Positions 1-32,000 of a stretch of 32,000 nucleotides of DNA are shown here, piece by piece. The stretch is from an uncultured Nitrospiraceae bacterium. Its GTDB lineage: Bacteria; Nitrospirota; Thermodesulfovibrionia; Thermodesulfovibrionales; UBA6898. Positions within the stretch are counted from its first letter, which is position 1, and the number at the start of each line of letters is the position of its first letter. The notes beneath the pieces were generated by a model. It ran no database searches. It was not told the origin of the DNA and worked only from the letters and a program-made list of their open reading frames with translations. The DNA lies in contig CAYXBA010000003.1 in NCBI GenBank assembly GCA_964463135.1, positions 228,012 to 260,011 of the forward strand, in the 5' to 3' direction. Both the position numbers and the translations under genes were made by a program.

Positions 1-827
1 CGCTCCAGTCTGCCTTTTCAGCATTGAGAAGGGACATGGGCGATGTGGAAATCAGCGGTGTCGGCACAACAGGCAGCGGAAGGAAGCTGGCTGATTATAT
101 AGTAGGCGCTGACCAGGTGAAGAACGAGATCACTGCCCATGCGGTCTCTGCCATCCATCTTATCCCGAATGTGCGGACCATAGTCGAGATCGGGGGGCAG
201 GACTCGAAGCTGATCCTCATAAGGAACGGCGTTGTGGTCGATTTCTCGATGAACACGGTCTGCGCTGCAGGCACCGGCTCGTTCCTCGAGCATCAGGCAA
301 CGCGCCTGGGTATCGGGATCGAAGAGCTCGGCAATTATGCCCTCGCCGCATCATCCCCTGCCCGGATCGCAGGCAGGTGCACGGTCTTCGCTGAATCCGA
401 CATGATCCATAAGCAGCAGATGGGCCACAACCTCGAAGACATTGTTGCCGGTCTCTGCGATGCACTCGTCAGGAACTATCTGAACAACCTGTCCCGCGGC
501 AAAGAAATCAGCGACCCGGTCATATTCCAGGGCGGGGTTGCCGCAAACCCCGGCATCAAGGCATCCTTTGAGCGCGAACTCGGCAAGGAGTTCATCGTGC
601 CTCACTATTATCCGATCATGGGCGCCATCGGCGCTGCCCTTTTGAGCAGAAAGACAAAAAAGACACGGTTCAGGGGCTGGTCGTTGTCAGAAAAGCAGCT
701 TTCGACTTCGAGCTTCTACTGCTCTGACTGCCCGAACGCCTGCGGCGTGATGCAGATCAATGACTGCGATGCGGTGATAGCCCGCTGGGGTGACACCTGC
801 GGCAAATGGGGGCGGCTGGAAGAATGA
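1..827 (+). CDS. BcrA/BadF/HgdC-type ATPase ('activase' that delivers low-potential electrons to dehydratase/reductase partners); 5' end outside window
   Basis: The frame is open from nt 3 with no stop before the TTG at 24, so the N-terminus is cut by the window edge. Activase hallmarks: GVGTTGSGR, VEIGGQDSK, the two cluster-ligand contexts NTVCAAGTGSFLE and AGRCTVFAESD, and FQGGVAANPG. There is an extra Cys-rich tail FYCSDCPNACGV..DCD..GDTCGKW. The stop (825-827) overlaps the next start as ATGA. Confidence 0.8.
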   Translation, partial: LQSAFSALRRDMGDVEISGVGTTGSGRKLADYIVGADQVKNEITAHAVSAIHLIPNVRTIVEIGGQDSKLILIRNGVVVDFSMNTVCAAGTGSFLEHQATRLGIGIEELGNYALAASSPARIAGRCTVFAESDMIHKQQMGHNLEDIVAGLCDALVRNYLNNLSRGKEISDPVIFQGGVAANPGIKASFERELGKEFIVPHYYPIMGAIGAALLSRKTKKTRFRGWSLSEKQLSTSSFYCSDCPNACGVMQINDCDAVIARWGDTCGKWGRLEE

Positions 828-1438
828 AGAAACTTTTTCTTGCTTCACTCCTCCTCATTATCTTCACGTCAGTTTCCGCTGCCGACATCCTCGACGACCT
901 CAAGGCAAAGCAGGCAAAGATAAAGACCGTGAGCGCGAACTTTACGCAGGAGAAGAAGACCAAACTCCTCACCAAACCGATCAGGACCGACGGCCGCTTC
1001 CTGTACAAGCAGCCTGACAGGATCAGGTGGGAATATAAAGGGAACGTTAATCTGCAGGTCATCTTCAACGGCAAAGACATATGGCTCTACTATCCTGAAC
1101 TGAAAGAGGCAGATAAGTTATCCGGCCTCAGCCAGTATGGTTCGCTCATGCAGTTCGATGTGCTGAGCATGTCCCGCGACTATACGATCACCGCGCGGAA
1201 GGAAAAGACGATCATCTTCCTGAAGTTCTCGCCCAAGGCAAAAGGCCCGATCAGCCAGATAGAGATGGAAGTCCCTGAGGAATCATCCTTCCCGCGCATG
1301 GTGAAACTGTTCGACCAGAATAATGAACCGACCACGATCACCTTCAGGGATGTAAAGCTGAACCCTGATATGAAGGATGATAATTTTATCTTTGTGCCTG
1401 ACAAGGGTGTTACGGTAAGGGAAAGATCGCTCAGATGA
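824..1438 (+). CDS. LolA-like lipoprotein-carrier / lipid-chaperone fold protein, secreted
   Basis: The track ORF is 806-1438. I prefer ATG 824, which gives the signal peptide MKKLFLASLLLIIFTSVSA and an ATGA overlap with the upstream stop. It is a single ~200-aa domain with a LolA-like pattern (ANFTQEKKTKLLTKPIRTDGRFLYKQPDRIRWEY, DIWLYYPEL). Confidence 0.7.
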   Translation: MKKLFLASLLLIIFTSVSAADILDDLKAKQAKIKTVSANFTQEKKTKLLTKPIRTDGRFLYKQPDRIRWEYKGNVNLQVIFNGKDIWLYYPELKEADKLSGLSQYGSLMQFDVLSMSRDYTITARKEKTIIFLKFSPKAKGPISQIEMEVPEESSFPRMVKLFDQNNEPTTITFRDVKLNPDMKDDNFIFVPDKGVTVRERSLR

Positions 1439-2643
1439 GGACCCCGGTCATTACAGGCATAGGCGTCGTCTCCTCTATCGCTGTCGGAAGAGAGGCTTAT
1501 TGGGATGCCCTAAGCATCGGCAAGTGCGGCATCGGCGAAATAACGCTCTTCGACACCTCAGGCTTCAGGGGCAAGCTCGGGGCACAGGTCAGGGGCTTCG
1601 AACCGGATGACCACTTTGACCGCAAAGAGTCCCGCAGGCTTTCGCGCTGTAATATGCTCGGCACGGTCGCATTGCGGGAAGCACTTAAGGATTCTGGTCT
1701 TGATCTTCAGGCCATAGACAAGTCCCGGCTTGCGGTCGTGATCGGGAGCGGTTCAGGGGGACTGCTGCAGGGCGAAGAGTTCAGGAGAAGGATCTACCAG
1801 GGCAAGAAGCCAAAACCGACCCTTCTCACCTACTTTACCGCATCTTCGTTTACGGACTATATCGGCCTTCTGACCGGCGCCTGCGGGTTCCGTTCCACCA
1901 TCTCTACCGCCTGTTCATCGAGCAGCACAGCGATCGGCATCGCGGGCGAGATCATCAAAAAAGGCATCGCGGACTTTGTGATAACCGGCGGAAGCGAGTC
2001 CCTTGCAGAGACGACCTTTGCAGGTTTCAACTCTCTGCGCGCTGTTGACGAGGTGGCATGCAGACCCTTTGACAAGGAAAGGAAGGGCATATCCCTTGGT
2101 GAGGGCGCTGCCATCTATATTGTCGAAACAGCGGAGCATGCAGCGAAGAGAGGAAAGAAGGCATACGCAGAGATAGCAGGGTATGGCCTCTCCTGTGATG
2201 CCTATCATGTGACCGCGCCCGCGCCTGAAGGAACAGGCATTGCCCATGCGATCAGTCTGGCATTTAGGTCGTCAGGCATTGATGCATCAGAAATAGGTTA
2301 TATCAATGCCCACGGCACAGGCACACCGGCAAACGATCTGGCAGAGACCAATGCCATCAAGCTTGCGTTCCGGGAACACGCGAGCAGCATACCGGTCAGC
2401 TCGACAAAATCGATGATCGGACACTGCCTCGGTGCAGCAGGCGCAAAAGAAGCAGCTGCAGCTATCCTCCCTTTTGTCCGGGGCGTCATCCCGCCGACCG
2501 TGCATTACGAGAACCCTGACCCTGACTGCGACCTTGACTATGTTCCTCTGCCGCGCAGGAAGAACGATATCCAGCATGTGCTCTCCACGTCTGTGGCATT
2601 CGGCGGCAATAACACAGCCATGGTCCTGAAGAGGACTGCATGA
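1435..2643 (+). CDS. beta-ketoacyl synthase (FabF / KS-alpha type), catalytically competent
   Basis: 402 aa. Nucleophile context ISTACSSSSTAIG. His contexts YINAHGTGTPAND and STKSMIGHCLGAAG complete a Cys-His-His triad. C-terminal FGGNNTAMVL. ATGA overlaps on both sides. Confidence 0.9.
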   Translation: MRTPVITGIGVVSSIAVGREAYWDALSIGKCGIGEITLFDTSGFRGKLGAQVRGFEPDDHFDRKESRRLSRCNMLGTVALREALKDSGLDLQAIDKSRLAVVIGSGSGGLLQGEEFRRRIYQGKKPKPTLLTYFTASSFTDYIGLLTGACGFRSTISTACSSSSTAIGIAGEIIKKGIADFVITGGSESLAETTFAGFNSLRAVDEVACRPFDKERKGISLGEGAAIYIVETAEHAAKRGKKAYAEIAGYGLSCDAYHVTAPAPEGTGIAHAISLAFRSSGIDASEIGYINAHGTGTPANDLAETNAIKLAFREHASSIPVSSTKSMIGHCLGAAGAKEAAAAILPFVRGVIPPTVHYENPDPDCDLDYVPLPRRKNDIQHVLSTSVAFGGNNTAMVLKRTA

Positions 2644-3827
2644 TAGCGATCACAGGCATCGGCGTCATATGCCCTGCAGGTGTCGGCAGGGAAAACCTGA
2701 CGAGGTCCTTCCGTGAAACATGCGCCGGCATCGCAGAATCGGCCAGCTTAGGCCTTCCGTACGCGGGGATCTCGACGCTCGGTGAGGTCAGGGACTTTGC
2801 GGCAAAGGACCATATCCCTGTGATGAAGGCCCGCCGCATGTCGCGCTTCTCCCAGTTCAGCCTTGCCTCTGCGATCGAGGCCATGAAAGATGCAGGCTTT
2901 GCGGTCGATGACAGCAACCGCTGGCAGGTCGCTGTAGCGGTCGGTACAGGGGTTGCAAGCACCGGCAGCACTGACCAGTTCTTTGAAGGTCTTCTGAGGG
3001 AGGGGCCTGAGGGAACAAATCCGATCCTCTTTCCGGAGACCGTACAGAATATTGCGGCAGCCCATATCTCGATGCATTTCGGCACGCGGGGCCAGAACAT
3101 CACCTTCAGCCACAATGACATATCCTCTGAGCTGGCGCTTTTCTATGCCTGCGGACTCCTGAACGACGGGTTGGCCGATATGGCGATCGTATCAGGCGCT
3201 GATGAACTGAGCGTAGCAGAACTTGCCGGATATGCAGGCTTTCATGGGCTCTCAAACCATATGATGCCCTTTGACAGAAGAAGGAACGGCTTTGTGCTTG
3301 GCGAAGGCGCGGCAACGATCATCCTGGAGAGGAAAGAAGATGCAGTCAAAAGGGGGGCTGAAATGTACTGCACTATTGCAGCAGCAGAGATAACGTCATA
3401 TCCGACACCGATCACATCGTATGACCAGAGCCGTGAATCCATGAAGACCGCGATGTCTGCTGCACTGACAAAGGCGGGCCTCGAAGTTCCGGGATTTATT
3501 GCTGCATGCGCAAACTCTACATCTGGTCTCGATCATCTGGAGGCCGAATCGATCAGGGAACTCTTCGGCCAGGCAGCCCCGGTCACTGCCTTCAGGTCCT
3601 ATAATGGTTATTTCCCTGCAGACGGCATCCTGCGGATCGCATCAGCAGCACTCTGCCTCAATCAGGAAGCAGTTCCCGCAATAGCCGGACTGAAGGAGCC
3701 TATGGACGGATGCGGACTTGACCTGGTTATCGGCAAACCAAGAACAGTCCATGCTGACTCCGCGCTCATTAACTCCTTCTCAACAGGCGGAGCTGCGGCA
3801 TCAGTAGTGCTGAGGAAAGAAGCATGA
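2640..3827 (+). CDS. KS-like partner lacking the catalytic triad (chain-length-factor / KS-beta-like)
   Basis: 395 aa with KS architecture (starts ITGIGVICPAGVG, ends FSTGGAAASVVL). The nucleophile stretch reads NITFSHNDISSELALFYA, with no Cys. The two His positions read ACANSTSGLD and FRSYNGYFPADG, with no His. Confidence 0.8.
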   Translation: MIAITGIGVICPAGVGRENLTRSFRETCAGIAESASLGLPYAGISTLGEVRDFAAKDHIPVMKARRMSRFSQFSLASAIEAMKDAGFAVDDSNRWQVAVAVGTGVASTGSTDQFFEGLLREGPEGTNPILFPETVQNIAAAHISMHFGTRGQNITFSHNDISSELALFYACGLLNDGLADMAIVSGADELSVAELAGYAGFHGLSNHMMPFDRRRNGFVLGEGAATIILERKEDAVKRGAEMYCTIAAAEITSYPTPITSYDQSRESMKTAMSAALTKAGLEVPGFIAACANSTSGLDHLEAESIRELFGQAAPVTAFRSYNGYFPADGILRIASAALCLNQEAVPAIAGLKEPMDGCGLDLVIGKPRTVHADSALINSFSTGGAAASVVLRKEA

Positions 3828-5101
3828 GGCTGACCTTCGTCATACCCAAGTGGCCGAAAGGATCGCTCTGGTCGCATATGGTATTCCGATTTCCCTATCT
3901 CGGCATAACAACGCTTGCAGCGCTCACGCCCCCGGATGTTGAGATCGTGATCCAGGATGAGAACCTGCAGGAGATCTGCTTCGAAGGGTTCGACCTTGCA
4001 GCCATCTCGATCATGACGCCGCTTGCAGTGCGCGGCTATGAGATCGCTGACCGCTTCCGGCAGTCCGGCACAAAGGTGATCATGGGGGGCTTCCATGCGA
4101 CATGGCTCCCTGATGAGGCAGGCGAACATGCTGATGCTGTTATGATCGGCGAGGCTGACGCGGTCTGGCCGACGATCATTGCCGATGCGCTGGCCAATGA
4201 TCTGAAGGCACGCTATGCTCCGTCAGAACGCTCTGATTTCAGCGGACTTCCTCCCGCACGCAGAGAACTTTTGAGAAAAGACGGCTATCTATTCACCAAT
4301 ACGATCCAGACAACGCGGGGCTGCCCCTTTGACTGCGATTTCTGTTCAGTGACCGCTTTTTACGGCAATACGTACCGGTACCGGCCGCTGGAAGATATTG
4401 AAAAAGAACTCCAGTCCATTGCCGGAGGTTCCAACTTTATTTTCTTTGTTGACGACAATATCACCGGTAATCCCGGCCATGCCAAAAAGCTCTTTGAACT
4501 TTTGAAAGGATATAAGTTCAGGTGGCTCAGCCAGACGTCCATAACCTTTGCGGACAATCCGGAACTGCTGAAACTTGCTCAGGAGAGCGGCTGCCACGGC
4601 ATGTTCATCGGGTTCGAGACCCTTATGCAGGAGGGGCTTGATATCCTGAACAAGAAGACCAACAAGTCGGCCAAATATGCAGACTCGATAAAGCGCATCC
4701 ATGATCACGGCATCGGCATACAGGGGTCATTTATTTTCGGATATGACTGGGACACCCCGGCATCCTTTGAGGCTGTCGTTGATTTTACGGAAAGGAACCG
4801 GCTCGACAGCACGCTCTTCACCATACTCACGCCCTACCCCGGAACAAGGGTCTTCAGCAGAATGATGGAGCAGGGAAGGATCCTTACCACGGACTGGTCA
4901 AAATACGACATGGCCCATGTTGTATACAAACCGATAAATATGACTGCTGAGGAACTGCAGGAAGGCTACCTCTGGGCAAACCGGCAGTTCTATTCCTGGG
5001 GCTCCATGTTCAAGAGACTGCCTGCATGGCGCAGGAGTCTCCTGGTATTCGGCCCGATGAACTGGGGTTTTAGAAAGGCCTGGCAGGAGTTCACTTACTG
5101 A
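3824..5101 (+). CDS. B12-binding-domain radical SAM enzyme (paralog 1)
   Basis: 425 aa. The N-terminal Rossmann-like cobalamin-type domain (LGITTLAALTP..VEIVIQDEN..KVIMGGFHAT) is followed by a radical SAM core with TTRGCPFDCDFCSV (CxxxCxxC) and FFVDDNI. Confidence 0.85.
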   Translation: MRLTFVIPKWPKGSLWSHMVFRFPYLGITTLAALTPPDVEIVIQDENLQEICFEGFDLAAISIMTPLAVRGYEIADRFRQSGTKVIMGGFHATWLPDEAGEHADAVMIGEADAVWPTIIADALANDLKARYAPSERSDFSGLPPARRELLRKDGYLFTNTIQTTRGCPFDCDFCSVTAFYGNTYRYRPLEDIEKELQSIAGGSNFIFFVDDNITGNPGHAKKLFELLKGYKFRWLSQTSITFADNPELLKLAQESGCHGMFIGFETLMQEGLDILNKKTNKSAKYADSIKRIHDHGIGIQGSFIFGYDWDTPASFEAVVDFTERNRLDSTLFTILTPYPGTRVFSRMMEQGRILTTDWSKYDMAHVVYKPINMTAEELQEGYLWANRQFYSWGSMFKRLPAWRRSLLVFGPMNWGFRKAWQEFTY

Positions 5102-5514
5102 TGCTCAATAAGTATAAAGCGACCGTGACGCGCTTCCTGAAGAAAGGGCTCGCGCCATCAGAGATCGCCTTTGCGATCGCACTCGGGAATTTTGTCGGCA
5201 TCCTCCCGCTTGTGGGCCTTCATACGCTCGTGGCAATCGGCCTTGCGCATCTCCTGAGGCTGAACATCATGATCGTATTTCTCGGCACCCAGATATCGAA
5301 CCCGATATCGTTTCCCTTTATTCTTTTCATCAGCGCCCAGATCGGCAGCCTTTTGCTGAGCGGCAGTCTGCTGAATATTCAGTTCACCACTGACCTCGCG
5401 ATCCTGAAGACCTATATCATGCCTACGATCATCGGCGGTGTTATTCTCGGTCTCGCGGTCAGTTCCGTCTCATACGTTCTCACGCTCAAGATCGCCAGGC
5501 GCTTCAGAACGTGA
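5101..5514 (+). CDS. DUF2062-family small membrane protein
   Basis: 137 aa with about 3-4 TM helices. The N-terminal GLAPSEIAFAIALGNFVGILPLVGLHTLVAIGLAHLLRLN..ISNP pattern is typical of DUF2062. TGATG overlap with the upstream gene and GTGA overlap with the downstream gene. Confidence 0.6.
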   Translation: MLNKYKATVTRFLKKGLAPSEIAFAIALGNFVGILPLVGLHTLVAIGLAHLLRLNIMIVFLGTQISNPISFPFILFISAQIGSLLLSGSLLNIQFTTDLAILKTYIMPTIIGGVILGLAVSSVSYVLTLKIARRFRT

Positions 5515-6851
5515 AGGTCCTCCTCGCGTACCCCTTCAGGGAAGACACTTACCGCAAGGTCGGCTTCATCCTCCCGCCCATGGGCATTGCCTATATCGCA
5601 TCCGTACTCAGGAACAACGGGCATGAGGTGAAGATCGTCGATTTCAATGTCACGGATGAAAAGATCGATTACTCCGGGTTTGATATTGTCGGCATCTCTG
5701 CTGACACGAGCAGATACAAGAGCGGTCTTCTGCTTGCGCAGGAGGCAAAGCAGGCAGGCTGCACTGTGGTCATGGGCGGCCCGCATGTCAGCTATAAGGA
5801 TGAAGATGCGCTCAGGACCGGGTTCTGTGACTTTGTTGTGCGCGAGGAAGGCGAACAGACGATGCTCGAACTTGCAGATACCCTCGGCACTGAGCAGGCC
5901 TATGCTGTCAGAGGCATCAGCTATCTGAAGGACGGCGAAATCCAGAGGACTCCCGGCAGGGGGTTCATCGACAATATCGACGACCTCATTCCTGCCCGCG
6001 ACCTGCTGGATATGAAGTCCTACCGCCACCTCGAGATGGGCAAGAGGAAAATGACATCTATTCTTACCAGCAGGGGATGCCCGTTCGGCTGCTCCTTCTG
6101 CTGCTCCACCGAGTTCAGCGGAAGGAAGTGGAGGTCCCGCAGCCCCCTGAAGATCGTGGACGAGATAGAAGACATTGTCACAAACCATGACTTCAACGGC
6201 ATAGCCTTCCTTGACGACAACTTCACCCTCGACCCCAAGCGGGTCATCGCGATCTGCGACGAAATCGTGCGCAGGAATATCGACATCTACTGGTGGTGCT
6301 TTTCACGCGCTGACACGCTCCTGAAGAACGAGGCGATGGTCGCAAAGATGGCTGCAGCAGGCTGCAAGTACATCTTCATCGGCTTTGAGTCGCGCCACCA
6401 GTCAACGCTCGACCAATACAACAAGAGCATCACCGACAGCATGGCAAAGGATGTGACCGAACTCCTGAGAAGATACAATATCTCTGTTCATGCGAGCTTC
6501 ATCATCGGCAACATCGACGAGACACGGGCAATGGTGATGGAAACCGTGCGGTACGCAAAGCAGATCGATCCCCAGGCAGTGCAGTTCACGATCCTTACTC
6601 CCTATCCCGGCACAAGGCTTTTTGACGAGGTGAAGGACCGGATCATTACTGATGACTGGGACCTGTATGACTGTCTGCACTCTGTGGTGCGCACTGACCA
6701 TCTCGGGCAGAAGGAGCTTGAGGCCCTGCTTAAAAAGGCCTATCTGACGTTCTATCTCTCGCCGAGCAAGGTCGCGGCCGGCCTCCTGAGCAGCTTCCGC
6801 GGCAAGGGCATCAAGCTCAGCTCCATACTCAGGATATTCAGGGGCCTCTGA
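5511..6851 (+). CDS. B12-binding-domain radical SAM enzyme (paralog 2)
   Basis: 446 aa with a GTG start. MKVLLAYPF..MGIAYIASVLRNNGHEVKIVD is the B12-type domain. Cluster motif TSRGCPFGCSFCCS, then FLDDNF. Confidence 0.85.
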   Translation: MKVLLAYPFREDTYRKVGFILPPMGIAYIASVLRNNGHEVKIVDFNVTDEKIDYSGFDIVGISADTSRYKSGLLLAQEAKQAGCTVVMGGPHVSYKDEDALRTGFCDFVVREEGEQTMLELADTLGTEQAYAVRGISYLKDGEIQRTPGRGFIDNIDDLIPARDLLDMKSYRHLEMGKRKMTSILTSRGCPFGCSFCCSTEFSGRKWRSRSPLKIVDEIEDIVTNHDFNGIAFLDDNFTLDPKRVIAICDEIVRRNIDIYWWCFSRADTLLKNEAMVAKMAAAGCKYIFIGFESRHQSTLDQYNKSITDSMAKDVTELLRRYNISVHASFIIGNIDETRAMVMETVRYAKQIDPQAVQFTILTPYPGTRLFDEVKDRIITDDWDLYDCLHSVVRTDHLGQKELEALLKKAYLTFYLSPSKVAAGLLSSFRGKGIKLSSILRIFRGL

Positions 6852-8260
6852 TGCGAGTCCTGCTCGTCTCCCCGAACCGTGAGCATCTGCCTGATCCGGT
6901 CTTTCCTCTCGGCCTCTCGTACATTGCATCCGCTCTCAGAAAGCATGATCACGCTGTCAGCATGATCGATCTCTGCTTTTCTGAGGATATGGACAAGGAC
7001 ATTGAAAAGGCTGTCCGCACTTCCCGGCCGGATGTGATCGGCATGTCGCTCAGAAATATCGATGACGTCTGCTACCCGAAGCAGCACTCCTATCTGCAGG
7101 AATATAAGACCACGATCGGATCTCTCAGAAGGTACTCTCAGGCCCCGATCGTTTTAGGCGGTTCCGGCTTTACCATTATGCCTAATGCGTTCATGCAGGA
7201 ACTCGGCGCTGATTTCGGGATCACAGGCGAAGGTGAAAAGGCCTTTCCTGAATTGCTGAAGAAGATAACCTCCCTCGCTCCCTCCCTGGTAAGGAAGGAA
7301 GCTGAAATACGTGGCGCGGCTGCCGGGCATGTCCTCCCTCCTTTCCAAGGCGGGATTGAGGGGGGTAATGATCGCATCATTTCATCCCGCTCGCGGATCA
7401 AGGATCTGGACTGCGTTGTCCCTGACCGGGAACTCTTTGACAGCAGTTCCTATTACCGTCTCGGCGGCATGCTGAATATCCAGACAAAAAGGGGCTGTCC
7501 CTTCAAATGCATCTACTGCACGTATCCCAAAGTGGAGGGCAGGACCGTCAGGATGCGCAGCCCGCAGTCAGTTGCTGATGAAATGGAAGCGATCATAGCA
7601 AATACAGGCGCACGCCACTTCTTCATCGTTGACAGCATCTTCAACTATCCGGTCAGCCATGCAAAGGCGGTCTGCGATGAGATCATCAAACGCGGCCTCG
7701 ATATCCAGTGGTCGTGCTACGCAAATCCTGCTCACATGACAGAGGACCTTGCAGACGCCATGGTCAGGGCCGGCTGCACCGGTGTTGAGTTCGGCACCGA
7801 CTCTCTTGTTGACGAACTGCTCAGGAACATGGGCAAGAGCTTCACCTTCAGCAAGGTAAGGAAGGCATCGCTCATATGTAAGAATGCAGGCCTGAAGTTC
7901 TGCCATTTCATCTTTGCAGGCTCACCGGGAGATACTGATGAGACGATCAAAATGACCCTTGCGCGGCTTGAAGAGATCGCGCCGGATGCTGCGGTGATCA
8001 TGGCAGGGATCAGAATATTCCCCGGCACAGTCCTGGCAGAGCGTGCAAGGCAGGACCTCGGCATCTCGACCATAGGCCTTAAACCGGTCTTCTATCTTTC
8101 AGAAAAACTGACGGATTACGATGCCGTGGCCGAGGCGGTCTCGAAGAAAAAGAACTGGATCATGCCGGGGTATGAGATCAATTTTTATCCGCGCCTCCAG
8201 AAGAAGCTCAGGGAGCACGGCATCAAGGGTTCGCTCTGGGAAGGACTGGGGAAACGGTGA
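6851..8260 (+). CDS. B12-binding-domain radical SAM enzyme (paralog 3), with a 13-codon insertion
   Basis: 469 aa. MRVLLVSPN..LGLSYIASALRKHDHAVSMIDL is the B12-type domain. Cluster motif TKRGCPFKCIYCTYP, then FIVDSIF. It carries the extra segment HVLPPFQGGIEGG relative to paralog 2 (see repeat feature 7333-7365). Confidence 0.85.
   Translation: MRVLLVSPNREHLPDPVFPLGLSYIASALRKHDHAVSMIDLCFSEDMDKDIEKAVRTSRPDVIGMSLRNIDDVCYPKQHSYLQEYKTTIGSLRRYSQAPIVLGGSGFTIMPNAFMQELGADFGITGEGEKAFPELLKKITSLAPSLVRKEAEIRGAAAGHVLPPFQGGIEGGNDRIISSRSRIKDLDCVVPDRELFDSSSYYRLGGMLNIQTKRGCPFKCIYCTYPKVEGRTVRMRSPQSVADEMEAIIANTGARHFFIVDSIFNYPVSHAKAVCDEIIKRGLDIQWSCYANPAHMTEDLADAMVRAGCTGVEFGTDSLVDELLRNMGKSFTFSKVRKASLICKNAGLKFCHFIFAGSPGDTDETIKMTLARLEEIAPDAAVIMAGIRIFPGTVLAERARQDLGISTIGLKPVFYLSEKLTDYDAVAEAVSKKKNWIMPGYEINFYPRLQKKLREHGIKGSLWEGLGKR
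7333..7365 (+). repeat. C-rich/G-rich hairpin-forming element embedded in frame in the radical SAM gene
   Basis: CCTCCCTC (7333-7340) pairs with GAGGGGGG (7358-7365): 8 pairs including one T:G. The loop is 17 nt. The element lies entirely inside the 39 nt (7328-7366) encoding HVLPPFQGGIEGG. That segment has no counterpart in my by-eye alignment with paralog 2. Confidence 0.4.
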
Positions 8261-8310
8261 AACGATGGAGCTATGTGGTGGAGTGAAGCGGAGCCCGCAC
8301 GATTGATTTG

Positions 8311-8526
8311 CTAGGTTACCGCAATTTTTTCTTCTAAATATCCTGTTCCTACTGCAGCAAGGGCGTCCTGCCGGTTAAATTCAAGCGCTTCTTTCAGGGT
8401 AAGTCGAAGACTTTCAACAAGCTCATCATGGGTTTGCTCCTGACAGTTCACGCCTGGAAGTTCCTCTATCCACCCAATCCACCAGTCACCAGACTGCTTT
8501 ATAACTGCTGTATATTCGGCATTCAT
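8311..8526 (-). CDS. hicB: HicB-like antitoxin-family small protein (no HicA partner seen)
   Basis: 71 aa. YTAVIKQSGDWWIGWIEELPGVNCQEQTHDELVESLRLTLKEALEF fits the short HicB/UPF0150 pattern. The flanks (8261-8310 and 8527-8609) are too short and closed to encode a toxin. Confidence 0.55.
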   Translation of the reverse strand: MNAEYTAVIKQSGDWWIGWIEELPGVNCQEQTHDELVESLRLTLKEALEFNRQDALAAVGTGYLEEKIAVT

Positions 8527-8609
8527 ACTCTACCTCGTTATGCCCAGATTATAGCGCAACGACAGGCACTATTAGTATTGTTTTATAAAACTCGATGCCT
8601 TTGTTGTGC

Positions 8610-9170
8610 CTAGCATTTTCCTCTTAACATGAGAAGTATGCCAACAAGAATGATCAATAAGAGACCACCGAAGATCAGCTCTGCAATATGTTTGGATACC
8701 TTTTTCTTGCCATCGAGCAACTCGAGGGCGCTACTCTCAACTGTGATATTGGGATTAGTTCTAATAATTTCTCTGATAAAATCTTCGGTATTGGTGAAGA
8801 ACACCGGGCTCAAAACTAATAAGTTGTCAGTCCCCTGCCAGAAGGCACTTCTGACGATCGAGGGATCAAAACCTATTCTGTAAATATAGTTGCCAGAATT
8901 AGAAACAGCGTCTACGGTCAGGATTTTTGCCAGCGGCAGTTCCCGGCGCATGCCCAGAAACATAAGACCTTTCAATTTAAGTCTATCTTCATGCAGTTCA
9001 ATTGAGGAGTCCAACTTCCAGTACAAAACTAGACATAGAATGAGGCACGGCCAAAGCCAGTTAATATTCGTAATTATGTCTTTTTTAATCCCGATTGCGC
9101 CTATAAACAGTGGTAACAGTGCGAACAGAAATCGCGGCCAAAATTTATGTTTTGCCTCTTTAATTTTCAT
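8610..9170 (-). CDS. hypothetical membrane protein (two N-terminal TM helices, soluble middle, C-terminal TM)
   Basis: 186-aa ORF in a low-GC stretch. TM helices FLFALLPLFIGAIGI, WLWPCLILCLVLYW and LIFGGLLLIILVGILLML. I recognise no family. Confidence 0.5.
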   Translation of the reverse strand: MKIKEAKHKFWPRFLFALLPLFIGAIGIKKDIITNINWLWPCLILCLVLYWKLDSSIELHEDRLKLKGLMFLGMRRELPLAKILTVDAVSNSGNYIYRIGFDPSIVRSAFWQGTDNLLVLSPVFFTNTEDFIREIIRTNPNITVESSALELLDGKKKVSKHIAELIFGGLLLIILVGILLMLRGKC

Positions 9171-9257
9171 TTATTTCTTCGTCTAGCAACTTATTAAATA
9201 GCCCGAGAGGCGAACGCCAAATTAGCTTGATTGCAGTGTTATATGGCACTGTCCTCA

Positions 9258-9914
9258 TCACTGCCCACCATTACTCGTGACTCCCACAACTAGAAATATT
9301 GAGTAAACGGCATTGAGAAGCAAGCAAAGGAGTAGTGCTGCTTTCTTTGGATAACCAGCATAACCCTTAAATGCTACCCAACAGCTAACAGCCGGCAGTA
9401 TGAGAAATATTAAATATCCGAGTGGAGCGCCCTGCTCTGACAAAGCAATCGCGTTTCGGAATGATGAGGTCAACCCTAACATTGCGCCGATTGCTATCCC
9501 TATTGGCGTCAGCAACATGCTGGCCAGATACCAAAACGTTGAATTACCACCATCAAGGGTGATTTCGTTTTTTAAATCGGCAAGGCCACTTTCTTTTTGT
9601 CGAGTCTTATTGATGCGCCCAACAGCGTCGCTGGCAAACCGAAAATAGTTTTTGCCTATGCTCTTAACCTCATCAGTAAGCTGATCTATGCTTTCGCGTG
9701 AAGGAGGCTCGCCAACTTTCACCCCTTCGTTAAATAATTGTTTCGCCTCCTGCCGCTTCTCCTTAAGTTGATCTTTAAATTCATGCCTTTTTTGGTCAAG
9801 TTCCTTTTCGATCGGCTTGTCAGTGTCAAAATTCTTACGCACTAAGGGTGAAATAAATAGGAATATCACGGCGATGACGACGAGCGGTGCGAAAATAATG
9901 AGAAGCAAATTCAT
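9258..9914 (-). CDS. hypothetical membrane protein (N-terminal TM, charged helix, C-terminal multi-TM)
   Basis: 218-aa ORF in a low-GC stretch. N-terminal TM LLLIIFAPLVVIAVIFLFI, a Lys/Glu-rich helix (EKELDQKRHEFKDQLKEKRQEAKQ), then 3-4 TM helices. I recognise no family. Confidence 0.5.
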   Translation of the reverse strand: MNLLLIIFAPLVVIAVIFLFISPLVRKNFDTDKPIEKELDQKRHEFKDQLKEKRQEAKQLFNEGVKVGEPPSRESIDQLTDEVKSIGKNYFRFASDAVGRINKTRQKESGLADLKNEITLDGGNSTFWYLASMLLTPIGIAIGAMLGLTSSFRNAIALSEQGAPLGYLIFLILPAVSCWVAFKGYAGYPKKAALLLCLLLNAVYSIFLVVGVTSNGGQ

Positions 9915-10030
9915 GTTATTAATTTATCTTCCTGTCTATATGACACATATTTTTTCATATTGCATGCGTTTTTTTGATAAGTATAGGGGCAAATGGGGGC
10001 ATCGTCAAGAAAAATTAACCCACCCCTCCG

Positions 10031-10046
10031 CCCCTCCAGGGAGGGG
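10031..10046. repeat. perfect palindrome CCCCTCC-AG-GGAGGGG in the intergenic region downstream of the cytochrome gene
   Basis: Read directly: 7-nt arms at 10031-10037 and 10040-10046. It lies 59 nt downstream of the minus-strand stop at 10105. On the minus strand a T-run follows only about 16 nt later, so it is not a canonical intrinsic terminator. Confidence 0.35.
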
Positions 10047-10104
10047 ACTATAAGAAAGGGCTATCTGAATTAGCGAAAAGAATTAATTGCAGGAGATTAT
10101 GCTT

Positions 10105-10344
10105 TTACTTCTTATGGCAGTTGATACAGAGGGGGTCTGAGATCATCTGGGCTGCGCGCTCGTCAGGGGCTTTCTTTACCTGACCCATGCCATGGCATTT
10201 GAAGCAGTCCTTATATCCGAGTGCCTCATGCATCTTCCGCATCTTCGGATTCTTGCTGTGGCATTCGTTGCAGGCCGCATCCGGCAGAGATGCCGTGCAA
10301 AGAAGCAATGAGGCGGTCGTGAACAACGCGATCAGAATCTTCAT
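10105..10344 (-). CDS. small periplasmic triheme cytochrome c (c7-like)
   Basis: 79 aa. Signal peptide MKILIALFTTASLLLCTASL. Three CxxCH motifs (CNECH, CFKCH, CINCH). It ends CHKK, as c7-type cytochromes do. Confidence 0.8.
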   Translation of the reverse strand: MKILIALFTTASLLLCTASLPDAACNECHSKNPKMRKMHEALGYKDCFKCHGMGQVKKAPDERAAQMISDPLCINCHKK

Positions 10345-10388
10345 GCTTTTATTATGAGAATTCTATAAGTAAGCGTATATGATCAAGG

Positions 10389-10817
10389 TCATACGTCCCG
10401 GCAGGAGGAAAGGCGCCTGATGATCTCTTCATTTGCCGCCGGAAATTCGTATGAGCAGAGGTCATCAGGCAGGACCCATTTCACCTCATCATGCACATGC
10501 GGCGTGATATCTCCCGAGATATGCTTCACGCGGTATGCAAGCAGCTCGACAGAAAGATGCTCGTAGTCGTAGCAGCTTGAACAGATAAAGTCTTCAACCC
10601 CGGTCTCGATGCCCAGCTCCTCATGAAGCTCTCTTTTCAGCGCCTCTTCCGCTGTCTCGCCCGGATCGATCTTTCCTCCCGGAAACTCCCATTTGCCGGC
10701 GAGCTTGTCCCCCTGCCGCCGCTTCGCGATCAGCACCTTACCGTCCTTCTCGATCACCGCCGCAACAACCTTTACCAGTGTTTGCTTTTTCATTTTCATC
10801 GCTTTATTGTAAATCAT
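10389..10817 (-). CDS. Nudix hydrolase, MutT-like
   Basis: The Nudix box is intact: GGKIDPGETAEEALKRELHEELGI. Preceded by KWEFPGG. The true start may be an internal Met (MKMKKQTLV, codon at 10797-10799). Confidence 0.85.
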   Translation of the reverse strand: MIYNKAMKMKKQTLVKVVAAVIEKDGKVLIAKRRQGDKLAGKWEFPGGKIDPGETAEEALKRELHEELGIETGVEDFICSSCYDYEHLSVELLAYRVKHISGDITPHVHDEVKWVLPDDLCSYEFPAANEEIIRRLSSCRDV

Positions 10818-11675
10818 ATGTCAGATGAAAAGAGAAGTATTGAGCAGATACGGACAAGAGGATTGACCGCACAAACGATCAGAAGCTTCCGGAAACTCAT
10901 CTATCAGCATTATCATGAACATGCACGCCCCATGCCGTGGCGCAGGACAAAAGATCCCTACCGCATACTTATATCAGAGGTCATGCTCCAGCAGACACAG
11001 GTCGAACGGGTGCTGGTAAAATACCGCGAGTTCATCCGGGCCTTCCCGAACTTTTCGCAACTGGCAAAGGCAGAGCTTTCGGAGGTCCTGAAGGTCTGGC
11101 AGGGCATGGGGTACAACAGGCGGGGTATCGCCCTAAAGAGACTGGCTGAGATCGTCATGCAGGGGCACAAAGGCAAACTCCCTTCTGATCCTGAGGAGCT
11201 GATCAAGCTGCCGGGCATTGGCAGATATTCCGCAGCAGCCATCCATACGTTCGCAACGAACAGCCCGACCCTTTTTATCGAAACCAATATCAGACGGGTC
11301 TATATTCATTTCTTCTTTGGCGACAGGGAAGGAATCAGGGATGATGAGATCATGCAGCTTGTCGAAAAGACGATGGACACGGAGAACCCGCGGGAGTGGT
11401 ACTATGCGCTGATGGACTACGGCGTCAAGCTGAAGAAAGAGGTGACCAATCCAAACCGCAGAAGTGCCCACTACACAAAACAGTCAAGGTTCGAAGGTTC
11501 GGACCGCCAGGTGCGCGGTGCGATACTGAAGGCCCTGCTCCAAAAGCAGGGAATGACCAAGCTGGCGCTCAAAACAAAGATCTCAATTGTTCCGGATAAT
11601 TTCGATCAGATAGTTGACGGGCTTATTGCCGAAGGGTTCCTGAAGAAAGCGGGGAACAGGCTCCTGATCTCCTGA
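10818..11675 (+). CDS. HhH-GPD DNA glycosylase, MutY/EndoIII-like but without Fe-S cluster cysteines; winged-helix-like C-terminus
   Basis: The track ORF starts at 10623, antisense inside the Nudix gene. I start at ATG 10818 (MSDEKRSIEQ). Motifs: PWRRTKDPYRILISEVMLQQTQV, and the HhH LIKLPGIGRYSAAAI. The position of the MutY DGNV reads IETNIRRV. There is no Cys anywhere after the HhH, so no 4Fe-4S loop. No Nudix-like C-terminal domain. Confidence 0.7.
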   Translation: MSDEKRSIEQIRTRGLTAQTIRSFRKLIYQHYHEHARPMPWRRTKDPYRILISEVMLQQTQVERVLVKYREFIRAFPNFSQLAKAELSEVLKVWQGMGYNRRGIALKRLAEIVMQGHKGKLPSDPEELIKLPGIGRYSAAAIHTFATNSPTLFIETNIRRVYIHFFFGDREGIRDDEIMQLVEKTMDTENPREWYYALMDYGVKLKKEVTNPNRRSAHYTKQSRFEGSDRQVRGAILKALLQKQGMTKLALKTKISIVPDNFDQIVDGLIAEGFLKKAGNRLLIS

Positions 11676-11677
11676 AA

Positions 11678-11703
11678 CGGCAGGGACTTTGCTGATCCTG
11701 CCG
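11678..11703. terminator. possible bidirectional hairpin between convergent genes
   Basis: CGGCAGG (11678-11684) and CCTGCCG (11697-11703) form a 7-bp stem with a 12-nt loop. It lies between the stops at 11675 (+) and 11720 (-). There is no good T-tract. Confidence 0.3.
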
Positions 11704-11719
11704 GCGCTTCCTGAACCTT

Positions 11720-12553
11720 TTACGACTCGCGAATGGTCTGCTGTGTTGTATCTGCAGAGAGCCTCTTGCTGGTCTTCTGCTCATACATCAGGCTGTCTCC
11801 GCGTGCCAGCAGCTCATCGATCGAGACAGGGGCATCCGACCGGTAATCGACAATGCCGAAGCTGAGAGCAAGCCGGTAAGGCCTGGCCTTTTCAGCGTTA
11901 TGCAGTTCGATATTCCTGTTGATACGTTCGGTTATAAGGGAAACCGTCTCGCCGGTCGTTCCGACCGGCACGGCAACAAATTCGTCACCGCCGACACGCG
12001 CGATAATATCTGATTCGCGGAACGTCTCCTTCAGGATCTCGGCTATCTCGACAAGGGCCAGATCGCCTTCCTGGTGGCCGTGTGTGTCATTGATCTCTTT
12101 CAGATTATCCATGTCAGCATAAAAGATGTGGATATCGTTCTTGCCCCTGGCCGCCATCTTCAGCTGCTGCTCGACAAGCGTGAAGAAACCCCTGCGGTTG
12201 TAAAGACCGGTAAGTTCATCCCGGGTCGATAACGCGTATAACCTCTCCTCGACCTGCTTGCGTTCCTCGATCTCCCTGACAAGCGCCTCTTCGGTCCTCT
12301 TCTGCTTCAAAAACATCCTGGACACGCTAAGGCCAAACAGAAGGAAGGCCGCTGAGACGAGCAGACGAAAGGCGACTTCCTTTTTGTTAAAGACAAGAAG
12401 TGACAGGAAGGGTTCGTCATAATGAATGAGATAATCCACAACAGCATCGACAAACCAGAAGCTGACTGCCCCGAATATTGCGAGCATGATGATGCGGTGA
12501 CTTTTACTGAACATTTCCTTCATCCCCCCGGAAGAATGGTCATTTTTGTTCAT
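11720..12553 (-). CDS. membrane-anchored diguanylate cyclase (GGDEF domain)
   Basis: 277 aa. Two N-terminal TM helices and a coiled linker. Motifs TGLYNRRGF and active site RVGGDEFVAV. The I-site RESD sits five residues upstream of GGDEF. Confidence 0.85.
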   Translation of the reverse strand: MNKNDHSSGGMKEMFSKSHRIIMLAIFGAVSFWFVDAVVDYLIHYDEPFLSLLVFNKKEVAFRLLVSAAFLLFGLSVSRMFLKQKRTEEALVREIEERKQVEERLYALSTRDELTGLYNRRGFFTLVEQQLKMAARGKNDIHIFYADMDNLKEINDTHGHQEGDLALVEIAEILKETFRESDIIARVGGDEFVAVPVGTTGETVSLITERINRNIELHNAEKARPYRLALSFGIVDYRSDAPVSIDELLARGDSLMYEQKTSKRLSADTTQQTIRES

Positions 12554-12696
12554 GAAACAGCGTTATGCCCGAAATAGTAATATAATCAGGCACGAATTGG
12601 CAATACAAAACGCGGTTTGTCCGTTTTCTGCTGCCGCAGCATCCTGTCTGCCCATTCTCCGGTTGCTTTGATGAAGGTCCTGTAATAAAATGGGGC

Positions 12697-13572
12697 ATGG
12701 ACGAATTACTGCACCAGATCGCTCTTCTGAACAAAAGCCTTGAACGTATCGCGACTTCACTCTCTCCCTCAATCGACACCGCTGTGCTCGACCGTTTCAC
12801 GGCATTCAAATGTTCGTCGCGTAATGACCAGCTCCTGCTGAAAGGCATTGCAGCACCTGATCCCATCTCCTTTGCCGAGATCATCGGCATTGAGGAACTG
12901 CTCCATGAACTGAGGGAGAACACCGAGCAGTTCCTTCAGGGTCTGCCGTGTAACAACGTCCTGCTGTACGGGCCACGGGGGACAGGCAAATCCTCTGCAG
13001 TCAAGGCCCTACTCACTGCCTATGCAGACCGGGGTCTCAGGATGGTCGAGATGCCGCGGGACGCGCTCGCTCATATCCTTGACATGGCAGATATCATCAG
13101 GGACCGGGAAGAGAAGTTCATCGTATTCTGCGATGACCTCACCTTTGAAGAGGATGAAAGATCCTACCGTCATATCAAGACCGTGCTCGAGGGCGGCCTT
13201 GAGACAAGACCCTCGAACATGCTGATCTATGCCACATCGAACCGCAGACATCTCATGCCGGAATTGATCGAAGAGAACCAGCGCGATCCAAAGGGGGAGC
13301 TCCACCCGGAAGATGCATTAGAAGAAAAGATATCCCTGTCCGACCGCTTTGGCCTGAGGCTGGGGTTCCAGTATTTTGATTTTGACACGTATTTCGATAT
13401 TGTCAGAAACTATGCAAAGATCAGAAAGATCAGGGTTGACCGTGAGGAACTGAGACGACTGGCAATGCAGTGGTCCATTTCCAGCGGCAGTTTTTCAGGC
13501 AGAACAGCACGCCAGTTCATCGACAGCCTTGAAGGAAGGCTCCGTCTCAGGAAAAAGCATCCAAAGTGGTAA
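12697..13572 (+). CDS. DUF815-type AAA ATPase
   Basis: 291 aa. Walker A YGPRGTGKSS and Walker B FIVFCDDLTF. The overall layout is typical of DUF815 proteins. Confidence 0.7.
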   Translation: MDELLHQIALLNKSLERIATSLSPSIDTAVLDRFTAFKCSSRNDQLLLKGIAAPDPISFAEIIGIEELLHELRENTEQFLQGLPCNNVLLYGPRGTGKSSAVKALLTAYADRGLRMVEMPRDALAHILDMADIIRDREEKFIVFCDDLTFEEDERSYRHIKTVLEGGLETRPSNMLIYATSNRRHLMPELIEENQRDPKGELHPEDALEEKISLSDRFGLRLGFQYFDFDTYFDIVRNYAKIRKIRVDREELRRLAMQWSISSGSFSGRTARQFIDSLEGRLRLRKKHPKW

Positions 13573-13586
13573 GCTGAGAAACTACC

Positions 13587-13607
13587 GGTTCGTCAATATT
13601 GACAACC
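13587..13607. promoter_or_regulatory. palindromic operator-like site overlapping a sigma70-like -35 box
   Basis: GGTTCGTCAATATTGACAACC has a perfect 12-bp core palindrome, GTCAATATTGAC (13592-13603). TTGACA (13599-13604) is followed after 17 nt by TAGATT (13622-13627), about 35 nt upstream of the ATG at 13664. Confidence 0.35.
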
Positions 13608-13663
13608 AGGACTCCGGATGCTAGATTGACCGCATCAATTGCAACATTAAAAGTGGGAAAGAC

Positions 13664-13873
13664 ATGTTTAAAGAAAGCAGGGCGTTACTAATCGCAGGGA
13701 TCTTTCTGATTCTCATTTCAGGCTGCGCATCACAGCATATGAGACCGGCAGGACCCGATGCCCCCTGCGGCGGCTGCACTGCCGCAGGGCTTTCCCTGAA
13801 GAAATGGATCTATCGCTTAAATTCTTTTTCGACCGTCTCCTTTATCTGCTGCACCGTATATCCTTTTTTGTAA
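13664..13873 (+). CDS. possible small lipoprotein (doubtful)
   Basis: The N-terminus is a good lipoprotein signal (LLIAGIFLILISGC). The last ~21 codons are antisense to the read-through extension of the PCYCGC gene, and the ORF contains the strong hairpin 13763-13789. The RBS is weak. Confidence 0.3.
   Translation: MFKESRALLIAGIFLILISGCASQHMRPAGPDAPCGGCTAAGLSLKKWIYRLNSFSTVSFICCTVYPFL
13763..13789 (-). terminator. GC-rich hairpin downstream of the copper/PCYCGC operon
   Basis: CCCTGCGGC (13763-13771) and GCCGCAGGG (13781-13789) form a perfect 9-bp stem with a 9-nt loop. It lies about 20 nt after the minus-strand TAG at 13810-13812. No clear U-tract follows. Confidence 0.4.
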
Positions 13874-14217
13874 AGCTCGGAAGCCCGCAGGGCCTCCCCT
13901 AAACAGATATCTCAAACCGAAGCATGATTGTCAACATAGCAGCTCAGCAGGCTCTTATGCCTGAAGGTCGGAGATTCCTTGCACATGCAGAAGCAGTAGA
14001 TACTGTCCAGGACCCACGGGATTTCCCTTGCTGCCTGATAGGCAGCTTTCACGCGGGCATCGTTGAATTTTCCAGGATCAAGTGTTGCCCTTGTCTCCCC
14101 TTTCCTGAGTGACTGATCATACGTGCCCGAAAGTTCTTTCTGGGCGCCTTCCGAAACAGCTGCCATCAAGAGAACAGGCAGGATAATTACAGCAAGTATT
14201 GCACTAAGCCATTTCAT
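13810..14217 (-). CDS. PCYCGC-family secreted protein with in-frame TGA at 13912-13914 (candidate selenocysteine, U-x-x-C)
   Basis: The track ORF 13912-14217 ends ...SIYCFCMCKESPTFRHKSLLSCYVDNHASV then TGA. The same frame continues for 33 codons without a stop (DICLGEALRASELYKKGYTVQQIKETVEKEFKR) to TAG 13810-13812. Signal peptide MKWLSAILAVIILPVLLMAA. The CxCxC motif is CFCMC. A hairpin lies 14 nt after the TGA. Confidence 0.6.
13879..13897 (-). promoter_or_regulatory. candidate bacterial SECIS hairpin for TGA 13912-13914
   Basis: Minus-strand RNA GGAGGCCC-UGC-GGGCUUCC forms an 8-bp stem with one G:U pair. That pair would be an A:C mismatch on the other strand. The stem starts 14 nt after the UGA. 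Confidence 0.5.
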
Positions 14218-14280
14218 CTTCTCATCACCTCCTCTGCAATTGTTTTTACCTATTCGATGCCGAACATTCCGACAGAATTC

Positions 14281-15099
14281 CTAATTACCCGAAGGTTTCG
14301 GCTTTTGTGGCGGTTCCTGGAACACATCCATTATCAGATCGATGCTGTGTGTCTGACCGTTATGCCTGAACTCGGCGAATACCACCCTTTTCCCGGGTTT
14401 CATAAAGACCGCGCTCACCGCAACCTCCGGGCCGCCGAGGTTCTGTTTCGGCGTCACATAAATAAATTCCTGAAGGTCCGCATTCCATGAAGCGAGTGTC
14501 ATGTCAGCACCATTCACTTTTTCGATATCCTTGATCGGTTCCCCGTTGTAGGACAGAACAAAAAGAAAGGTTGCTACATGATCAGCATAGACTTTCTGCG
14601 GGATGAGCTTTACCTTCACGTCATATCCTTTATCCTTATCAGTGTCATCCGCCTGCTTTCCGGCTCCCTTCAGTTTGATATCCTTCTTCAGGTTCAGCCA
14701 ACCTTTTTCAGACCTAAAAACGAACTCAAATCGGTACGTGCCGGACTTGGGAGTGAGAAAGGAGAATGAATACCTGCCATCGCCAAGAACAGGCCTGATA
14801 TGCTGAAAGAAATGGAGATCGTTGTCTGTGACAAACAGATGCATCTCCTGGATCTGTTCAGCCTTTTCCTGCCTCACTTCAAACGTAAACCGTCCGTCAA
14901 CAGGAGCGGCCGGGATTCCGGAATTCATGATTATCTCATATCCTCCGGGGTCCCTGACCACATGCCAGATATAGGGCTTCTCATTGTGTGTATCCGGTAT
15001 GACCAGCACCTCCTGATCAAGGTCGAGCTGTCCATAGGCAGCTGAAGCCAAGGCCGTCAGCATCATTATCAGGGCCGTCAGAATTCCTTTCATCTTCAC
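14281..15099 (-). CDS. periplasmic two-domain Ig-like (YtkA/FixH-like) protein, probable metal handling
   Basis: 272 aa. Signal peptide MKMKGILTALIMMLTALASAAYG. Two beta-rich halves. The motif MHLFVTDNDLHFFQHIRPVLGDGRYSFSFLTPKSGTYRFEFVF is of the kind seen in periplasmic proteins next to copper exporters. It begins 1 nt after the upstream stop. Confidence 0.5.
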   Translation of the reverse strand: MKMKGILTALIMMLTALASAAYGQLDLDQEVLVIPDTHNEKPYIWHVVRDPGGYEIIMNSGIPAAPVDGRFTFEVRQEKAEQIQEMHLFVTDNDLHFFQHIRPVLGDGRYSFSFLTPKSGTYRFEFVFRSEKGWLNLKKDIKLKGAGKQADDTDKDKGYDVKVKLIPQKVYADHVATFLFVLSYNGEPIKDIEKVNGADMTLASWNADLQEFIYVTPKQNLGGPEVAVSAVFMKPGKRVVFAEFRHNGQTHSIDLIMDVFQEPPQKPKPSGN

Positions 15100-15100
15100 C

Positions 15101-17152
15101 TCAATGATGATGCCTCATGGCCATGGGCTGGCCGAGGATATAAGCGTTCAGGACCATCAGCAGAACAGCAAGCACTGCCATGGGTATAAATGCCCTGAGG
15201 GCCTTGTCGCCATAATGTTTTACCGCTATTCGGTACCCCGCGTACAGGGAAAAAATATTCATTACCAGGAAAATTGCCATCTGGAGCCAGAATATGGTTT
15301 CAGCTCCCATCAGCGGCGTGACTGACCAGTCAGGGCTTCCGATACCGGCAAGCATATTCGTCAACCTCTCCACTGCCGGGACGATCTCAGGACCTTCCCT
15401 GAAGAGGTGGTTTATATTATGAGCAAGGTGCATCGAGAGCCCGACCGGGATGAACATATACGCAAACTGAACAAATGTGCGCTTGAGGGAAAGCGGAGAT
15501 TCAGGGCCGGTAAGTTTCCTGACCACAAGACTGCTTATGAGGAGAAGCAGAGGGGCTATTACGAGCGACCCTGCAGTGAATACGACCAGGAACGTCGTCT
15601 TTTCTCGCGCAGCGTGTGAGATAATCCCGAGCATATCGAGCGGCAGGACCTTGCCGACCGCATCCATCCACCGATGCCACGGTTCTATCATCTCTCCGGT
15701 GACGACTATGGTAATGCCGACAAGCGCCATCACAAAGAGCGCCTCGTCAAGATATCCCTTTGAGGAGACCCAGAGGTCTTTTGCAAAGCTCCTGAACCGG
15801 ATGACGATATTGTCCTGGGAACAGGACTTTATGCATTCGCTGCAGAAATTGCAGTAGTTGTTTCTATCCAGTGTCATCGGGGTCACGAACATCGGACAGC
15901 CATGACTCGTATCGGTCCCTTTTATGCACTCTTTTACTTTGTGGCCCCTGCATACTTCAAGGCACTTGTTCCTGAGTTCGAGAGGGCTGAACATCGAATA
16001 TATCGCTATCAGGCCTCCTATAGGGCAGACATACCTGCAGAATGATCTGCCCTTGAAGATAAGTGCCATGCCGGCAGCGACAGCAAAAAACCCCAGAAGG
16101 AGATATGCTGTGAGGGCAGGTTTGTTCACAATACCACTATAACTGTCCCACCATGTCAGACCAAAGAATATGAAGCTTGAAAGGTAGATGCTTCTGAGCG
16201 GCTTGGGGAAATCTCTGTTCATGCTGATCAGACGCCCTATCCAGTCCTGTATTGCGCCAAAGGGACACATCATGCACCATATCCTGCCGATCAGGACAAA
16301 GGTAAAGATAATTGCTGCCCACCATATGGTCCACATCAGCAAGGTCGCTATATTTCTGTCACCCTGCTGAATATCGAACAGTCCTGCGCCGATTATGACC
16401 AGGAAAACTAAAAGAACGGGTATCTGAAAGACCGGCTGAAACCAGGCTGATCTAAAAAAACTCCGGAGCCATGGTATATCTAGCAGGTTCATTTTCTGGC
16501 CAGGTCCAAGACTGAGCGCTCTTCTCTGATTAATAATGACAAGCCCGAGAAGGCCGCTCAATATAATGAGCCCGATTACGACGATCATTCTGTACAGGGG
16601 AACTCGTGATCTTTCCTGATACGAGATCTTACCGCCGTATATCAGGGGTTCAGCAAAGGTCTTCCCCTGAAGTGACTTGATCGCAAGCGTAAATGCAAAA
16701 TCTCCCTTTTCTTCAATCGGGTATGCTGCTGAATACATGCCGGCCATCTGCCCGGGTTCAAGCTTCCTGAAGCTTGACAGGTCCGGCATCGACGTCATGG
16801 ATGACATCTCCATCGGCTCGCCAAAATCAAGTCCGCCACCCTGACCGCCGTTCCCGGATGACTGAGTCATCTGTTGTGTGGTATGGTCCATCGGCTGGTC
16901 CTTCTCAAGCTTTATATAGAGGTCAGCGCCATAGAGAGGCTCACCGGACATTGGATCAGCCAGGGATACGACAATTTGCTGAGCGCTTCCCTTTTGATAG
17001 TATTCGGGATCAAGCCGCAACGTTACATTCGCGCCAGCAATCCTAAAAGAATTTCCGATGGCAGTGTGGTCATGGCCTTCCATAGCAGAGGAATGCCTGC
17101 CGGATAACAACATGAGTGAAAATACCATAAGTGCTGAGATGACCTTTTTCAT
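15101..17152 (-). CDS. NapH/NosH/CcoG-like membrane polyferredoxin with N-terminal Met-rich periplasmic domain
   Basis: 683 aa. Signal peptide, then a periplasmic domain with HDH and the Met-rich tract GEPMEMSSMTSMPD. Multiple TM helices carry CxxCP motifs (IWCMMCPFGAIQDW, FCRYVCPIGG). Cytoplasmic ferredoxin motifs CNFCSECIKSCSQDN and CLEVC..HGCPMF. The C-terminus is AMRHHH. Confidence 0.75.
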   Translation of the reverse strand: MKKVISALMVFSLMLLSGRHSSAMEGHDHTAIGNSFRIAGANVTLRLDPEYYQKGSAQQIVVSLADPMSGEPLYGADLYIKLEKDQPMDHTTQQMTQSSGNGGQGGGLDFGEPMEMSSMTSMPDLSSFRKLEPGQMAGMYSAAYPIEEKGDFAFTLAIKSLQGKTFAEPLIYGGKISYQERSRVPLYRMIVVIGLIILSGLLGLVIINQRRALSLGPGQKMNLLDIPWLRSFFRSAWFQPVFQIPVLLVFLVIIGAGLFDIQQGDRNIATLLMWTIWWAAIIFTFVLIGRIWCMMCPFGAIQDWIGRLISMNRDFPKPLRSIYLSSFIFFGLTWWDSYSGIVNKPALTAYLLLGFFAVAAGMALIFKGRSFCRYVCPIGGLIAIYSMFSPLELRNKCLEVCRGHKVKECIKGTDTSHGCPMFVTPMTLDRNNYCNFCSECIKSCSQDNIVIRFRSFAKDLWVSSKGYLDEALFVMALVGITIVVTGEMIEPWHRWMDAVGKVLPLDMLGIISHAAREKTTFLVVFTAGSLVIAPLLLLISSLVVRKLTGPESPLSLKRTFVQFAYMFIPVGLSMHLAHNINHLFREGPEIVPAVERLTNMLAGIGSPDWSVTPLMGAETIFWLQMAIFLVMNIFSLYAGYRIAVKHYGDKALRAFIPMAVLAVLLMVLNAYILGQPMAMRHHH

Positions 17153-17721
17153 TTTTTCCTGAGTATCTCATTAATGATAAGAAGCCCTCTCCTAGCACCC
17201 GATGCTATGGCCTGCGCAGATCCGGCTGTGCCGACAGGTGCTGTTATATCGGTCCCGACCCTGATCGGGTCAGTTGCCTTCTTTCCCTCGAACTGCTTGA
17301 GAAAAGCCTGCTGACTTAACTTCGGCGACTCATTGTTCTCAAAGATATGTATTTTCGTGAGCTCGCCTTTACCGTTCACAACAAGGCCGATCTCGATCTT
17401 TCCGTTTTCACCAAGAGCGTCTACGAACAGGATCACCGCTGCCTTGTGTGGAGGATTGTCCGCATTGGTCTTGACGAGGGCAAAATAGATGGAAGGTTTC
17501 AAATCCTCTTCACGTAGCCCGCTTCCAAGAGACTTTTCTATCGCAACTCTCTGCTGATCAGTCACATAGAGATTCTTCTGCTCAAAGGAGACTGCCTGAG
17601 AGTAAAGGGCTTTCAATTTTTCGCCCGGCCAGACAAGGTCGTGGGCATATGATAATGAAGCATATAGACAGAGCATGATTGCTGCTGAACCTATTGTTGT
17701 TATTACTCTATCCCGTCTCAC
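17149..17721 (-). CDS. exported FMN_bind-like domain protein (NosR N-terminal-domain-like)
   Basis: 190 aa with a GTG start and a signal anchor. The C-terminal DITAPVGTAGSAQAIASGARRGL resembles the FMN-attachment stretch of NosR/NqrC/RnfG-type FMN_bind domains. ATGA overlap with the polyferredoxin gene. Confidence 0.45.
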   Translation of the reverse strand: MRRDRVITTIGSAAIMLCLYASLSYAHDLVWPGEKLKALYSQAVSFEQKNLYVTDQQRVAIEKSLGSGLREEDLKPSIYFALVKTNADNPPHKAAVILFVDALGENGKIEIGLVVNGKGELTKIHIFENNESPKLSQQAFLKQFEGKKATDPIRVGTDITAPVGTAGSAQAIASGARRGLLIINEILRKK

Positions 17722-17883
17722 TGAATTATCCTTTCGATTTCCGTTCCTTAGATAAATTTACTACAAAAGTTTGAAGAATCTTTGAACAAAAAGTGAAGAT
17801 ACCGTGAAACCTTCGCCCGATTAAATCTCGATAAAGTTCCCGTCGAGCGACGGTTCTTCTGCATCTTCAGTCTCCTAGTCGCC

Positions 17884-20130
17884 TCAAAGTTTCACTCTTC
17901 TCAGTCGGAGCGCGTTGCTGATAACCGAAACAGAACTGAAGCTCATGGCTGCAGCAGCAAATATCGGGCTGAGGAGGATGCCAAAAAAGGGATAGAGAAC
18001 ACCAGCGGCTATTGGCACACCAAGGGCATTGTACACAAAGGCAAAAAAGAGGTTCTGCTTGATATTCCGCATCGTTGCCCTGCTCAATCTTCTCGCCCGC
18101 ACGATACCCCGCAGGTCACCCTTCACCAGGGTAACGCCCGCACTCTGCATGGCCACGTCCGTCCCGGTACCCATAGCAATGCCGACATGCGCCTGTGCCA
18201 GGGCAGGCGCATCGTTGATGCCGTCACCGGCCATGGCAACGATCTTCCCCTGTGACTGCAGCTTCTTAACAATATCGGCCTTCTGGTCGGGCAGCACTTC
18301 GGCGATCACTTCATCTATGCCGAGTTTTTTACCCACCGCCTCTGCGGTAGTCTTACTGTCGCCGGTGATCATCACAACACGGATTCCTTCTTCATGAAGT
18401 TTCGCTATCGCCTCGGCAGTCGTTGCCTTTATCGGGTCCGCAACTCCGAGGAGGCCGGCAGCCTTTCCTTCCACAGCCACGAACATGGCGGTCTGACCCT
18501 CTTTGCGCATCTCCTCTGCTTTGTCCGGAAGTTCTCCCGGTGCAATCCCGAGTTCTTCGAGAAGCTTGCGGTTGCCAAGGGCTGTCTTCTTTCCGTCAAG
18601 AATGCCGGTTACCCCGCGTCCGGTAAGGGACTCAAAAGACTCAACCTTTAAAGGTGTAACGCCCCTTTCCTTTGCGCCTGCCACGATTGCTGCAGCCAGA
18701 GGGTGCTCACTCCCCATCTCGATGCTCGCAGCAAAGTGAAGCAGGGTCTTCTCCTCGAATCCGGATGCAGGGACCACATTCACCAGTTTCGGCTTTCCTT
18801 CGGTAAGGGTGCCGGTCTTGTCCGTCACCAGGGTGTCAACGGCCTTCATTACCTCGATAGCCTCTGCATTCTTAAAAAGGACCCCACCTGTTGCTCCCTT
18901 GCCCATCGCAACCATGATCGACATCGGCGTTGCCAGGCCGAGGGCGCAGGGGCAAGCAATGATCAGGACAGCTACCGCATTGACGAGTGCATACGCCATG
19001 CGCGGCTCAGGCCCGCTCCATGCCCAGACCGCAAAGGTGAGGAACGCGATACACACCACGAACTGGACAAAATAGCCGGCAACGATGTCTGCCAATTTCT
19101 GGATCGGTGCGCGGCTCCTCTGGGCCTCGGCAACCATATTGACAATCTGCGCCAGGAGCGTCTCGGCCCCGACCTTCTCTGCTTTCATTACCAGCGTGCC
19201 GGTACCGTTTACCGTAGCGCCGATCACCCGGTCCCCTGACTGCTTCATCACCGGGATCGGCTCACCTGAGATCATGGATTCATCCACGCTGCTTGATCCT
19301 TCAGTGACAGCGCCGTCAACAGGGACCTTTTCACCAGGCCGAACACGGAGGAGATCACCCGGCTTTATCTGTTCAAGAGGGACATCCTCTTCCTGACCGT
19401 TCATTATCCTACGCGCAGTCTTTGGGGCAAGCCCAAGCAGGGCTTTGATAGCTGCACCGGTCCTTGTTCTTGCCCTCAATTCCATCACCTGGCCGAGCAG
19501 CACGAGAGCGGTGATGACTGCTGCGGCTTCGAAATAGAGGCTGACTTCTCCCCCCTCACTGCGAAATGAAGATGGGAAAATACCGGGGAACAGAGCAGCC
19601 ACAACGCTATACAGATAGGCAACGCCGACGCCGATTCCGATAAGCGTAAACATGTTGGGGTTCCAGGTTATGACCGACTGCCAGCCCCTGACAAAGAAAG
19701 GCCATGCTCCCCAGAGCACAACAGGCGTTGCAAGGCCCAGTTCCAACCATTTACGTATTCCATGGGGCACCATGTCTATGATCGAGGAGAGGCCCGGAAT
19801 CATACGGCCCATGACGAGTATGACAAGCGGAATTGTGAGCACAACGCTGACCTTAAACCTTCGCGTCATGTCTATGAGTTCCGGATTTTTCTTCTCTTCA
19901 TCACTGACTGATCTTGGTTCGAGGGCCATGCCGCACTTTGGGCATGAGCCGGGGCTATCGCGTACGACTTCCGGATGCATCGGACAGGTCCACCCAGCCG
20001 TGGTCACACCCGCAGTCGGCGCAACCGGCTCAAGCGCCATGCCGCATTTAGGACAGAAGCTGGGACCAGCCTGTCTTACCTCAGGATGCATGGGACAGGT
20101 AAAGATGTCCTCTTCTTTTAACGTCTTCAT
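17884..20130 (-). CDS. copA: Cu(I)-translocating P1B-type ATPase
   Basis: 748 aa. Two N-terminal CPMHPEV...[10 protein letters not shown] metal-binding ribbons. Motifs: SGEP, TM CPC motif [32 protein letters not shown]. Confidence 0.95.
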
Positions 20131-20169
20131 TTCTTAATGTTCAACCGCATGACTCTCATACTGTCAGCG

Positions 20170-20412
20170 TTATAACTTATCCTTGTTGCTCAAAAGCTCA
20201 TCTTTAATCCGCTCGTATTCTTCTCTGGATATTTCACCTTTTGCATATCTCTTCTTCAGGATATCAAGCGCAGTTTCATCCTTTTTATCTCCCCCTGCCA
20301 TCCTCTTGATGAGATATGCAATGCAGACAATGACCAGCAGCCAGAAAATCACCATAAACGGCCCGCCAAAACCCATTCCCCAACCCCAACTATAATCTCC
20401 CCAATGCATCAT
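20170..20412 (-). CDS. SHOCT-domain small membrane protein
   Basis: 80 aa. One TM helix (FMVIFWLLVIVCIAYLI) and the C-terminal SHOCT motif ALDILKKRYAKGEISREEYERIKDEL. A strong RBS (GGAGG) precedes the ATG. Confidence 0.7.
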   Translation of the reverse strand: MMHWGDYSWGWGMGFGGPFMVIFWLLVIVCIAYLIKRMAGGDKKDETALDILKKRYAKGEISREEYERIKDELLSNKDKL

Positions 20413-20779
20413 AATTGCACCTCCCTGAATGAGATATCTCTCTTGTTCCCTGAGAGCTAGGAAGCCCTGATTTCATTATACTCCCCAATAGCTTTACCCC
20501 CTAATTGGCCCACCTCAGAGACAACAAATACCACAGCCGGTTCATATTTTCTTCATATCGATCACCTAAACTGTTTACATGAACATAAACATCAGACAAC
20601 CGGCAGGCAGATGGACACTGTTTACCCTGATCCTGGCAGCTGTTAGTATTCTCGGGCTTGCAGGTGCATGGCTGTATGCCGATGCCGTTGTCAGCAGCTG
20701 GACTGCAGCGAAGAGATCTGTTCCTGCAGAGTCCTGTCCGACACCGAACGCTGCGTACACGAAAAAGGAGAGAAAGACC

Positions 20780-21454
20780 ATGACAACCGCGGTTGAGAAA
20801 TCTATGATCCCGCTTATTGACAGGACATTGCCCGCAAAGACGGAGACAGCGACCTTCGGGCTTGGCTGATTCTGGGGGCCTGACTCCCGGTTCGGGAGTA
20901 TCTCAGGAGTGATCAGGACCCGCGTCGGTTACAGCGGCGGGACAAAGCCAAACCCGACCTACAAGAGTCTCGGCGATCATACCGAGACGATAGAGATCGA
21001 TTTTGACCCGACCAAGATCACGTATGAACAGCTGCTGGAGATCTTCTGGAGCAGCCACGATCCGGCAGGATGGTCATGGGCAAAGCAGTACAGGAATGTC
21101 ATCTTTTATCACAACAAGATGCAGAGACAGTCTGCAGAAAGAACACGCGACCGCATCGCTGCGCAGACCGGCAAAAAGGTCCGCACCGATATCGAACCTG
21201 CAGCAACATTCTACCTGGCCGAGGACTATCACCAGAAGTTCAGGCTTCAGCAGGACCCTCTGCTTGCTGCAGAATATGATGCCATCTATCCGGACATAAA
21301 GAGCTTTGTCGATTCTACGGCAGTCAGTCGGGTCAACGGATACCTCGGCGGATACGGCAGTTCCGCCGGACTGAACAGGGAGATCGATGGTCTCGGCCTT
21401 TCAGACGCAGCAAAAAAACACCTGCAAGATATTGTGGCCGGTTCAGGCCGGTGA
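20780..21454 (+). CDS. msrA: peptide-methionine (S)-S-oxide reductase MsrA with TGA (20867-20869) at the catalytic Cys position (candidate selenoprotein)
   Basis: The track splits it into 20579-20869 and 20909-21454, which share one frame. The joined reading is ...TATFGLG-[TGA]-FWGPDSRFGSISGVIRTRVGYSGGTKPNPTYKSLGDHTETIEIDFDP..., i.e. the MsrA GCFWG signature with TGA in place of Cys. I prefer the start at ATG 20780 because of AAGGAG 9 nt upstream. The alternative ATG 20579 would add a TM-like N-terminus (RWTLFTLILAAVSILGLAGAWLY). The start is unresolved. Confidence 0.8.
20883..20899 (+). promoter_or_regulatory. candidate bacterial SECIS hairpin for TGA 20867-20869
   Basis: ACUCCCG-GUU-CGGGAGU is a perfect 7-bp stem starting 13 nt after the UGA. 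The apical region contains G and U residues. Confidence 0.6.
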
Positions 21455-21551
21455 TTCATTGACCCTGACAGCAGATCTTTCTTCCTGTTGAAAATCGGTC
21501 CCTGCCTTCATCTATTCTCGTCATGGTATTATATACATATCTTTTTCGAGG

Positions 21552-22235
21552 ATGACCTTGGAACATTTAAGATGCTGGGAATATAAGAAGTGCGGCAGGC
21601 AGCCTGACGGACCCCTGGCCCAGGAATTGGGTGTCTGTCCTGCAGCAGCCCTCACGCAGACAGAGTGCTGGCTCATCCCCGGCACGCAATGCGATGGTGA
21701 GGTGCAATTAACGATCACAGAGAAATTTGATACATGCATTATCTGTGATTATTACAACAAGATGCAGGAGTACAATGCCAAACGGCCGCGGTCCCGCTTT
21801 TTTCTTTTCGGTCAATATCTCTGCAGCCAGGGTTTTATAACCGATGACCAGATAATCCAGGCACGCTCCCTGCAGCTCAGGCACAATCAGAAGATAGGAG
21901 TGATCGCCAAAAACAGGGGCATGCTGACGGACGCTCAGATCCAGAGGATACTGATCATACAGGAAGAGACGCTCAAGAAATTCGGGGATCTGGCTGTTGA
22001 AATGGGTTTTCTGAGCGAAGCACAGGTGAGCGAACTGGTCCTTGAACAGGAGGACAACTATCTCTTTTTCGGCGAAGCACTTCTGCAGCTCGGCGCGATC
22101 TCCCAGGAGAATATGTTCATCCAGCTAAAGGCATATAATGCGATGAAGATCGCGAAACAGCTTGAACAGCAGAAGCTGAGGAACCAGCTCTCGGGGAATT
22201 TACAGCTTCCGCCGGAGATCGAGGAAGAATCATAA
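21552..22235 (+). CDS. Cys-rich 'two-CW' N-terminal module fused to four MshEN/GspE-N-like 24-residue repeats
   Basis: 227 aa. The N-terminus RCWEYKKCGR..GVCPAA..TECWLIPGTQCDGE..DTCIICDYY has 7 Cys and two CW dipeptides. It is followed by four repeats of xxGxxhhxxGhhxxxxhxxxhxxQ: LFGQYLCSQGFITDDQIIQARSLQ, KIGVIAKNRGMLTDAQIQRILIIQ, KFGDLAVEMGFLSEAQVSELVLEQ and FFGEALLQLGAISQENMFIQLKAY. Confidence 0.6.
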   Translation: MTLEHLRCWEYKKCGRQPDGPLAQELGVCPAAALTQTECWLIPGTQCDGEVQLTITEKFDTCIICDYYNKMQEYNAKRPRSRFFLFGQYLCSQGFITDDQIIQARSLQLRHNQKIGVIAKNRGMLTDAQIQRILIIQEETLKKFGDLAVEMGFLSEAQVSELVLEQEDNYLFFGEALLQLGAISQENMFIQLKAYNAMKIAKQLEQQKLRNQLSGNLQLPPEIEEES

Positions 22236-22298
22236 GCCGGCAGTCTTCCGCTCAGCCCGGACGGACGAGCAGCGCAAGAACTCCTTACACAAACTGCA

Positions 22299-23429
22299 TC
22301 ATTGTCTATTCAGGAATTGCTGCACCTGATCTCTGATCGTCAGATGGTCTACAGGGATGTTCGGCACATCCTTATTGCCCGGTAGCGCGAGGGCATGAAT
22401 GAACTTTAACCCTTTTTTATCCGATGACATGGCAGCGATCAACTGCTCACGCGTCGATGCCTTCACGCTATGACCGATGCCGAAGCCGCGTGCTACCAGA
22501 TCGAGGTCAACGCATGAGCCGGTCAGGGTCTTCTGACTGCCTGTTGAACCGTATGAGCTGTTATCGATCGCAAGGATCGTCAGATTTTCTGGTGAACAAT
22601 GGGCAGCGGTCGCCAGCACACCGGGATTCATAAGCAGGCTGCCATCACCATCGATCACCACGACCTCTTTCTTTGAACAGAGACTGATGCCGAGCCCGAT
22701 CGGCGATGCCATGCCCATGCTTCCCAGCATATAGAAATTGGACGGCTGATGCTTCAGCGCATAGAGTTCCTTTGATGGCCAGCCAAGGTTGCTGACAACT
22801 ACCCTGTTCTCGAAAAAAGGTGCGGCAATCTCAAGCAGTTCATAGCGCGTAAACTGCGGGGGCACGATCTCCTGCCGTTTTTCAGGAAGCATGCAGGCTA
22901 TGGGCCGCTGGTCCAGAACTGCAGTGCTTTTTGCTGACGAACCTTCCCATATGGCCGGGCTCAGGAGAAAGGCATGTATCTTGTTCTTCTGATAGACCCG
23001 TTTCAGGCTGCGCGCGATGACAGGAAAATCTTCCCGGGAACTGACGATAGTATGCGAGATGCCTGCCCCTTTCAGGATCTTCGGCAGCCCTTTGCCCATC
23101 GGGAATTGGGCAGCGATCTTCTCCTGATAGATCCCGCGCTGACTCACGAACAATGCAAGCGGCAGTTCATAAAACCCGGTCAGGGACAGAAGCGCATTGA
23201 TCATATTGCCGATCCCTGAGCTCTGGATGAACAGGGCAGGCCGCCTGCCTGCAAGCGCTGCCCCGGCGGCAATGCCGACGCCCTCCTCTTCCCGCGTGAG
23301 AGGAATATGGAAGAATTCCGAGGCCACCATTTCGAGCAGGCTCTTTATCTTCTCGCACGGCAGGGATGCTGTAAAGTCGATGCCTGCTGCCTTGAGTATG
23401 GATATCAGTTCTTCTTCAGGATTCTGCAT
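22299..23429 (-). CDS. fused ThDP-dependent decarboxylase of the sulfopyruvate (ComDE) / phosphonopyruvate decarboxylase family
   Basis: 376 aa. The N-terminal half is ComD-like (AAGIDFTASLPCEKIKSLL, GVGIAAGAALAG). The C-terminal half carries the ThDP motif IDGDGSLLMNPG...ILAIDNSSYGSTG. Sulfo- versus phosphono-specificity cannot be told by eye. The neighbouring gene favours sulfopyruvate. Confidence 0.65.
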   Translation of the reverse strand: MQNPEEELISILKAAGIDFTASLPCEKIKSLLEMVASEFFHIPLTREEEGVGIAAGAALAGRRPALFIQSSGIGNMINALLSLTGFYELPLALFVSQRGIYQEKIAAQFPMGKGLPKILKGAGISHTIVSSREDFPVIARSLKRVYQKNKIHAFLLSPAIWEGSSAKSTAVLDQRPIACMLPEKRQEIVPPQFTRYELLEIAAPFFENRVVVSNLGWPSKELYALKHQPSNFYMLGSMGMASPIGLGISLCSKKEVVVIDGDGSLLMNPGVLATAAHCSPENLTILAIDNSSYGSTGSQKTLTGSCVDLDLVARGFGIGHSVKASTREQLIAAMSSDKKGLKFIHALALPGNKDVPNIPVDHLTIRDQVQQFLNRQ

Positions 23430-24658
23430 AGCAATGCCTCTATCTCCATATCCGTGATCTTCTTTGAAACAAACTCGGGTTCTACATTATACGTCTTTTT
23501 CTCCCTGCCGAGCGTAACTTCGCCGCCGCCGGTGATATTCAACAGGACCGTATCCGCACTGCTCACCGCCTTCTTCTGCACAGCCTGTCTCAGTGCACCG
23601 ACAGCAACACCCGCAGCAGCAACAATATCAATGCCCTCAAGGTTGCTGAACAGTTCCATGGATTCAAAGACTTCCCGGTTCGTAACGCCGTACATTGCAC
23701 CGCCGCAGGCATGCATCGCATCGAAGACGCCCCCCTTAACAGCGTATGCAGGATAACGGGTCGAAAGCACGCGCGTCGTTATCTGGCCGATCAGTTCAGG
23801 CCGCAGGTCTTCAGAAAAAAGCTCCCTGCTGCTTTTTTCCCATGCCTTTACCATCGGCGCGAACGGCAGGTTCTGCGCAAGATGGAGCTTCGGAAGGCGG
23901 CTGCCGAACCGGCCGTCACGCAGGAATCTTTCTGACATCTCCCACACGCCGACGCCTCCTGTGCCGCTGCCGACAGCCTGAAAATAATGGTCTGGCAGTT
24001 TCCTGATCTTTGAGACCGCCTCAAGGATCGTCGAGCCGAGCCCGTCCCGCTTTGCAATATTCTTCACCCCGCCCTCGAACGGGAAGCCCGAGATCGCCGC
24101 TATCCTCCTCGCCACGTCAATGGCATCGGAATAATCGCCGTCACCCACAGCAAGCGTAGGCACCATGGAGGAGCTTTCGAGATACCACATCTCTGTCAGG
24201 CACATCCGGGGCACAACGATCACCACAGGAAAACCTGAGACAACAGAAAGATGGGCAAAGGCGCGGGCAGTGTTCCCTGCCGATGCAACGATCAGCCCCT
24301 CGACCCTGTTCTCAGCCGCATTCTGCAGCACGATCGCTGCTTCAAACTCTTTGAAGGTGCAGGTCTGGAGCAGTGCTCCCCTTTCCGGCCAGAAGCCGTT
24401 AAAGGCGATATAGAGATCTTCAAGACCGAGGTGCCGCGCAAGCCACTCGGACTTGTACACCAGCGTGCCCGGCTGCTCAAAGGTCGGTGTATGCACAGGC
24501 AGCCAGTTGAACTTCCAGATGCCGCTGCCGCAGTCGTCACGAAACGCGTCTTTATATTTCGTGACCAGCAGGGAATCCGGGCAGTGCTCGCAGAACGCAC
24601 AATAGACATCGGTCAGTTCCTTGCCGCATCCTCTGCAGGTTATCGTAAAATGACTCAT
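23405..24658 (-). CDS. threonine-synthase-fold PLP enzyme, cysteate-synthase-like
   Basis: 417 aa. N-terminal 4-Cys ribbon CRGCG..CAFCEHC. PLP fold-type II core (TCTFKEFEA lysine context, VASAGNTARAFA, QAVGSGTGG). The cysteate synthase call rests on adjacency to the decarboxylase and on knowledge of the Methanosarcinales CoM route. A plain threonine synthase is not excluded. Confidence 0.5.
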   Translation of the reverse strand: MSHFTITCRGCGKELTDVYCAFCEHCPDSLLVTKYKDAFRDDCGSGIWKFNWLPVHTPTFEQPGTLVYKSEWLARHLGLEDLYIAFNGFWPERGALLQTCTFKEFEAAIVLQNAAENRVEGLIVASAGNTARAFAHLSVVSGFPVVIVVPRMCLTEMWYLESSSMVPTLAVGDGDYSDAIDVARRIAAISGFPFEGGVKNIAKRDGLGSTILEAVSKIRKLPDHYFQAVGSGTGGVGVWEMSERFLRDGRFGSRLPKLHLAQNLPFAPMVKAWEKSSRELFSEDLRPELIGQITTRVLSTRYPAYAVKGGVFDAMHACGGAMYGVTNREVFESMELFSNLEGIDIVAAAGVAVGALRQAVQKKAVSSADTVLLNITGGGEVTLGREKKTYNVEPEFVSKKITDMEIEALLCRILKKN

Positions 24659-25884
24659 TTGCCAACCCTCTCCACATGCTGTGCGAAAAGCTCCATGATG
24701 TCAACGATCGGGATCTTTTTGTCGTGGTCCTGCATTGCCTCGTTCACCTTGCCGTAGCAGGCCGGGCAGCTGAGGATCAGTTTGTCCGCCTTTTTGGCAA
24801 CAGCCTCATCGATCGCAAGCCTGCCGATGGCAATGGCATTTTCATGAAACACCTTCCTGACAGCGCCGCCTGCGCCGCAGCAGCGGGACTCGCTGCCATG
24901 CCGGTCGAACTCCAGCAGTTCCAGCCCCGGTATGGACCTGAGCACCTGCCTCGGCTCTTCAATGACACCAACGCCCCGGCTCAGATAGCAGGGGTCGTGA
25001 TAGATGATACGCTCCTTCAATTCTTTCTTTACCGTGATCTTCCGCTGCTGTAAAGCATCTGCAACAAACTGGGTCATATGCCGGATCTTGAACGGCAGTT
25101 CCTGTCCATAAAAGGCCGGCCAGTCCCTGGTCATGATATTCACACAGCAGGGACAGGAGCAGACAAGCATCTTCACGCCTTTCGCCTTGTACGCATTAAC
25201 GAGACGCTTTGTGAGGTCCTCAAGCATATCGTGCTGACCTGAAATGAAGAGCGGGAATCCGCAGCATACCTCCTCTTCCTCAGTAAGCATGGTGAACGGG
25301 TCTCCGATCGCATCAAGCACCAGCACATCCCCTCTCACCATCGGCTTTGCGCCGTACACGCCGGAGCAGCCGGCATAATAGGCGATCTCCGATCTCTCTG
25401 CCACCTTCACCTGTTCCGGGAACCACGGCTTGAAACGTTCTTCGACCGGGAAGTTATACGGATTGCCGCTCTTTTTTATCGCAGCAGGCATGTTCGTCAA
25501 TATCTCATAATCCACAAGACCCCGGTCGAACATCTCTTTTCTGAGATAGGGCCAGAGCCGCTGCGTAAAGATGCCGACAGCACATTTCTGGCCGCAGGCA
25601 CCGCAGGTCGTGCATTCAAAGACCGCCTTCGTGAAATCTTCGAGTACCGCTCTGTCGATCTCCTTTGGATTGAAGAAGCGTGCCTTCAGCCCCCCGGTTG
25701 CCTTGATGAATTCCTTGAATACCCTGATCTTCTCCGGCGTTGATATGGAAGGCCTGTGGGTAACTTCCTGGACAGGACAGTGCTGGAGGCACTCTCCGCA
25801 CTGGGTGCAGGCATCCAGTTCCAGCACCTGCATGGGTGTCAGGTTGTTGGTGAACGACCCTTTCTTATCTTTCATGGATGACAT
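24655..25884 (-). CDS. HdrD/DsrK-like Fe-S protein with CCG domains
   Basis: 409 aa. Two ferredoxin motifs (CTQCGECLQHCP, CTTCGACGQKC). Two Cys-rich CCG-type repeats (VCCGFPL with CSCPCC; RCCGAGG with SCPACY). ATGA overlap with the downstream PLP enzyme gene. Confidence 0.8.
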   Translation of the reverse strand: MSSMKDKKGSFTNNLTPMQVLELDACTQCGECLQHCPVQEVTHRPSISTPEKIRVFKEFIKATGGLKARFFNPKEIDRAVLEDFTKAVFECTTCGACGQKCAVGIFTQRLWPYLRKEMFDRGLVDYEILTNMPAAIKKSGNPYNFPVEERFKPWFPEQVKVAERSEIAYYAGCSGVYGAKPMVRGDVLVLDAIGDPFTMLTEEEEVCCGFPLFISGQHDMLEDLTKRLVNAYKAKGVKMLVCSCPCCVNIMTRDWPAFYGQELPFKIRHMTQFVADALQQRKITVKKELKERIIYHDPCYLSRGVGVIEEPRQVLRSIPGLELLEFDRHGSESRCCGAGGAVRKVFHENAIAIGRLAIDEAVAKKADKLILSCPACYGKVNEAMQDHDKKIPIVDIMELFAQHVERVGK

Positions 25885-26551
25885 ATTTCAGCTCCTCCCT
25901 TCTCCTGTTCGCTTCCAGATTCACAAAAGGCGCCGCGATAATATGTGTCGGAAGAAAAGGAAGGAGAAGGAGAAACAACCCCAAGTGAAAAAGAAACAGC
26001 ATGCTGTCCGGCAGGGGCTGGGGACTCAGGCCAAAGATGCCGAGAGAGAACTGCTTCACGCCGAGCACATCCGGCCGGTAAAACATTCTCATCGCCAGTC
26101 CGACAGAGCCGGTTAATAACAGGATGCCTGAAATAATATAGTTATAGGAAGAAGTATACCTGTCCTTTTTCTGCACTGTTCTCAAGGCTATGAGATATAC
26201 CAGGGAAAGGGGAAGCAGATATCCTGCGACGAGGCCGACCGGCTGCAGAAAGATCATGCAGTCAGGCAGCCGGGGGAAGAAAAATCTCATATGGCGAAGC
26301 GCCACCCAAAAAAGGGACATATGAAATACCCAGGACCCTGCCCAGAGGGCCCTGCTGGAACTGAAGATCCTCCGGAAAAAAAGAATGTCGAGGACAGTGG
26401 CGATATAGACCGAAGCAGGCACTCTGCGGAGAAAGACCGGATAGTGGCTTGCAGAGGCTGAAGCCCGGAGCGCCTGAATGCCCTGCCAGGCAAAGCGGAC
26501 CAGAAAATAGAGATAGGCGGCAATGGCAGCAAAAAAAAAGATCAATGACAT
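25865..26551 (-). CDS. NarI/DsrM/HdrE-like membrane dihaem cytochrome b
   Basis: 228 aa with about 5 TM helices. Paired His contexts WVFHMSLFWVALRH and LFLFHLGLF..LPTH resemble NarI-family haem ligation. Its 3' end overlaps the HdrD-like start by 20 nt. Confidence 0.6.
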   Translation of the reverse strand: MSLIFFFAAIAAYLYFLVRFAWQGIQALRASASASHYPVFLRRVPASVYIATVLDILFFRRIFSSSRALWAGSWVFHMSLFWVALRHMRFFFPRLPDCMIFLQPVGLVAGYLLPLSLVYLIALRTVQKKDRYTSSYNYIISGILLLTGSVGLAMRMFYRPDVLGVKQFSLGIFGLSPQPLPDSMLFLFHLGLFLLLLPFLPTHIIAAPFVNLEANRRREELKYVIHER

Positions 26552-26577
26552 AACCCTGCTTTTCGCAGCATTACACC

Positions 26578-27054
26578 TTATGCCCCATCAGGCATATAGC
26601 CTATCCTGAGACATCCCCAGTGACGGCCCTTGACCGCAATCGGCATCGCCATATCCATTGCAAGTTCACCGCCGGCAGCCGCCGGCCTCCGGAACGGCTG
26701 CGCCAGCAACCGGGTGGTCTTTGAGCCGCTGAGAGATACCGGATCGGTCATTTTGACCAAGGCCCTTGCAGGCATGATATGGGTCGGCATGTACCCGTTC
26801 CTGTCCATCGCAACCACATACAGCAGACGTCTGTCCTTCTGTGCCCACCGTTTCAGGACAGGCAGCACGTCCGCATCGAAGAACCTGTTTGAACGGGCTT
26901 TGAACTTGCCCTCTTCTGCAGTCTTACTATAGTTTTCATCAAAGAGGGAATCCATGTCGATCCTGGACTGCCGCACCGCCTCTTCAAGCAGGGCGGCAAA
27001 CTCGACGGCCAGGGTCTTAAGATACGCCTCCATCTCGGTAAATATCATAGACAT
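26578..27054 (-). CDS. cytoplasmic Cache/PAS-like domain protein (function unknown)
   Basis: 158 aa with no signal peptide or TM helix. LLYVVAMDRNGYMPTHIMP resembles the core strand-turn of Cache/PDC-type ligand-binding domains. RBS GGGAGGG upstream. Confidence 0.45.
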   Translation of the reverse strand: MSMIFTEMEAYLKTLAVEFAALLEEAVRQSRIDMDSLFDENYSKTAEEGKFKARSNRFFDADVLPVLKRWAQKDRRLLYVVAMDRNGYMPTHIMPARALVKMTDPVSLSGSKTTRLLAQPFRRPAAAGGELAMDMAMPIAVKGRHWGCLRIGYMPDGA

Positions 27055-27169
27055 AAGCCTGCCCTCCCAATATTGTTATTCCCATTATTCAAGATGCGCC
27101 TGCAGCCCGAACAGAATATCCTGCACTATATTTTCATCATATCATAATCCGGTAATGTCTTCTCCGTCC

Positions 27170-27502
27170 CTAATCCTTCTCCTCGATGAACGTCATGCCT
27201 ACCGGCCGCGGCAGACATGCCCCGGCTTCCACTTCGATCGCCTTCAGGATGGCCGACGGCACAGGACATGCCGCATGTTTCAGGTTCTTTGAGGCAGAAC
27301 GGTACACCGGGTTATGCAGTATTACCGAGAACGGGGCCCTGAACTCGAGGAACGCGATATCCTCTTCCATCTTCTTTACCATCCCGCATTCCGTCTCGAG
27401 ACTGATATGAAAGTTTCTGTCCTTGTCGCGCCGGACTCTCACAACGACCGTAAACCCGCATACCCCTGAGTTGACCTGAAGCGTAGTCAATGCACCTCCC
27501 AT
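27170..27502 (-). CDS. small conserved-looking Cys protein (unknown function)
   Basis: The track ORF starts at GTG 27583, immediately after a hairpin. I prefer ATG 27502 (MGGALTTLQVNSGVCGF...). Cys contexts: SGVCGF, LETECGM, KHAACPVPSAILKAIEVEAGACLP. Confidence 0.45.
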   Translation of the reverse strand: MGGALTTLQVNSGVCGFTVVVRVRRDKDRNFHISLETECGMVKKMEEDIAFLEFRAPFSVILHNPVYRSASKNLKHAACPVPSAILKAIEVEAGACLPRPVGMTFIEEKD

Positions 27503-27584
27503 GCTCTTCTGCGGGCCACGTGATGCAAGGGGGAGGGGATTTCCTGGAGGGGAAATGGTCCCTTGCATCCGCATGGCCCGCACA

Positions 27585-27610
27585 AGAGAGGCAGAAGATA
27601 CTGCCTCTCT
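27585..27610 (-). terminator. perfect 10-bp hairpin just downstream of the RACo-type gene (attenuator, terminator or stability element)
   Basis: AGAGAGGCAG (27585-27594) and CTGCCTCTCT (27601-27610) with a 6-nt loop. It lies 8 nt after the minus-strand stop at 27619. Only 2 U residues follow, so it is not a canonical terminator. Confidence 0.4.
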
Positions 27611-27618
27611 TCCTGAGC

Positions 27619-29610
27619 TCAGCCTTTAATGGATGCCGCTATCGGCGCCTTCTGCTCTTCAAGCAAAGCCTTCAGATTCGGGAACTTGTCCTTCATATGC
27701 GGAATATGCATGGCCATCATAAATTCCTTTTCGAAGGCAGGCTCTGTAGCGATCTCGACAAACTCGACCCAGCGGGCGCGCTCATCAGCCTCGATGCGTT
27801 TGCCCCTGTTCAGCAGGGTCATGCGTGAACCGTCACCCGCCGCGTTGCCGACCACAACGACCTTCTCTATCGGCACATCAGGGAAAAGACCCAGGGCAAG
27901 CGAGGCCTCGCGGTCTATGTGGCTGCCGAATGCACCGGCAAGCTCAACACGGTCAAGCTTGGTGACGCCCATCTTCTGCATCATCAGCTTCACACCGGCA
28001 TAGAGAGCGCCCTTTGCCAGCTGGAGCGCCCTGACATCTCCCTGCGTCACGGTAATGTCCTGATTGATCGAGGTCTGGTCTGCCCATGCAAGGACGTATT
28101 CAGGCTTGCCTTCCTCGTCCTTGCGTATCCGATTCGTATTTGCGTCAGTCACGAACTTGCCGGTCTTGTCGATGATACCTGCCTTGAACATCTCTGCGAT
28201 CACGTCAATGATCGCTGATCCGCAGATGCCCTTTGCATCGATCTTGCCCTCGATATGCGTATGCCAGTCAGCCTTGCCGATCACCTTGTACTGGGGCTCC
28301 TTGGTGGCAGGGTCGATCTGCACCTTCTCGATCGCACCCGGTGCGGCACGCATGCCGAACTTGATCTGCGCTCCTTCGAACGCTGGACCGGTGGCACAGG
28401 AGGTCGAGCATACCCTGTCCTTGTTGCCGAGCAGGAGCTCTCCATTAGTGCCGATATCAATGATCAGTACCATGTCGTCCTGGAAATACTGTTCCCGGGC
28501 GATCAGCACGCCGACATTATCGGCGCCGACAAATCCTGCCTCGATCGGCAGCACATGGATAAACGAACCGGGGTTGATCTTAAGCCCCAGATCGCGGGCC
28601 TTGATATCGAGCGACTTCTGTACCGCAGGAATGAACGGCGAGCGGCCGATATAGACCGGGTTCAGACCGAGGAAGATATGGTGCATTGCCGTATTGAAAA
28701 CTATCGTCAGGTCATCGATCGCAAAGCCGGGGTTCGGCCCGTCCTTTCTGACCTCGCTCACGACCTTATTTATGATCTCATTCAGGCCGGTGATGATCGC
28801 ATCCTGCATGGTCTTCAGGCCTTCAGGGTTTGACATGGCATACGTGATCCGGGACATGACATCTTCGCCGTACGGGACCTGGGGGTTCATCATCGATTCG
28901 GTATTGATCACCTTGCCGGTCGACAGGTCGCAGAGATAACCGACACAGGTGGTCGTCCCGACATCAACTGCCAGACCGTAGCAGACATCCACATGACCGG
29001 CCTCGACCTTCACGATCTCCTTGTCCTGCCAGACCGTGGCCGTTATGGTCCATTCTCCCTGGCGCAGCGCGTCCTGCAGCCCGAGCAGAACCTCGAAATC
29101 GAACTTCAGGTCCTTCAGGCCATAGGTCTCTTCAAGCGCCCTGATCACCCGCTCATAATCGCCGGTCGTCATGTCATGCAGGGTCGGCGGTGTCAGCGTA
29201 AGCGGATATTTTTTGACTGCAGGATCGAGCGCAATGGTCAGTTCACTGGCAGCTTTTCTGACCACCTGCTTTCCTGCCCGCGAACGCTCAGGAACAAAGA
29301 CCTTCAGGTCGCCATGGATGTGGCATGAACAGGCCAGCCGCACGCCCGGCCCGTCCTCAGGCTTGATATGCTTCAGTTCGTCAGCACCAGCCTCGGGCGG
29401 GATGATATGGGACATGCCGGACTCGAGATTGTCCTTTTCGAAATATCCCTCCTCAATCCGCACCTTGCATTTTCCGCATACTTTTTTATCACCGCAGAGG
29501 GCTTCGAGGTCAACGCCCAGAAGCTGTGCAGCCTTGAGGATCGTGGTCCCCTCTTCTATTTCTCCCCGCCTGCCTGCAGGCTGGAAAATTACCTTGAATT
29601 TACGACTCAT
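27619..29610 (-). CDS. RACo-type reductive activator of corrinoid proteins (2Fe-2S ferredoxin domain + ASKHA ATPase)
   Basis: 663 aa. The N-terminal plant-type ferredoxin motif is CGDKKVCGKC...RLACSC. The large C-terminal ASKHA/DUF4445-like body contains LAVDVGTTTC, IIDIGTNGE, CATGPAFEG and NAAGDG. Strong RBS AAGGAGGA. Confidence 0.85.
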   Translation of the reverse strand: MSRKFKVIFQPAGRRGEIEEGTTILKAAQLLGVDLEALCGDKKVCGKCKVRIEEGYFEKDNLESGMSHIIPPEAGADELKHIKPEDGPGVRLACSCHIHGDLKVFVPERSRAGKQVVRKAASELTIALDPAVKKYPLTLTPPTLHDMTTGDYERVIRALEETYGLKDLKFDFEVLLGLQDALRQGEWTITATVWQDKEIVKVEAGHVDVCYGLAVDVGTTTCVGYLCDLSTGKVINTESMMNPQVPYGEDVMSRITYAMSNPEGLKTMQDAIITGLNEIINKVVSEVRKDGPNPGFAIDDLTIVFNTAMHHIFLGLNPVYIGRSPFIPAVQKSLDIKARDLGLKINPGSFIHVLPIEAGFVGADNVGVLIAREQYFQDDMVLIIDIGTNGELLLGNKDRVCSTSCATGPAFEGAQIKFGMRAAPGAIEKVQIDPATKEPQYKVIGKADWHTHIEGKIDAKGICGSAIIDVIAEMFKAGIIDKTGKFVTDANTNRIRKDEEGKPEYVLAWADQTSINQDITVTQGDVRALQLAKGALYAGVKLMMQKMGVTKLDRVELAGAFGSHIDREASLALGLFPDVPIEKVVVVGNAAGDGSRMTLLNRGKRIEADERARWVEFVEIATEPAFEKEFMMAMHIPHMKDKFPNLKALLEEQKAPIAASIKG

Positions 29611-29764
29611 CTATATATCCTCCTTGATTTCGGTAACCACAAGAATACGTTACTATTTGCAAAATCCCTCCTATCCTCCCTTTGTCAAAGAGAGGAATAA
29701 TCCCCTTTTTAGCAACCAACAGTAGGTGCCTTATGCAAGAGGGGTGAGGGAGATACCTGCTTTT

Positions 29765-29792
29765 TACTGCCTAATGCTTACTGCCTACTGCT
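29765..29792. repeat. four tandem heptamers spanning a stop codon
   Basis: TACTGCC TAATGCT TACTGCC TACTGCT (29765-29792). On the minus-strand mRNA this reads AGCAGUA GGCAGUA AGCAUUA GGCAGUA. The QueG-like stop (29778-29780) lies inside the array. Confidence 0.5.
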
Positions 29793-30440
29793 CCCGACTC
29801 TCTCTGTCTTCTTCCTGGTCCGCGAATACGGGCAGACCGTAACGCAGAATCCGCAGTTCGGCTTGCCGTCAAGGGCCTGGCGGCTGCTCTTGAGCGCCGC
29901 ACACTTTTCGTATGCAACGAGCTTCAGCCGGGGATTGCGTATGGACCAGTGGCCGCCTTTGACCGCTCCTGAAGGGCAGTGCGTAACACATAGGACACAG
30001 TCTCCACACTCCGACTCCCTCACCGGCTCGTCCGCATCAAGAGGGGCATTGGTCAGCACCGTTGCCCAGCAGAGCCGCGATCCATACTGCCGGTTGATCA
30101 GAAGCCCGTTCTTGCCGACCCATCCGAGACCGGAGCAGGTCGCTGCCGTCTTATGGCAGAAGAGCTTGTACAGCCTGGTTATCAGCTTGTCCTTCTGCCG
30201 GTCCGAGTCAGGGGGGATCGAAAGGTTCCGATACCCCCGTGCACTCAGCCATGCCACGGTCAGCCCCTGCAGTCGTGCCAGAAGACGGATCGTTTCCCTG
30301 TTCAGGTTCCTGTTCACGGCAATCGCGATGCCGCGGTTCAGATGGACGATCTCTTTTGACAGGGCCTCGGTCACATCGCCGACACCGACCAGCGTTGCTC
30401 CTTCGCTCTTCAGGTACTGCTTGAGCGGGTCTGCATTCAC
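29778..30440 (-). CDS. short QueG/reductive-dehalogenase-like 2x[4Fe-4S] protein
   Basis: 220 aa. GLGWVGKNGLLINRQYGSRLCWATVLTNAPL matches the QueG-type core. Cluster motifs CGDCVLCVTHCP and CGFCVTVCPY. It is much shorter than full-length epoxyqueuosine reductase. Confidence 0.6.
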   Translation of the reverse strand: MNADPLKQYLKSEGATLVGVGDVTEALSKEIVHLNRGIAIAVNRNLNRETIRLLARLQGLTVAWLSARGYRNLSIPPDSDRQKDKLITRLYKLFCHKTAATCSGLGWVGKNGLLINRQYGSRLCWATVLTNAPLDADEPVRESECGDCVLCVTHCPSGAVKGGHWSIRNPRLKLVAYEKCAALKSSRQALDGKPNCGFCVTVCPYSRTRKKTERVGSSRQ

Positions 30441-30443
30441 CGG

Positions 30444-31130
30444 TTACTGCTTTGCAGCTTTTTCATCCCTCAGCTTCTTCAGGAACGCAACCATCTTGAT
30501 CGCCTCTTTCAGTGCGTTGCTGGCGTCTTCAGCATACCCGTCAGCACCCCACTTGTCTGCGAGGTCCTTGGATGTGGGGGCTCCGCCGATCATGATCATG
30601 CAGTTGGGGTTCTTGGCCTTGATCTTTTCGATGACGGTCGGCATGCCGACCATGGATGTGGTCATCATGGCAGACAGGCAGACCAGGTCAGAGTCTGTCT
30701 TGAGCTGCTCATCCACGAACTTGTCCAGGGGCACGTCGCGGCCGAGGTCATAGACATTAAAGCCCGCGACATCGAACATCATCTTGACGAGGTTCTTGCC
30801 GATATCATGGACATCGCCTTCGACCGTGCCGATAACGACCGAGCCCTTCAGGCCGAGGTCCATCTGCTTGCAGTGCGGCTTCAGTATGTCGAGTCCTGCG
30901 TACAGGGCGTCAGCACACATCAGGATCTCGGGAACAAAATATTCCTGTGCCTCGAAAAGCCTGCCGACCTCTTCCATGCCGGAGACGAGGCCGTCGAAGA
31001 TCGCCTCGTTCGCATCAAGGCCTGCTTCAAGGGCCTCGTTCGCGCCTTCCCTACATGCGTCCTCGTCATACTGGATAACGCCGTTCCTCAACTTCTCAAG
31101 GATCTCTTTCTTTCTCGCTTCATCTGCCAT
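30444..31130 (-). CDS. corrinoid (cobalamin-binding) methyl-carrier protein, MtaC/MtbC-like
   Basis: 228 aa. An N-terminal helical cap is followed by a B12-binding Rossmann domain with GDVHDIGKN (DxHxxG), LSAMMTT and MIGGAP. Confidence 0.9.
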   Translation of the reverse strand: MADEARKKEILEKLRNGVIQYDEDACREGANEALEAGLDANEAIFDGLVSGMEEVGRLFEAQEYFVPEILMCADALYAGLDILKPHCKQMDLGLKGSVVIGTVEGDVHDIGKNLVKMMFDVAGFNVYDLGRDVPLDKFVDEQLKTDSDLVCLSAMMTTSMVGMPTVIEKIKAKNPNCMIMIGGAPTSKDLADKWGADGYAEDASNALKEAIKMVAFLKKLRDEKAAKQ

Positions 31131-32000
31131 TATTTTTTACCTCCATATGAGATCGTTTCTTCCATCATTGCCTTCATATTCTGGGGCGGCACAGTCGGCC
31201 AGATATCGCAGCCCGGCCATACTGCACTGACACCGTCGTCGATGCATTTCCTGACAGCCTGGCGCACTACGTCCTCGCTTCCCGAGACCAGCACATTGTA
31301 CGCATCCATGTTGCCGAAGATAAGGGCATCAGGCCCGAGTTTCTTCCTTGACTCTGCAACATCGTTCTTCTGCTCGACGCTGATCGCCGTAGGTCCTGCC
31401 TCCATCATCGACGTCACGATATCGTTCGTCTTTCCGCAGATATGGAGCACGGAATAGACAGATATCCCCTTCATCACCTTCTGGAGCGGCGGCAGGATGA
31501 GGCTCTTGAACACCCGAGGGCTGAGCACATCGCTCGTTGCGCCCATCTCCCGCACGGTTATGAAATCCACACCTGCCTTCTCGTATTCCTTTGCCGTAAG
31601 GATAATGGCATCTGCGCAGAGATCGAGCAGCTTGGCGACCTTGTCCGCCTTCTTGAACGAAAGCTTCAGCAGGTCGTTCAGCTCCATGATCTGGCCGGCC
31701 AGGGTAAAGGGGCCGAGCACATACGAGCCGACGACAACATCGTTGCCTATATCGGCCTTCAGAAGCCTGATCGCCTCGCGCATCAGCGGGATCCTTCCCT
31801 TCTCGGAAAAGCCGTCAGGCAGCTTGATGGTATCCATCTCCGCCTCGTTATGGATGAGCTTTTCCTTGATCGTGGGGTACAGGATGCCCTCTGCCTGCGG
31901 GTACACATTGATGACGCAGCCCATTGCCTCTGCCTCAACACAGAGGTCGACCGGTACTACGCCGCATTCATACCCGAACAGCTTGTACGTGGTTGCAGCG
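31130..32000 (-). CDS. URO-D-family methylcobamide methyltransferase (MtaA/MtbA/CmuA-like MT2); 5' end outside window
   Basis: The track starts it at Met 31924, but the frame stays open to the window edge (...YKLFGYECGVVPVDLCVEAEAMGCVINVYPQ). Zn-site context LHICGKT and later WPGCDIWP. Its stop shares one nt with the corrinoid protein start (TAATG). Confidence 0.8.
   Translation of the reverse strand, partial: AATTYKLFGYECGVVPVDLCVEAEAMGCVINVYPQAEGILYPTIKEKLIHNEAEMDTIKLPDGFSEKGRIPLMREAIRLLKADIGNDVVVGSYVLGPFTLAGQIMELNDLLKLSFKKADKVAKLLDLCADAIILTAKEYEKAGVDFITVREMGATSDVLSPRVFKSLILPPLQKVMKGISVYSVLHICGKTNDIVTSMMEAGPTAISVEQKNDVAESRKKLGPDALIFGNMDAYNVLVSGSEDVVRQAVRKCIDDGVSAVWPGCDIWPTVPPQNMKAMMEETISYGGKK

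What the first reader, a model, noticed from the sequence alone, without database searches (positions are those of the whole stretch)
1..8260. Eight translationally coupled genes combine a KS/dead-KS pair with three cobalamin-type radical SAM enzymes, a BcrA-type activase, LolA and DUF2062
Seen in sequence: every junction overlaps (ATGA at 824-827, 1435-1438, 2640-2643 and 3824-3827; TGATG at 5099-5103 and 6849-6853; GTGA at 5511-5514), so the eight products are probably made stoichiometrically. One KS has the Cys-His-His triad. Its partner has lost all three residues, as in type II PKS and aryl-polyene KS/CLF heterodimers. Three paralogous B12-domain radical SAM enzymes each carry CxxxCxxC (GCPFDCDFC, GCPFGCSFC, GCPFKCIYC). 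No ACP, ketoreductase, dehydratase or acyltransferase is in the window; they may lie upstream. Established knowledge: B12-radical SAM enzymes methylate or form C-C bonds at unactivated carbons. HgdC/BcrA-type ATPases drive very low-potential one-electron chemistry. LolA-like and DUF2062 genes accompany outer-membrane lipid export clusters such as aryl polyene loci. A combination of KS with several radical SAM enzymes has been proposed, but not proven, for ladderane lipid synthesis. Inference: this operon makes an acyl or polyene chain that is heavily modified (multiply methylated, cyclised or cross-linked) and then exported. I do not recognise this exact gene set as a characterised pathway.
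Basis: partly seen in the sequence, partly recalled or inferred. Interest (0 to 1): 0.8.

Follow-up and report, generated by a model that had tools for sequence, protein, structure and literature searches.

The report
Orphan ladderane-type lipid gene cluster, Nitrospirota
This is a real eight-gene operon from an uncultured Nitrospirota bacterium, a variant of the "ladderane-type" lipid gene clusters already known from genome comparisons in many anaerobes, and what it makes is still unknown.

Summary
Positions 3-8260 carry eight + strand genes with overlapping junctions. In order they are an HgdC/BcrAD-type activase (N-terminus cut by the window), LolA-like, an intact ketosynthase (KS: C160/H293/H330), a triad-less KS (D160/C290/Y324), radical SAM (rSAM) A, DUF2062, rSAM B and rSAM C.

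The gene set is not unrecognised. rSAM C passes NCBIfam TIGR04072 ("lipid biosynthesis B12-binding/radical SAM protein", model name rSAM_ladder_B12). KS plus dead-KS plus B12-rSAM clusters outside anammox bacteria have been described since Rattray 2009 and are called "ladderane" by antiSMASH. No product is known.

In 24 related loci with enough flank, 21 keep at least one B12-rSAM next to the KS pair. The rSAM complement varies (C; A; B+C; A+B+C; five).

ACP, KR and acyltransferase are not upstream in relatives. Upstream lie two DUF2229/HGD-D proteins, the activase's partners. This domain set matches PlsA/Ger ester-to-ether reductases, but orthology is unproven.

Distant Desulfobacterota versions carry ACP, KR, a hotdog protein, GT2, an MMPL exporter, an LpxL-like acyltransferase and a deacetylase. 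That is an aryl-polyene/flexirubin-like chassis.

It is neither a true ladderane cluster nor an ordinary aryl-polyene, hopanoid or BChl cluster. Verdict: new variant of a known orphan kind, of moderate interest.

The parts
3..827 (+). C-terminal 274 aa of an HgdC/BcrAD-type ATP-dependent activase. The N-terminal ~40 aa lie outside the window. It carries a conserved C-terminal Cys-rich tail (CxxCxxxC...C).
   Evidence: Pfam BcrAD_BadFG 158.7 bits. NCBIfam TIGR00241 186 bits against a cutoff of 125. 96% identical to the 314-aa L003 protein. Alignment shows the conserved Cys residues. Nearest solved structures, found with the L003 orthologue, are MbdQ, HadI and HgdC.
824..1438 (+). LolA-like periplasmic lipid/lipoprotein carrier with an N-terminal signal-like hydrophobic segment.
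   Evidence: Pfam LolA 89.4 bits. NCBIfam lolA 100.9 bits (cutoff 112) and flexirubin LolA2 84.8 bits (cutoff 125), both below cutoff. It heads the KS pair in the Nitrospirota and Syntrophaceae versions.
1435..2643 (+). Active FabF-like ketosynthase (C160, H293, K325, H330).
   Evidence: Pfam ketoacyl-synt N+C. NCBIfam NF005589 415 bits against a cutoff of 387, but below the fabF equivalog cutoff (421.8 against 493.75). Triad residues checked.
2640..3827 (+). Triad-less KS homologue (D160, C290, R319, Y324); presumed chain-length-factor-like partner of the KS.
   Evidence: Pfam. Alignment of 121 family members, none with any triad residue; the Cys site is D in 62 and E in 42. 27% identical to the neighbouring KS.
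3824..5101 (+). Radical SAM enzyme A (CxxxCxxC at GCPFDCDFC) with a degenerate B12-like N-terminal domain. It has no named family and is absent from the close relative L003.
   Evidence: Pfam Radical_SAM 71.4 bits; B12-binding 25.8 bits, below the cutoff of 32.1. Best NCBIfam hit is HpnR at 92 bits against a cutoff of 650. Orthologues are 56-80% identical in L005, L007, L009, L012 and L014.
5101..5514 (+). DUF2062 small hydrophobic membrane protein.
   Evidence: Pfam DUF2062 89.8 bits. Found only in the Nitrospirota version of the cluster. A DUF2062 gene is listed in a flexirubin-type cluster.
5511..6851 (+). B12-binding radical SAM enzyme B, related to BchE/HpnJ/HpnR but not a member of any of them.
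   Evidence: Pfam B12-binding 79.4 bits and Radical_SAM 74.5 bits. NCBIfam BchE 238 bits against 481, HpnJ 197 against 578, HpnR 183 against 650.
6851..8260 (+). B12-binding radical SAM enzyme C, a member of TIGR04072 (rSAM_ladder_B12). This is the rSAM most often kept next to the KS pair.
   Evidence: TIGR04072 368 bits against a cutoff of 360. Orthologues score 358-393 bits. Nearest solved structure is TsrM 6wte, E 2.8e-48; the TsrM Arg69 equivalent is kept and the Glu273 equivalent is Ile. NCBI names relatives 'lipid biosynthesis B12-binding/radical SAM protein'.

Best explanation
The operon is a Nitrospirota (Thermodesulfovibrionales-like) variant of the orphan 'ladderane-type' lipid gene clusters. 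These have a type II FAS/PKS-like core: an active KS, a catalytically dead KS, and at least one cobalamin-type radical SAM enzyme of family TIGR04072.

Most likely mechanism (all steps inferred):
1. The KS and its dead partner form a KS/chain-length-factor-like heterodimer. This heterodimer primes and elongates a dedicated acyl chain on an ACP encoded elsewhere. Housekeeping FabG, FabZ and FabI supply the reductive steps.
2. The three rSAM enzymes act as independent, optional tailoring steps at unactivated carbons. rSAM C is probably a C-methyltransferase. rSAM B is possibly a methylase or a cyclase/C-C-forming enzyme.
3. The activase drives, at the cost of ATP, a DUF2229/HGD-D heterodimer encoded just upstream. 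That heterodimer performs low-potential ketyl-radical chemistry on an acyl (thio)ester. The best guess is ester-to-ether reduction as in PlsA/Ger; the alternative is a dehydration.
4. LolA-like and DUF2062 move the lipid into the cell envelope.

The product is not a ladderane.
For: Shown:
- Domain identities.
- Triad kept in one KS and lost in the other.
- rSAM C meets TIGR04072.
- The family spans Nitrospirota, Syntrophaceae, Desulfobacterales and others, and 21 of 24 informative KS->dead-KS loci carry a B12-rSAM (17 type C, 9 type A, 5 type B).
- The rSAM complement differs between near relatives. L003 lacks A, L014 has only A, and L034 has five. This fits modular tailoring.
- In six of seven Nitrospirota-type relatives, two DUF2229/HGD-D proteins with three invariant Cys each precede the activase.
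- The same module lies beside the Desulfobacterales version in L021. An activase alone, cut by the locus edge and 6 kb from the core, is seen in L049 and L079.
- Distant versions add ACP, KR, a FabD-like AT, a hotdog protein, GT2, MMPL, an LpxL-like acyltransferase and a polysaccharide deacetylase. These genes are also listed in a flexirubin-type cluster.

From the literature:
- An anammox KS/dead-KS pair forms a functional KS/CLF-like heterodimer that decarboxylates malonyl-ACP (bioRxiv 10.64898/2026.05.19.726425).
- PF01869 + PF09989 + PF06050 is the domain set of Ger, which converts sn-1 esters to ethers (PMC13159169).
- The nearest relatives of rSAM C with known function are the methyltransferases TsrM and BzaD.
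Against: - No product, substrate or activity is known for any member of this cluster family, so every chemical step is an analogy.
- No ACP, KR or DH lies within 10 kb in the Nitrospirota versions. The chain could therefore be an ordinary fatty acid rather than a dedicated one.
- The DUF2229/HGD-D pair is not shown to be a PlsA/Ger orthologue. The best 150 representative homologues are all short, split or two-domain forms (212-765 aa), and none has Ger-like length. The same three-gene module also stands alone next to spoVA genes in Firmicutes. It may be an independent enzyme that is only a neighbour here. L005 lacks it entirely, and in L009 and L012 three unrelated genes separate it from the cluster.
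- rSAM A's B12 domain is below threshold.
- The window's own upstream sequence could not be retrieved.
Confidence: 0.6

Rival explanations
1. Bulk membrane-lipid remodelling rather than a specialised metabolite. In this reading the rSAM enzymes add mid-chain methyl branches, or join or cyclise ordinary fatty acyl chains. The DUF2229/HGD-D plus activase module converts glycerol esters to ethers. The KS pair only biases chain length.
For: The Nitrospirota versions encode no ACP, KR, DH, thioesterase or acyltransferase of their own. The domain set of the upstream module equals that of Ger/PlsA, which act on membrane glycerolipids (PMC13159169). The family is restricted to anaerobes, where O2-independent radical chemistry is needed. 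From my own knowledge, not tested here: mid-chain methyl fatty acids are typical of Desulfobacter, anammox bacteria and Nitrospira, a spread that resembles that of this family.
Against: The strict pairing with a dedicated KS/dead-KS is hard to explain this way. So is the presence in distant versions of a dedicated ACP, KR, hotdog protein, MMPL exporter, LolA, GT2 and LpxL-like acyltransferase, which looks like a separate exported lipid as in aryl polyenes. No lipid data exist for these organisms.
Confidence: 0.2
2. An ordinary aryl-polyene/flexirubin cluster.
For: A KS plus chain-length-factor-like pair, LolA-like and DUF2062 are present. Distant family members also carry MMPL, an LpxL-like acyltransferase, GT2, a hotdog thioesterase-like protein and a polysaccharide deacetylase. 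The LolA-like protein scores 84.8 bits against the flexirubin LolA2 model.
Against: No aryl-activating enzyme (ammonia lyase or AMP ligase), no dehydratases and no ACPs or KR are found in the window or in the Nitrospirota relatives. B12-rSAM genes are the conserved partner here and, to my knowledge, are not part of aryl-polyene clusters. The LolA2_flexi score is below its cutoff of 125.
Confidence: 0.05
3. A genuine ladderane (concatenated cyclobutane) lipid pathway outside the anammox bacteria.
For: It shares a KS/dead-KS pair and a TIGR04072 B12-rSAM with the anammox candidate cluster (PMC10139942). There are extra rSAM enzymes that could form C-C bonds.
Against: The features that define the anammox Cluster I are absent: amxACP, amxFabZ and the phytoene-dehydrogenase-like gene. 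The gene order is KS->dead-KS, whereas the anammox cluster has the dead KS first. The Cys site holds Asp, against Val or Thr in anammox. The closest homologues are named Nitrospirae/Nitrospirota and Thermodesulfovibrionales. Desulfotalea psychrophila, which has a syntenic cluster, contained no ladderanes (PMC2649909).
Confidence: 0.03
4. A hopanoid-tailoring (HpnJ/HpnR/HpnP) or bacteriochlorophyll (BchE) cluster.
For: rSAM B's best named hits are BchE, HpnJ and HpnR.
Against: All scores are far below the family cutoffs: 238 against 481, 197 against 578 and 183 against 650. No squalene-hopene cyclase, other hpn genes or bch genes are in the window or the relatives.
Confidence: 0.01

Closest known systems
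'Ladderane-type' FAS-like clusters of non-anammox bacteria (Rattray et al. 2009, Desulfotalea/Geobacter/Pelobacter; antiSMASH class 'ladderane'; NCBIfam TIGR04072 neighbourhoods)
   Same: An active KS next to a triad-less KS, followed by a TIGR04072 B12-binding rSAM. The family occurs in anaerobes, and its product is unknown. Dead KS proteins with Asp or Glu at the Cys site were already tabulated in 2009.
   Different: The Nitrospirota version has lost (or relocated) ACP, KR, the hotdog protein, GT2, MMPL and the deacetylase. It has gained two further rSAM subfamilies (A, B) and DUF2062. It is fused into one overlapping operon with an activase that follows a DUF2229/HGD-D pair.
Anammox 'Cluster I' (KustE3603-3608: amxACP, amxFabZ, amxFabFmut, amxFabF2, PDH-like, B12-rSAM)
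   Same: A KS/chain-length-factor-like pair plus a cobalamin-type rSAM. The anammox pair is shown to be a heterodimer that decarboxylates malonyl-ACP (bioRxiv 10.64898/2026.05.19.726425).
   Different: There is no amxACP, amxFabZ or PDH-like gene. The KS/dead-KS order is reversed. The Cys site holds Asp instead of Val/Thr. The phylum is different. This cluster has three rSAMs against one, and adds LolA, DUF2062 and the activase.
Aryl-polyene / flexirubin clusters
   Same: A KS/CLF pair, LolA-like and DUF2062. In distant family members the shared genes also include MMPL, an LpxL-like acyltransferase, GT2, a hotdog protein, a polysaccharide deacetylase, KR and ACP. This suggests the same logic for anchoring and export to the envelope.
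   Different: There is no aryl starter machinery and there are no dehydratases. The B12-rSAM enzymes are the conserved tailoring partner.
PlsA/PlsR plasmalogen synthase and Ger glycerol ester reductase
   Same: The module to which the window's activase belongs has the same Pfam domain set: BcrAD_BadFG + DUF2229 + HGD-D (PMC13159169).
   Different: Here the module is split into three proteins with a single activase domain. Ger and PlsA are fused BBD... proteins with two activase domains. The nearest 150 representative homologues are all short forms. No direct comparison with a validated Ger or PlsA sequence was possible.
TsrM and BzaD (cobalamin-dependent rSAM-family methyltransferases)
   Same: These are the nearest characterised relatives of rSAM C (TsrM 6wte E 2.8e-48; BzaD 203 bits). 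The Arg under the corrin ring (TsrM Arg69) is conserved.
   Different: The TsrM Glu273 equivalent is Ile. According to what I recall of the TsrM structure, Glu273 blocks the unique iron. rSAM C may therefore cleave SAM reductively, unlike TsrM. Its scores are far below both family cutoffs.

Membership tests
Ladderane-type KS/dead-KS + TIGR04072 rSAM cluster family | Adjacent active KS and triad-less KS homologue | tested here: met
   KS has C160/H293/H330; its partner has D160/C290/Y324; the genes overlap by 4 nt.
Ladderane-type KS/dead-KS + TIGR04072 rSAM cluster family | B12-binding rSAM that meets NCBIfam TIGR04072 in the same cluster | tested here: met
   rSAM C scores 368.0 bits against a cutoff of 360, a narrow pass. 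Orthologues in other loci score 358-393 bits.
Ladderane-type KS/dead-KS + TIGR04072 rSAM cluster family | rSAM co-conserved with the KS pair across genomes | tested here: met
   21 of 24 KS->dead-KS loci with at least 3 kb downstream have a B12-rSAM; 17 of them have type C.
Anammox Cluster I (true ladderane candidate) | Dedicated amxACP and amxFabZ in the cluster | tested here: not met
   No PP-binding or FabZ/FabA hit among the ORFs of the window that were scanned, nor within 10 kb in L003 or L005.
Anammox Cluster I (true ladderane candidate) | Phytoene-dehydrogenase-like gene in the cluster | tested here: not met
   No such Pfam hit in the window or in L003/L005.
Anammox Cluster I (true ladderane candidate) | Dead KS encoded upstream of the active KS, with Val/Thr at the Cys site | tested here: not met
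   The order here is KS then dead KS, with Asp at the Cys site.
Anammox Cluster I (true ladderane candidate) | Ladderane lipids produced | not testable with these tools
   Needs lipid analysis of the organism.
Aryl-polyene / flexirubin cluster | Aryl starter activation (ammonia lyase / AMP ligase), two dehydratases, KR, ACPs | tested here: not met
   None found in the window or in the Nitrospirota relatives.
Aryl-polyene / flexirubin cluster | LolA-like carrier of the flexirubin LolA2 type | tested here: inconclusive
   NF053544 scores 84.8 bits against a cutoff of 125; housekeeping lolA scores 100.9 against 112.
Class B (cobalamin-dependent) radical SAM enzymes | CxxxCxxC cluster motif and radical SAM core | tested here: met
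   Met by all three.
Class B (cobalamin-dependent) radical SAM enzymes | N-terminal B12-binding domain above the Pfam cutoff | tested here: inconclusive
   rSAM B 79.4 and rSAM C 72.9 bits pass the 32.1 cutoff; rSAM A at 25.8 bits does not. Actual cobalamin binding is not testable here.
HgdC/BcrAD activase with HgdAB/BcrBC-like partner | BcrAD_BadFG ATPase with the two conserved cluster-bridging Cys | tested here: met
   TIGR00241 scores 186 bits against 125. The Cys in NTVCAAGTG and GRCTVFAESD are invariant in the alignment. Their assignment as [4Fe-4S] ligands comes from my knowledge of HgdC.
HgdC/BcrAD activase with HgdAB/BcrBC-like partner | Partner Fe-S dehydratase/reductase subunits encoded alongside | tested here: inconclusive
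   This region is outside the window. In relatives L003, L009, L011, L012 and L014, two DUF2229/HGD-D proteins with three invariant Cys each directly precede the activase. The window's own upstream DNA could not be fetched.
PlsA/PlsR/Ger ester-to-(vinyl)ether reductases | Domain set PF01869 + PF09989 + PF06050 | tested here: met
   on the L003 orthologues; the architecture is defined in PMC13159169.
PlsA/PlsR/Ger ester-to-(vinyl)ether reductases | Fused BBD core with two activase domains, conserved in all confirmed ether producers | tested here: not met
   The module is split into three genes with one activase domain. The best 150 representative homologues are 212-765 aa.
PlsA/PlsR/Ger ester-to-(vinyl)ether reductases | Sequence orthology to a validated Ger/PlsA; ether lipid formation | not testable with these tools
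Activity needs an experiment.
BchE / HpnJ / HpnR | Score above the equivalog cutoff | tested here: not met
   rSAM B scores 238 against 481, 197 against 578 and 183 against 650.

The most novel reading that the evidence does not exclude
The DUF2229/HGD-D plus activase module is a split PlsA/Ger-type ester-to-ether reductase recruited into the cluster. The pathway would then make ether-linked alkyl lipids whose chains are built by a KS/chain-length-factor pair and methylated or cyclised by up to three radical SAM enzymes. That would be a non-anammox counterpart of the ether-linked ladderane lipids. It would also offer a route to the chemistry of the TIGR04072 enzymes, which cannot be studied in anammox bacteria.
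Probability: 0.15. Interest if true: 0.8.

Novelty: new variant of a known kind. Interest (0 to 1): 0.5.

Why it matters
[quoted passage not shown] The anammox system has no genetics, and its rSAM has not been expressed (PMC10139942).

The family documented here shows that the KS/dead-KS + TIGR04072 core is widespread in anaerobes, and that its rSAM complement is modular. If any member's product were solved, it would show what this rSAM family does to acyl chains, and that would bear directly on the open ladderane question.

The recurring neighbourhood with a PlsA/Ger-like module, seen in two phyla, is a new lead connecting these clusters to ether-lipid formation.

For this particular window the value is limited. 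The organism is an uncultured MAG, the cluster lacks its own ACP and KR, and nothing here reveals the product.

Tried and rejected
- I tried to extend the window upstream by exact-protein look-up. Only 3-kb and 7-kb Logan contigs came back, not the 264-kb NCBI contig. Upstream content is therefore inferred from relatives.
- Promoter and terminator scans of 1-10700 were at chance level. An Rfam scan of the window found nothing.
- My first triad check used the wrong His columns (the AYH motif). One search corrects it.
- I looked for anammox homologues by name among the best 120 rSAM C relatives and found none. Closeness to the anammox rSAM therefore rests only on the shared NCBIfam model.
- PDB entry 9s5h (chains B and C) may be the anammox heterodimer. 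The window's dead KS scores 159 bits to chain C, no better than its 172 bits to E. coli FabF. The preprint gives no PDB codes, so I do not rely on this.
- NCBIfam gives no named family for the DUF2229/HGD-D proteins, only weak hits to the double-cubane reductase and HadC at the C-terminus. PDB hits are weak too (DCCP 6eno/7yyl, E about 1e-4).
- The supplement of the Ger paper is not held, so no validated Ger sequence could be compared.
- Hopanoid, BChl, ordinary aryl-polyene and true-ladderane readings were considered and rejected; see the rivals.
- Structure prediction was not run. For rSAM A no permitted alignment was available, and for rSAM C it would only have repeated the TsrM sequence match.

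Full report
**What is in the sequence.** Positions 3-8260 of the + strand carry eight genes with no intergenic space.

Pfam and NCBIfam identify the products as follows:
- an HgdC/BcrAD-type activase (BcrAD_BadFG 158.7 bits; TIGR00241 186 bits against a cutoff of 125);
- a LolA-like protein;
- a FabF-like KS;
- a second KS homologue;
- a radical SAM protein with a sub-threshold B12 domain (rSAM A);
- a DUF2062 membrane protein;
- a B12-binding rSAM related to, but far below the cutoffs of, BchE, HpnJ and HpnR (rSAM B);
- a B12-binding rSAM that passes NCBIfam TIGR04072, "lipid biosynthesis B12-binding/radical SAM protein", model name rSAM_ladder_B12 (368 bits against 360; rSAM C).

The first gene is cut by the window edge. 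The fragment aligns to residues about 41-314 of a 314-aa orthologue and is 96% identical to it.

The KS keeps C160, H293, K325 and H330. Its partner has D160, C290, R319 and Y324. None of the 120 retrieved homologues of the partner keeps any triad residue, and Asp or Glu sits at the Cys site in 104 of 121 sequences (correcting).

The three rSAMs all have CxxxCxxC but are only 26-30% identical to one another. They are three subfamilies, not recent paralogues.

**Organism and boundaries.** The closest homologues of the dead KS and of rSAM C come from MAGs labelled Nitrospirae/Nitrospirota and Thermodesulfovibrionales. The cluster ends at 8260. Downstream is a lower-GC stretch with two ORFs that have no Pfam match. 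After that come unrelated genes (HhH-GPD glycosylase, GGDEF, DUF815, a P-type ATPase and others) that are syntenic with the relative L003. No ACP, KR, DH or acyltransferase was found among the ORFs scanned across the 32-kb window.

**What lies upstream.** The source contig could not be fetched, so I used relatives. In L003 (GCA_016214855.1; dead KS 81% identical, activase 96% identical) the order is DUF2229/HGD-D protein (317 aa), DUF2229/HGD-D protein (363 aa), activase, LolA, KS, dead KS, DUF2062, rSAM B, rSAM C. The same two proteins precede the activase in L009, L011, L012 and L014. Each keeps three invariant cysteines.

The predicted ACP, KR and DH are not. These partner proteins are only weakly similar to solved HgdB/HadC and to the double-cubane reductase, and only at their C-termini. 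Their strong match is to DUF2229 (139 bits).

**Comparison across genomes.** A scan of one genome per species with a profile of the dead KS returned 80 loci. I mapped these by blastp with the window's proteins and the accessory proteins of two relatives. Thirty-eight loci have the KS->dead-KS pair. Of the 24 with at least 3 kb downstream, 21 carry at least one B12-rSAM (17 type C, 9 type A, 5 type B).

Three architectures recur:
- Nitrospirota type: as in the window.
- Syntrophaceae type: LpxL-like acyltransferase, polysaccharide deacetylase, LolA, KS, dead KS, rSAM A, rSAM C, FabD-like AT, KR, ACP and a hotdog protein, with MMPL and GT2 nearby.
- Desulfobacterales type, the commonest: MMPL, deacetylase, KR, ACP, hotdog protein, GT2, KS, dead KS, rSAM C.

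The rSAM complement is strikingly variable even among near relatives. L003 lacks A. L014 has only A. L005 has A, B and C but no activase module. L034 has five rSAMs. This pattern suggests independent tailoring steps rather than one obligatory cascade.

The full eight-gene set with the upstream pair was found only in the window's lineage (L009, L012). There, three unrelated genes (MarR, pirin, LigB) separate the activase from LolA.

**The activase module.** The domain set BcrAD_BadFG + DUF2229 + HGD-D is the one described for Ger, the glycerol ester reductase of Thermotoga maritima and Desulfatibacillum alkenivorans. Ger converts sn-1 esters into alkyl ethers and derives from the plasmalogen synthase PlsA (PMC13159169; PMC9702350).

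In two phyla the module sits beside the lipid cluster. In L021 a 742-aa fusion of both DUF2229/HGD-D proteins and the activase abut the KR-ACP-hotdog-GT2-KS-dead-KS-rSAM C genes. In L049 and L079 an activase gene lies at the locus edge, about 6 kb from the core. That makes ester-to-ether chemistry the most attractive specific guess.

It is only a guess, for three reasons:
- The confirmed enzymes are fused and have two activase domains.
- An exhaustive search with an orthologue found 2452 representative relatives, and the best 150 are all 212-765 aa.
- The same three-gene module stands alone beside spoVA genes in Firmicutes.

The activases of this module share a C-terminal CxxCxxxC...C tail that the 243-276-aa solved activases (HgdC, HadI, MbdQ, DCCP reductase) are too short to contain.

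**rSAM C.** Its nearest solved structure is the cobalamin-dependent tryptophan methyltransferase TsrM (6wte, E 2.8e-48). After TIGR04072, its best NCBIfam hits are BzaD and TsrM, both methyltransferases. In the alignment the Arg that lies under the corrin in TsrM (Arg69) is conserved, and the Glu273 equivalent is Ile. From my recollection of the TsrM structure, that Glu occupies the unique iron and prevents reductive SAM cleavage. rSAM C may therefore be a radical-generating methylase. This is inference.

**What is already known.**
- Rattray et al. (2009, PMC2649909) described clusters of FAS genes, divergent and dead KS paralogues and radical SAM genes in Kuenenia. They found syntenic clusters in Desulfotalea psychrophila, Geobacter and Pelobacter, and no ladderanes in Desulfotalea.
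- antiSMASH 3 added a "ladderane" class citing that paper (PMC4489286).
- Such clusters are routinely reported, and expressed, in Desulfobacterota, Myxococcota, Omnitrophota and other phyla, with unknown function (PMC9902471).
- A 2026 preprint shows that the anammox KS/dead-KS pair is a KS/chain-length-factor-like heterodimer that decarboxylates malonyl-ACP (10.64898/2026.05.19.726425).

The window is thus a member of a recognised orphan class. It is not the anammox Cluster I. There is no amxACP, amxFabZ or PDH-like gene, the KS order is reversed, and Asp replaces the Val/Thr found at the Cys site in anammox.

The accessory genes of the wider family are polysaccharide deacetylase, LolA, DUF2062, lipid A-type acyltransferase, KS, CLF, ACP and FabG. 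These are the same as those listed for a flexirubin-type cluster. The family therefore looks like an aryl-polyene/flexirubin chassis in which the aryl starter and dehydratases are replaced by cobalamin rSAM tailoring.

**Most likely mechanism (inferred throughout).**
1. The KS/dead-KS heterodimer primes and extends an acyl chain on an ACP supplied in trans.
2. rSAM C methylates it, and rSAM A and B add further modifications at unactivated carbons.
3. The ATP-driven DUF2229/HGD-D enzyme performs a ketyl-radical step on an ester or thioester, either ether formation or dehydration.
4. LolA-like and DUF2062 deliver the lipid to the envelope.

I give about 0.85 to membership of the cluster family and about 0.35 to the mechanistic outline. 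The main rival (0.2) is remodelling of bulk membrane lipids.

**Verdict.** This is a new variant of a known orphan kind, of moderate interest.

Noticed in passing
window 20780-21454 (+), TGA at 20867-20869: The methionine sulfoxide reductase A gene has an in-frame TGA exactly at the catalytic Cys of the GCFWG motif (it reads G-TGA-FWG). It also matches Pfam 'Selenoprotein MsrA helical domain', so it is probably a selenocysteine MsrA. The ORF finder lists only the part after the TGA (20909-21454). A hairpin downstream of the TGA folds at -23.7 kcal/mol but is no better than shuffles (z -0.39).
   Followed up: partly
window 22299-31924 (- strand): A corrinoid-dependent methyl-transfer gene set. 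It comprises a URO-D-family methyltransferase (31130-31924), a corrinoid protein with B12-binding and B12-binding_2 domains (30444-31130), an Fe-S protein, and the RACo reductive activator of corrinoid enzymes (27619-29610). Further genes are an HdrD-like CCG/Fer4 protein, a PLP enzyme and a TPP enzyme. This shows that the organism uses cobalamin, which fits the B12-type rSAM enzymes.
   Followed up: no
window 8261-10600: A lower-GC stretch (42-47% against about 55%) directly after the cluster holds two - strand ORFs (8610-9170, 9258-9914) with no Pfam match. In the relative L003 the same position holds a BrnT toxin gene, small ORFs and a NUDIX gene. This looks like a variable islet between the cluster and the conserved HhH-GPD/GGDEF/DUF815 genes.
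   Followed up: partly
window 640-827; L003 7010-7954; L089 8074-9051: The activases of the three-gene DUF2229/HGD-D module carry a conserved ~55-aa C-terminal extension with four invariant Cys (SF-x-C-xx-C-x-N-x-C ... RW-x-D-x-C-GKW). The solved activases HgdC, HadI, MbdQ and the DCCP reductase (243-276 aa) are too short to contain it. It may bind an extra metal or Fe-S site.
   Followed up: partly
L089 6001-9051 and L091 8001-11073: The same three-gene module (DUF2229/HGD-D, DUF2229, activase; 328/370/325 aa) stands alone in Thermincola-like Firmicutes, directly after spoVA and GerA spore genes, with no lipid cluster nearby. The family is large: 2452 representative clusters at E <= 1e-3.
   Followed up: partly
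L006 11251-11529: In a Desulfobacterales genome the KS/dead-KS pair is followed by only a 51-residue stretch matching the start of rSAM C (59% identity). It is probably a remnant of a lost or truncated rSAM gene.
   Followed up: no
window 6851-8260, about residues 140-180: rSAM C of the window is 469 aa, whereas several relatives 77-80% identical to it are 439 aa. The extra ~30 residues appear to lie in the linker between the B12 and radical SAM domains, where the TsrM alignment is poor.
   Followed up: no
window 15101-20130 (- strand): A heavy-metal P-type ATPase with HMBD domains (17884-20130) lies next to a 683-aa membrane Fe-S protein (Fer4_5, 15101-17152) and two ORFs without Pfam matches. 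These are unrelated to the finding.
   Followed up: no

What the first reader, a model, noticed from the sequence alone, without database searches (positions are those of the whole stretch)
13810..14217. Candidate new selenoprotein: a PCYCGC-family protein with UGA in a U-x-x-C motif and a SECIS-like hairpin
Seen in sequence: the annotated ORF stops at TGA 13912-13914 after ...CYVDNHASV. The same frame runs 33 more sense codons (DICLGEALRASELYKKGYTVQQIKETVEKEFKR) to TAG, so read-through would create V-U-D-I-C. Fourteen nt after the UGA the mRNA can form GGAGGCCC-UGC-GGGCUUCC. Its G:U pair exists only on the coding strand. A second gene 7 kb away (msrA) shows the same arrangement, which argues that this organism decodes UGA as Sec. 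Established knowledge, from memory and to be verified: PCYCGC-family proteins carry, after the PCYCGC motif, a C-terminal H...C-x-x-C followed by a helical tail. The TGA would align with the first Cys of that pair. Bacterial SECIS elements lie directly downstream of the UGA. Inference: this is a secreted thiol/selenol redox or metal-handling protein at the end of the copper operon. I am not aware of this family among described selenoproteins.
Basis: partly seen in the sequence, partly recalled or inferred. Interest (0 to 1): 0.8.

Follow-up and report, generated by a model that had tools for sequence, protein, structure and literature searches.

The report
Known CYCXC selenoprotein, truncated in annotation
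The gene really does encode a small exported selenocysteine protein whose annotation stops too early at the UGA, but the family (CYCXC/OS_HP4) is already a catalogued selenoprotein family, so this is a correct reading rather than a discovery.

Summary
ORF 13912-14217(-) ends at TGA, and 33 in-frame sense codons run on to TAG 13810-12. An 8-bp hairpin starts 14 nt after the UGA.

The selenoprotein reading is strongly supported.
- In 80 related genome loci the aligned codon is TGA in 66, TGC/TGT in 13 and NGA in 1.
- The 33-codon tail is under coding selection.
- The hairpin is kept in 96.5% of pair cells, with G-C/G-U/A-U covariation. It is absent from the Cys forms (about -14 versus -5 kcal/mol).
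- A Sec-type msrA (GLG-U-FWG) lies 7 kb away.

The novelty claim fails. The read-through product scores 122.9 bits (cut-off 90) against NCBIfam NF041379, "OS_HP4_CYCXC, CYCXC family (seleno)protein". Two reviews (2022 and 2026) list OS_HP4/CYCXC (PF13798, UxxC) as a predicted prokaryotic selenoprotein family. NCBI already names relatives this way.

Function is still unknown. Gene neighbourhood points to periplasmic copper or thiol handling: Cus-like RND efflux, CopA, YHS or YtkA genes lie beside 47 of 61 analysed Sec-form loci, and a NosR/NapH-like module beside 16. In an AlphaFold model of a Cys relative, the residue equivalent to Sec caps a helix N-terminus.

Verdict: real, already known, low interest.

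The parts
13810..14217 (-). Full CYCXC-family selenoprotein gene: 135 codons plus TAG, with an in-frame UGA at codon 102
   Evidence: The translation is. The read-through product scores 122.9 bits (cut-off 90) against NCBIfam NF041379 across profile positions 1-90. It scores 36 bits (cut-off 25) against Pfam PF13798. tblastn matches in 80 genome loci cover residues up to 135.
14146..14217 (-). N-terminal signal peptide (about residues 1-24, MKWLSAILAVIILPVLLMAAVSEG|AQK). The cleavage site is approximate.
   Evidence: This is a hydrophobic N-terminus read directly from the sequence. Cys-form relatives have a lipobox (L-x-S-C) at the same place. The cleavage site is inferred, not predicted with a tool.
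13981..13995 (-). C-x-C-x-C motif (CFCMC, residues 75-79), the family's CYCXC signature
   Evidence: C75, C77 and C79 are invariant in 40- and 60-sequence alignments.
13912..13914 (-). UGA selenocysteine codon (residue 102), the first position of U-D-I-C
   Evidence: The aligned codon is TGA in 66 of 80 genome loci, TGC/TGT in 13 and NGA in 1. It aligns with the first Cys of CDIC, which every full-length Cys-form homologue examined carries. It corresponds to profile position 57 of NF041379.
13903..13914 (-). U-x-x-C motif (U102-D-I-C105)
   Evidence: In the AlphaFold2 model of Cys-form P0121, the equivalent C105 lies immediately before helix 106-120.
13879..13897 (-). SECIS-like hairpin: an 8-bp stem (GGAGGCCC/GGGCUUCC) with a UGC loop, starting 14 nt after the UGA
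   Evidence: It is the minimum-energy structure. Across 61 Sec-form sequences, 96.5% of pair cells are paired. Pair 21-33 is G-C in 25, G-U in 19 and A-U in 14, with no A.C. The local mean MFE is -13.9 kcal/mol in Sec forms and -5.3 in Cys forms.
13813..13911 (-). 33-codon C-terminal extension missed by the annotation (DICLGEALRASELYKKGYTVQQIKETVEKEFKR)
   Evidence: Codon-position entropy is 0.51/0.38/1.15. This resembles the 33 codons upstream (0.50/0.46/1.31) and differs from the sequence after the final stop (1.85/1.87/1.89). The extension is exactly 33 codons in 53 of 61 loci. On its own it scores 35 bits, E = 1e-8, against NF041379 positions 58-90.
14281..20130 (-). Upstream genes on the same strand: copA (17884-20130), an FMN_bind-like protein (17149-17721), a NapH/NosR-like Fer4_5 membrane protein with a Met/His-rich N-terminus (15101-17152), and a 272-aa secreted protein (14281-15099)
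   Evidence: Pfam and NCBIfam assignments are. The three middle genes accompany the CYCXC gene in 13-16 other loci, in either gene order.
20579..21454 (+). Second selenoprotein gene in the window: Sec-type MsrA, with TGA 20867-20869 in GLG-U-FWG and a hairpin at 20883-20899
   Evidence: It matches PF01625 and PF20939 'Selenoprotein methionine sulfoxide reductase A, helical domain' and TIGR00401 at 130.7 bits. The translation is and the fold.

Best explanation
The gene at 13810-14217(-) encodes a 135-residue exported member of the already catalogued CYCXC family of (seleno)proteins (OS_HP4; NCBIfam NF041379; Pfam PF13798 superfamily).

UGA 13912-14 is decoded as selenocysteine. I infer that the conserved hairpin at 13879-13897 acts as the bacterial SECIS element that recruits SelB and Sec-tRNA(Sec). 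The public annotation, which ends at the UGA, is a truncation.

The mature protein is a small helical, Cys-rich periplasmic protein with C-x-C-x-C, two invariant His, one more invariant Cys, and U-x-x-C. By homology to a modelled Cys-form relative, the Sec sits at the N-terminal cap of a helix, the usual position of a reactive or metal-ligating CxxC residue.

My inference on function has a probability of about 0.45. The protein would use the selenol/thiol pair, together with the CxCxC/His cluster, to bind Cu(I) (or another soft metal) or to carry out thiol-disulfide chemistry in periplasmic copper homeostasis. It would work alongside CopA, Cus-type RND efflux and a NosR/NapH-like electron-transfer module.

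Shown: gene structure, family membership, the Sec/Cys pairing, hairpin conservation and the neighbourhood statistics. Inferred: actual Sec insertion, export and the biochemical role.
For: Family:
- NF041379 scores 122.9 bits (cut-off 90) and spans the UGA.
- The truncated 101-aa product scores only 76.6 bits, and the extension alone 35 bits.
- PF13798 is also matched.

Literature:
- OS_HP4/CYCXC is listed as a UxxC selenoprotein family.
- NCBI names homologues 'CYCXC family (seleno)protein'.

Sec/Cys pairing:
- 66 TGA against 13 Cys codons at one aligned position in 80 genomes.
- The position aligns with the first Cys of CDIC in every full-length Cys-form homologue examined.

The tail is coding:
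- It shows codon-periodic conservation and a fixed length of 33 codons.

SECIS:
- 96.5% of pair cells are paired, with one covarying pair and no A.C.
- Two divergent Sec forms (L077, L081) rebuild a 7-bp stem from a different sequence at the same place (read).
- The hairpin is about 8.6 kcal/mol weaker in Cys forms.

The organism uses Sec:
- A Sec-type msrA lies in the same window.
- TGA is otherwise an ordinary stop, ending 20 of 31 genes.

Function:
- 47 of 61 analysed Sec-form loci have Cus-like OEP/CusB/CusA, YtkA, YHS or CopA genes within 4.5 kb, and 16 have the NapH module.
- The model places the Sec-equivalent Cys directly before a helix.
Against: - There is no experimental evidence of Sec insertion for any family member; the reviews list the family among the predicted ones.
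- selA, selB, selC and selD are not in the window, and no tRNA was found. The rest of the genome could not be searched.
- The hairpin of this single sequence is not statistically exceptional (z = -1.1 to -1.8).
- Most stem positions encode conserved amino acids, so only one pair can covary strongly.
- Function: 12 of 61 analysed Sec-form loci and all nine Cys-form loci whose neighbourhoods were analysed lack copper genes. The Cys forms instead sit by TlpA/ResA, ResB, CcsA and Rnf. That fits a general thiol-redox role as well as a copper role.
- No solved structure or significant fold match constrains the mechanism.
- Many loci are from related Nitrospirota MAGs, so the neighbourhood counts are not independent.
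Confidence: 0.85

Rival explanations
1. The UGA is a genuine stop. The functional product is the 101-residue protein, and the downstream 33 codons are a relic or a separate element.
For: Gene callers and the public records give 101 aa for this gene and for most of its 456 homologues. Long sense runs after TGA are common in this window. The single-sequence hairpin z-score is weak.
Against: The tail shows codon-periodic purifying selection equal to that of the upstream coding part, and it has a fixed length. It matches the C-terminal third of the family profile. Cys-form homologues read straight through. The truncated product would lose the conserved CxxC and falls below the family cut-off.
Confidence: 0.03
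2. The UGA is recoded, but to an amino acid other than Sec. Examples are Cys or Ser through an incomplete or altered Sec pathway, Trp or Gly through a variant code, or near-cognate read-through.
For: One database homologue (P0005) is translated with Trp at this position. The Sec machinery could not be checked in the source genome.
Against: TGA terminates 20 of 31 genes in the window, so the code is standard. P0005 comes from a 990-nt contig, and its genome equivalents L050 and L053 carry TGA, so the Trp is most likely a gene-caller table artefact. A conserved SECIS-like hairpin specific to the TGA forms and a canonical Sec-type MsrA point to the standard SelB route.
Confidence: 0.05
3. It is a Sec-containing family member whose role is periplasmic thiol-disulfide oxidoreduction (a CcmH/ResA-type helper for cytochrome c or cuproprotein maturation), not copper binding or detoxification.
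For: All nine Cys-form loci whose neighbourhoods were analysed, and 6 Sec-form loci, have a TlpA/ResA-like redoxin nearby; most of the Cys-form loci also have ResB and CcsA. The best fold matches, though not significant, are CcmH periplasmic domains (2kw0 at E = 2.1; 2hl7 with TM 0.59 on the target). According to the 2026 review, most uncharacterised selenoproteins are thought to be redox proteins.
Against: The Foldseek matches are not significant, hhalign against E. coli CcmH gives a probability of 1%, and there is no Pfam CcmH signal. Most Sec-form loci sit beside metal-efflux genes rather than cytochrome c biogenesis genes. Eight invariant Cys/Sec/His residues are more than a simple dithiol oxidoreductase needs.
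Confidence: 0.3
4. The in-frame TGA is a sequencing or assembly error, or the gene is a pseudogene in this MAG.
For: The window comes from a metagenome-type assembly. The 2007 paper warns that candidates known from a single sequence may be errors.
Against: An independent Logan assembly (ERR3839026) carries the identical gene with the TGA. Sixty-six other genomes have TGA at the same codon.
Confidence: 0.01

Closest known systems
CYCXC family (seleno)protein, also called hypothetical protein OS_HP4 (NCBIfam NF041379; credited to Zhang & Gladyshev 2007, NAR 35:4952; listed in PMC9312934 and PMC13188914)
   Same: It passes the equivalog HMM above the cut-off. It shares the C-x-C-x-C motif, the U-x-x-C motif with one Sec, the roughly 90-residue core and the Sec/Cys alternation between lineages.
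   Different: Nothing of substance differs; this is a member. The copper-efflux neighbourhood documented here did not appear in any paper my searches found: only the 2026 review table mentions CYCXC.
PCYCGC-motif (lipo)proteins, Pfam PF13798, for example the Parageobacillus lipoprotein AOT13_14730
   Same: It is homologous over profile positions 51-141. It shares the three-Cys motif plus further conserved cysteines, it is exported or lipid-anchored, and its function is unknown.
   Different: The Firmicute proteins are all-Cys lipoproteins with a literal PCYCGC motif. The window protein has IYCFCMC, a cleavable non-lipoprotein signal peptide, and Sec in place of the first Cys of CxxC.
Predicted metal-handling selenoproteins with UxxC (Sec-containing E1-E2 cation ATPase N-terminal domain, mercuric transport protein, YHS-domain selenoprotein, CopZ-like selenoproteins)
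   Same: Sec replaces a Cys of a CxxC-type motif in a protein encoded among heavy-metal resistance genes. The 2026 review says such Sec residues may act as metal ligands.
   Different: These are unrelated folds and families. No metal binding has been shown for the CYCXC family.
CcmH/NrfF periplasmic helical CxxC oxidoreductase (PDB 2kw0, 2hl7)
   Same: Both are small periplasmic helical domains with a CxxC outside the thioredoxin fold. CcmH gives the best, though weak, fold matches. The Cys-form genes neighbour cytochrome c biogenesis genes.
   Different: Similarity is not significant: Foldseek E = 2.1, hhalign probability 1% and no Pfam hit. CcmH lacks the CxCxC/His cluster.
Selenoprotein MsrA (GUFWG form with the PF20939 helical domain)
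   Same: It uses the same recoding arrangement in the same window: a UGA at the catalytic Cys position and a hairpin 13-14 nt downstream.
   Different: It is an unrelated enzyme. It is relevant only as evidence that the organism decodes UGA as Sec.

Membership tests
CYCXC family (seleno)protein (NCBIfam NF041379, OS_HP4) | The full-length protein scores at or above the curated equivalog cut-off (90 bits). | tested here: met
   The read-through product (U written as C) scores 122.9 bits, E = 4e-36, over profile positions 1-90 of 90. The truncated 101-aa product scores 76.6 bits, which is below the cut-off.
CYCXC family (seleno)protein (NCBIfam NF041379, OS_HP4) | A C-Y/F-C-x-C motif is present. 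| tested here: met
   CFCMC occupies residues 75-79. C75, C77 and C79 are invariant in the alignments.
CYCXC family (seleno)protein (NCBIfam NF041379, OS_HP4) | A UxxC motif is present, with Sec (TGA) aligned to Cys in homologues. | tested here: met
   U102-D-I-C105. Among 80 loci the codon is TGA in 66 and a Cys codon in 13. The reviews give the motif as UxxC.
Bacterial selenoprotein gene (generic criteria) | A SECIS-like stem-loop lies immediately downstream of the UGA and is conserved among Sec forms. | tested here: met
   An 8-bp stem starts 14 nt after the UGA. 96.5% of pair cells are paired in 61 sequences, with one covarying pair. The hairpin is absent from Cys forms. bSECISearch itself was not available.
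Bacterial selenoprotein gene (generic criteria) | The genome encodes selA, selB, selC (tRNA-Sec) and selD. | not testable with these tools
Indirect support comes from a canonical Sec-type msrA in the window.
Bacterial selenoprotein gene (generic criteria) | Selenium is incorporated into the protein. | not testable with these tools
   This needs 75Se labelling or mass spectrometry. The family is listed among the predicted selenoproteins, not the experimentally verified ones.
Pfam PF13798 PCYCGC | The HMM score is at or above the gathering threshold (25 bits). | tested here: met
   36 bits, residues 53-134 against profile positions 51-141 of 153.
Pfam PF13798 PCYCGC | The literal P-C-Y-C-G-C sequence is present. 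| tested here: not met
   The window has I-Y-C-F-C-M-C. Only the C-x-C-x-C spacing is kept, which is why NCBI uses the name CYCXC.
CcmH/NrfF family | There is significant sequence or fold similarity to the CcmH periplasmic domain. | tested here: not met
   Foldseek gives E = 2.1 and probability 0.51. hhalign against E. coli CcmH gives probability 1%. No PF03918 hit appears in 60 members at E <= 10.

The most novel reading that the evidence does not exclude
The CYCXC selenoprotein could be the periplasmic selenol-based copper-handling component of a previously undescribed pathway. It would bind Cu(I) through Sec102, Cys105 and the CxCxC/His cluster, or reduce it. It would be kept reduced by the co-travelling NosR/NapH-like FMN/Fe-S membrane module or by TlpA-like redoxins, and it would pass metal to the CopA and Cus-type exporters. 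That would be a selenium-dependent branch of copper detoxification in anaerobic Nitrospirota.
Probability: 0.2. Interest if true: 0.55.

Novelty: already known. Interest (0 to 1): 0.2.

Why it matters
The practical value is in annotation. This gene and most of its 456 database homologues are recorded as 101-residue truncations that lack the U-x-x-C motif and the C-terminal helices. Proteomic and comparative analyses of these Nitrospirota therefore miss the active part of the protein.

Scientifically, the family is an uncharacterised predicted selenoprotein. The neighbourhood statistics gathered here give a concrete, testable lead on its function: Cus-type efflux, CopA, YHS, YtkA and a NosR/NapH-like module beside the Sec forms, and TlpA-ResB-CcsA beside the Cys forms. 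The finding does not add a new selenoprotein family or a new recoding mechanism.

Tried and rejected
- **Rfam:** a scan of the whole window at gathering thresholds gave no hit, and ARAGORN found no tRNA or tRNA-Sec.
- **Single-sequence folding:** the hairpin is the minimum-energy structure but is not significant against shuffles. I therefore relied on comparative evidence.
- **OS_HP4 in the 2007 paper:** the main text names only OS_HP1-3, and no supplement is held. The attribution rests on the two reviews.
- **Solved structures by sequence:** nothing was found.
- **Structure prediction of the window protein with U written as C:** I modelled the Cys-form homologue P0121 instead.
- **CcmH lead:** tested with hhalign and Pfam and rejected as unsupported.
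- **Other recoded genes in the window:** a scan of all 31 genes found only the CYCXC gene and msrA.
- **Terminator after the TAG:** there is a GC-rich hairpin without a T-run, which is not significant.
- **Literature on function:** searches for PCYCGC and CYCXC found only a lipoproteome note and the review table.

Full report
**Observation.** The minus-strand ORF 13912-14217 encodes 101 residues ending ...SCYVDNHASV at TGA 13912-13914. The same frame continues for 33 sense codons (DICLGEALRASELYKKGYTVQQIKETVEKEFKR) to TAG 13810-13812. Fourteen nucleotides after the UGA, the mRNA forms GGAGGCCC-UGC-GGGCUUCC (13879-13897). This is the minimum-energy structure of the local RNA, at -14.9 kcal/mol for 45 nt. 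Its G:U pair exists only on this strand.

These features alone are not beyond chance. Seven of the 20 TGA-terminated genes in the window have at least 27 sense codons after their stop. The hairpin's z-score against dinucleotide shuffles is only -1.1 to -1.8. The case rests on homology and comparison.

**What it is.** With U written as C, the 135-residue product matches Pfam PF13798 (PCYCGC) at 36 bits against a cut-off of 25. More tellingly, it matches NCBIfam NF041379.1, "OS_HP4_CYCXC, CYCXC family (seleno)protein" (an equivalog model), at 122.9 bits against a cut-off of 90. The match covers residues 42-134 and profile positions 1-90, so it runs straight across the UGA. The annotated 101-residue product reaches only 76.6 bits, over profile positions 1-56. 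The 34-residue tail alone scores 35 bits (E = 1e-8) on positions 58-90, which puts the UGA at profile position 57.

**Comparative evidence.**
- A protein search returned 456 homologues, nearly all recorded as about 101 residues, that is, truncated at the same place.
- A scan of one genome per species returned 80 loci, mostly Nitrospirota/Thermodesulfovibrionales MAGs. In these, tblastn matches extend to residue 135.
- At the aligned codon, 66 loci have TGA, 13 have TGC/TGT and one has NGA.
- The Cys forms come mainly from Deltaproteobacteria/Thermodesulfobacteriota-type MAGs and read H-A-x-x-C-D-I-C-I-N-E-A-L-M-A. In a 60-sequence alignment the window's U sits on this first Cys, which every full-length Cys-form homologue carries.
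- The tail is coding. Its per-codon-position entropy is 0.51/0.38/1.15, against 0.50/0.46/1.31 for the 33 codons upstream and 1.85/1.87/1.89 after the final stop. It is exactly 33 codons long in 53 of 61 loci.
- An independent assembly (Logan ERR3839026) carries the identical gene with the TGA, which rules out an assembly error.

**The hairpin.**
- In 61 Sec-form sequences the eight proposed pairs are formed in 96.5% of cells. Sliding the 3' partner by one column drops this to about 65%.
- Pair 21-33 is G-C in 25 sequences, G-U in 19 and A-U in 14. Every GAA (Glu) codon co-occurs with GCU and never with GCC, so A.C never appears. In the Cys forms, A.C occurs at this pair in 3 of 9 sequences, and pair 19-35 is G.A in all 9.
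- Pair 19-35 alternates between G-C and G-U through the Ser/Phe codon.
- Two divergent Sec forms (L077, L081) build a 7-bp stem, GAGGCGC/GCGUCUC, from a different sequence at the same position (read).
- The mean local folding energy is -13.9 kcal/mol in Sec forms and -5.3 in Cys forms.
- RNAalifold recovers the core five pairs.
- Most stem nucleotides encode conserved residues (G-E-A-L-R-A-S/F), so covariation is limited. The contrast between Sec and Cys forms is the stronger argument.

**Does the organism use Sec?** No Sec machinery gene or tRNA lies in the window, and the rest of the genome could not be searched. However, msrA (20579-21454, +) has TGA 20867-20869 at the catalytic position of GLG-U-FWG. 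It matches TIGR00401 and Pfam PF20939, [quoted passage not shown]. It also has a 7-bp hairpin (20883-20899) starting 13 nt after its UGA. TGA otherwise ends 20 of 31 genes, so the genetic code is standard. One database homologue (P0005) shows Trp at the Sec position. It comes from a 990-nt contig, and its genome equivalents carry TGA, so I read this as a gene-caller artefact.

**Novelty.**
- The 2022 review PMC9312934 lists "Hypothetical protein OS_HP4, UxxC".
- Both credit Zhang & Gladyshev 2007. That paper's main text names only OS_HP1-3, and its supplement was not available.
- NCBI already labels homologues "CYCXC family (seleno)protein" (P0202, P0222, P0229).
- The family belongs to the computationally predicted group, not the experimentally verified one.

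**How it probably works.**

*Shown:*
- The protein has an N-terminal hydrophobic signal sequence; Cys forms have a lipobox instead.
- The invariant residues are C75, C77, C79, H87, C93 and H98, plus U102 and C105.
- An AlphaFold2 model of the Cys-form P0121 has a mean pLDDT of 79.6, above 90 over most of the core. It is all-helical and places the Sec-equivalent C105 immediately before helix 106-120. This is the helix N-cap typical of reactive or metal-binding CxxC motifs.
- No solved structure or significant fold match exists.

*Gene neighbourhood:*
- In the window, the gene ends a same-strand cluster: copA, an FMN_bind-like protein, a 683-residue NapH/NosR-like Fer4_5 membrane protein with a Met/His-rich N-terminus, a 272-residue secreted protein, and then CYCXC.
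- Neighbourhoods were analysed for 61 Sec-form loci. In 47 of them, Cus-type OEP, CusB-like HlyD_D23, AcrB-type RND, YtkA-like, YHS or CopA genes lie within 4.5 kb. They are usually directly downstream on the same strand.
- Sixteen of the 61 have the NapH-like module, in either gene order.
- The nine Cys-form loci analysed, and six Sec-form loci, lie beside a TlpA/ResA-like redoxin. Most of the Cys-form loci also have ResB, CcsA and RnfAB nearby.

*Inferred:* this is a periplasmic Sec/Cys-rich protein acting in copper homeostasis. It either binds Cu(I) or performs thiol/selenol redox chemistry linked to it. I give the copper-handling reading about 0.45 and a general thiol-oxidoreductase reading about 0.3. 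A resemblance to CcmH (Foldseek E = 2.1) did not survive testing: hhalign gave a probability of 1% and Pfam gave no signal.

**Verdict.** The finding is a member of an already catalogued selenoprotein family that the source record mis-annotates as a truncation. Interest is low. The residual value lies in the annotation correction and in the copper-efflux neighbourhood as a functional lead.

Noticed in passing
window 20579-21454 (+); TGA 20867-20869; hairpin 20883-20899: msrA is a selenoprotein form (GLG-U-FWG) with the PF20939 'selenoprotein MsrA helical domain'. If translation starts at 20579, it has an N-terminal hydrophobic segment (MNINIRQPAGRWTLFTLILAAVSILGLAGAWLYA), which would mean an exported or membrane-anchored Sec-MsrA. 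The annotation splits it at the TGA.
   Followed up: partly
window 14281-17721 (-): Three genes lie between copA and the CYCXC gene: an FMN_bind-like 190-aa protein (weak hit, 18.7 bits), a 683-aa NapH/NosR-like Fer4_5 membrane protein with a Met/His-rich periplasmic N-terminus and a C-terminal HHH, and a 272-aa secreted protein with no family. They travel together with the CYCXC gene in 13-16 other genomes, in either order. Together they resemble a split NosR-type electron-transfer module.
   Followed up: partly
loci L068-L076, also L066, L078-L080: The Cys-containing CYCXC homologues are lipoproteins. In the nine whose neighbourhoods were analysed (L068-L076), they are encoded next to a TlpA/ResA-like redoxin, ResB, CcsA (System II cytochrome c biogenesis) and RnfA/RnfB. 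This context differs from that of the Sec forms.
   Followed up: partly
protein P0005 (Logan contig, 990 nt); compare L050:6286 and L053:6217: A database homologue is recorded full-length with Trp at the Sec position. The gene was evidently called with a TGA=Trp table on a short contig. The equivalent genome loci have TGA.
   Followed up: partly
window about 20170-20412 (-): A small ORF of about 80 aa lies just upstream of copA. It has a hydrophobic segment and a C-terminal ...LKKRYAKGEISREEYERIKDEL motif. From memory this looks SHOCT-like; it was not scanned against any library.
   Followed up: no
window about 13760-13790 (-), 22 nt after the TAG: A GC-rich 9-bp inverted repeat (CCCUGCGGC...GCCGCAGGG) follows the true stop codon. 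It has no T-run and is not significant against shuffles (z = -1.1). It may be a transcript-end structure.
   Followed up: partly
window 1435-8260 (+): A cluster of two beta-ketoacyl synthase genes, three B12-binding radical SAM genes and a DUF2062 gene. It looks like an unusual lipid or secondary-metabolite modification cluster.
   Followed up: no
window 24655-31924 (-): A corrinoid methyltransferase-type cluster: URO-D/MtaA-like, a B12-binding corrinoid protein, a ferredoxin, the RACo reductive activator, DUF6951 and an HdrD-like CCG/Fer4 protein.
   Followed up: no
alignment A4 / E. coli CcmH (L082:2052-2411:-): The helix after the CxxC (AYELHKKGESMDAIRKAIDERF) lines up with the CcmH segment VYELMQEGKSKKEIVDYMVARYG. 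The top two relevant Foldseek hits are CcmH domains. However, every score is non-significant (E = 2.1; hhalign probability 1%).
   Followed up: yes

What the first reader, a model, noticed from the sequence alone, without database searches (positions are those of the whole stretch)
22299..32000. One-strand array joining corrinoid methyl transfer, an HdrED/DsrMK-like module and sulfonate (CoM-type) biosynthesis genes in a bacterial context
Seen in sequence: ten consecutive minus-strand genes have short or overlapping junctions (TAATG at 31128-31132, a 3-nt gap at 30441-30443, ATGA at 24655-24658, a 20-nt overlap at 25865-25884 and a 25-nt overlap at 23405-23429). In order they are an MtaA-like Zn methyltransferase, a corrinoid protein (DxHxxG), a QueG-like 2x[4Fe-4S] protein, a RACo-type activator, a small Cys protein, a Cache-like protein, a dihaem-b membrane protein, a CCG-domain HdrD-like protein, a cysteate-synthase-like PLP enzyme and a ComDE-like decarboxylase. 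Established knowledge: in Methanosarcinales, MtaA-type enzymes methylate coenzyme M from a corrinoid protein. HdrED reduces the CoM-S-S-CoB heterodisulfide. Cysteate synthase plus sulfopyruvate decarboxylase belong to one CoM biosynthetic route. Bacterial hallmarks elsewhere in the window (LolA, GGDEF, lipobox, in-CDS SECIS) argue the host is a bacterium. Inference: the bacterium may make a CoM-like sulfonate thiol, methylate it through a corrinoid relay and recycle a disulfide at the membrane. Such a system has not been described as far as I know. Alternative readings also fit: an MT2 that transfers to tetrahydrofolate; a DsrMK-type module serving sulfite reduction; or sulfonate catabolism. 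Several wider gaps (26552-26577, 27055-27169, 27584-27618, 29611-29777) could separate transcription units.
Basis: partly seen in the sequence, partly recalled or inferred. Interest (0 to 1): 0.85.

Follow-up and report, generated by a model that had tools for sequence, protein, structure and literature searches.

The report
Bacterial CoM-type methyl-thiol gene cluster
A sulfate-reducer-type Nitrospirota bacterium carries a strongly conserved gene cluster that joins vitamin-B12-dependent sulfur-methyl transfer enzymes, a membrane disulfide-reductase-like module and the archaeal-type genes for making the precursor of coenzyme M, which suggests that some anaerobic bacteria make and use a methanogen-style cofactor without making methane.

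Summary
In detail: ten minus-strand genes lie at the stated coordinates with the stated junctions. It is not a chance adjacency. The same array sits on one strand in 48 of 50 species-level Nitrospirota/Thermodesulfovibrionales genomes, and in 15 of 16 metagenome contigs anchored on the RACo gene. The window shows only the 3' two-thirds of the cluster. In the closest relatives, a second Zn (His-Cys-Cys) URO-D methyltransferase, an AhpD-like protein and an MtrH-family pterin methyltransferase lie just beyond 32000. Some relatives insert FolD or a chemoreceptor.

The PLP enzyme passes NCBI's cysteate-synthase model. The decarboxylase matches sulfopyruvate, not phosphonopyruvate, decarboxylase. 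The CCG protein has HdrD architecture and is not DsrK. The small Cys protein (DUF6951) models as an IscU/SufE-like sulfur acceptor. In a distant lineage it travels with cysteate synthase and ComDE without any methyltransferases.

My best reading (confidence about 0.45) has three parts:
- in-cluster synthesis of a CoM-type mercaptosulfonate;
- corrinoid-mediated methyl exchange between thiols and tetrahydrofolate;
- quinone-linked thiol/disulfide chemistry.

The product, the direction of methyl flow and the physiological substrate are untested. I found no published description of this cluster. It is a new variant of known kinds, and I rate interest at about 0.72.

The parts
31130..32000 (-). 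MtaA/MtbA-type Zn corrinoid:thiol methyltransferase (URO-D#2). Its 5' end is cut by the window edge.
   Evidence: Pfam URO-D 199 bits. The full-length orthologue L003:3141-4169 scores 252.9 against PRK06252, 'methylcobalamin:CoM methyltransferase' (cut-off 244), and hits PDB 4AY7 MtaA at E 2.5e-44. HICG and PGCDI zinc ligands are present in the window copy and invariant in 43/43 orthologues.
30444..31130 (-). Corrinoid (B12-binding) methyl carrier protein.
   Evidence: B12-binding and B12-binding_2 domains. TIGR02370 scores 204.5, just under the cut-off of 215.3. DVHDIG motif. The start codon overlaps the MtaA-like stop in TAATG.
29778..30440 (-). QueG/reductive-dehalogenase-like 2x[4Fe-4S] protein, probably an electron input to RACo.
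   Evidence: Fer4_16 domain. QueG model 62.7 bits and RDH model 49.8 bits, both below cut-off. PDB QueG 5D6S at E 1e-11 over residues 99-207. Two CxxCxxCxxxCP motifs. Always adjacent to RACo (48/50). Read as one ORF with RACo in L062.
27619..29610 (-). RACo-type ATP-dependent reductive activase of corrinoid proteins.
   Evidence: Fer2, RACo_linker, Raco_middle and RACo_C_ter domains. AcsV model 476 bits, cut-off 800.
27170..27583 (-). DUF6951 small Cys protein with an IscU/SufU/SufE-like fold. The likely true start is near 27502.
   Evidence: PF22263, 94.5 bits. Invariant C15, C39, H76 and C79. AF2 model pLDDT 91. The Foldseek top hits are nearly all ISCU, IscU, SufU or CsdE (E 0.01-1, TM about 0.5). 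It travels with CysS-ComDE in the distant lineage L083-L085.
26578..27054 (-). Stand-alone Cache/PAS-like sensor domain. The same domain forms the C-terminus of a roughly 517-aa chemoreceptor at this position in relatives.
   Evidence: sCache_3_2 at E 0.011. 55-59% identical to the C-terminal domain of MCPs in L010, L011, L014, L021 and L048. A low-confidence model hits only Cache/PAS sensors. Present in only 7/50 loci.
25865..26551 (-). Membrane b-type cytochrome-like subunit (NarI/DsrM/HdrE-like).
   Evidence: DsrM model 52 bits, cut-off 300. Hydrophobic, with His77/His87 and His189/His203 pairs. 20-nt overlap with the HdrD-like gene. Some relatives carry a NarI-family protein in this position. 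Present in 44/50 loci.
24655..25884 (-). HdrD-type iron-sulfur protein (2x[4Fe-4S] ferredoxin domain plus two CCG domains).
   Evidence: CCG x2 and Fer4_8. Best NCBIfam hit is TfrB, 177 bits; DsrK scores only 82 against a cut-off of 400. Both CCG motifs are complete. PDB HdrB hits cover the CCG region. ATGA overlap with CysS.
23405..24658 (-). Cysteate synthase (phosphoserine + sulfite -> cysteate).
   Evidence: TIGR03844 equivalog 450.5 bits, cut-off 324.9; thrC 34 bits, cut-off 167. Family members elsewhere are fused to PAPS reductase or to a 2-hydroxyacid dehydrogenase domain (PF02826/PF00389).
22299..23429 (-). Fused ComDE-type sulfopyruvate decarboxylase (-> sulfoacetaldehyde).
   Evidence: TIGR03845 alpha 184.8 bits (cut-off 148). 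TIGR03846 beta 214.2 (cut-off 221.5). Phosphonopyruvate decarboxylase 203 (cut-off 312.5). 25-nt overlap with CysS.

Best explanation
The array is the 3' part of a roughly 13-gene cluster conserved in Thermodesulfovibrionales-type Nitrospirota. I read it as a self-contained 'methyl-thiol' system with four modules.

(1) Cofactor supply. Cysteate synthase and fused ComDE, with a housekeeping aminotransferase between them, make sulfoacetaldehyde. This is converted to a mercaptosulfonate, most simply coenzyme M. The sulfur would be delivered by the IscU/SufE-like DUF6951 protein and the AhpD-like Cys protein. Alternatively the step is done by a genomic COG1900 enzyme, or abiotically in a sulfidic cytoplasm.

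(2) Methyl transfer. One corrinoid protein is kept in the Co(I) state by RACo with a QueG-like Fe-S partner. It is served by two MtaA/MtbA-type zinc thiol methyltransferases and one MtrH-family pterin methyltransferase. Methyl groups therefore move between tetrahydrofolate and thiols or thioethers, meaning the mercaptosulfonate and/or small methyl sulfides or selenides.

(3) Redox maintenance. The HdrD-like protein with its membrane cytochrome b links the thiol/disulfide couple to the menaquinone pool.

(4) Sensing. A Cache-like domain, fused to a chemoreceptor in some relatives, reports a pathway metabolite.

What is shown: gene identities, zinc-ligand type, conserved linkage and the wider cluster anatomy. 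What is inferred: the identity of the thiol, the substrate of the HdrD-like enzyme and the direction of flow. I lean towards demethylation feeding the Wood-Ljungdahl/THF pathway, at about 60:40.
For: Family models: CysS scores 450 against a cut-off of 325; the ComDE alpha domain is above its cut-off and the beta domain 7 bits below; the phosphonopyruvate decarboxylase and ThrC models are failed.

Both URO-D paralogues keep invariant His-Cys-Cys ligands (12/12 and 43/43). That is the signature of S/Se-methyltransferases and not O-demethylases (PMC10418091). URO-D#2 passes the CoM-methyltransferase subfamily cut-off and aligns with MtaA 4AY7. The MtrH-family protein scores 318 against a cut-off of 287. 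FolD is inserted in about 11 loci.

Linkage: the full array is present in 48/50 genomes, and 15/16 RACo-anchored contigs carry CysS-ComDE. In L043 the methyltransferase genes abut CysS-ComDE with no HdrD or cytochrome b between them. L027 and L055 keep cytochrome b-HdrD-CysS-ComDE without methyltransferase genes within the sequence available. So CysS-ComDE is the hub that both modules share. The cytb/HdrD, HdrD/CysS and CysS/ComDE junctions overlap. A third lineage, L091, places a His-Cys-Cys URO-D and a RACo within 4 kb of CysS-ComDE.

Sulfur insertion: orthologous CMD (53% identity, same CSPRC motif), DUF6951 (44%) and an SsuA-fold protein follow CysS-ComDE in L083-L085, where no methyltransferase or Fe-S enzyme is in view. 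The DUF6951 model has an IscU/SufE-like fold with invariant Cys3His.

Literature: the last CoM step can be performed by COG1900 enzymes or occur abiotically with sulfide (PMC11844431). Relatives have the complete Wood-Ljungdahl pathway and dissimilatory sulfate reduction (PMC5812927).
Against: No chemical evidence for CoM exists here. No MMP16/ComF (COG1900) gene lies in the cluster, and the rest of the genome could not be searched. MCR and coenzyme B are not expected in this clade, so nothing known would generate a heterodisulfide.

Demethylating a thioether into THF is uphill by my estimate, roughly +30 kJ/mol by analogy with the Mtr reaction. The soluble enzymes have no obvious energy coupling.

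Cysteate synthase homologues also occur in other contexts, including one with a PLP decarboxylase that I read as taurine-type (L094, L092). Sulfoacetaldehyde therefore has other possible fates. CCG proteins also act as plain electron-transfer subunits (GlpC, LdhH).

The ComDE beta domain is just below its cut-off, and the MtaA and MtbA equivalog cut-offs are not met (240/400 and 169/600). The IscU-like assignment rests on weak Foldseek E-values with no sequence-level support. In one contig (L136) the cluster ends after cytochrome b, and in one (L133) HdrD is missing.
Confidence: 0.45

Rival explanations
1. The two modules have different jobs. The URO-D x2/MtrH/corrinoid/RACo genes form a methyl-sulfide or methyl-selenide:THF demethylation system of the kind proposed for bacterial mlp clusters, acting on DMS, methanethiol or dimethylselenide. 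Separately, cytb-HdrD-CysS-ComDE makes or handles a sulfonate such as taurine, isethionate or sulfoacetate, or serves as a sulfite sink. The modules sit together only because both belong to sulfur metabolism.
For: His-Cys-Cys URO-Ds with a corrinoid protein and an activase match the mlp-cluster logic, and one Mlp methylates selenide and sulfide in vitro (PMC10418091). The host uses selenocysteine: MsrA has an in-frame TGA. MtrH and FolD give a complete route to THF without any need for CoM. CysS occurs with other partners elsewhere, including what looks like a taurine-type context. L027, L055 and L065 carry CysS-ComDE without nearby methyltransferase genes, and L136 carries methyltransferase genes without CysS-ComDE.
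Against: Adjacency on the same strand is kept in 48/50 species and 15/16 reverse-anchored contigs, over a divergence down to 65% CysS identity. Genes that travel with CysS-ComDE elsewhere (CMD, DUF6951) are interleaved among the methyltransferase genes here. L043 joins the methyltransferase genes directly to CysS-ComDE. L091 repeats the URO-D/RACo-CysS/ComDE proximity in another lineage. No aminotransferase, reductase or decarboxylase that would give taurine or isethionate lies in the cluster.
Confidence: 0.25
2. Dissimilatory or assimilatory sulfonate catabolism. Imported cysteate or sulfopyruvate-type sulfonates are degraded via ComDE to sulfoacetaldehyde, with the cysteate-synthase homologue acting as a desulfonating beta-replacement enzyme. 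The sulfite released is respired, and HdrD/cytochrome b serves as the quinone link.
For: By my recollection, ComDE-type enzymes serve sulfolactate degradation in some bacteria. An SsuA-family (sulfonate-binding fold) protein lies near the cluster in 13/45 loci and is translationally coupled to ComDE in L083 and L090. A chemoreceptor in the cluster suggests an environmental substrate. The hosts are sulfite/sulfate reducers (PMC5812927).
Against: None of the cluster genes scanned matched a sulfoacetaldehyde acetyltransferase (Xsc) or a glycyl-radical sulfolyase family, and no transporter permease or ATPase was seen next to the SsuA-like genes in L083 and L090. The SsuA-like proteins show no obvious N-terminal signal peptide on reading. 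The PLP enzyme passes the biosynthetic cysteate-synthase equivalog model, and its relatives are fused to sulfite-supplying and 2-hydroxyacid-dehydrogenase enzymes. This reading does not explain the methyltransferases.
Confidence: 0.1
3. The HdrD-like/cytochrome b pair is a DsrMK-type module reducing DsrC trisulfide, or a generic electron-transfer module for another enzyme. It is unrelated to any low-molecular-weight thiol, and the ten genes form several independent operons.
For: Weak similarity to DsrK and DsrM. Several wider intergenic gaps exist. CCG proteins are common in sulfate reducers.
Against: The DsrK (82/400) and DsrM (52/300) cut-offs are missed by a wide margin, and the best match is the CoM/CoB-dependent TfrB. 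The cytb-HdrD-CysS-ComDE genes overlap one another. Synteny of 48/50 argues against independent operons.
Confidence: 0.05

Closest known systems
Methanosarcina methylotrophic module: MtaA/MtbA + cognate corrinoid protein + RamA, HdrDE, and the type-2 (phosphoserine) CoM pathway (cysteate synthase, ComDE, MMP16/ComF)
   Same: Zn His-Cys-Cys URO-D methyltransferase aligning with MtaA 4AY7. DxHxxG corrinoid protein. ATP-dependent activase. HdrD architecture with a membrane cytochrome b partner. Cysteate synthase and fused ComDE adjacent to each other.
   Different: The host is a bacterium, and MCR and CoB are not expected there. No MtaB/MttB-type MT1 is present. No MMP16 lies in the cluster. An MtrH-family soluble pterin methyltransferase replaces membrane Mtr. 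The quinone is presumably menaquinone, not methanophenazine. The activase is RACo-type, not RamA-type. The MtaA and MtbA equivalog cut-offs are not met.
Type 1 mlp gene clusters of anaerobic bacteria and Methanococcales (Kountz & Balskus, PMC10418091)
   Same: Several MtaA-like URO-D proteins with His-Cys-Cys sites, a corrinoid protein and a RACE/RACo activase. These clusters are proposed to act in methyl-sulfur or methyl-selenium metabolism. Hosts are anaerobic and use selenocysteine.
   Different: The representative mlp clusters described in that paper lack a THF methyltransferase. The paper's main text has no occurrence of cysteate, Nitrospirota/Thermodesulfovibrio or MtrH, and mentions heterodisulfide reductase only in the introduction and references. 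Whether the two URO-Ds here fall in the Mlp2/Mlp3 clades was not tested.
Bacterial and archaeal corrinoid methyl:THF/H4MPT systems (MtgABC glycine betaine system; Odm/Mtv O-demethylases; archaeal MtoABCD)
   Same: MT1 + corrinoid protein + MtrH-family MT2 + RACo activase feeding the C1-pterin pathway. The MtrH-like protein gives a 155-bit match to MtgA.
   Different: The MT1-type enzymes here have thiol-type zinc ligands, not O-type ligands. They are not MttB-family. The cluster adds a second thiol methyltransferase, Hdr-like genes and sulfonate-synthesis genes.
Xanthobacter autotrophicus alkene/epoxide pathway with in-cluster CoM biosynthesis (xcbABCDE)
   Same: A precedent for a bacterial metabolic gene cluster that carries its own CoM biosynthesis genes (PMC9457059 listed; PMC11844431).
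   Different: An aerobic host. A different biosynthetic route (ComA plus aspartase-family enzymes, starting from PEP). CoM is used as a carrier of C3 units, not of methyl groups. No corrinoid or Hdr components.
DsrMK / Hme-type menaquinol-oxidising Hdr-like complexes of sulfate reducers
   Same: A NarI-like membrane cytochrome b plus a cytoplasmic CCG iron-sulfur protein in a sulfate-reducer-type host.
   Different: The DsrK and DsrM equivalog scores are far below cut-off. The genes are translationally coupled to CysS-ComDE, not to dsr genes.

Membership tests
Type-2 (phosphoserine) coenzyme M biosynthesis | Cysteate synthase (TIGR03844 equivalog) | tested here: met
   450.5 bits against a cut-off of 324.9; thrC 34 bits against 167.
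Type-2 (phosphoserine) coenzyme M biosynthesis | Sulfopyruvate decarboxylase ComDE, both subunits or domains | tested here: inconclusive
   Alpha domain 184.8 bits against a cut-off of 148 (met). Beta domain 214.2 against 221.5 (7 bits short). Phosphonopyruvate decarboxylase 203 against 312.5 (not met).
Type-2 (phosphoserine) coenzyme M biosynthesis | CoM synthase MMP16/ComF (COG1900 + ferredoxin domain) for sulfoacetaldehyde -> CoM | tested here: not met
   None of the cluster genes or context genes scanned matched a COG1900 family. The rest of the genome could not be searched. COG1900 L-ASST or abiotic sulfide chemistry can substitute (PMC11844431).
Type-2 (phosphoserine) coenzyme M biosynthesis | CoM is actually produced | not testable with these tools
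   Needs LC-MS of cells or heterologous expression.
Soluble CoM methyltransferases (MtaA/MtbA/MtsA) | URO-D fold with a His-x-Cys...Cys zinc site | tested here: met
   HICG and PGCDI in the window copy. Invariant in 43/43 URO-D#2 and 12/12 URO-D#1. Aligned to MtaA 4AY7.
Soluble CoM methyltransferases (MtaA/MtbA/MtsA) | Score above curated family cut-offs | tested here: inconclusive
   For the full-length orthologue: PRK06252 subfamily 252.9 against 244 (met); TIGR01463 228.3 against 235.4 (just short); MtaA equivalog 240.6 against 400 and MtbA 169 against 600 (not met).
Soluble CoM methyltransferases (MtaA/MtbA/MtsA) | CoM is the methyl acceptor | not testable with these tools
   Needs an enzyme assay with methylcobalamin or the methyl-corrinoid protein.
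HdrDE heterodisulfide reductase | HdrD architecture: 2x[4Fe-4S] ferredoxin domain plus two complete CCG motifs | tested here: met
   Fer4_8 and CCG x2. Motifs read in the translation. HdrB CCG region hit in the PDB.
HdrDE heterodisulfide reductase | Membrane dihaem cytochrome b partner encoded adjacently | tested here: inconclusive
   The adjacent, overlapping gene encodes a hydrophobic protein with two His pairs and 52-bit similarity to DsrM. There is no Pfam or PDB hit. Relatives carry a NarI-family protein in this position.
HdrDE heterodisulfide reductase | CoM-S-S-CoB as substrate (requires CoB and MCR) | not testable with these tools
MCR and CoB are not expected in Nitrospirota (my knowledge).
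DsrMK | DsrK and DsrM equivalog scores | tested here: not met
   DsrK 82.4 against 400; DsrM 52.3 against 300.
Type 1 mlp gene cluster (PMC10418091) | At least two MtaA-like Mlps with His-Cys-Cys, a corrinoid protein and a RACE activase | tested here: met
Type 1 mlp gene cluster (PMC10418091) | Mlps belong to the Mlp2 and Mlp3 clades; no H4folate methyltransferase in the cluster | tested here: not met
   An MtrH-family gene is present in 25/26 upstream-complete loci. Clade membership of the URO-Ds was not tested, for lack of reference sequences.
Corrinoid O-demethylase (Odm/Mtv/Mto) | MT1 with a carboxylate-substituted (O-type) zinc site | tested here: not met
   Both URO-D paralogues are His-Cys-Cys. 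The rule comes from PMC10418091.
Phosphonate biosynthesis (PEP mutase + phosphonopyruvate decarboxylase) | Ppyr decarboxylase equivalog score and a neighbouring PEP mutase | tested here: not met
   203 against 312.5. No PEP mutase family among the window ORFs scanned.
IscU/SufU/SufE sulfur-acceptor fold (for DUF6951) | Fold match and a conserved Cys3(His) site | tested here: inconclusive
   pLDDT 91. The Foldseek top hits are nearly all ISCU, IscU, SufU or CsdE, but with E 0.01-1 and TM about 0.5. C15, C39, H76 and C79 are invariant. No sequence-level similarity.

The most novel reading that the evidence does not exclude
Anaerobic Nitrospirota synthesise genuine coenzyme M by the archaeal phosphoserine route. 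They complete it with a previously unknown, MMP16-independent CoM synthase built from the IscU-like DUF6951 protein and the AhpD-like Cys protein, possibly using quinol electrons through HdrD/cytochrome b. They then run an MCR-independent methyl-CoM/CoM-disulfide cycle that connects methylated sulfur compounds, tetrahydrofolate and the menaquinone pool. In effect this is a bacterial, soluble counterpart of the methanogen Mtr/MtaA/HdrDE core.
Probability: 0.18. Interest if true: 0.9.

Novelty: new variant of a known kind. Interest (0 to 1): 0.72.

Why it matters
In the literature I read, coenzyme M is described in methane- and alkane-metabolising archaea and in bacterial alkene metabolism. Three biosynthetic routes are recognised, and only one of them is bacterial. 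A conserved cluster in widespread anaerobic, sulfate-reducer-type Nitrospirota of groundwater, rice paddies, wetlands and the subsurface would change that picture, because it joins archaeal-type CoM precursor genes to MtaA-type thiol methyltransferases and an HdrDE-like module.

If the reading is true, it would have five consequences:
- it would extend CoM-type chemistry to anaerobic bacteria without MCR;
- it would give a candidate genetic basis for anaerobic turnover or formation of methanethiol and DMS by sulfate reducers;
- it would suggest bacterial sources of CoM for CoM-auxotrophic methanogens;
- it would offer new candidates (DUF6951, the AhpD-like protein, a cytoplasmic SsuA-fold protein) for the still-debated last step of CoM synthesis;
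- it would bear on how 'methanogenesis' modules spread between domains.

If the rival reading is right, it is still a new, well-delimited methyl-sulfur:THF system.

Tried and rejected
Readings rejected:
- Chance adjacency or unrelated operons: rejected by synteny.
- DsrMK, ThrC and phosphonopyruvate decarboxylase: rejected by curated cut-offs.
- O-demethylase: rejected by the zinc ligands.
- An in-frame selenocysteine in the AhpD-like gene, considered because some loci seemed to lack it: tblastn shows an intact Cys-containing gene in all of them, so the apparent absences were antisense shadow ORFs from my crude gene caller.
- QueG-like/RACo fusion as a general feature: only L062 reads as one ORF. 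The 764-aa ORF in L043 appears to be an upstream extension from longest-ORF calling.

Searches that found nothing:
- No Rfam family (for example a cobalamin riboswitch) in 20000-32000.
- Promoter and terminator scans were at shuffled expectation.
- Extending the window's own contig beyond 32000 failed. Exact-protein look-ups returned only 1.6-5.9 kb contigs that stop at the same genes. The upstream genes are therefore inferred from relatives with 86-88% CysS identity.
- Homologue searches with DUF6951 and with the Cache-like protein returned only close relatives; every organism name given was Nitrospirota apart from one 'Betaproteobacteria' MAG.
- Seven literature searches found no paper on this cluster.

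Full report
OBSERVATION. Reading the DNA confirms the junctions. TAA overlaps ATG in TAATG at 31128-31132. TAA-ccg-GTG leaves a 3-nt gap at 30441-30443. ATGA lies at 24655-24658. ORF coordinates give the 20-nt and 25-nt overlaps.

- a URO-D/MtaA-like enzyme, cut by the window end;
- a B12-binding corrinoid protein with DVHDIG;
- a QueG/RDH-like protein with two 4Fe-4S motifs;
- a four-domain RACo;
- DUF6951;
- a 158-aa protein with only a weak sCache_3_2 match (E 0.011);
- a hydrophobic protein weakly similar to DsrM, with two His pairs;
- an HdrD-architecture protein with two ferredoxin motifs and two complete CCG motifs;
- a PLP enzyme scoring 450 bits against the cysteate-synthase equivalog TIGR03844 (cut-off 325) and only 34 bits against thrC (cut-off 167);
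- a fused TPP decarboxylase. It scores 185 against the sulfopyruvate-decarboxylase alpha model (cut-off 148), 214 against the beta model (cut-off 221.5) and 203 against phosphonopyruvate decarboxylase (cut-off 312.5).

HOST. The closest homologues of the cysteate synthase carry Nitrospirae/Nitrospirota, Thermodesulfovibrionales and Candidatus Sulfobium names. All 80 genome loci recovered come from such MAGs, apart from two labelled otherwise: a 'Betaproteobacteria' MAG and 'Bacterium BMS3Bbin05'. LolA, a GGDEF protein and a selenocysteine MsrA in the window confirm a bacterial, Sec-using host. The rest of the window holds a lipid-type cluster with two ketoacyl synthases and three B12-radical-SAM enzymes, a copper-type P-type ATPase and other genes. 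It looks unrelated.

IS IT MORE THAN CHANCE? I ran tblastn with the ten proteins against 80 species-representative genome loci anchored on CysS. The order MtaA-like, corrinoid, QueG-like, RACo, DUF6951, cytochrome b, HdrD-like, CysS, ComDE appears on one strand in 48 of the 50 loci with at least 8.8 kb upstream. CysS identity in these loci falls as low as 65%.

The reverse test anchored on RACo in metagenome contigs. CysS-ComDE was present downstream in 15 of 16 contigs with enough sequence. The exceptions are informative:
- L043 joins the methyltransferase genes directly to CysS-ComDE with no cytochrome b or HdrD.
- L027 and L055 keep cytochrome b-HdrD-CysS-ComDE without nearby methyltransferase genes.
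- L065 has CysS-ComDE alone.
- L133 lacks HdrD.
- L136 ends after cytochrome b.

CysS-ComDE is thus the hub to which both other modules attach.

WHAT THE WINDOW DOES NOT SHOW. The closest relatives are L003-L005, with 86-88% CysS identity and 94-95% MtaA-like identity. Immediately upstream of the MtaA-like gene they carry three more genes. One is an MtrH-family methyltransferase (NF002142, 318 bits against a cut-off of 287, with a 155-bit match to the THF methyltransferase MtgA). The second is a highly conserved AhpD/CMD-family protein with a YCSPRCI(I/V)HV motif. The third is a second URO-D methyltransferase, 26% identical to the first.

In RACo-anchored contigs with enough upstream sequence, these genes are present in 25-26 of 26. 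I could not extend the window's own contig, so for this genome the upstream genes are an inference.

About eleven relatives insert a FolD gene between DUF6951 and cytochrome b. About six insert a roughly 517-aa methyl-accepting chemotaxis protein whose C-terminal domain is the homologue of the window's 158-aa protein. No MtaB- or MttB-type MT1 appears.

NATURE OF THE METHYLTRANSFERASES. The MtaA-like protein aligns with Methanosarcina MtaA (4AY7, E 2.5e-44) and keeps the His-x-Cys and Cys zinc ligands. Both URO-D paralogues have invariant His-Cys-Cys ligands (43/43 and 12/12).

According to Kountz & Balskus (PMC10418091), this coordination marks S- or Se-methyltransferases, whereas O-demethylases replace Cys by carboxylates. 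That preprint describes bacterial 'type 1 mlp' clusters with several MtaA-like enzymes, a corrinoid protein and an activase, and proposes a role in methyl-sulfur or methyl-selenium metabolism. The representative clusters it describes lack a THF methyltransferase. Its main text has no occurrence of cysteate, Nitrospirota or MtrH, and mentions heterodisulfide reductase only in the introduction and references. The cluster here is therefore related in logic but distinct in content.

THE SULFONATE GENES. I searched 1.84 billion representative proteins with the CysS sequence. The Nitrospirota enzymes collapse into one cluster. The next relatives, at 40-50% identity, carry names including Methanomassiliicoccus, Methanospirillum, Thermoplasmatota, Phycisphaerae and a gammaproteobacterial MAG. 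Some are fused to PAPS reductase, which I take to be a sulfite supply. One is fused to a 2-hydroxyacid dehydrogenase domain, which I read as SerA-like and so a phosphoserine supply. Both fusions fit the assigned reaction.

Contexts of the distant relatives vary:
- L094 pairs CysS with a PLP decarboxylase and a SAM methyltransferase, which I read as taurine-type.
- L092 pairs it with an aminotransferase.
- L083-L085 read CysS-ComDE-SsuA-fold protein, then a 169-aa protein, an AhpD/CMD protein and DUF6951. Their CMD (53% identity, same CSPRC motif), DUF6951 (44%) and SsuA-fold protein (44-46%) are orthologous to the Nitrospirota ones. No methyltransferase or Fe-S enzyme is in view.
- L090, which looks archaeal, has CysS-ComDE-SsuA-fold protein with overlapping stops and starts, and a ThiS-like gene nearby.
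- L091 places a His-Cys-Cys URO-D and a RACo about 3.5 kb from CysS-ComDE.

DUF6951. An AlphaFold model built on 41 homologues is confident (pLDDT 91). Its best PDB matches by Foldseek are nearly all ISCU, IscU, SufU and CsdE/SufE, the proteins that accept persulfide sulfur from cysteine desulfurases. Probability reaches 1.0, but E-values are only 0.01-1 and TM is about 0.5.

Three Cys and one His are invariant (C15, C39, H76, C79). Their order and spacing resemble those of the IscU ligands as I recall them. There is no sequence-level support.

I therefore treat 'IscU/SufE-like sulfur acceptor' as a lead. It is an attractive lead, because the one missing chemical step from sulfoacetaldehyde to a thiol is a sulfur insertion with reduction. 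The literature says this step is done by MMP16/ComF, can be backed up by COG1900 L-ASST, and can occur abiotically with sulfide (PMC11844431 and PMC12068725; PMC4045070).

THE Hdr-LIKE MODULE. The protein has the length and domain order I recall for HdrD. Its best curated match is TfrB, the thiol:fumarate reductase subunit that uses CoM and CoB (177 bits). DsrK scores 82 against a cut-off of 400 and DsrM 52 against 300, so this is not DsrMK. Related CCG proteins such as GlpC and LdhH are plain electron-transfer subunits. The disulfide-reductase function is therefore an inference from architecture and context.

MECHANISM. Putting these together, the most economical model has four parts.
(i) CysS, a housekeeping aminotransferase and ComDE make sulfoacetaldehyde. 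A sulfur-transfer and reduction step yields a mercaptosulfonate, most simply CoM. The candidates for that step are DUF6951, the AhpD-like protein, possibly HdrD/cytochrome b, and the SsuA-fold protein where it is present.
(ii) One corrinoid protein, maintained by RACo and the QueG-like Fe-S protein, exchanges methyl groups with thiols through the two zinc URO-D enzymes and with THF through the MtrH-family enzyme. FolD, and the Wood-Ljungdahl pathway known in relatives (PMC5812927), connect this to CO2.
(iii) HdrD/cytochrome b couples the thiol/disulfide pair to menaquinone.
(iv) The Cache-like domain senses a pathway metabolite.

The direction of flow is unresolved. A chemoreceptor and FolD in the cluster, and the analogy with mlp clusters, favour demethylation of methyl sulfides or selenides into THF. 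By my estimate thermodynamics favours the opposite direction, from methyl-THF to thiol, at about -30 kJ/mol by analogy with Mtr. I put the CoM-type integrated model at 0.45. Two independent neighbouring functions get 0.25, sulfonate catabolism 0.10 and DsrMK-like or unrelated operons 0.05. The remainder is unassigned.

KNOWN OR NEW? Seven full-text searches found no description of cysteate synthase/ComDE in Nitrospirota, nor of this gene combination. Recent reviews of CoM biosynthesis list two archaeal routes and one bacterial route, the Xanthobacter one. Every component belongs to a known kind. The combination and the host are new, so I rate it a new variant of a known kind.

It would matter for four reasons:
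- it would place CoM-type chemistry in abundant anaerobic bacteria without MCR;
- it offers candidates for the disputed last step of CoM synthesis;
- it gives a genetic handle on methyl-sulfur turnover by sulfate reducers;
- it could explain bacterial CoM supply to auxotrophic methanogens.

LIMITS. No chemistry was tested. The genomes could not be searched for mcr, COG1900, CoB or metF. All relatives are MAGs, and no cultured strain was among the loci. The upstream genes of this particular genome are inferred from relatives. The fold-based assignments for DUF6951 and for the Cache-like protein (pLDDT 67) rest on weak scores.

Noticed in passing
window 20759-21454 (+): The methionine sulfoxide reductase A gene has an in-frame TGA exactly at the catalytic position (FGLG*FWGP), and it carries the 'selenoprotein MsrA helical domain'. 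It is therefore a selenocysteine MsrA. The mechanical ORF list starts it too late, at 20909.
   Followed up: partly
window 21552-22235 (+), convergent with ComDE: A 227-aa protein with an N-terminal two-CW Cys-rich domain (NF045718, 66 bits) and two MshE-type c-di-GMP-binding motifs (NF053729). It is a possible regulator. It is shared at this position only by the closest relatives (L001, L003, L004).
   Followed up: partly
L017, L023, L026, L027, L029, L030, L045, L051, L059, L065, L072, L081, L082 (downstream of ComDE, opposite strand); L083:12360-13265; L090:12374-13324: A protein with an SsuA-family (sulfonate-binding) fold and no obvious N-terminal signal peptide on reading lies near CysS-ComDE in 13/45 Nitrospirota loci. 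It is translationally coupled to ComDE in two distant lineages, with no ABC permease or ATPase beside it. It is absent from the window. It may be an uncharacterised step of the sulfonate pathway.
   Followed up: partly
Related loci, immediately downstream of ComDE on the opposite strand (e.g. L059:12384-13004): A conserved protein of about 200 aa with no family match, found in 23/45 loci. Its C-terminus looks like a ribbon-helix-helix DNA-binding tail. Function unknown.
   Followed up: no
L090:5279-7144 and the P0135 contig: In two distant lineages, a lipoate-protein ligase gene and a small 90-97-aa gene sit a short distance upstream of cysteate synthase. In L090 radical-SAM genes flank them. 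This could be coincidence or a lipoyl-dependent redox link.
   Followed up: no
window 1435-8260 (+): A run of two ketoacyl-synthase genes, three B12-binding radical-SAM genes and a DUF2062 membrane protein, next to LolA and a BadF/BcrAD-type ATPase. It looks like an unusual lipid or alkyl-chain modification cluster, unrelated to the finding.
   Followed up: no
window 15101-17152 (-): A 683-aa protein with NapH/MauN-like Fer4_5 repeats, flanked by two ORFs with no family match (14281-15099 and 17149-17721), just downstream of a heavy-metal P-type ATPase (17884-20130).
   Followed up: no
L023, L030, L041 (between RACo/DUF6951 and CysS): Some relatives carry a second copy of the membrane-subunit/HdrD-like pair (a NarI-family protein plus a CCG protein) next to the first. 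The Hdr-like module is duplicated within the cluster.
   Followed up: no

What the first reader, a model, noticed from the sequence alone, without database searches (positions are those of the whole stretch)
22299..24658. Cysteate-synthase-like plus fused ComDE-like decarboxylase pair, with no aminotransferase between them
Seen in sequence: a 417-aa threonine-synthase-fold protein with an N-terminal Cys4 ribbon overlaps by 25 nt a 376-aa two-domain ThDP decarboxylase (GDG..N motif). Established knowledge: phosphoserine + sulfite gives cysteate (cysteate synthase). Transamination gives sulfopyruvate. ComDE then gives sulfoacetaldehyde. Cysteate is also the precursor of bacterial sulfonolipids, and ComDE homologues also work in sulfolactate degradation. 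Inference: the pair most simply makes sulfoacetaldehyde from sulfite, borrowing a general aminotransferase. That is notable in an organism that probably handles sulfite through a DsrMK/HdrDE-type module encoded directly upstream.
Basis: partly seen in the sequence, partly recalled or inferred. Interest (0 to 1): 0.65.

Follow-up and report, generated by a model that had tools for sequence, protein, structure and literature searches.

The report
Archaeal-type coenzyme M genes in Nitrospirota
The two genes are a real cysteate synthase and a fused sulfopyruvate decarboxylase, the pair methanogens use to start making coenzyme M, but here they sit in a bacterium (Nitrospirota) at the end of a conserved gene cluster that also encodes look-alikes of the methanogen enzymes that use coenzyme M, which suggests an undescribed bacterial use of this cofactor.

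Summary
Minus-strand ORFs 23405-24658 (417 aa) and 22299-23429 (376 aa) overlap by 25 nt. The first is a cysteate synthase (CS): it scores above the curated cut-off and sits far closer to a solved cysteate synthase than to any threonine synthase. The second is a fused ComDE sulfopyruvate decarboxylase.

CS next to ComDE with no aminotransferase is not unusual. It is the canonical "type 2" methanogen arrangement and appears in 29 archaeal loci fetched here.

What is new is the host and the context. The window is bacterial; its closest CS homologues are named Nitrospirota/Thermodesulfovibrionia. In about 20 species-level genomes and dozens of metagenome contigs, the pair forms the 3' end of one co-directional cluster: MtrH-like, one or two MtaA-type zinc methyltransferases, corrinoid protein, RACo activase, DUF6951, an HdrE-like dihaem cytochrome b, a two-CCG HdrD-like protein, then CS and ComDE. 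Flanking genes vary. I found no paper describing this.

Best reading (about 0.5): the cluster makes sulfoacetaldehyde and then coenzyme M, or a similar sulfonate thiol, for its own methyl-transfer and disulfide chemistry. No MMP16 lies nearby. The role of the Hdr-like module is unresolved.

The parts
23405..24658 (-). Cysteate synthase (CS), a PLP enzyme of the threonine-synthase fold with an N-terminal Cys-rich ribbon
   Evidence: TIGR03844 scores 450.5 bits against a cut-off of 324.9, while every ThrC model falls far below its cut-off. The solved cysteate synthase 9K3C scores 305 bits (E 6.6e-90); the best ThrC structure scores 47 bits. K103 in the TFKE motif, the SAGNTARAF loop and the GSGTGG loop are conserved.
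22299..23429 (-). Fused sulfopyruvate decarboxylase (ComD and ComE domains), ThDP-dependent
   Evidence: The TIGR03845 alpha model scores 184.8, above its 147.95 cut-off. The TIGR03846 beta model scores 214.2, just under 221.5. The phosphonopyruvate decarboxylase model TIGR03297 scores 203.4, far below 312.5. The GDG...NN ThDP motif is present. The gene overlaps CS by 25 nt in the window, and a 25- or 28-nt overlap is kept in 17 of 17 Nitrospirota loci.
24655..25884 (-). HdrD-like iron-sulfur protein: two CX2CX2CX3C ferredoxin motifs plus two complete CCG motifs
   Evidence: Pfam finds CCG twice plus Fer4_8. The best NCBIfam match is TfrB at 176.7 bits; DsrK reaches only 82.4 against a 400-bit cut-off. 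Its stop overlaps the CS start by 4 nt. CS directly follows the orthologue in 38 of 49 informative metagenome loci.
25865..26551 (-). HdrE/NarI-like membrane dihaem cytochrome b
   Evidence: Four hydrophobic stretches (five overlapping windows) were found. His77, His87, His189 and His203 are at least 90% conserved in 19 orthologues. There is a weak DsrM hit at 52 bits against a 300-bit cut-off. The L005 orthologue has a weak Nitrate_red_gam hit. The gene overlaps HdrD by 20 nt.
26578..27054 (-). Variable 158-aa protein; it resembles the C-terminal part of a 513-aa MCP-signal protein that occupies this position in L003
   Evidence: No family hit. tblastn gives 72% identity to L003 at 7622 onward, inside the 513-aa MCPsignal gene. 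It is absent from many orthologous clusters.
27170..27583 (-). DUF6951 small Cys/His protein; the true start is probably Met at 27502
   Evidence: PF22263 scores 94.5 bits. C15, C39, H76 and C79 are invariant. The AF2 model has pLDDT 91. It weakly matches the IscU/SufU/CsdE fold (E 4e-3, TM about 0.5). It is conserved in most, though not all, orthologous clusters; for example it is not detected in L005.
27619..29610 (-). RACo-type reductive activase of corrinoid proteins, with an N-terminal 2Fe-2S domain
   Evidence: RACo_C_ter 320 bits, Raco_middle 175, RACo_linker 82, Fer2 30.
29778..30440 (-). 220-aa protein with two [4Fe-4S] clusters, related to the ferredoxin region of QueG/RDH
   Evidence: Fer4_16 hit. 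It partly matches the QueG and RDH models, below their cut-offs. It is conserved in most orthologous clusters.
30444..31130 (-). Corrinoid (B12-binding) methyl-carrier protein
   Evidence: TIGR02370 scores 204.5 bits, just under its 215.3-bit cut-off, with MtbC/MtgC-like hits. The DxHxxG motif GDVHDIGKN is present.
31130..32000 (-). MtaA-type (URO-D family) zinc methyltransferase; its 5' end is cut off by the window end
   Evidence: The frame is open to base 31999. The full-length L003 orthologue (95% identical) scores 255.8 on NF004889, 'methylcobalamin:coenzyme M methyltransferase', above the 244 cut-off. It aligns along the whole of MtaA (PDB 4AY7, E 3.4e-46), with the LHICG and PGC motifs conserved in that alignment; their identification as the zinc-ligand motifs is from memory.

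Best explanation
The two genes encode a genuine cysteate synthase (phosphoserine + sulfite -> cysteate + Pi) and a fused sulfopyruvate decarboxylase (sulfopyruvate -> sulfoacetaldehyde + CO2). A housekeeping aspartate-type aminotransferase encoded elsewhere links the two steps, as in methanogens. This is the archaeal 'type 2' route toward coenzyme M, here carried by a bacterium of the Nitrospirota (Thermodesulfovibrionia).

In this lineage the pair is the 3' end of a conserved, co-directional and partly translationally coupled cluster. Beyond the window end lie an optional second URO-D gene, a CMD gene and an MtrH-like gene. Inside the window come the MtaA-type zinc methyltransferase, corrinoid protein, Fe-S protein, RACo activase, DUF6951, HdrE-like cytochrome b, HdrD-like CCG protein, CS and ComDE.

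The most economical reading is that the cluster makes its own sulfonate thiol and uses it. Sulfoacetaldehyde would be thiolated to CoM by one of three routes: by sulfide without an enzyme, by a COG1900/L-ASST enzyme elsewhere in the genome, or by cluster proteins. The thiol would then be the methyl acceptor or donor of the MtaA-type enzymes. These exchange methyl groups with a pterin (THF) through the corrinoid protein and the MtrH homologue. The HdrDE-like complex would couple the thiol/disulfide pair to the quinone pool.

Shown here: the enzyme family assignments, the synteny and the taxonomic distribution. Inferred: that the product is CoM, the direction of methyl flow, and the substrate of the Hdr-like module.
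For: CS identity:
- TIGR03844 scores 450.5, above its 324.9 cut-off.
- The solved cysteate synthase 9K3C scores 305 bits, against 47 bits for the best ThrC.
- The family-invariant residues are kept.

ComDE identity:
- The alpha model passes and the beta model is borderline; the Ppd model is far below its cut-off.
- No PEP mutase was identified among the window ORFs that were scanned.

The host is bacterial (LolA, FabF and GGDEF genes). The closest CS homologues are named Nitrospirae, Thermodesulfovibrionales and Ca. Sulfobium.

Synteny:
- The same gene order occurs in L003-L024, at 59-86% CS identity, with non-conserved flanks.
- It occurs again in many metagenome contigs.
- The CS-ComDE overlap is conserved in 17 of 17 loci, and in several loci the HdrD stop overlaps the CS start.

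Adjacent CS-ComDE otherwise occurs only in archaea among the 80 best loci: 29 archaeal loci have it, and 0 of 21 non-Nitrospirota bacterial loci do.

CoM-type consumers in the cluster:
- MtaA-like proteins with the H-x-C...C zinc motif, aligned to MtaA 4AY7.
- An MtrH-family protein scoring 318.7, above its 287 cut-off.
- An HdrD-like protein with two CCG motifs plus a dihaem cytochrome b.

NMT1/Ssu-type sulfonate ABC transporter genes recur next to the cluster. In L013 a full transporter sits between HdrD and CS, and ComDE is absent there. This parallels M. acetivorans, where CoM starvation co-induces ssuAC, cs, comDE and hdr genes (PMC12068725).

A missing MMP16 is not fatal. In M. acetivorans MMP16 is dispensable when sulfide is present (PMC12068725).
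Against: - No MMP16/ComF lies within 10 kb in any Nitrospirota locus, whereas 16 archaeal loci have one. The last biosynthetic step is therefore unaccounted for locally.
- No MCR or other known methyl-CoM consumer is in the window, so the fate of methyl-CoM is unknown.
- MtaA-family enzymes are not all CoM-specific. From memory, CmuA and MtoA-type enzymes use other partners. The full-length orthologue falls below the MtaA and MtbA equivalog cut-offs (244.7 against 400, and 170.3 against 600).
- 11 of 49 informative HdrD orthologues are not followed by CS. They sit in an MMPL/LolA-like context and are interspersed in the HdrD tree. The Hdr-like module is therefore not exclusively tied to the pair.
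- CoB biosynthesis was not examined, so a CoM-S-S-CoB substrate is unlikely to be literal.
- All evidence is genomic. No metabolite or enzyme data exist.
Confidence: 0.5

Rival explanations
1. The pair makes cysteate and sulfoacetaldehyde for a non-CoM end product, such as isethionate, taurine or sulfoacetate as solutes, or a sulfonolipid head group. On this view its position behind the Hdr/methyltransferase genes is inherited gene order with no shared function.
For: CS alone, without ComDE, is widespread in other bacteria: Bacteroidales/Odoribacter, Spirochaetota, Cyanobacteria and Aminicenantes. The solved CS 9K3C is of the Bacteroidota type, and in that phylum cysteate feeds sulfonolipids (PMC11211663, listed). 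No CoM synthase gene lies in the cluster. Two fatty-acid synthase genes and lipid-type radical SAM genes are in the same window.
Against: ComDE is not needed for sulfonolipids, and none of the 21 other bacterial CS loci has it. The linkage survives 60-90% sequence divergence while the flanks change. The start and stop codons overlap. The sub-clade L097/L106/L114/L116 keeps HdrD-CS-ComDE even where the methyltransferase genes are not adjacent. No sulfoacetaldehyde reductase, cysteate decarboxylase or acyltransferase gene was seen in the clusters.
Confidence: 0.2
2. The HdrDE-like module, perhaps with the IscU-like DUF6951, is a biosynthetic helper of the pair rather than a CoM-disulfide reductase. 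Either it oxidises sulfane sulfur to supply sulfite to CS, in the manner of sHdr, or it delivers electrons for the reductive thiolation of sulfoacetaldehyde. This is compatible with CoM as the product; it is a rival only for the role of the Hdr-like genes.
For: HdrD is the gene most tightly coupled to CS: there is a 4-nt overlap, and CS follows HdrD in 38 of 49 loci. In L020 DUF6951 directly precedes CS-ComDE, with no HdrED. The DUF6951 model resembles IscU, SufU and CsdE, which are sulfur acceptors, and it has three invariant Cys plus one His. In a distant Bacteroidales genome (L083) a flavoprotein, a ferredoxin and a CCG protein lie directly upstream of CS, which there lacks ComDE. No MMP16 is nearby.
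Against: The fold match is weak (E 4e-3 to 0.3, TM about 0.5). L083 is a single locus, and its CCG protein is only 22% identical to HdrD. A membrane quinone-linked complex for cofactor biosynthesis would be unusual. If the host is a sulfite- or sulfate-reducer it already has sulfite, though no dsr or apr genes were seen in the window. 11 of 49 HdrD orthologues occur without CS.
Confidence: 0.2
3. The genes serve organosulfonate catabolism. Imported cysteate or sulfolactate would be converted through sulfopyruvate to sulfoacetaldehyde, and sulfite would be released for respiration.
For: NMT1/Tau-type transporter genes lie next to some clusters. Relatives carry depositor names such as Thermodesulfovibrio and Ca. 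Sulfobium; from general knowledge these lineages include sulfite or sulfate reducers.
Against: Cysteate synthase is a synthetic beta-replacement enzyme, not a desulfonating one. No Xsc, IslAB, SuyAB, CuyA or sulfoacetaldehyde reductase appears in any of the clusters inspected. The CS family members with solved or characterised function are biosynthetic (PMC9457059).
Confidence: 0.07
4. Mis-assignment: the pair is an ordinary threonine synthase plus a phosphonopyruvate decarboxylase of phosphonate biosynthesis.
For: The folds are shared. The Ppd model gives a strong but sub-threshold score of 203 bits. The closest solved ThDP structures are annotated 'putative phosphonopyruvate decarboxylase' (9IZ3).
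Against: The ThrC models score 82 bits or less against cut-offs of 167 to 421. The solved cysteate synthase scores 305 bits against 47 for ThrC. The Ppd model is 109 bits under its cut-off, while the ComD model is above its own. No PEP mutase was identified among the scanned window ORFs or the genes of the three annotated related loci.
Confidence: 0.02

Closest known systems
Type-2 (phosphoserine-dependent) coenzyme M pathway of Methanosarcinales/Methanomicrobiales: MA3297 (cysteate synthase), MA3298 (ComDE), MA3299 (MMP16/ComF) in Methanosarcina acetivorans
   Same: The two enzyme families are the same, as are the order and adjacency (CS then fused ComDE). No aminotransferase sits in the cluster. 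CS is 43-47% identical and ComDE 40-50% identical to the archaeal proteins. The Methanosarcina sp. DH2 locus L036 shows the same trio.
   Different: The host is a bacterium. No MMP16 lies within 10 kb. The genes overlap by 25-28 nt instead of being separated. The pair is embedded behind HdrDE-like and corrinoid methyltransferase genes, which none of the archaeal loci has nearby. In a rough NJ tree the Nitrospirota CS form their own clade, nearest to a Hydrothermarchaeota sequence.
Bacterial CoM pathway of Xanthobacter autotrophicus Py2 (ComA plus XcbB1, XcbC1, XcbD1, XcbE1)
   Same: It would yield the same cofactor in a bacterium.
   Different: The chemistry and the enzymes are entirely different. 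That route is PEP-dependent and does not pass through cysteate, sulfopyruvate or sulfoacetaldehyde (PMC9457059). It serves aerobic alkene/epoxide metabolism. The present host lineage is anaerobic, and the context is methyl transfer.
Bacteroidota cysteate synthase of sulfonolipid (capnine/sulfobacin) biosynthesis; solved structure PDB 9K3C
   Same: It belongs to the same enzyme family, at 41% identity over the full length.
   Different: Those genes are not next to ComDE (0 of 21 non-Nitrospirota bacterial loci). There the cysteate is condensed with acyl chains, not transaminated and decarboxylated.
[quoted passage not shown]
   Same: The HdrD-like protein has two ferredoxin-type cluster motifs plus two CCG motifs, in 409 aa. 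It is paired with an overlapping gene for a dihaem cytochrome b. The best curated model hit is TfrB.
   Different: No direct comparison with an archaeal HdrD sequence was possible here. The electron carrier would be menaquinone rather than methanophenazine (inference). The disulfide substrate is unknown. Close orthologues also occur without CS.
MtaABC/MtsAB methyl:CoM methyltransferase systems of methanogens, and bacterial three-component corrinoid methyltransferases (MtgABC, O-demethylases) with RACo/RamA activases
   Same: The components match: a URO-D family zinc methyltransferase, a corrinoid protein, an MtrH-family pterin methyltransferase and a RACo activase.
   Different: To my knowledge and in the literature searched, the known bacterial systems deliver methyl groups to THF and are not linked to CoM biosynthesis or Hdr genes. 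The methanogen systems are not linked to MtrH-like soluble enzymes in one operon with hdrDE and cs-comDE.

Membership tests
Cysteate synthase (TIGR03844, EC 2.5.1.76) | Score above the curated equivalog cut-off, and far above the threonine synthase models | tested here: met
   450.5 bits against a cut-off of 324.9. The best ThrC model scores 81.7 against 303.
Cysteate synthase (TIGR03844, EC 2.5.1.76) | Closer to an experimentally solved cysteate synthase than to solved threonine synthases | tested here: met
   9K3C scores 305 bits (E 6.6e-90, residues 4-399). 2ZSJ ThrC scores 47 bits.
Cysteate synthase (TIGR03844, EC 2.5.1.76) | PLP-binding lysine, PLP-phosphate glycine loop and family-invariant residues; N-terminal Cys ribbon | tested here: met
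   K103 (TFKE), S126-A-G-N-T130, G230-S-G-T-G-G, R204, Q227 and the other invariant columns are all present. C8, C11 and C23 are conserved.
Cysteate synthase (TIGR03844, EC 2.5.1.76) | Catalyses phosphoserine + sulfite -> cysteate, with no threonine synthase activity | not testable with these tools
   This needs a recombinant enzyme assay.
Sulfopyruvate decarboxylase ComDE | ComD (alpha) domain model above its cut-off | tested here: met
   TIGR03845 scores 184.8 against 147.95, over residues 5-161.
Sulfopyruvate decarboxylase ComDE | ComE (beta) domain model above its cut-off | tested here: inconclusive
   TIGR03846 scores 214.2 against 221.5, which is 7 bits short. The Methanosarcina orthologue scores 247.
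Sulfopyruvate decarboxylase ComDE | Not a phosphonopyruvate decarboxylase: the Ppd model fails and no PEP mutase is a neighbour | tested here: met
   TIGR03297 scores 203.4 against 312.5. No PEP mutase was identified among the scanned window ORFs or in the three annotated related loci.
Sulfopyruvate decarboxylase ComDE | Substrate preference for sulfopyruvate | not testable with these tools
   This needs an enzyme assay comparing sulfopyruvate with phosphonopyruvate.
Archaeal type-2 CoM biosynthesis module (CS, AspAT, ComDE, MMP16) | CS immediately followed by fused ComDE | tested here: met
   Seen in the window, in the Nitrospirota genome loci where sequence extends past CS (all except L013) and in 29 archaeal loci.
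Archaeal type-2 CoM biosynthesis module (CS, AspAT, ComDE, MMP16) | MMP16/ComF (COG1900d) CoM synthase present | tested here: not met
   tblastn with Methanosarcina MMP16 gave hits in 16 archaeal loci and none in any Nitrospirota locus or in the window. Presence elsewhere in the genome could not be tested.
Archaeal type-2 CoM biosynthesis module (CS, AspAT, ComDE, MMP16) | CoM actually produced | not testable with these tools
   This needs metabolite analysis.
HdrDE heterodisulfide reductase | HdrD: two [4Fe-4S] ferredoxin motifs and two CX31-39CCX33-38CXXC (CCG) motifs | tested here: met
   Ferredoxin motifs: C26/29/32/36 and C91/94/97/101. CCG motifs: C173...C207C208...C242xC244xC246C247 and C299...C334C335...C373xxC376 (sequence). 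Pfam finds CCG twice.
HdrDE heterodisulfide reductase | HdrE: membrane dihaem cytochrome b encoded next to hdrD | tested here: met
   Four conserved His in hydrophobic segments. The gene overlaps hdrD by 20 nt.
HdrDE heterodisulfide reductase | Reduces CoM-S-S-CoB | not testable with these tools
   No biochemical data exist. CoB biosynthesis genes were not examined.
   DsrK scores 82.4 against 400, and DsrM 52.3 against 300. No dsr genes were identified among the window ORFs scanned or in the annotated related clusters.
MtaA/MtbA methylcobamide:CoM methyltransferase | Family model above its cut-off | tested here: inconclusive
   For the full-length L003 orthologue, subfamily model NF004889 scores 255.8 against 244 (met). 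The MtaA equivalog scores 244.7 against 400 and MtbA 170.3 against 600 (not met). TIGR01463 scores 228.9 against 235.4.
MtaA/MtbA methylcobamide:CoM methyltransferase | Zinc-binding H-x-C ... C motif that activates the thiol | tested here: met
   LHICG and PGCD are aligned with the same residues of MtaA 4AY7. They are invariant in both URO-D paralogues. Which residues are the zinc ligands is from memory.
MtaA/MtbA methylcobamide:CoM methyltransferase | Specificity for CoM as methyl acceptor | not testable with these tools
   The sulfonate-binding residues were not available to me. An enzyme assay is needed.

The most novel reading that the evidence does not exclude
Anaerobic Nitrospirota (Thermodesulfovibrionia) synthesise coenzyme M by the archaeal phosphoserine route and use it without methyl-CoM reductase. 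A soluble, Mtr-like corrinoid system (MtrH homologue, corrinoid protein, MtaA-type enzymes) would move methyl groups between THF and CoM. A quinone-linked HdrDE-like complex would handle the CoM disulfide. Alternatively that complex, together with the IscU-like DUF6951, would replace MMP16 or supply sulfite. This would be the first CoM-dependent metabolism in anaerobic bacteria and a third context for the cofactor.
Probability: 0.3. Interest if true: 0.85.

Novelty: new variant of a known kind. Interest (0 to 1): 0.62.

Why it matters
Coenzyme M is known from methane- and alkane-metabolising archaea and from a few aerobic alkene-oxidising bacteria, which make it by an unrelated route.

If Thermodesulfovibrionia make and use it, three things follow:
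- CS, ComDE, MtaA, MtrH and HdrDE genes in metagenomes could no longer be read as markers of methanogens.
- A new thiol cofactor system would be added to a widespread group of subsurface and wetland bacteria.
- A bacterial system would become available for studying two open points of CoM biosynthesis: where the sulfite comes from, and how sulfoacetaldehyde is thiolated when MMP16 is absent.

If the product is not CoM, the cluster still defines an unexplained, tightly conserved link between sulfonate synthesis, an Hdr-type enzyme and corrinoid methyl transfer.

Tried and rejected
- Literature: nine searches combined cysteate synthase, sulfopyruvate decarboxylase, comDE, coenzyme M, MtrH, mtaA and hdrD with Nitrospir*/Thermodesulfovibrion*. 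None turned up a paper describing this cluster. The search for the MtaA-CoM structure paper was unproductive, so CoM-binding residues of MtaA could not be checked.
- RNA and signal scans: tRNA and Rfam scans of the window were empty. The promoter and terminator scan found no more sites than shuffled sequence does, so it gives no operon boundaries.
- PDB sequence searches for the Hdr-like proteins gave only distant CCG proteins for HdrD (9OJN, HdrB) and nothing for HdrE. They could not separate HdrD from DsrK.
- The third homologue search (DUF6951) returned only the same clade, so it gave no independent genomic context.
- Rejected: the threonine synthase plus phosphonopyruvate decarboxylase reading (scores).
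- Rejected: DsrMK identity.
- Rejected: the idea that the missing aminotransferase is unusual.
- Rejected: the idea that the HdrDE-like module is exclusively tied to CS, because 11 of 49 loci lack CS.
- The CS and HdrD trees are plain neighbour-joining trees without support values. I use them only as rough guides.

Full report
**1. Observation**

They share 25 nt.

The first is a PALP-fold protein (PF00291). It has an N-terminal Cys cluster, C8-x2-C11 ... C20-x2-C23-x2-C26. C8 is invariant across 23 diverse relatives, and C11 and C23 are at least 90% conserved.

The second has both ThDP domains and the GDG...NN ThDP motif (sequence).

The overlap is not accidental. An overlap of 25 or 28 nt is kept in 17 of 17 related loci whose CS identity ranges from 61 to 100%.

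**2. Identity of the two enzymes**

The 417-aa protein is a cysteate synthase (CS):
- It scores 450.5 bits on the NCBIfam cysteate synthase equivalog (cut-off 324.9).
- It scores 82 bits or less on every threonine synthase model, against cut-offs of 167 to 421.
- Against PDB sequences, the best match is a deposited "cysteate synthase" (9K3C/9K3O; 305 bits, E 6.6e-90, nearly full length). The best threonine synthase gives 47 bits.
- 9K3C is of the Bacteroidota type: it is 63% identical to an Odoribacter locus, 46.5% to a Methanosarcina CS and 41% to the window protein.
- The window protein therefore belongs to a family that also contains the methanogen CS orthologues and the Bacteroidota sulfonolipid type, at about 41-47% identity to each. 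It keeps all family-invariant residues, including the lysine of TFKE and the SAGNT and GSGTGG loops.

The 376-aa protein is a fused ComDE:
- It passes the ComD model (184.8 against 147.95).
- It is 7 bits short of the ComE model cut-off (214.2 against 221.5).
- It is 109 bits short of the phosphonopyruvate decarboxylase model cut-off.
- No PEP mutase was identified among the window ORFs scanned or in the three annotated related loci.

I regard both assignments as secure at the family level. The catalytic activities are inferred.

**3. The arrangement is canonical for archaea**

In class II methanogens the pathway runs as follows (PMC9457059):
- Phosphoserine plus sulfite gives cysteate (CS).
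- A canonical aspartate aminotransferase gives sulfopyruvate.
- ComDE gives sulfoacetaldehyde.
- Reductive thiolation gives CoM.

In M. acetivorans the genes are MA3297 (cs), MA3298 (comDE) and MA3299 (MMP16) (PMC11844431/PMC12068725).

A scan of one genome per GTDB species, using a CS alignment, returned 80 loci. CS is directly followed by ComDE in 29 archaeal loci. These include methanogens, ANME, Methanoperedens, one Hydrothermarchaeota and two Promethearchaeota. None was seen to have an aminotransferase between the two genes. The "missing aminotransferase" is therefore the rule, not an oddity.

**4. What is unusual: the host and the context**

The window is bacterial. It carries LolA, two FabF-like genes, a GGDEF protein, CopA and a two-CW/c-di-GMP protein.

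The 120 closest CS and ComDE homologues (63-100% identity) that carry names are labelled Nitrospirae/Nitrospirota, Thermodesulfovibrionales or Ca. Sulfobium mesophilum, apart from one CS labelled Acidobacteriota.

Among the 80 best genomic loci:
- 20 are from Nitrospirota (one, L020, is labelled only 'bacterium').
- 21 are from other bacteria (Spirochaetota, Cyanobacteria, Aminicenantes, Moduliflexus, Bacteroidales). None of these 21 has ComDE in the locus.

In a rough neighbour-joining tree the Nitrospirota CS form one clade, with a Hydrothermarchaeota sequence as nearest neighbour. This clade is separate from the "other bacteria" clade and from the main archaeal clade (no support values).

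**5. The conserved cluster**

Three long contigs with precomputed Pfam annotation, plus tblastn with the window proteins against all loci, show one co-directional order:

1. [URO-D paralogue b]
2. CMD/AhpD-like protein
3. MtrH-like protein
4. URO-D paralogue a (MtaA-like)
5. corrinoid protein
6. 2x[4Fe-4S] protein
7. RACo
8. DUF6951
9. [variable: MCP-like]
10. HdrE-like protein
11. HdrD-like protein
12. CS
13. ComDE

This order occurs in all 16 genome-derived Nitrospirota loci that extend far enough upstream. Three more loci are cut inside the MtrH gene.

Genes outside the block differ from locus to locus. The window holds the block from the MtaA-like gene to ComDE. The MtaA-like gene is open to base 31999, so its start and the MtrH gene lie beyond the window.

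Inside the block several genes overlap or abut:
- MtaA-like and corrinoid protein share 1 nt.
- HdrE and HdrD share 20 nt.
- HdrD and CS share 4 nt.
- CS and ComDE share 25 nt.

**6. Properties of the neighbouring genes**

- *MtaA-like protein.* The full-length L003 orthologue is 95% identical to the window's truncated copy. It exceeds the cut-off of the subfamily model "methylcobalamin:coenzyme M methyltransferase" (255.8 against 244), but not the MtaA or MtbA equivalogs. It aligns over its whole length with M. mazei MtaA (4AY7, E 3.4e-46). The LHICG and PGC motifs, which I recall as the zinc-ligand motifs of MtaA, are conserved. The second URO-D paralogue keeps them too.
- *MtrH homologue.* It passes the MtrH-family model (318.7 against 287) and is far below MtgA.
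- *HdrD-like protein.* It has two CX2CX2CX3C motifs and two complete CCG motifs (sequence; Pfam). Its best curated match is TfrB, the thiol-oxidising subunit of thiol:fumarate reductase (176.7 bits), ahead of DsrK (82.4 bits against a 400-bit cut-off).
- *HdrE-like protein.* It has four hydrophobic stretches (five overlapping windows) and four conserved histidines, as expected for a dihaem cytochrome b.

The block therefore contains soluble counterparts of the three catalytic functions of the methanogen Mtr complex, plus an HdrDE look-alike, plus the start of CoM biosynthesis.

**7. How tight is the link?**

A second scan centred on the HdrD-like protein returned 80 metagenome loci at 64-94% identity. 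Of these, 49 have at least 700 nt downstream of HdrD. In 38 of the 49, CS follows directly, and ComDE follows CS wherever the contig continues.

The other 11 lack CS. In the ones inspected, HdrED sits next to MMPL-type and LolA-like genes. These HdrD sequences are interspersed with CS-linked ones in an NJ tree.

Several variants are informative:
- The sub-clade L097/L106/L114/L116 keeps HdrD-CS-ComDE although no methyltransferase-module genes were detected in the sequence available upstream.
- In L020 the HdrED genes are missing and DUF6951 directly precedes CS-ComDE.
- In L013 a complete NMT1/Ssu-type ABC transporter lies between HdrD and CS, and ComDE is absent.
- NMT1-family binding-protein genes also lie just downstream of ComDE in L005, in about ten metagenome loci and in the Hydrothermarchaeota locus.

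In M. acetivorans, CoM starvation co-induces the CoM ABC transporter genes ssuA and ssuC, together with cs, comDE and hdrABC (PMC12068725). The bacterial clusters bring the same functional set together physically.

**8. The missing last step**

MMP16 from Methanosarcina (L036, TIGR03287 611 bits) finds homologues in 16 archaeal loci but in no Nitrospirota locus.

This weakens strict membership in the archaeal module but does not exclude CoM. The M. acetivorans MMP16 deletion mutant is a CoM auxotroph only without sulfide. The proposed back-ups are an uncatalysed reaction of sulfide with sulfoacetaldehyde, or the COG1900 enzyme L-ASST (PMC12068725). I could not check whole genomes for COG1900.

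DUF6951 is confined to this clade (182 hits) and has invariant C15, C39, H76 and C79. It gives a confident model (pLDDT 91). All 19 of its top PDB matches are IscU, SufU or CsdE, which are sulfur-acceptor or scaffold proteins. The matches are weak (E 4e-3 to 0.3, TM about 0.5). This is a lead for a sulfur-relay role, not a result.

**9. Interpretation**

*Secure:* the pair is CS plus ComDE and should produce sulfoacetaldehyde with a housekeeping aminotransferase.

*Probable (about 0.5):* the product is CoM or a very similar sulfonate thiol, made for the methyl-transfer and thiol/disulfide enzymes encoded in the same block.

*Unresolved:*
- the direction and purpose of methyl flow, since no methyl-CoM consumer is known here;
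- the substrate of the HdrDE-like complex.

For the HdrDE-like complex, three roles fit the data:
- reduction of a CoM disulfide with quinol;
- electron delivery for thiolation of sulfoacetaldehyde;
- sHdr-like oxidation of sulfane sulfur to supply sulfite to CS.

It gains a little support from one Bacteroidales locus (L083), where a flavoprotein, a ferredoxin and a CCG protein sit directly upstream of CS, which there lacks ComDE.

**10. Novelty**

The enzymes and their pairing are known. Their presence in bacteria, the 10-13-gene cluster and the implied MCR-independent use of a CoM-type cofactor in anaerobic bacteria are not described in any paper I could find. Subscription journals are mostly outside that library.

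I rate it a new variant of a known kind, with interest about 0.6. It rests on strong comparative genomics but has no biochemical evidence.

Noticed in passing
window 20579..21454 (+), TGA at 20867-20869: The methionine sulfoxide reductase A gene is split by an in-frame TGA exactly at the catalytic Cys position (…ATFGLG-TGA-FWGPD…). The C-terminal part hits the Pfam domain 'Selenoprotein MsrA, helical domain'. It is therefore probably a selenocysteine-containing MsrA rather than two ORFs.
   Followed up: partly
window 806..8260 (+): A lipid-type gene cluster: LolA, two FabF-like ketoacyl-ACP synthases and three B12-binding radical SAM genes. One of these passes the 'lipid biosynthesis B12-binding/radical SAM' (ladderane-type) model TIGR04072 (368 bits against a 360-bit cut-off). 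B12/radical SAM genes also lie downstream in L003.
   Followed up: no
window 27170..27583 (-): DUF6951 is restricted to this Nitrospirota clade and has three invariant Cys plus one His. Its confident AF2 model (pLDDT 91) weakly resembles the IscU/SufU/CsdE sulfur-acceptor fold. It is a candidate sulfur-relay or Fe-S partner of the HdrD-CS-ComDE genes.
   Followed up: partly
L013:7319-9899: In one Nitrospirota genome a complete NMT1/Ssu-type ABC transporter (binding protein, permease, ATPase) is inserted between HdrD and CS, and ComDE is missing. NMT1-type binding-protein genes also follow ComDE in L005, in about ten metagenome loci and in the Hydrothermarchaeota locus L029. This suggests sulfonate (CoM?) uptake as an alternative to synthesis.
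   Followed up: partly
L103, L104, L110, L098 and 7 other metagenome loci: Close orthologues of the HdrED pair (67-74% identical HdrD) also occur without CS, ComDE or methyltransferase genes. In L103 and L110, the two loci whose neighbouring genes were scanned, they sit next to MMPL-type transporter genes and, in L110, a LolA-like gene. They are interspersed with CS-linked ones in an NJ tree.
   Followed up: partly
L083:6400-11176 (Bacteroidales MAG): A pyridine-nucleotide-disulfide oxidoreductase-type flavoprotein, a small ferredoxin and a 655-aa CCG-domain Fe-S protein lie directly upstream of, and overlap, a cysteate synthase that has no ComDE. This is an independent association of an Hdr-like redox module with CS.
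   Followed up: no
window 26578..27054 (-) and L003:6539-8080: The 158-aa ORF between DUF6951 and HdrE matches only the C-terminal part of a 513-aa methyl-accepting-chemotaxis-type protein that occupies the same position in L003 and L006. This position in the cluster is variable.
   Followed up: no
L029 (Hydrothermarchaeota) and L051/L057 (Promethearchaeota): CS-ComDE pairs also occur in archaea that are not known methanogens. The Hydrothermarchaeota pair is the closest non-Nitrospirota relative of the window genes (47% and 50% identity). This hints at CoM-type chemistry outside MCR-based metabolism in archaea too.
   Followed up: no
window 13912..14217 (-): A small ORF matches the 'CYCXC family (seleno)protein' model, below its cut-off (76.6 bits against 90). 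Together with the Sec-MsrA, this suggests the organism uses selenocysteine.
   Followed up: no
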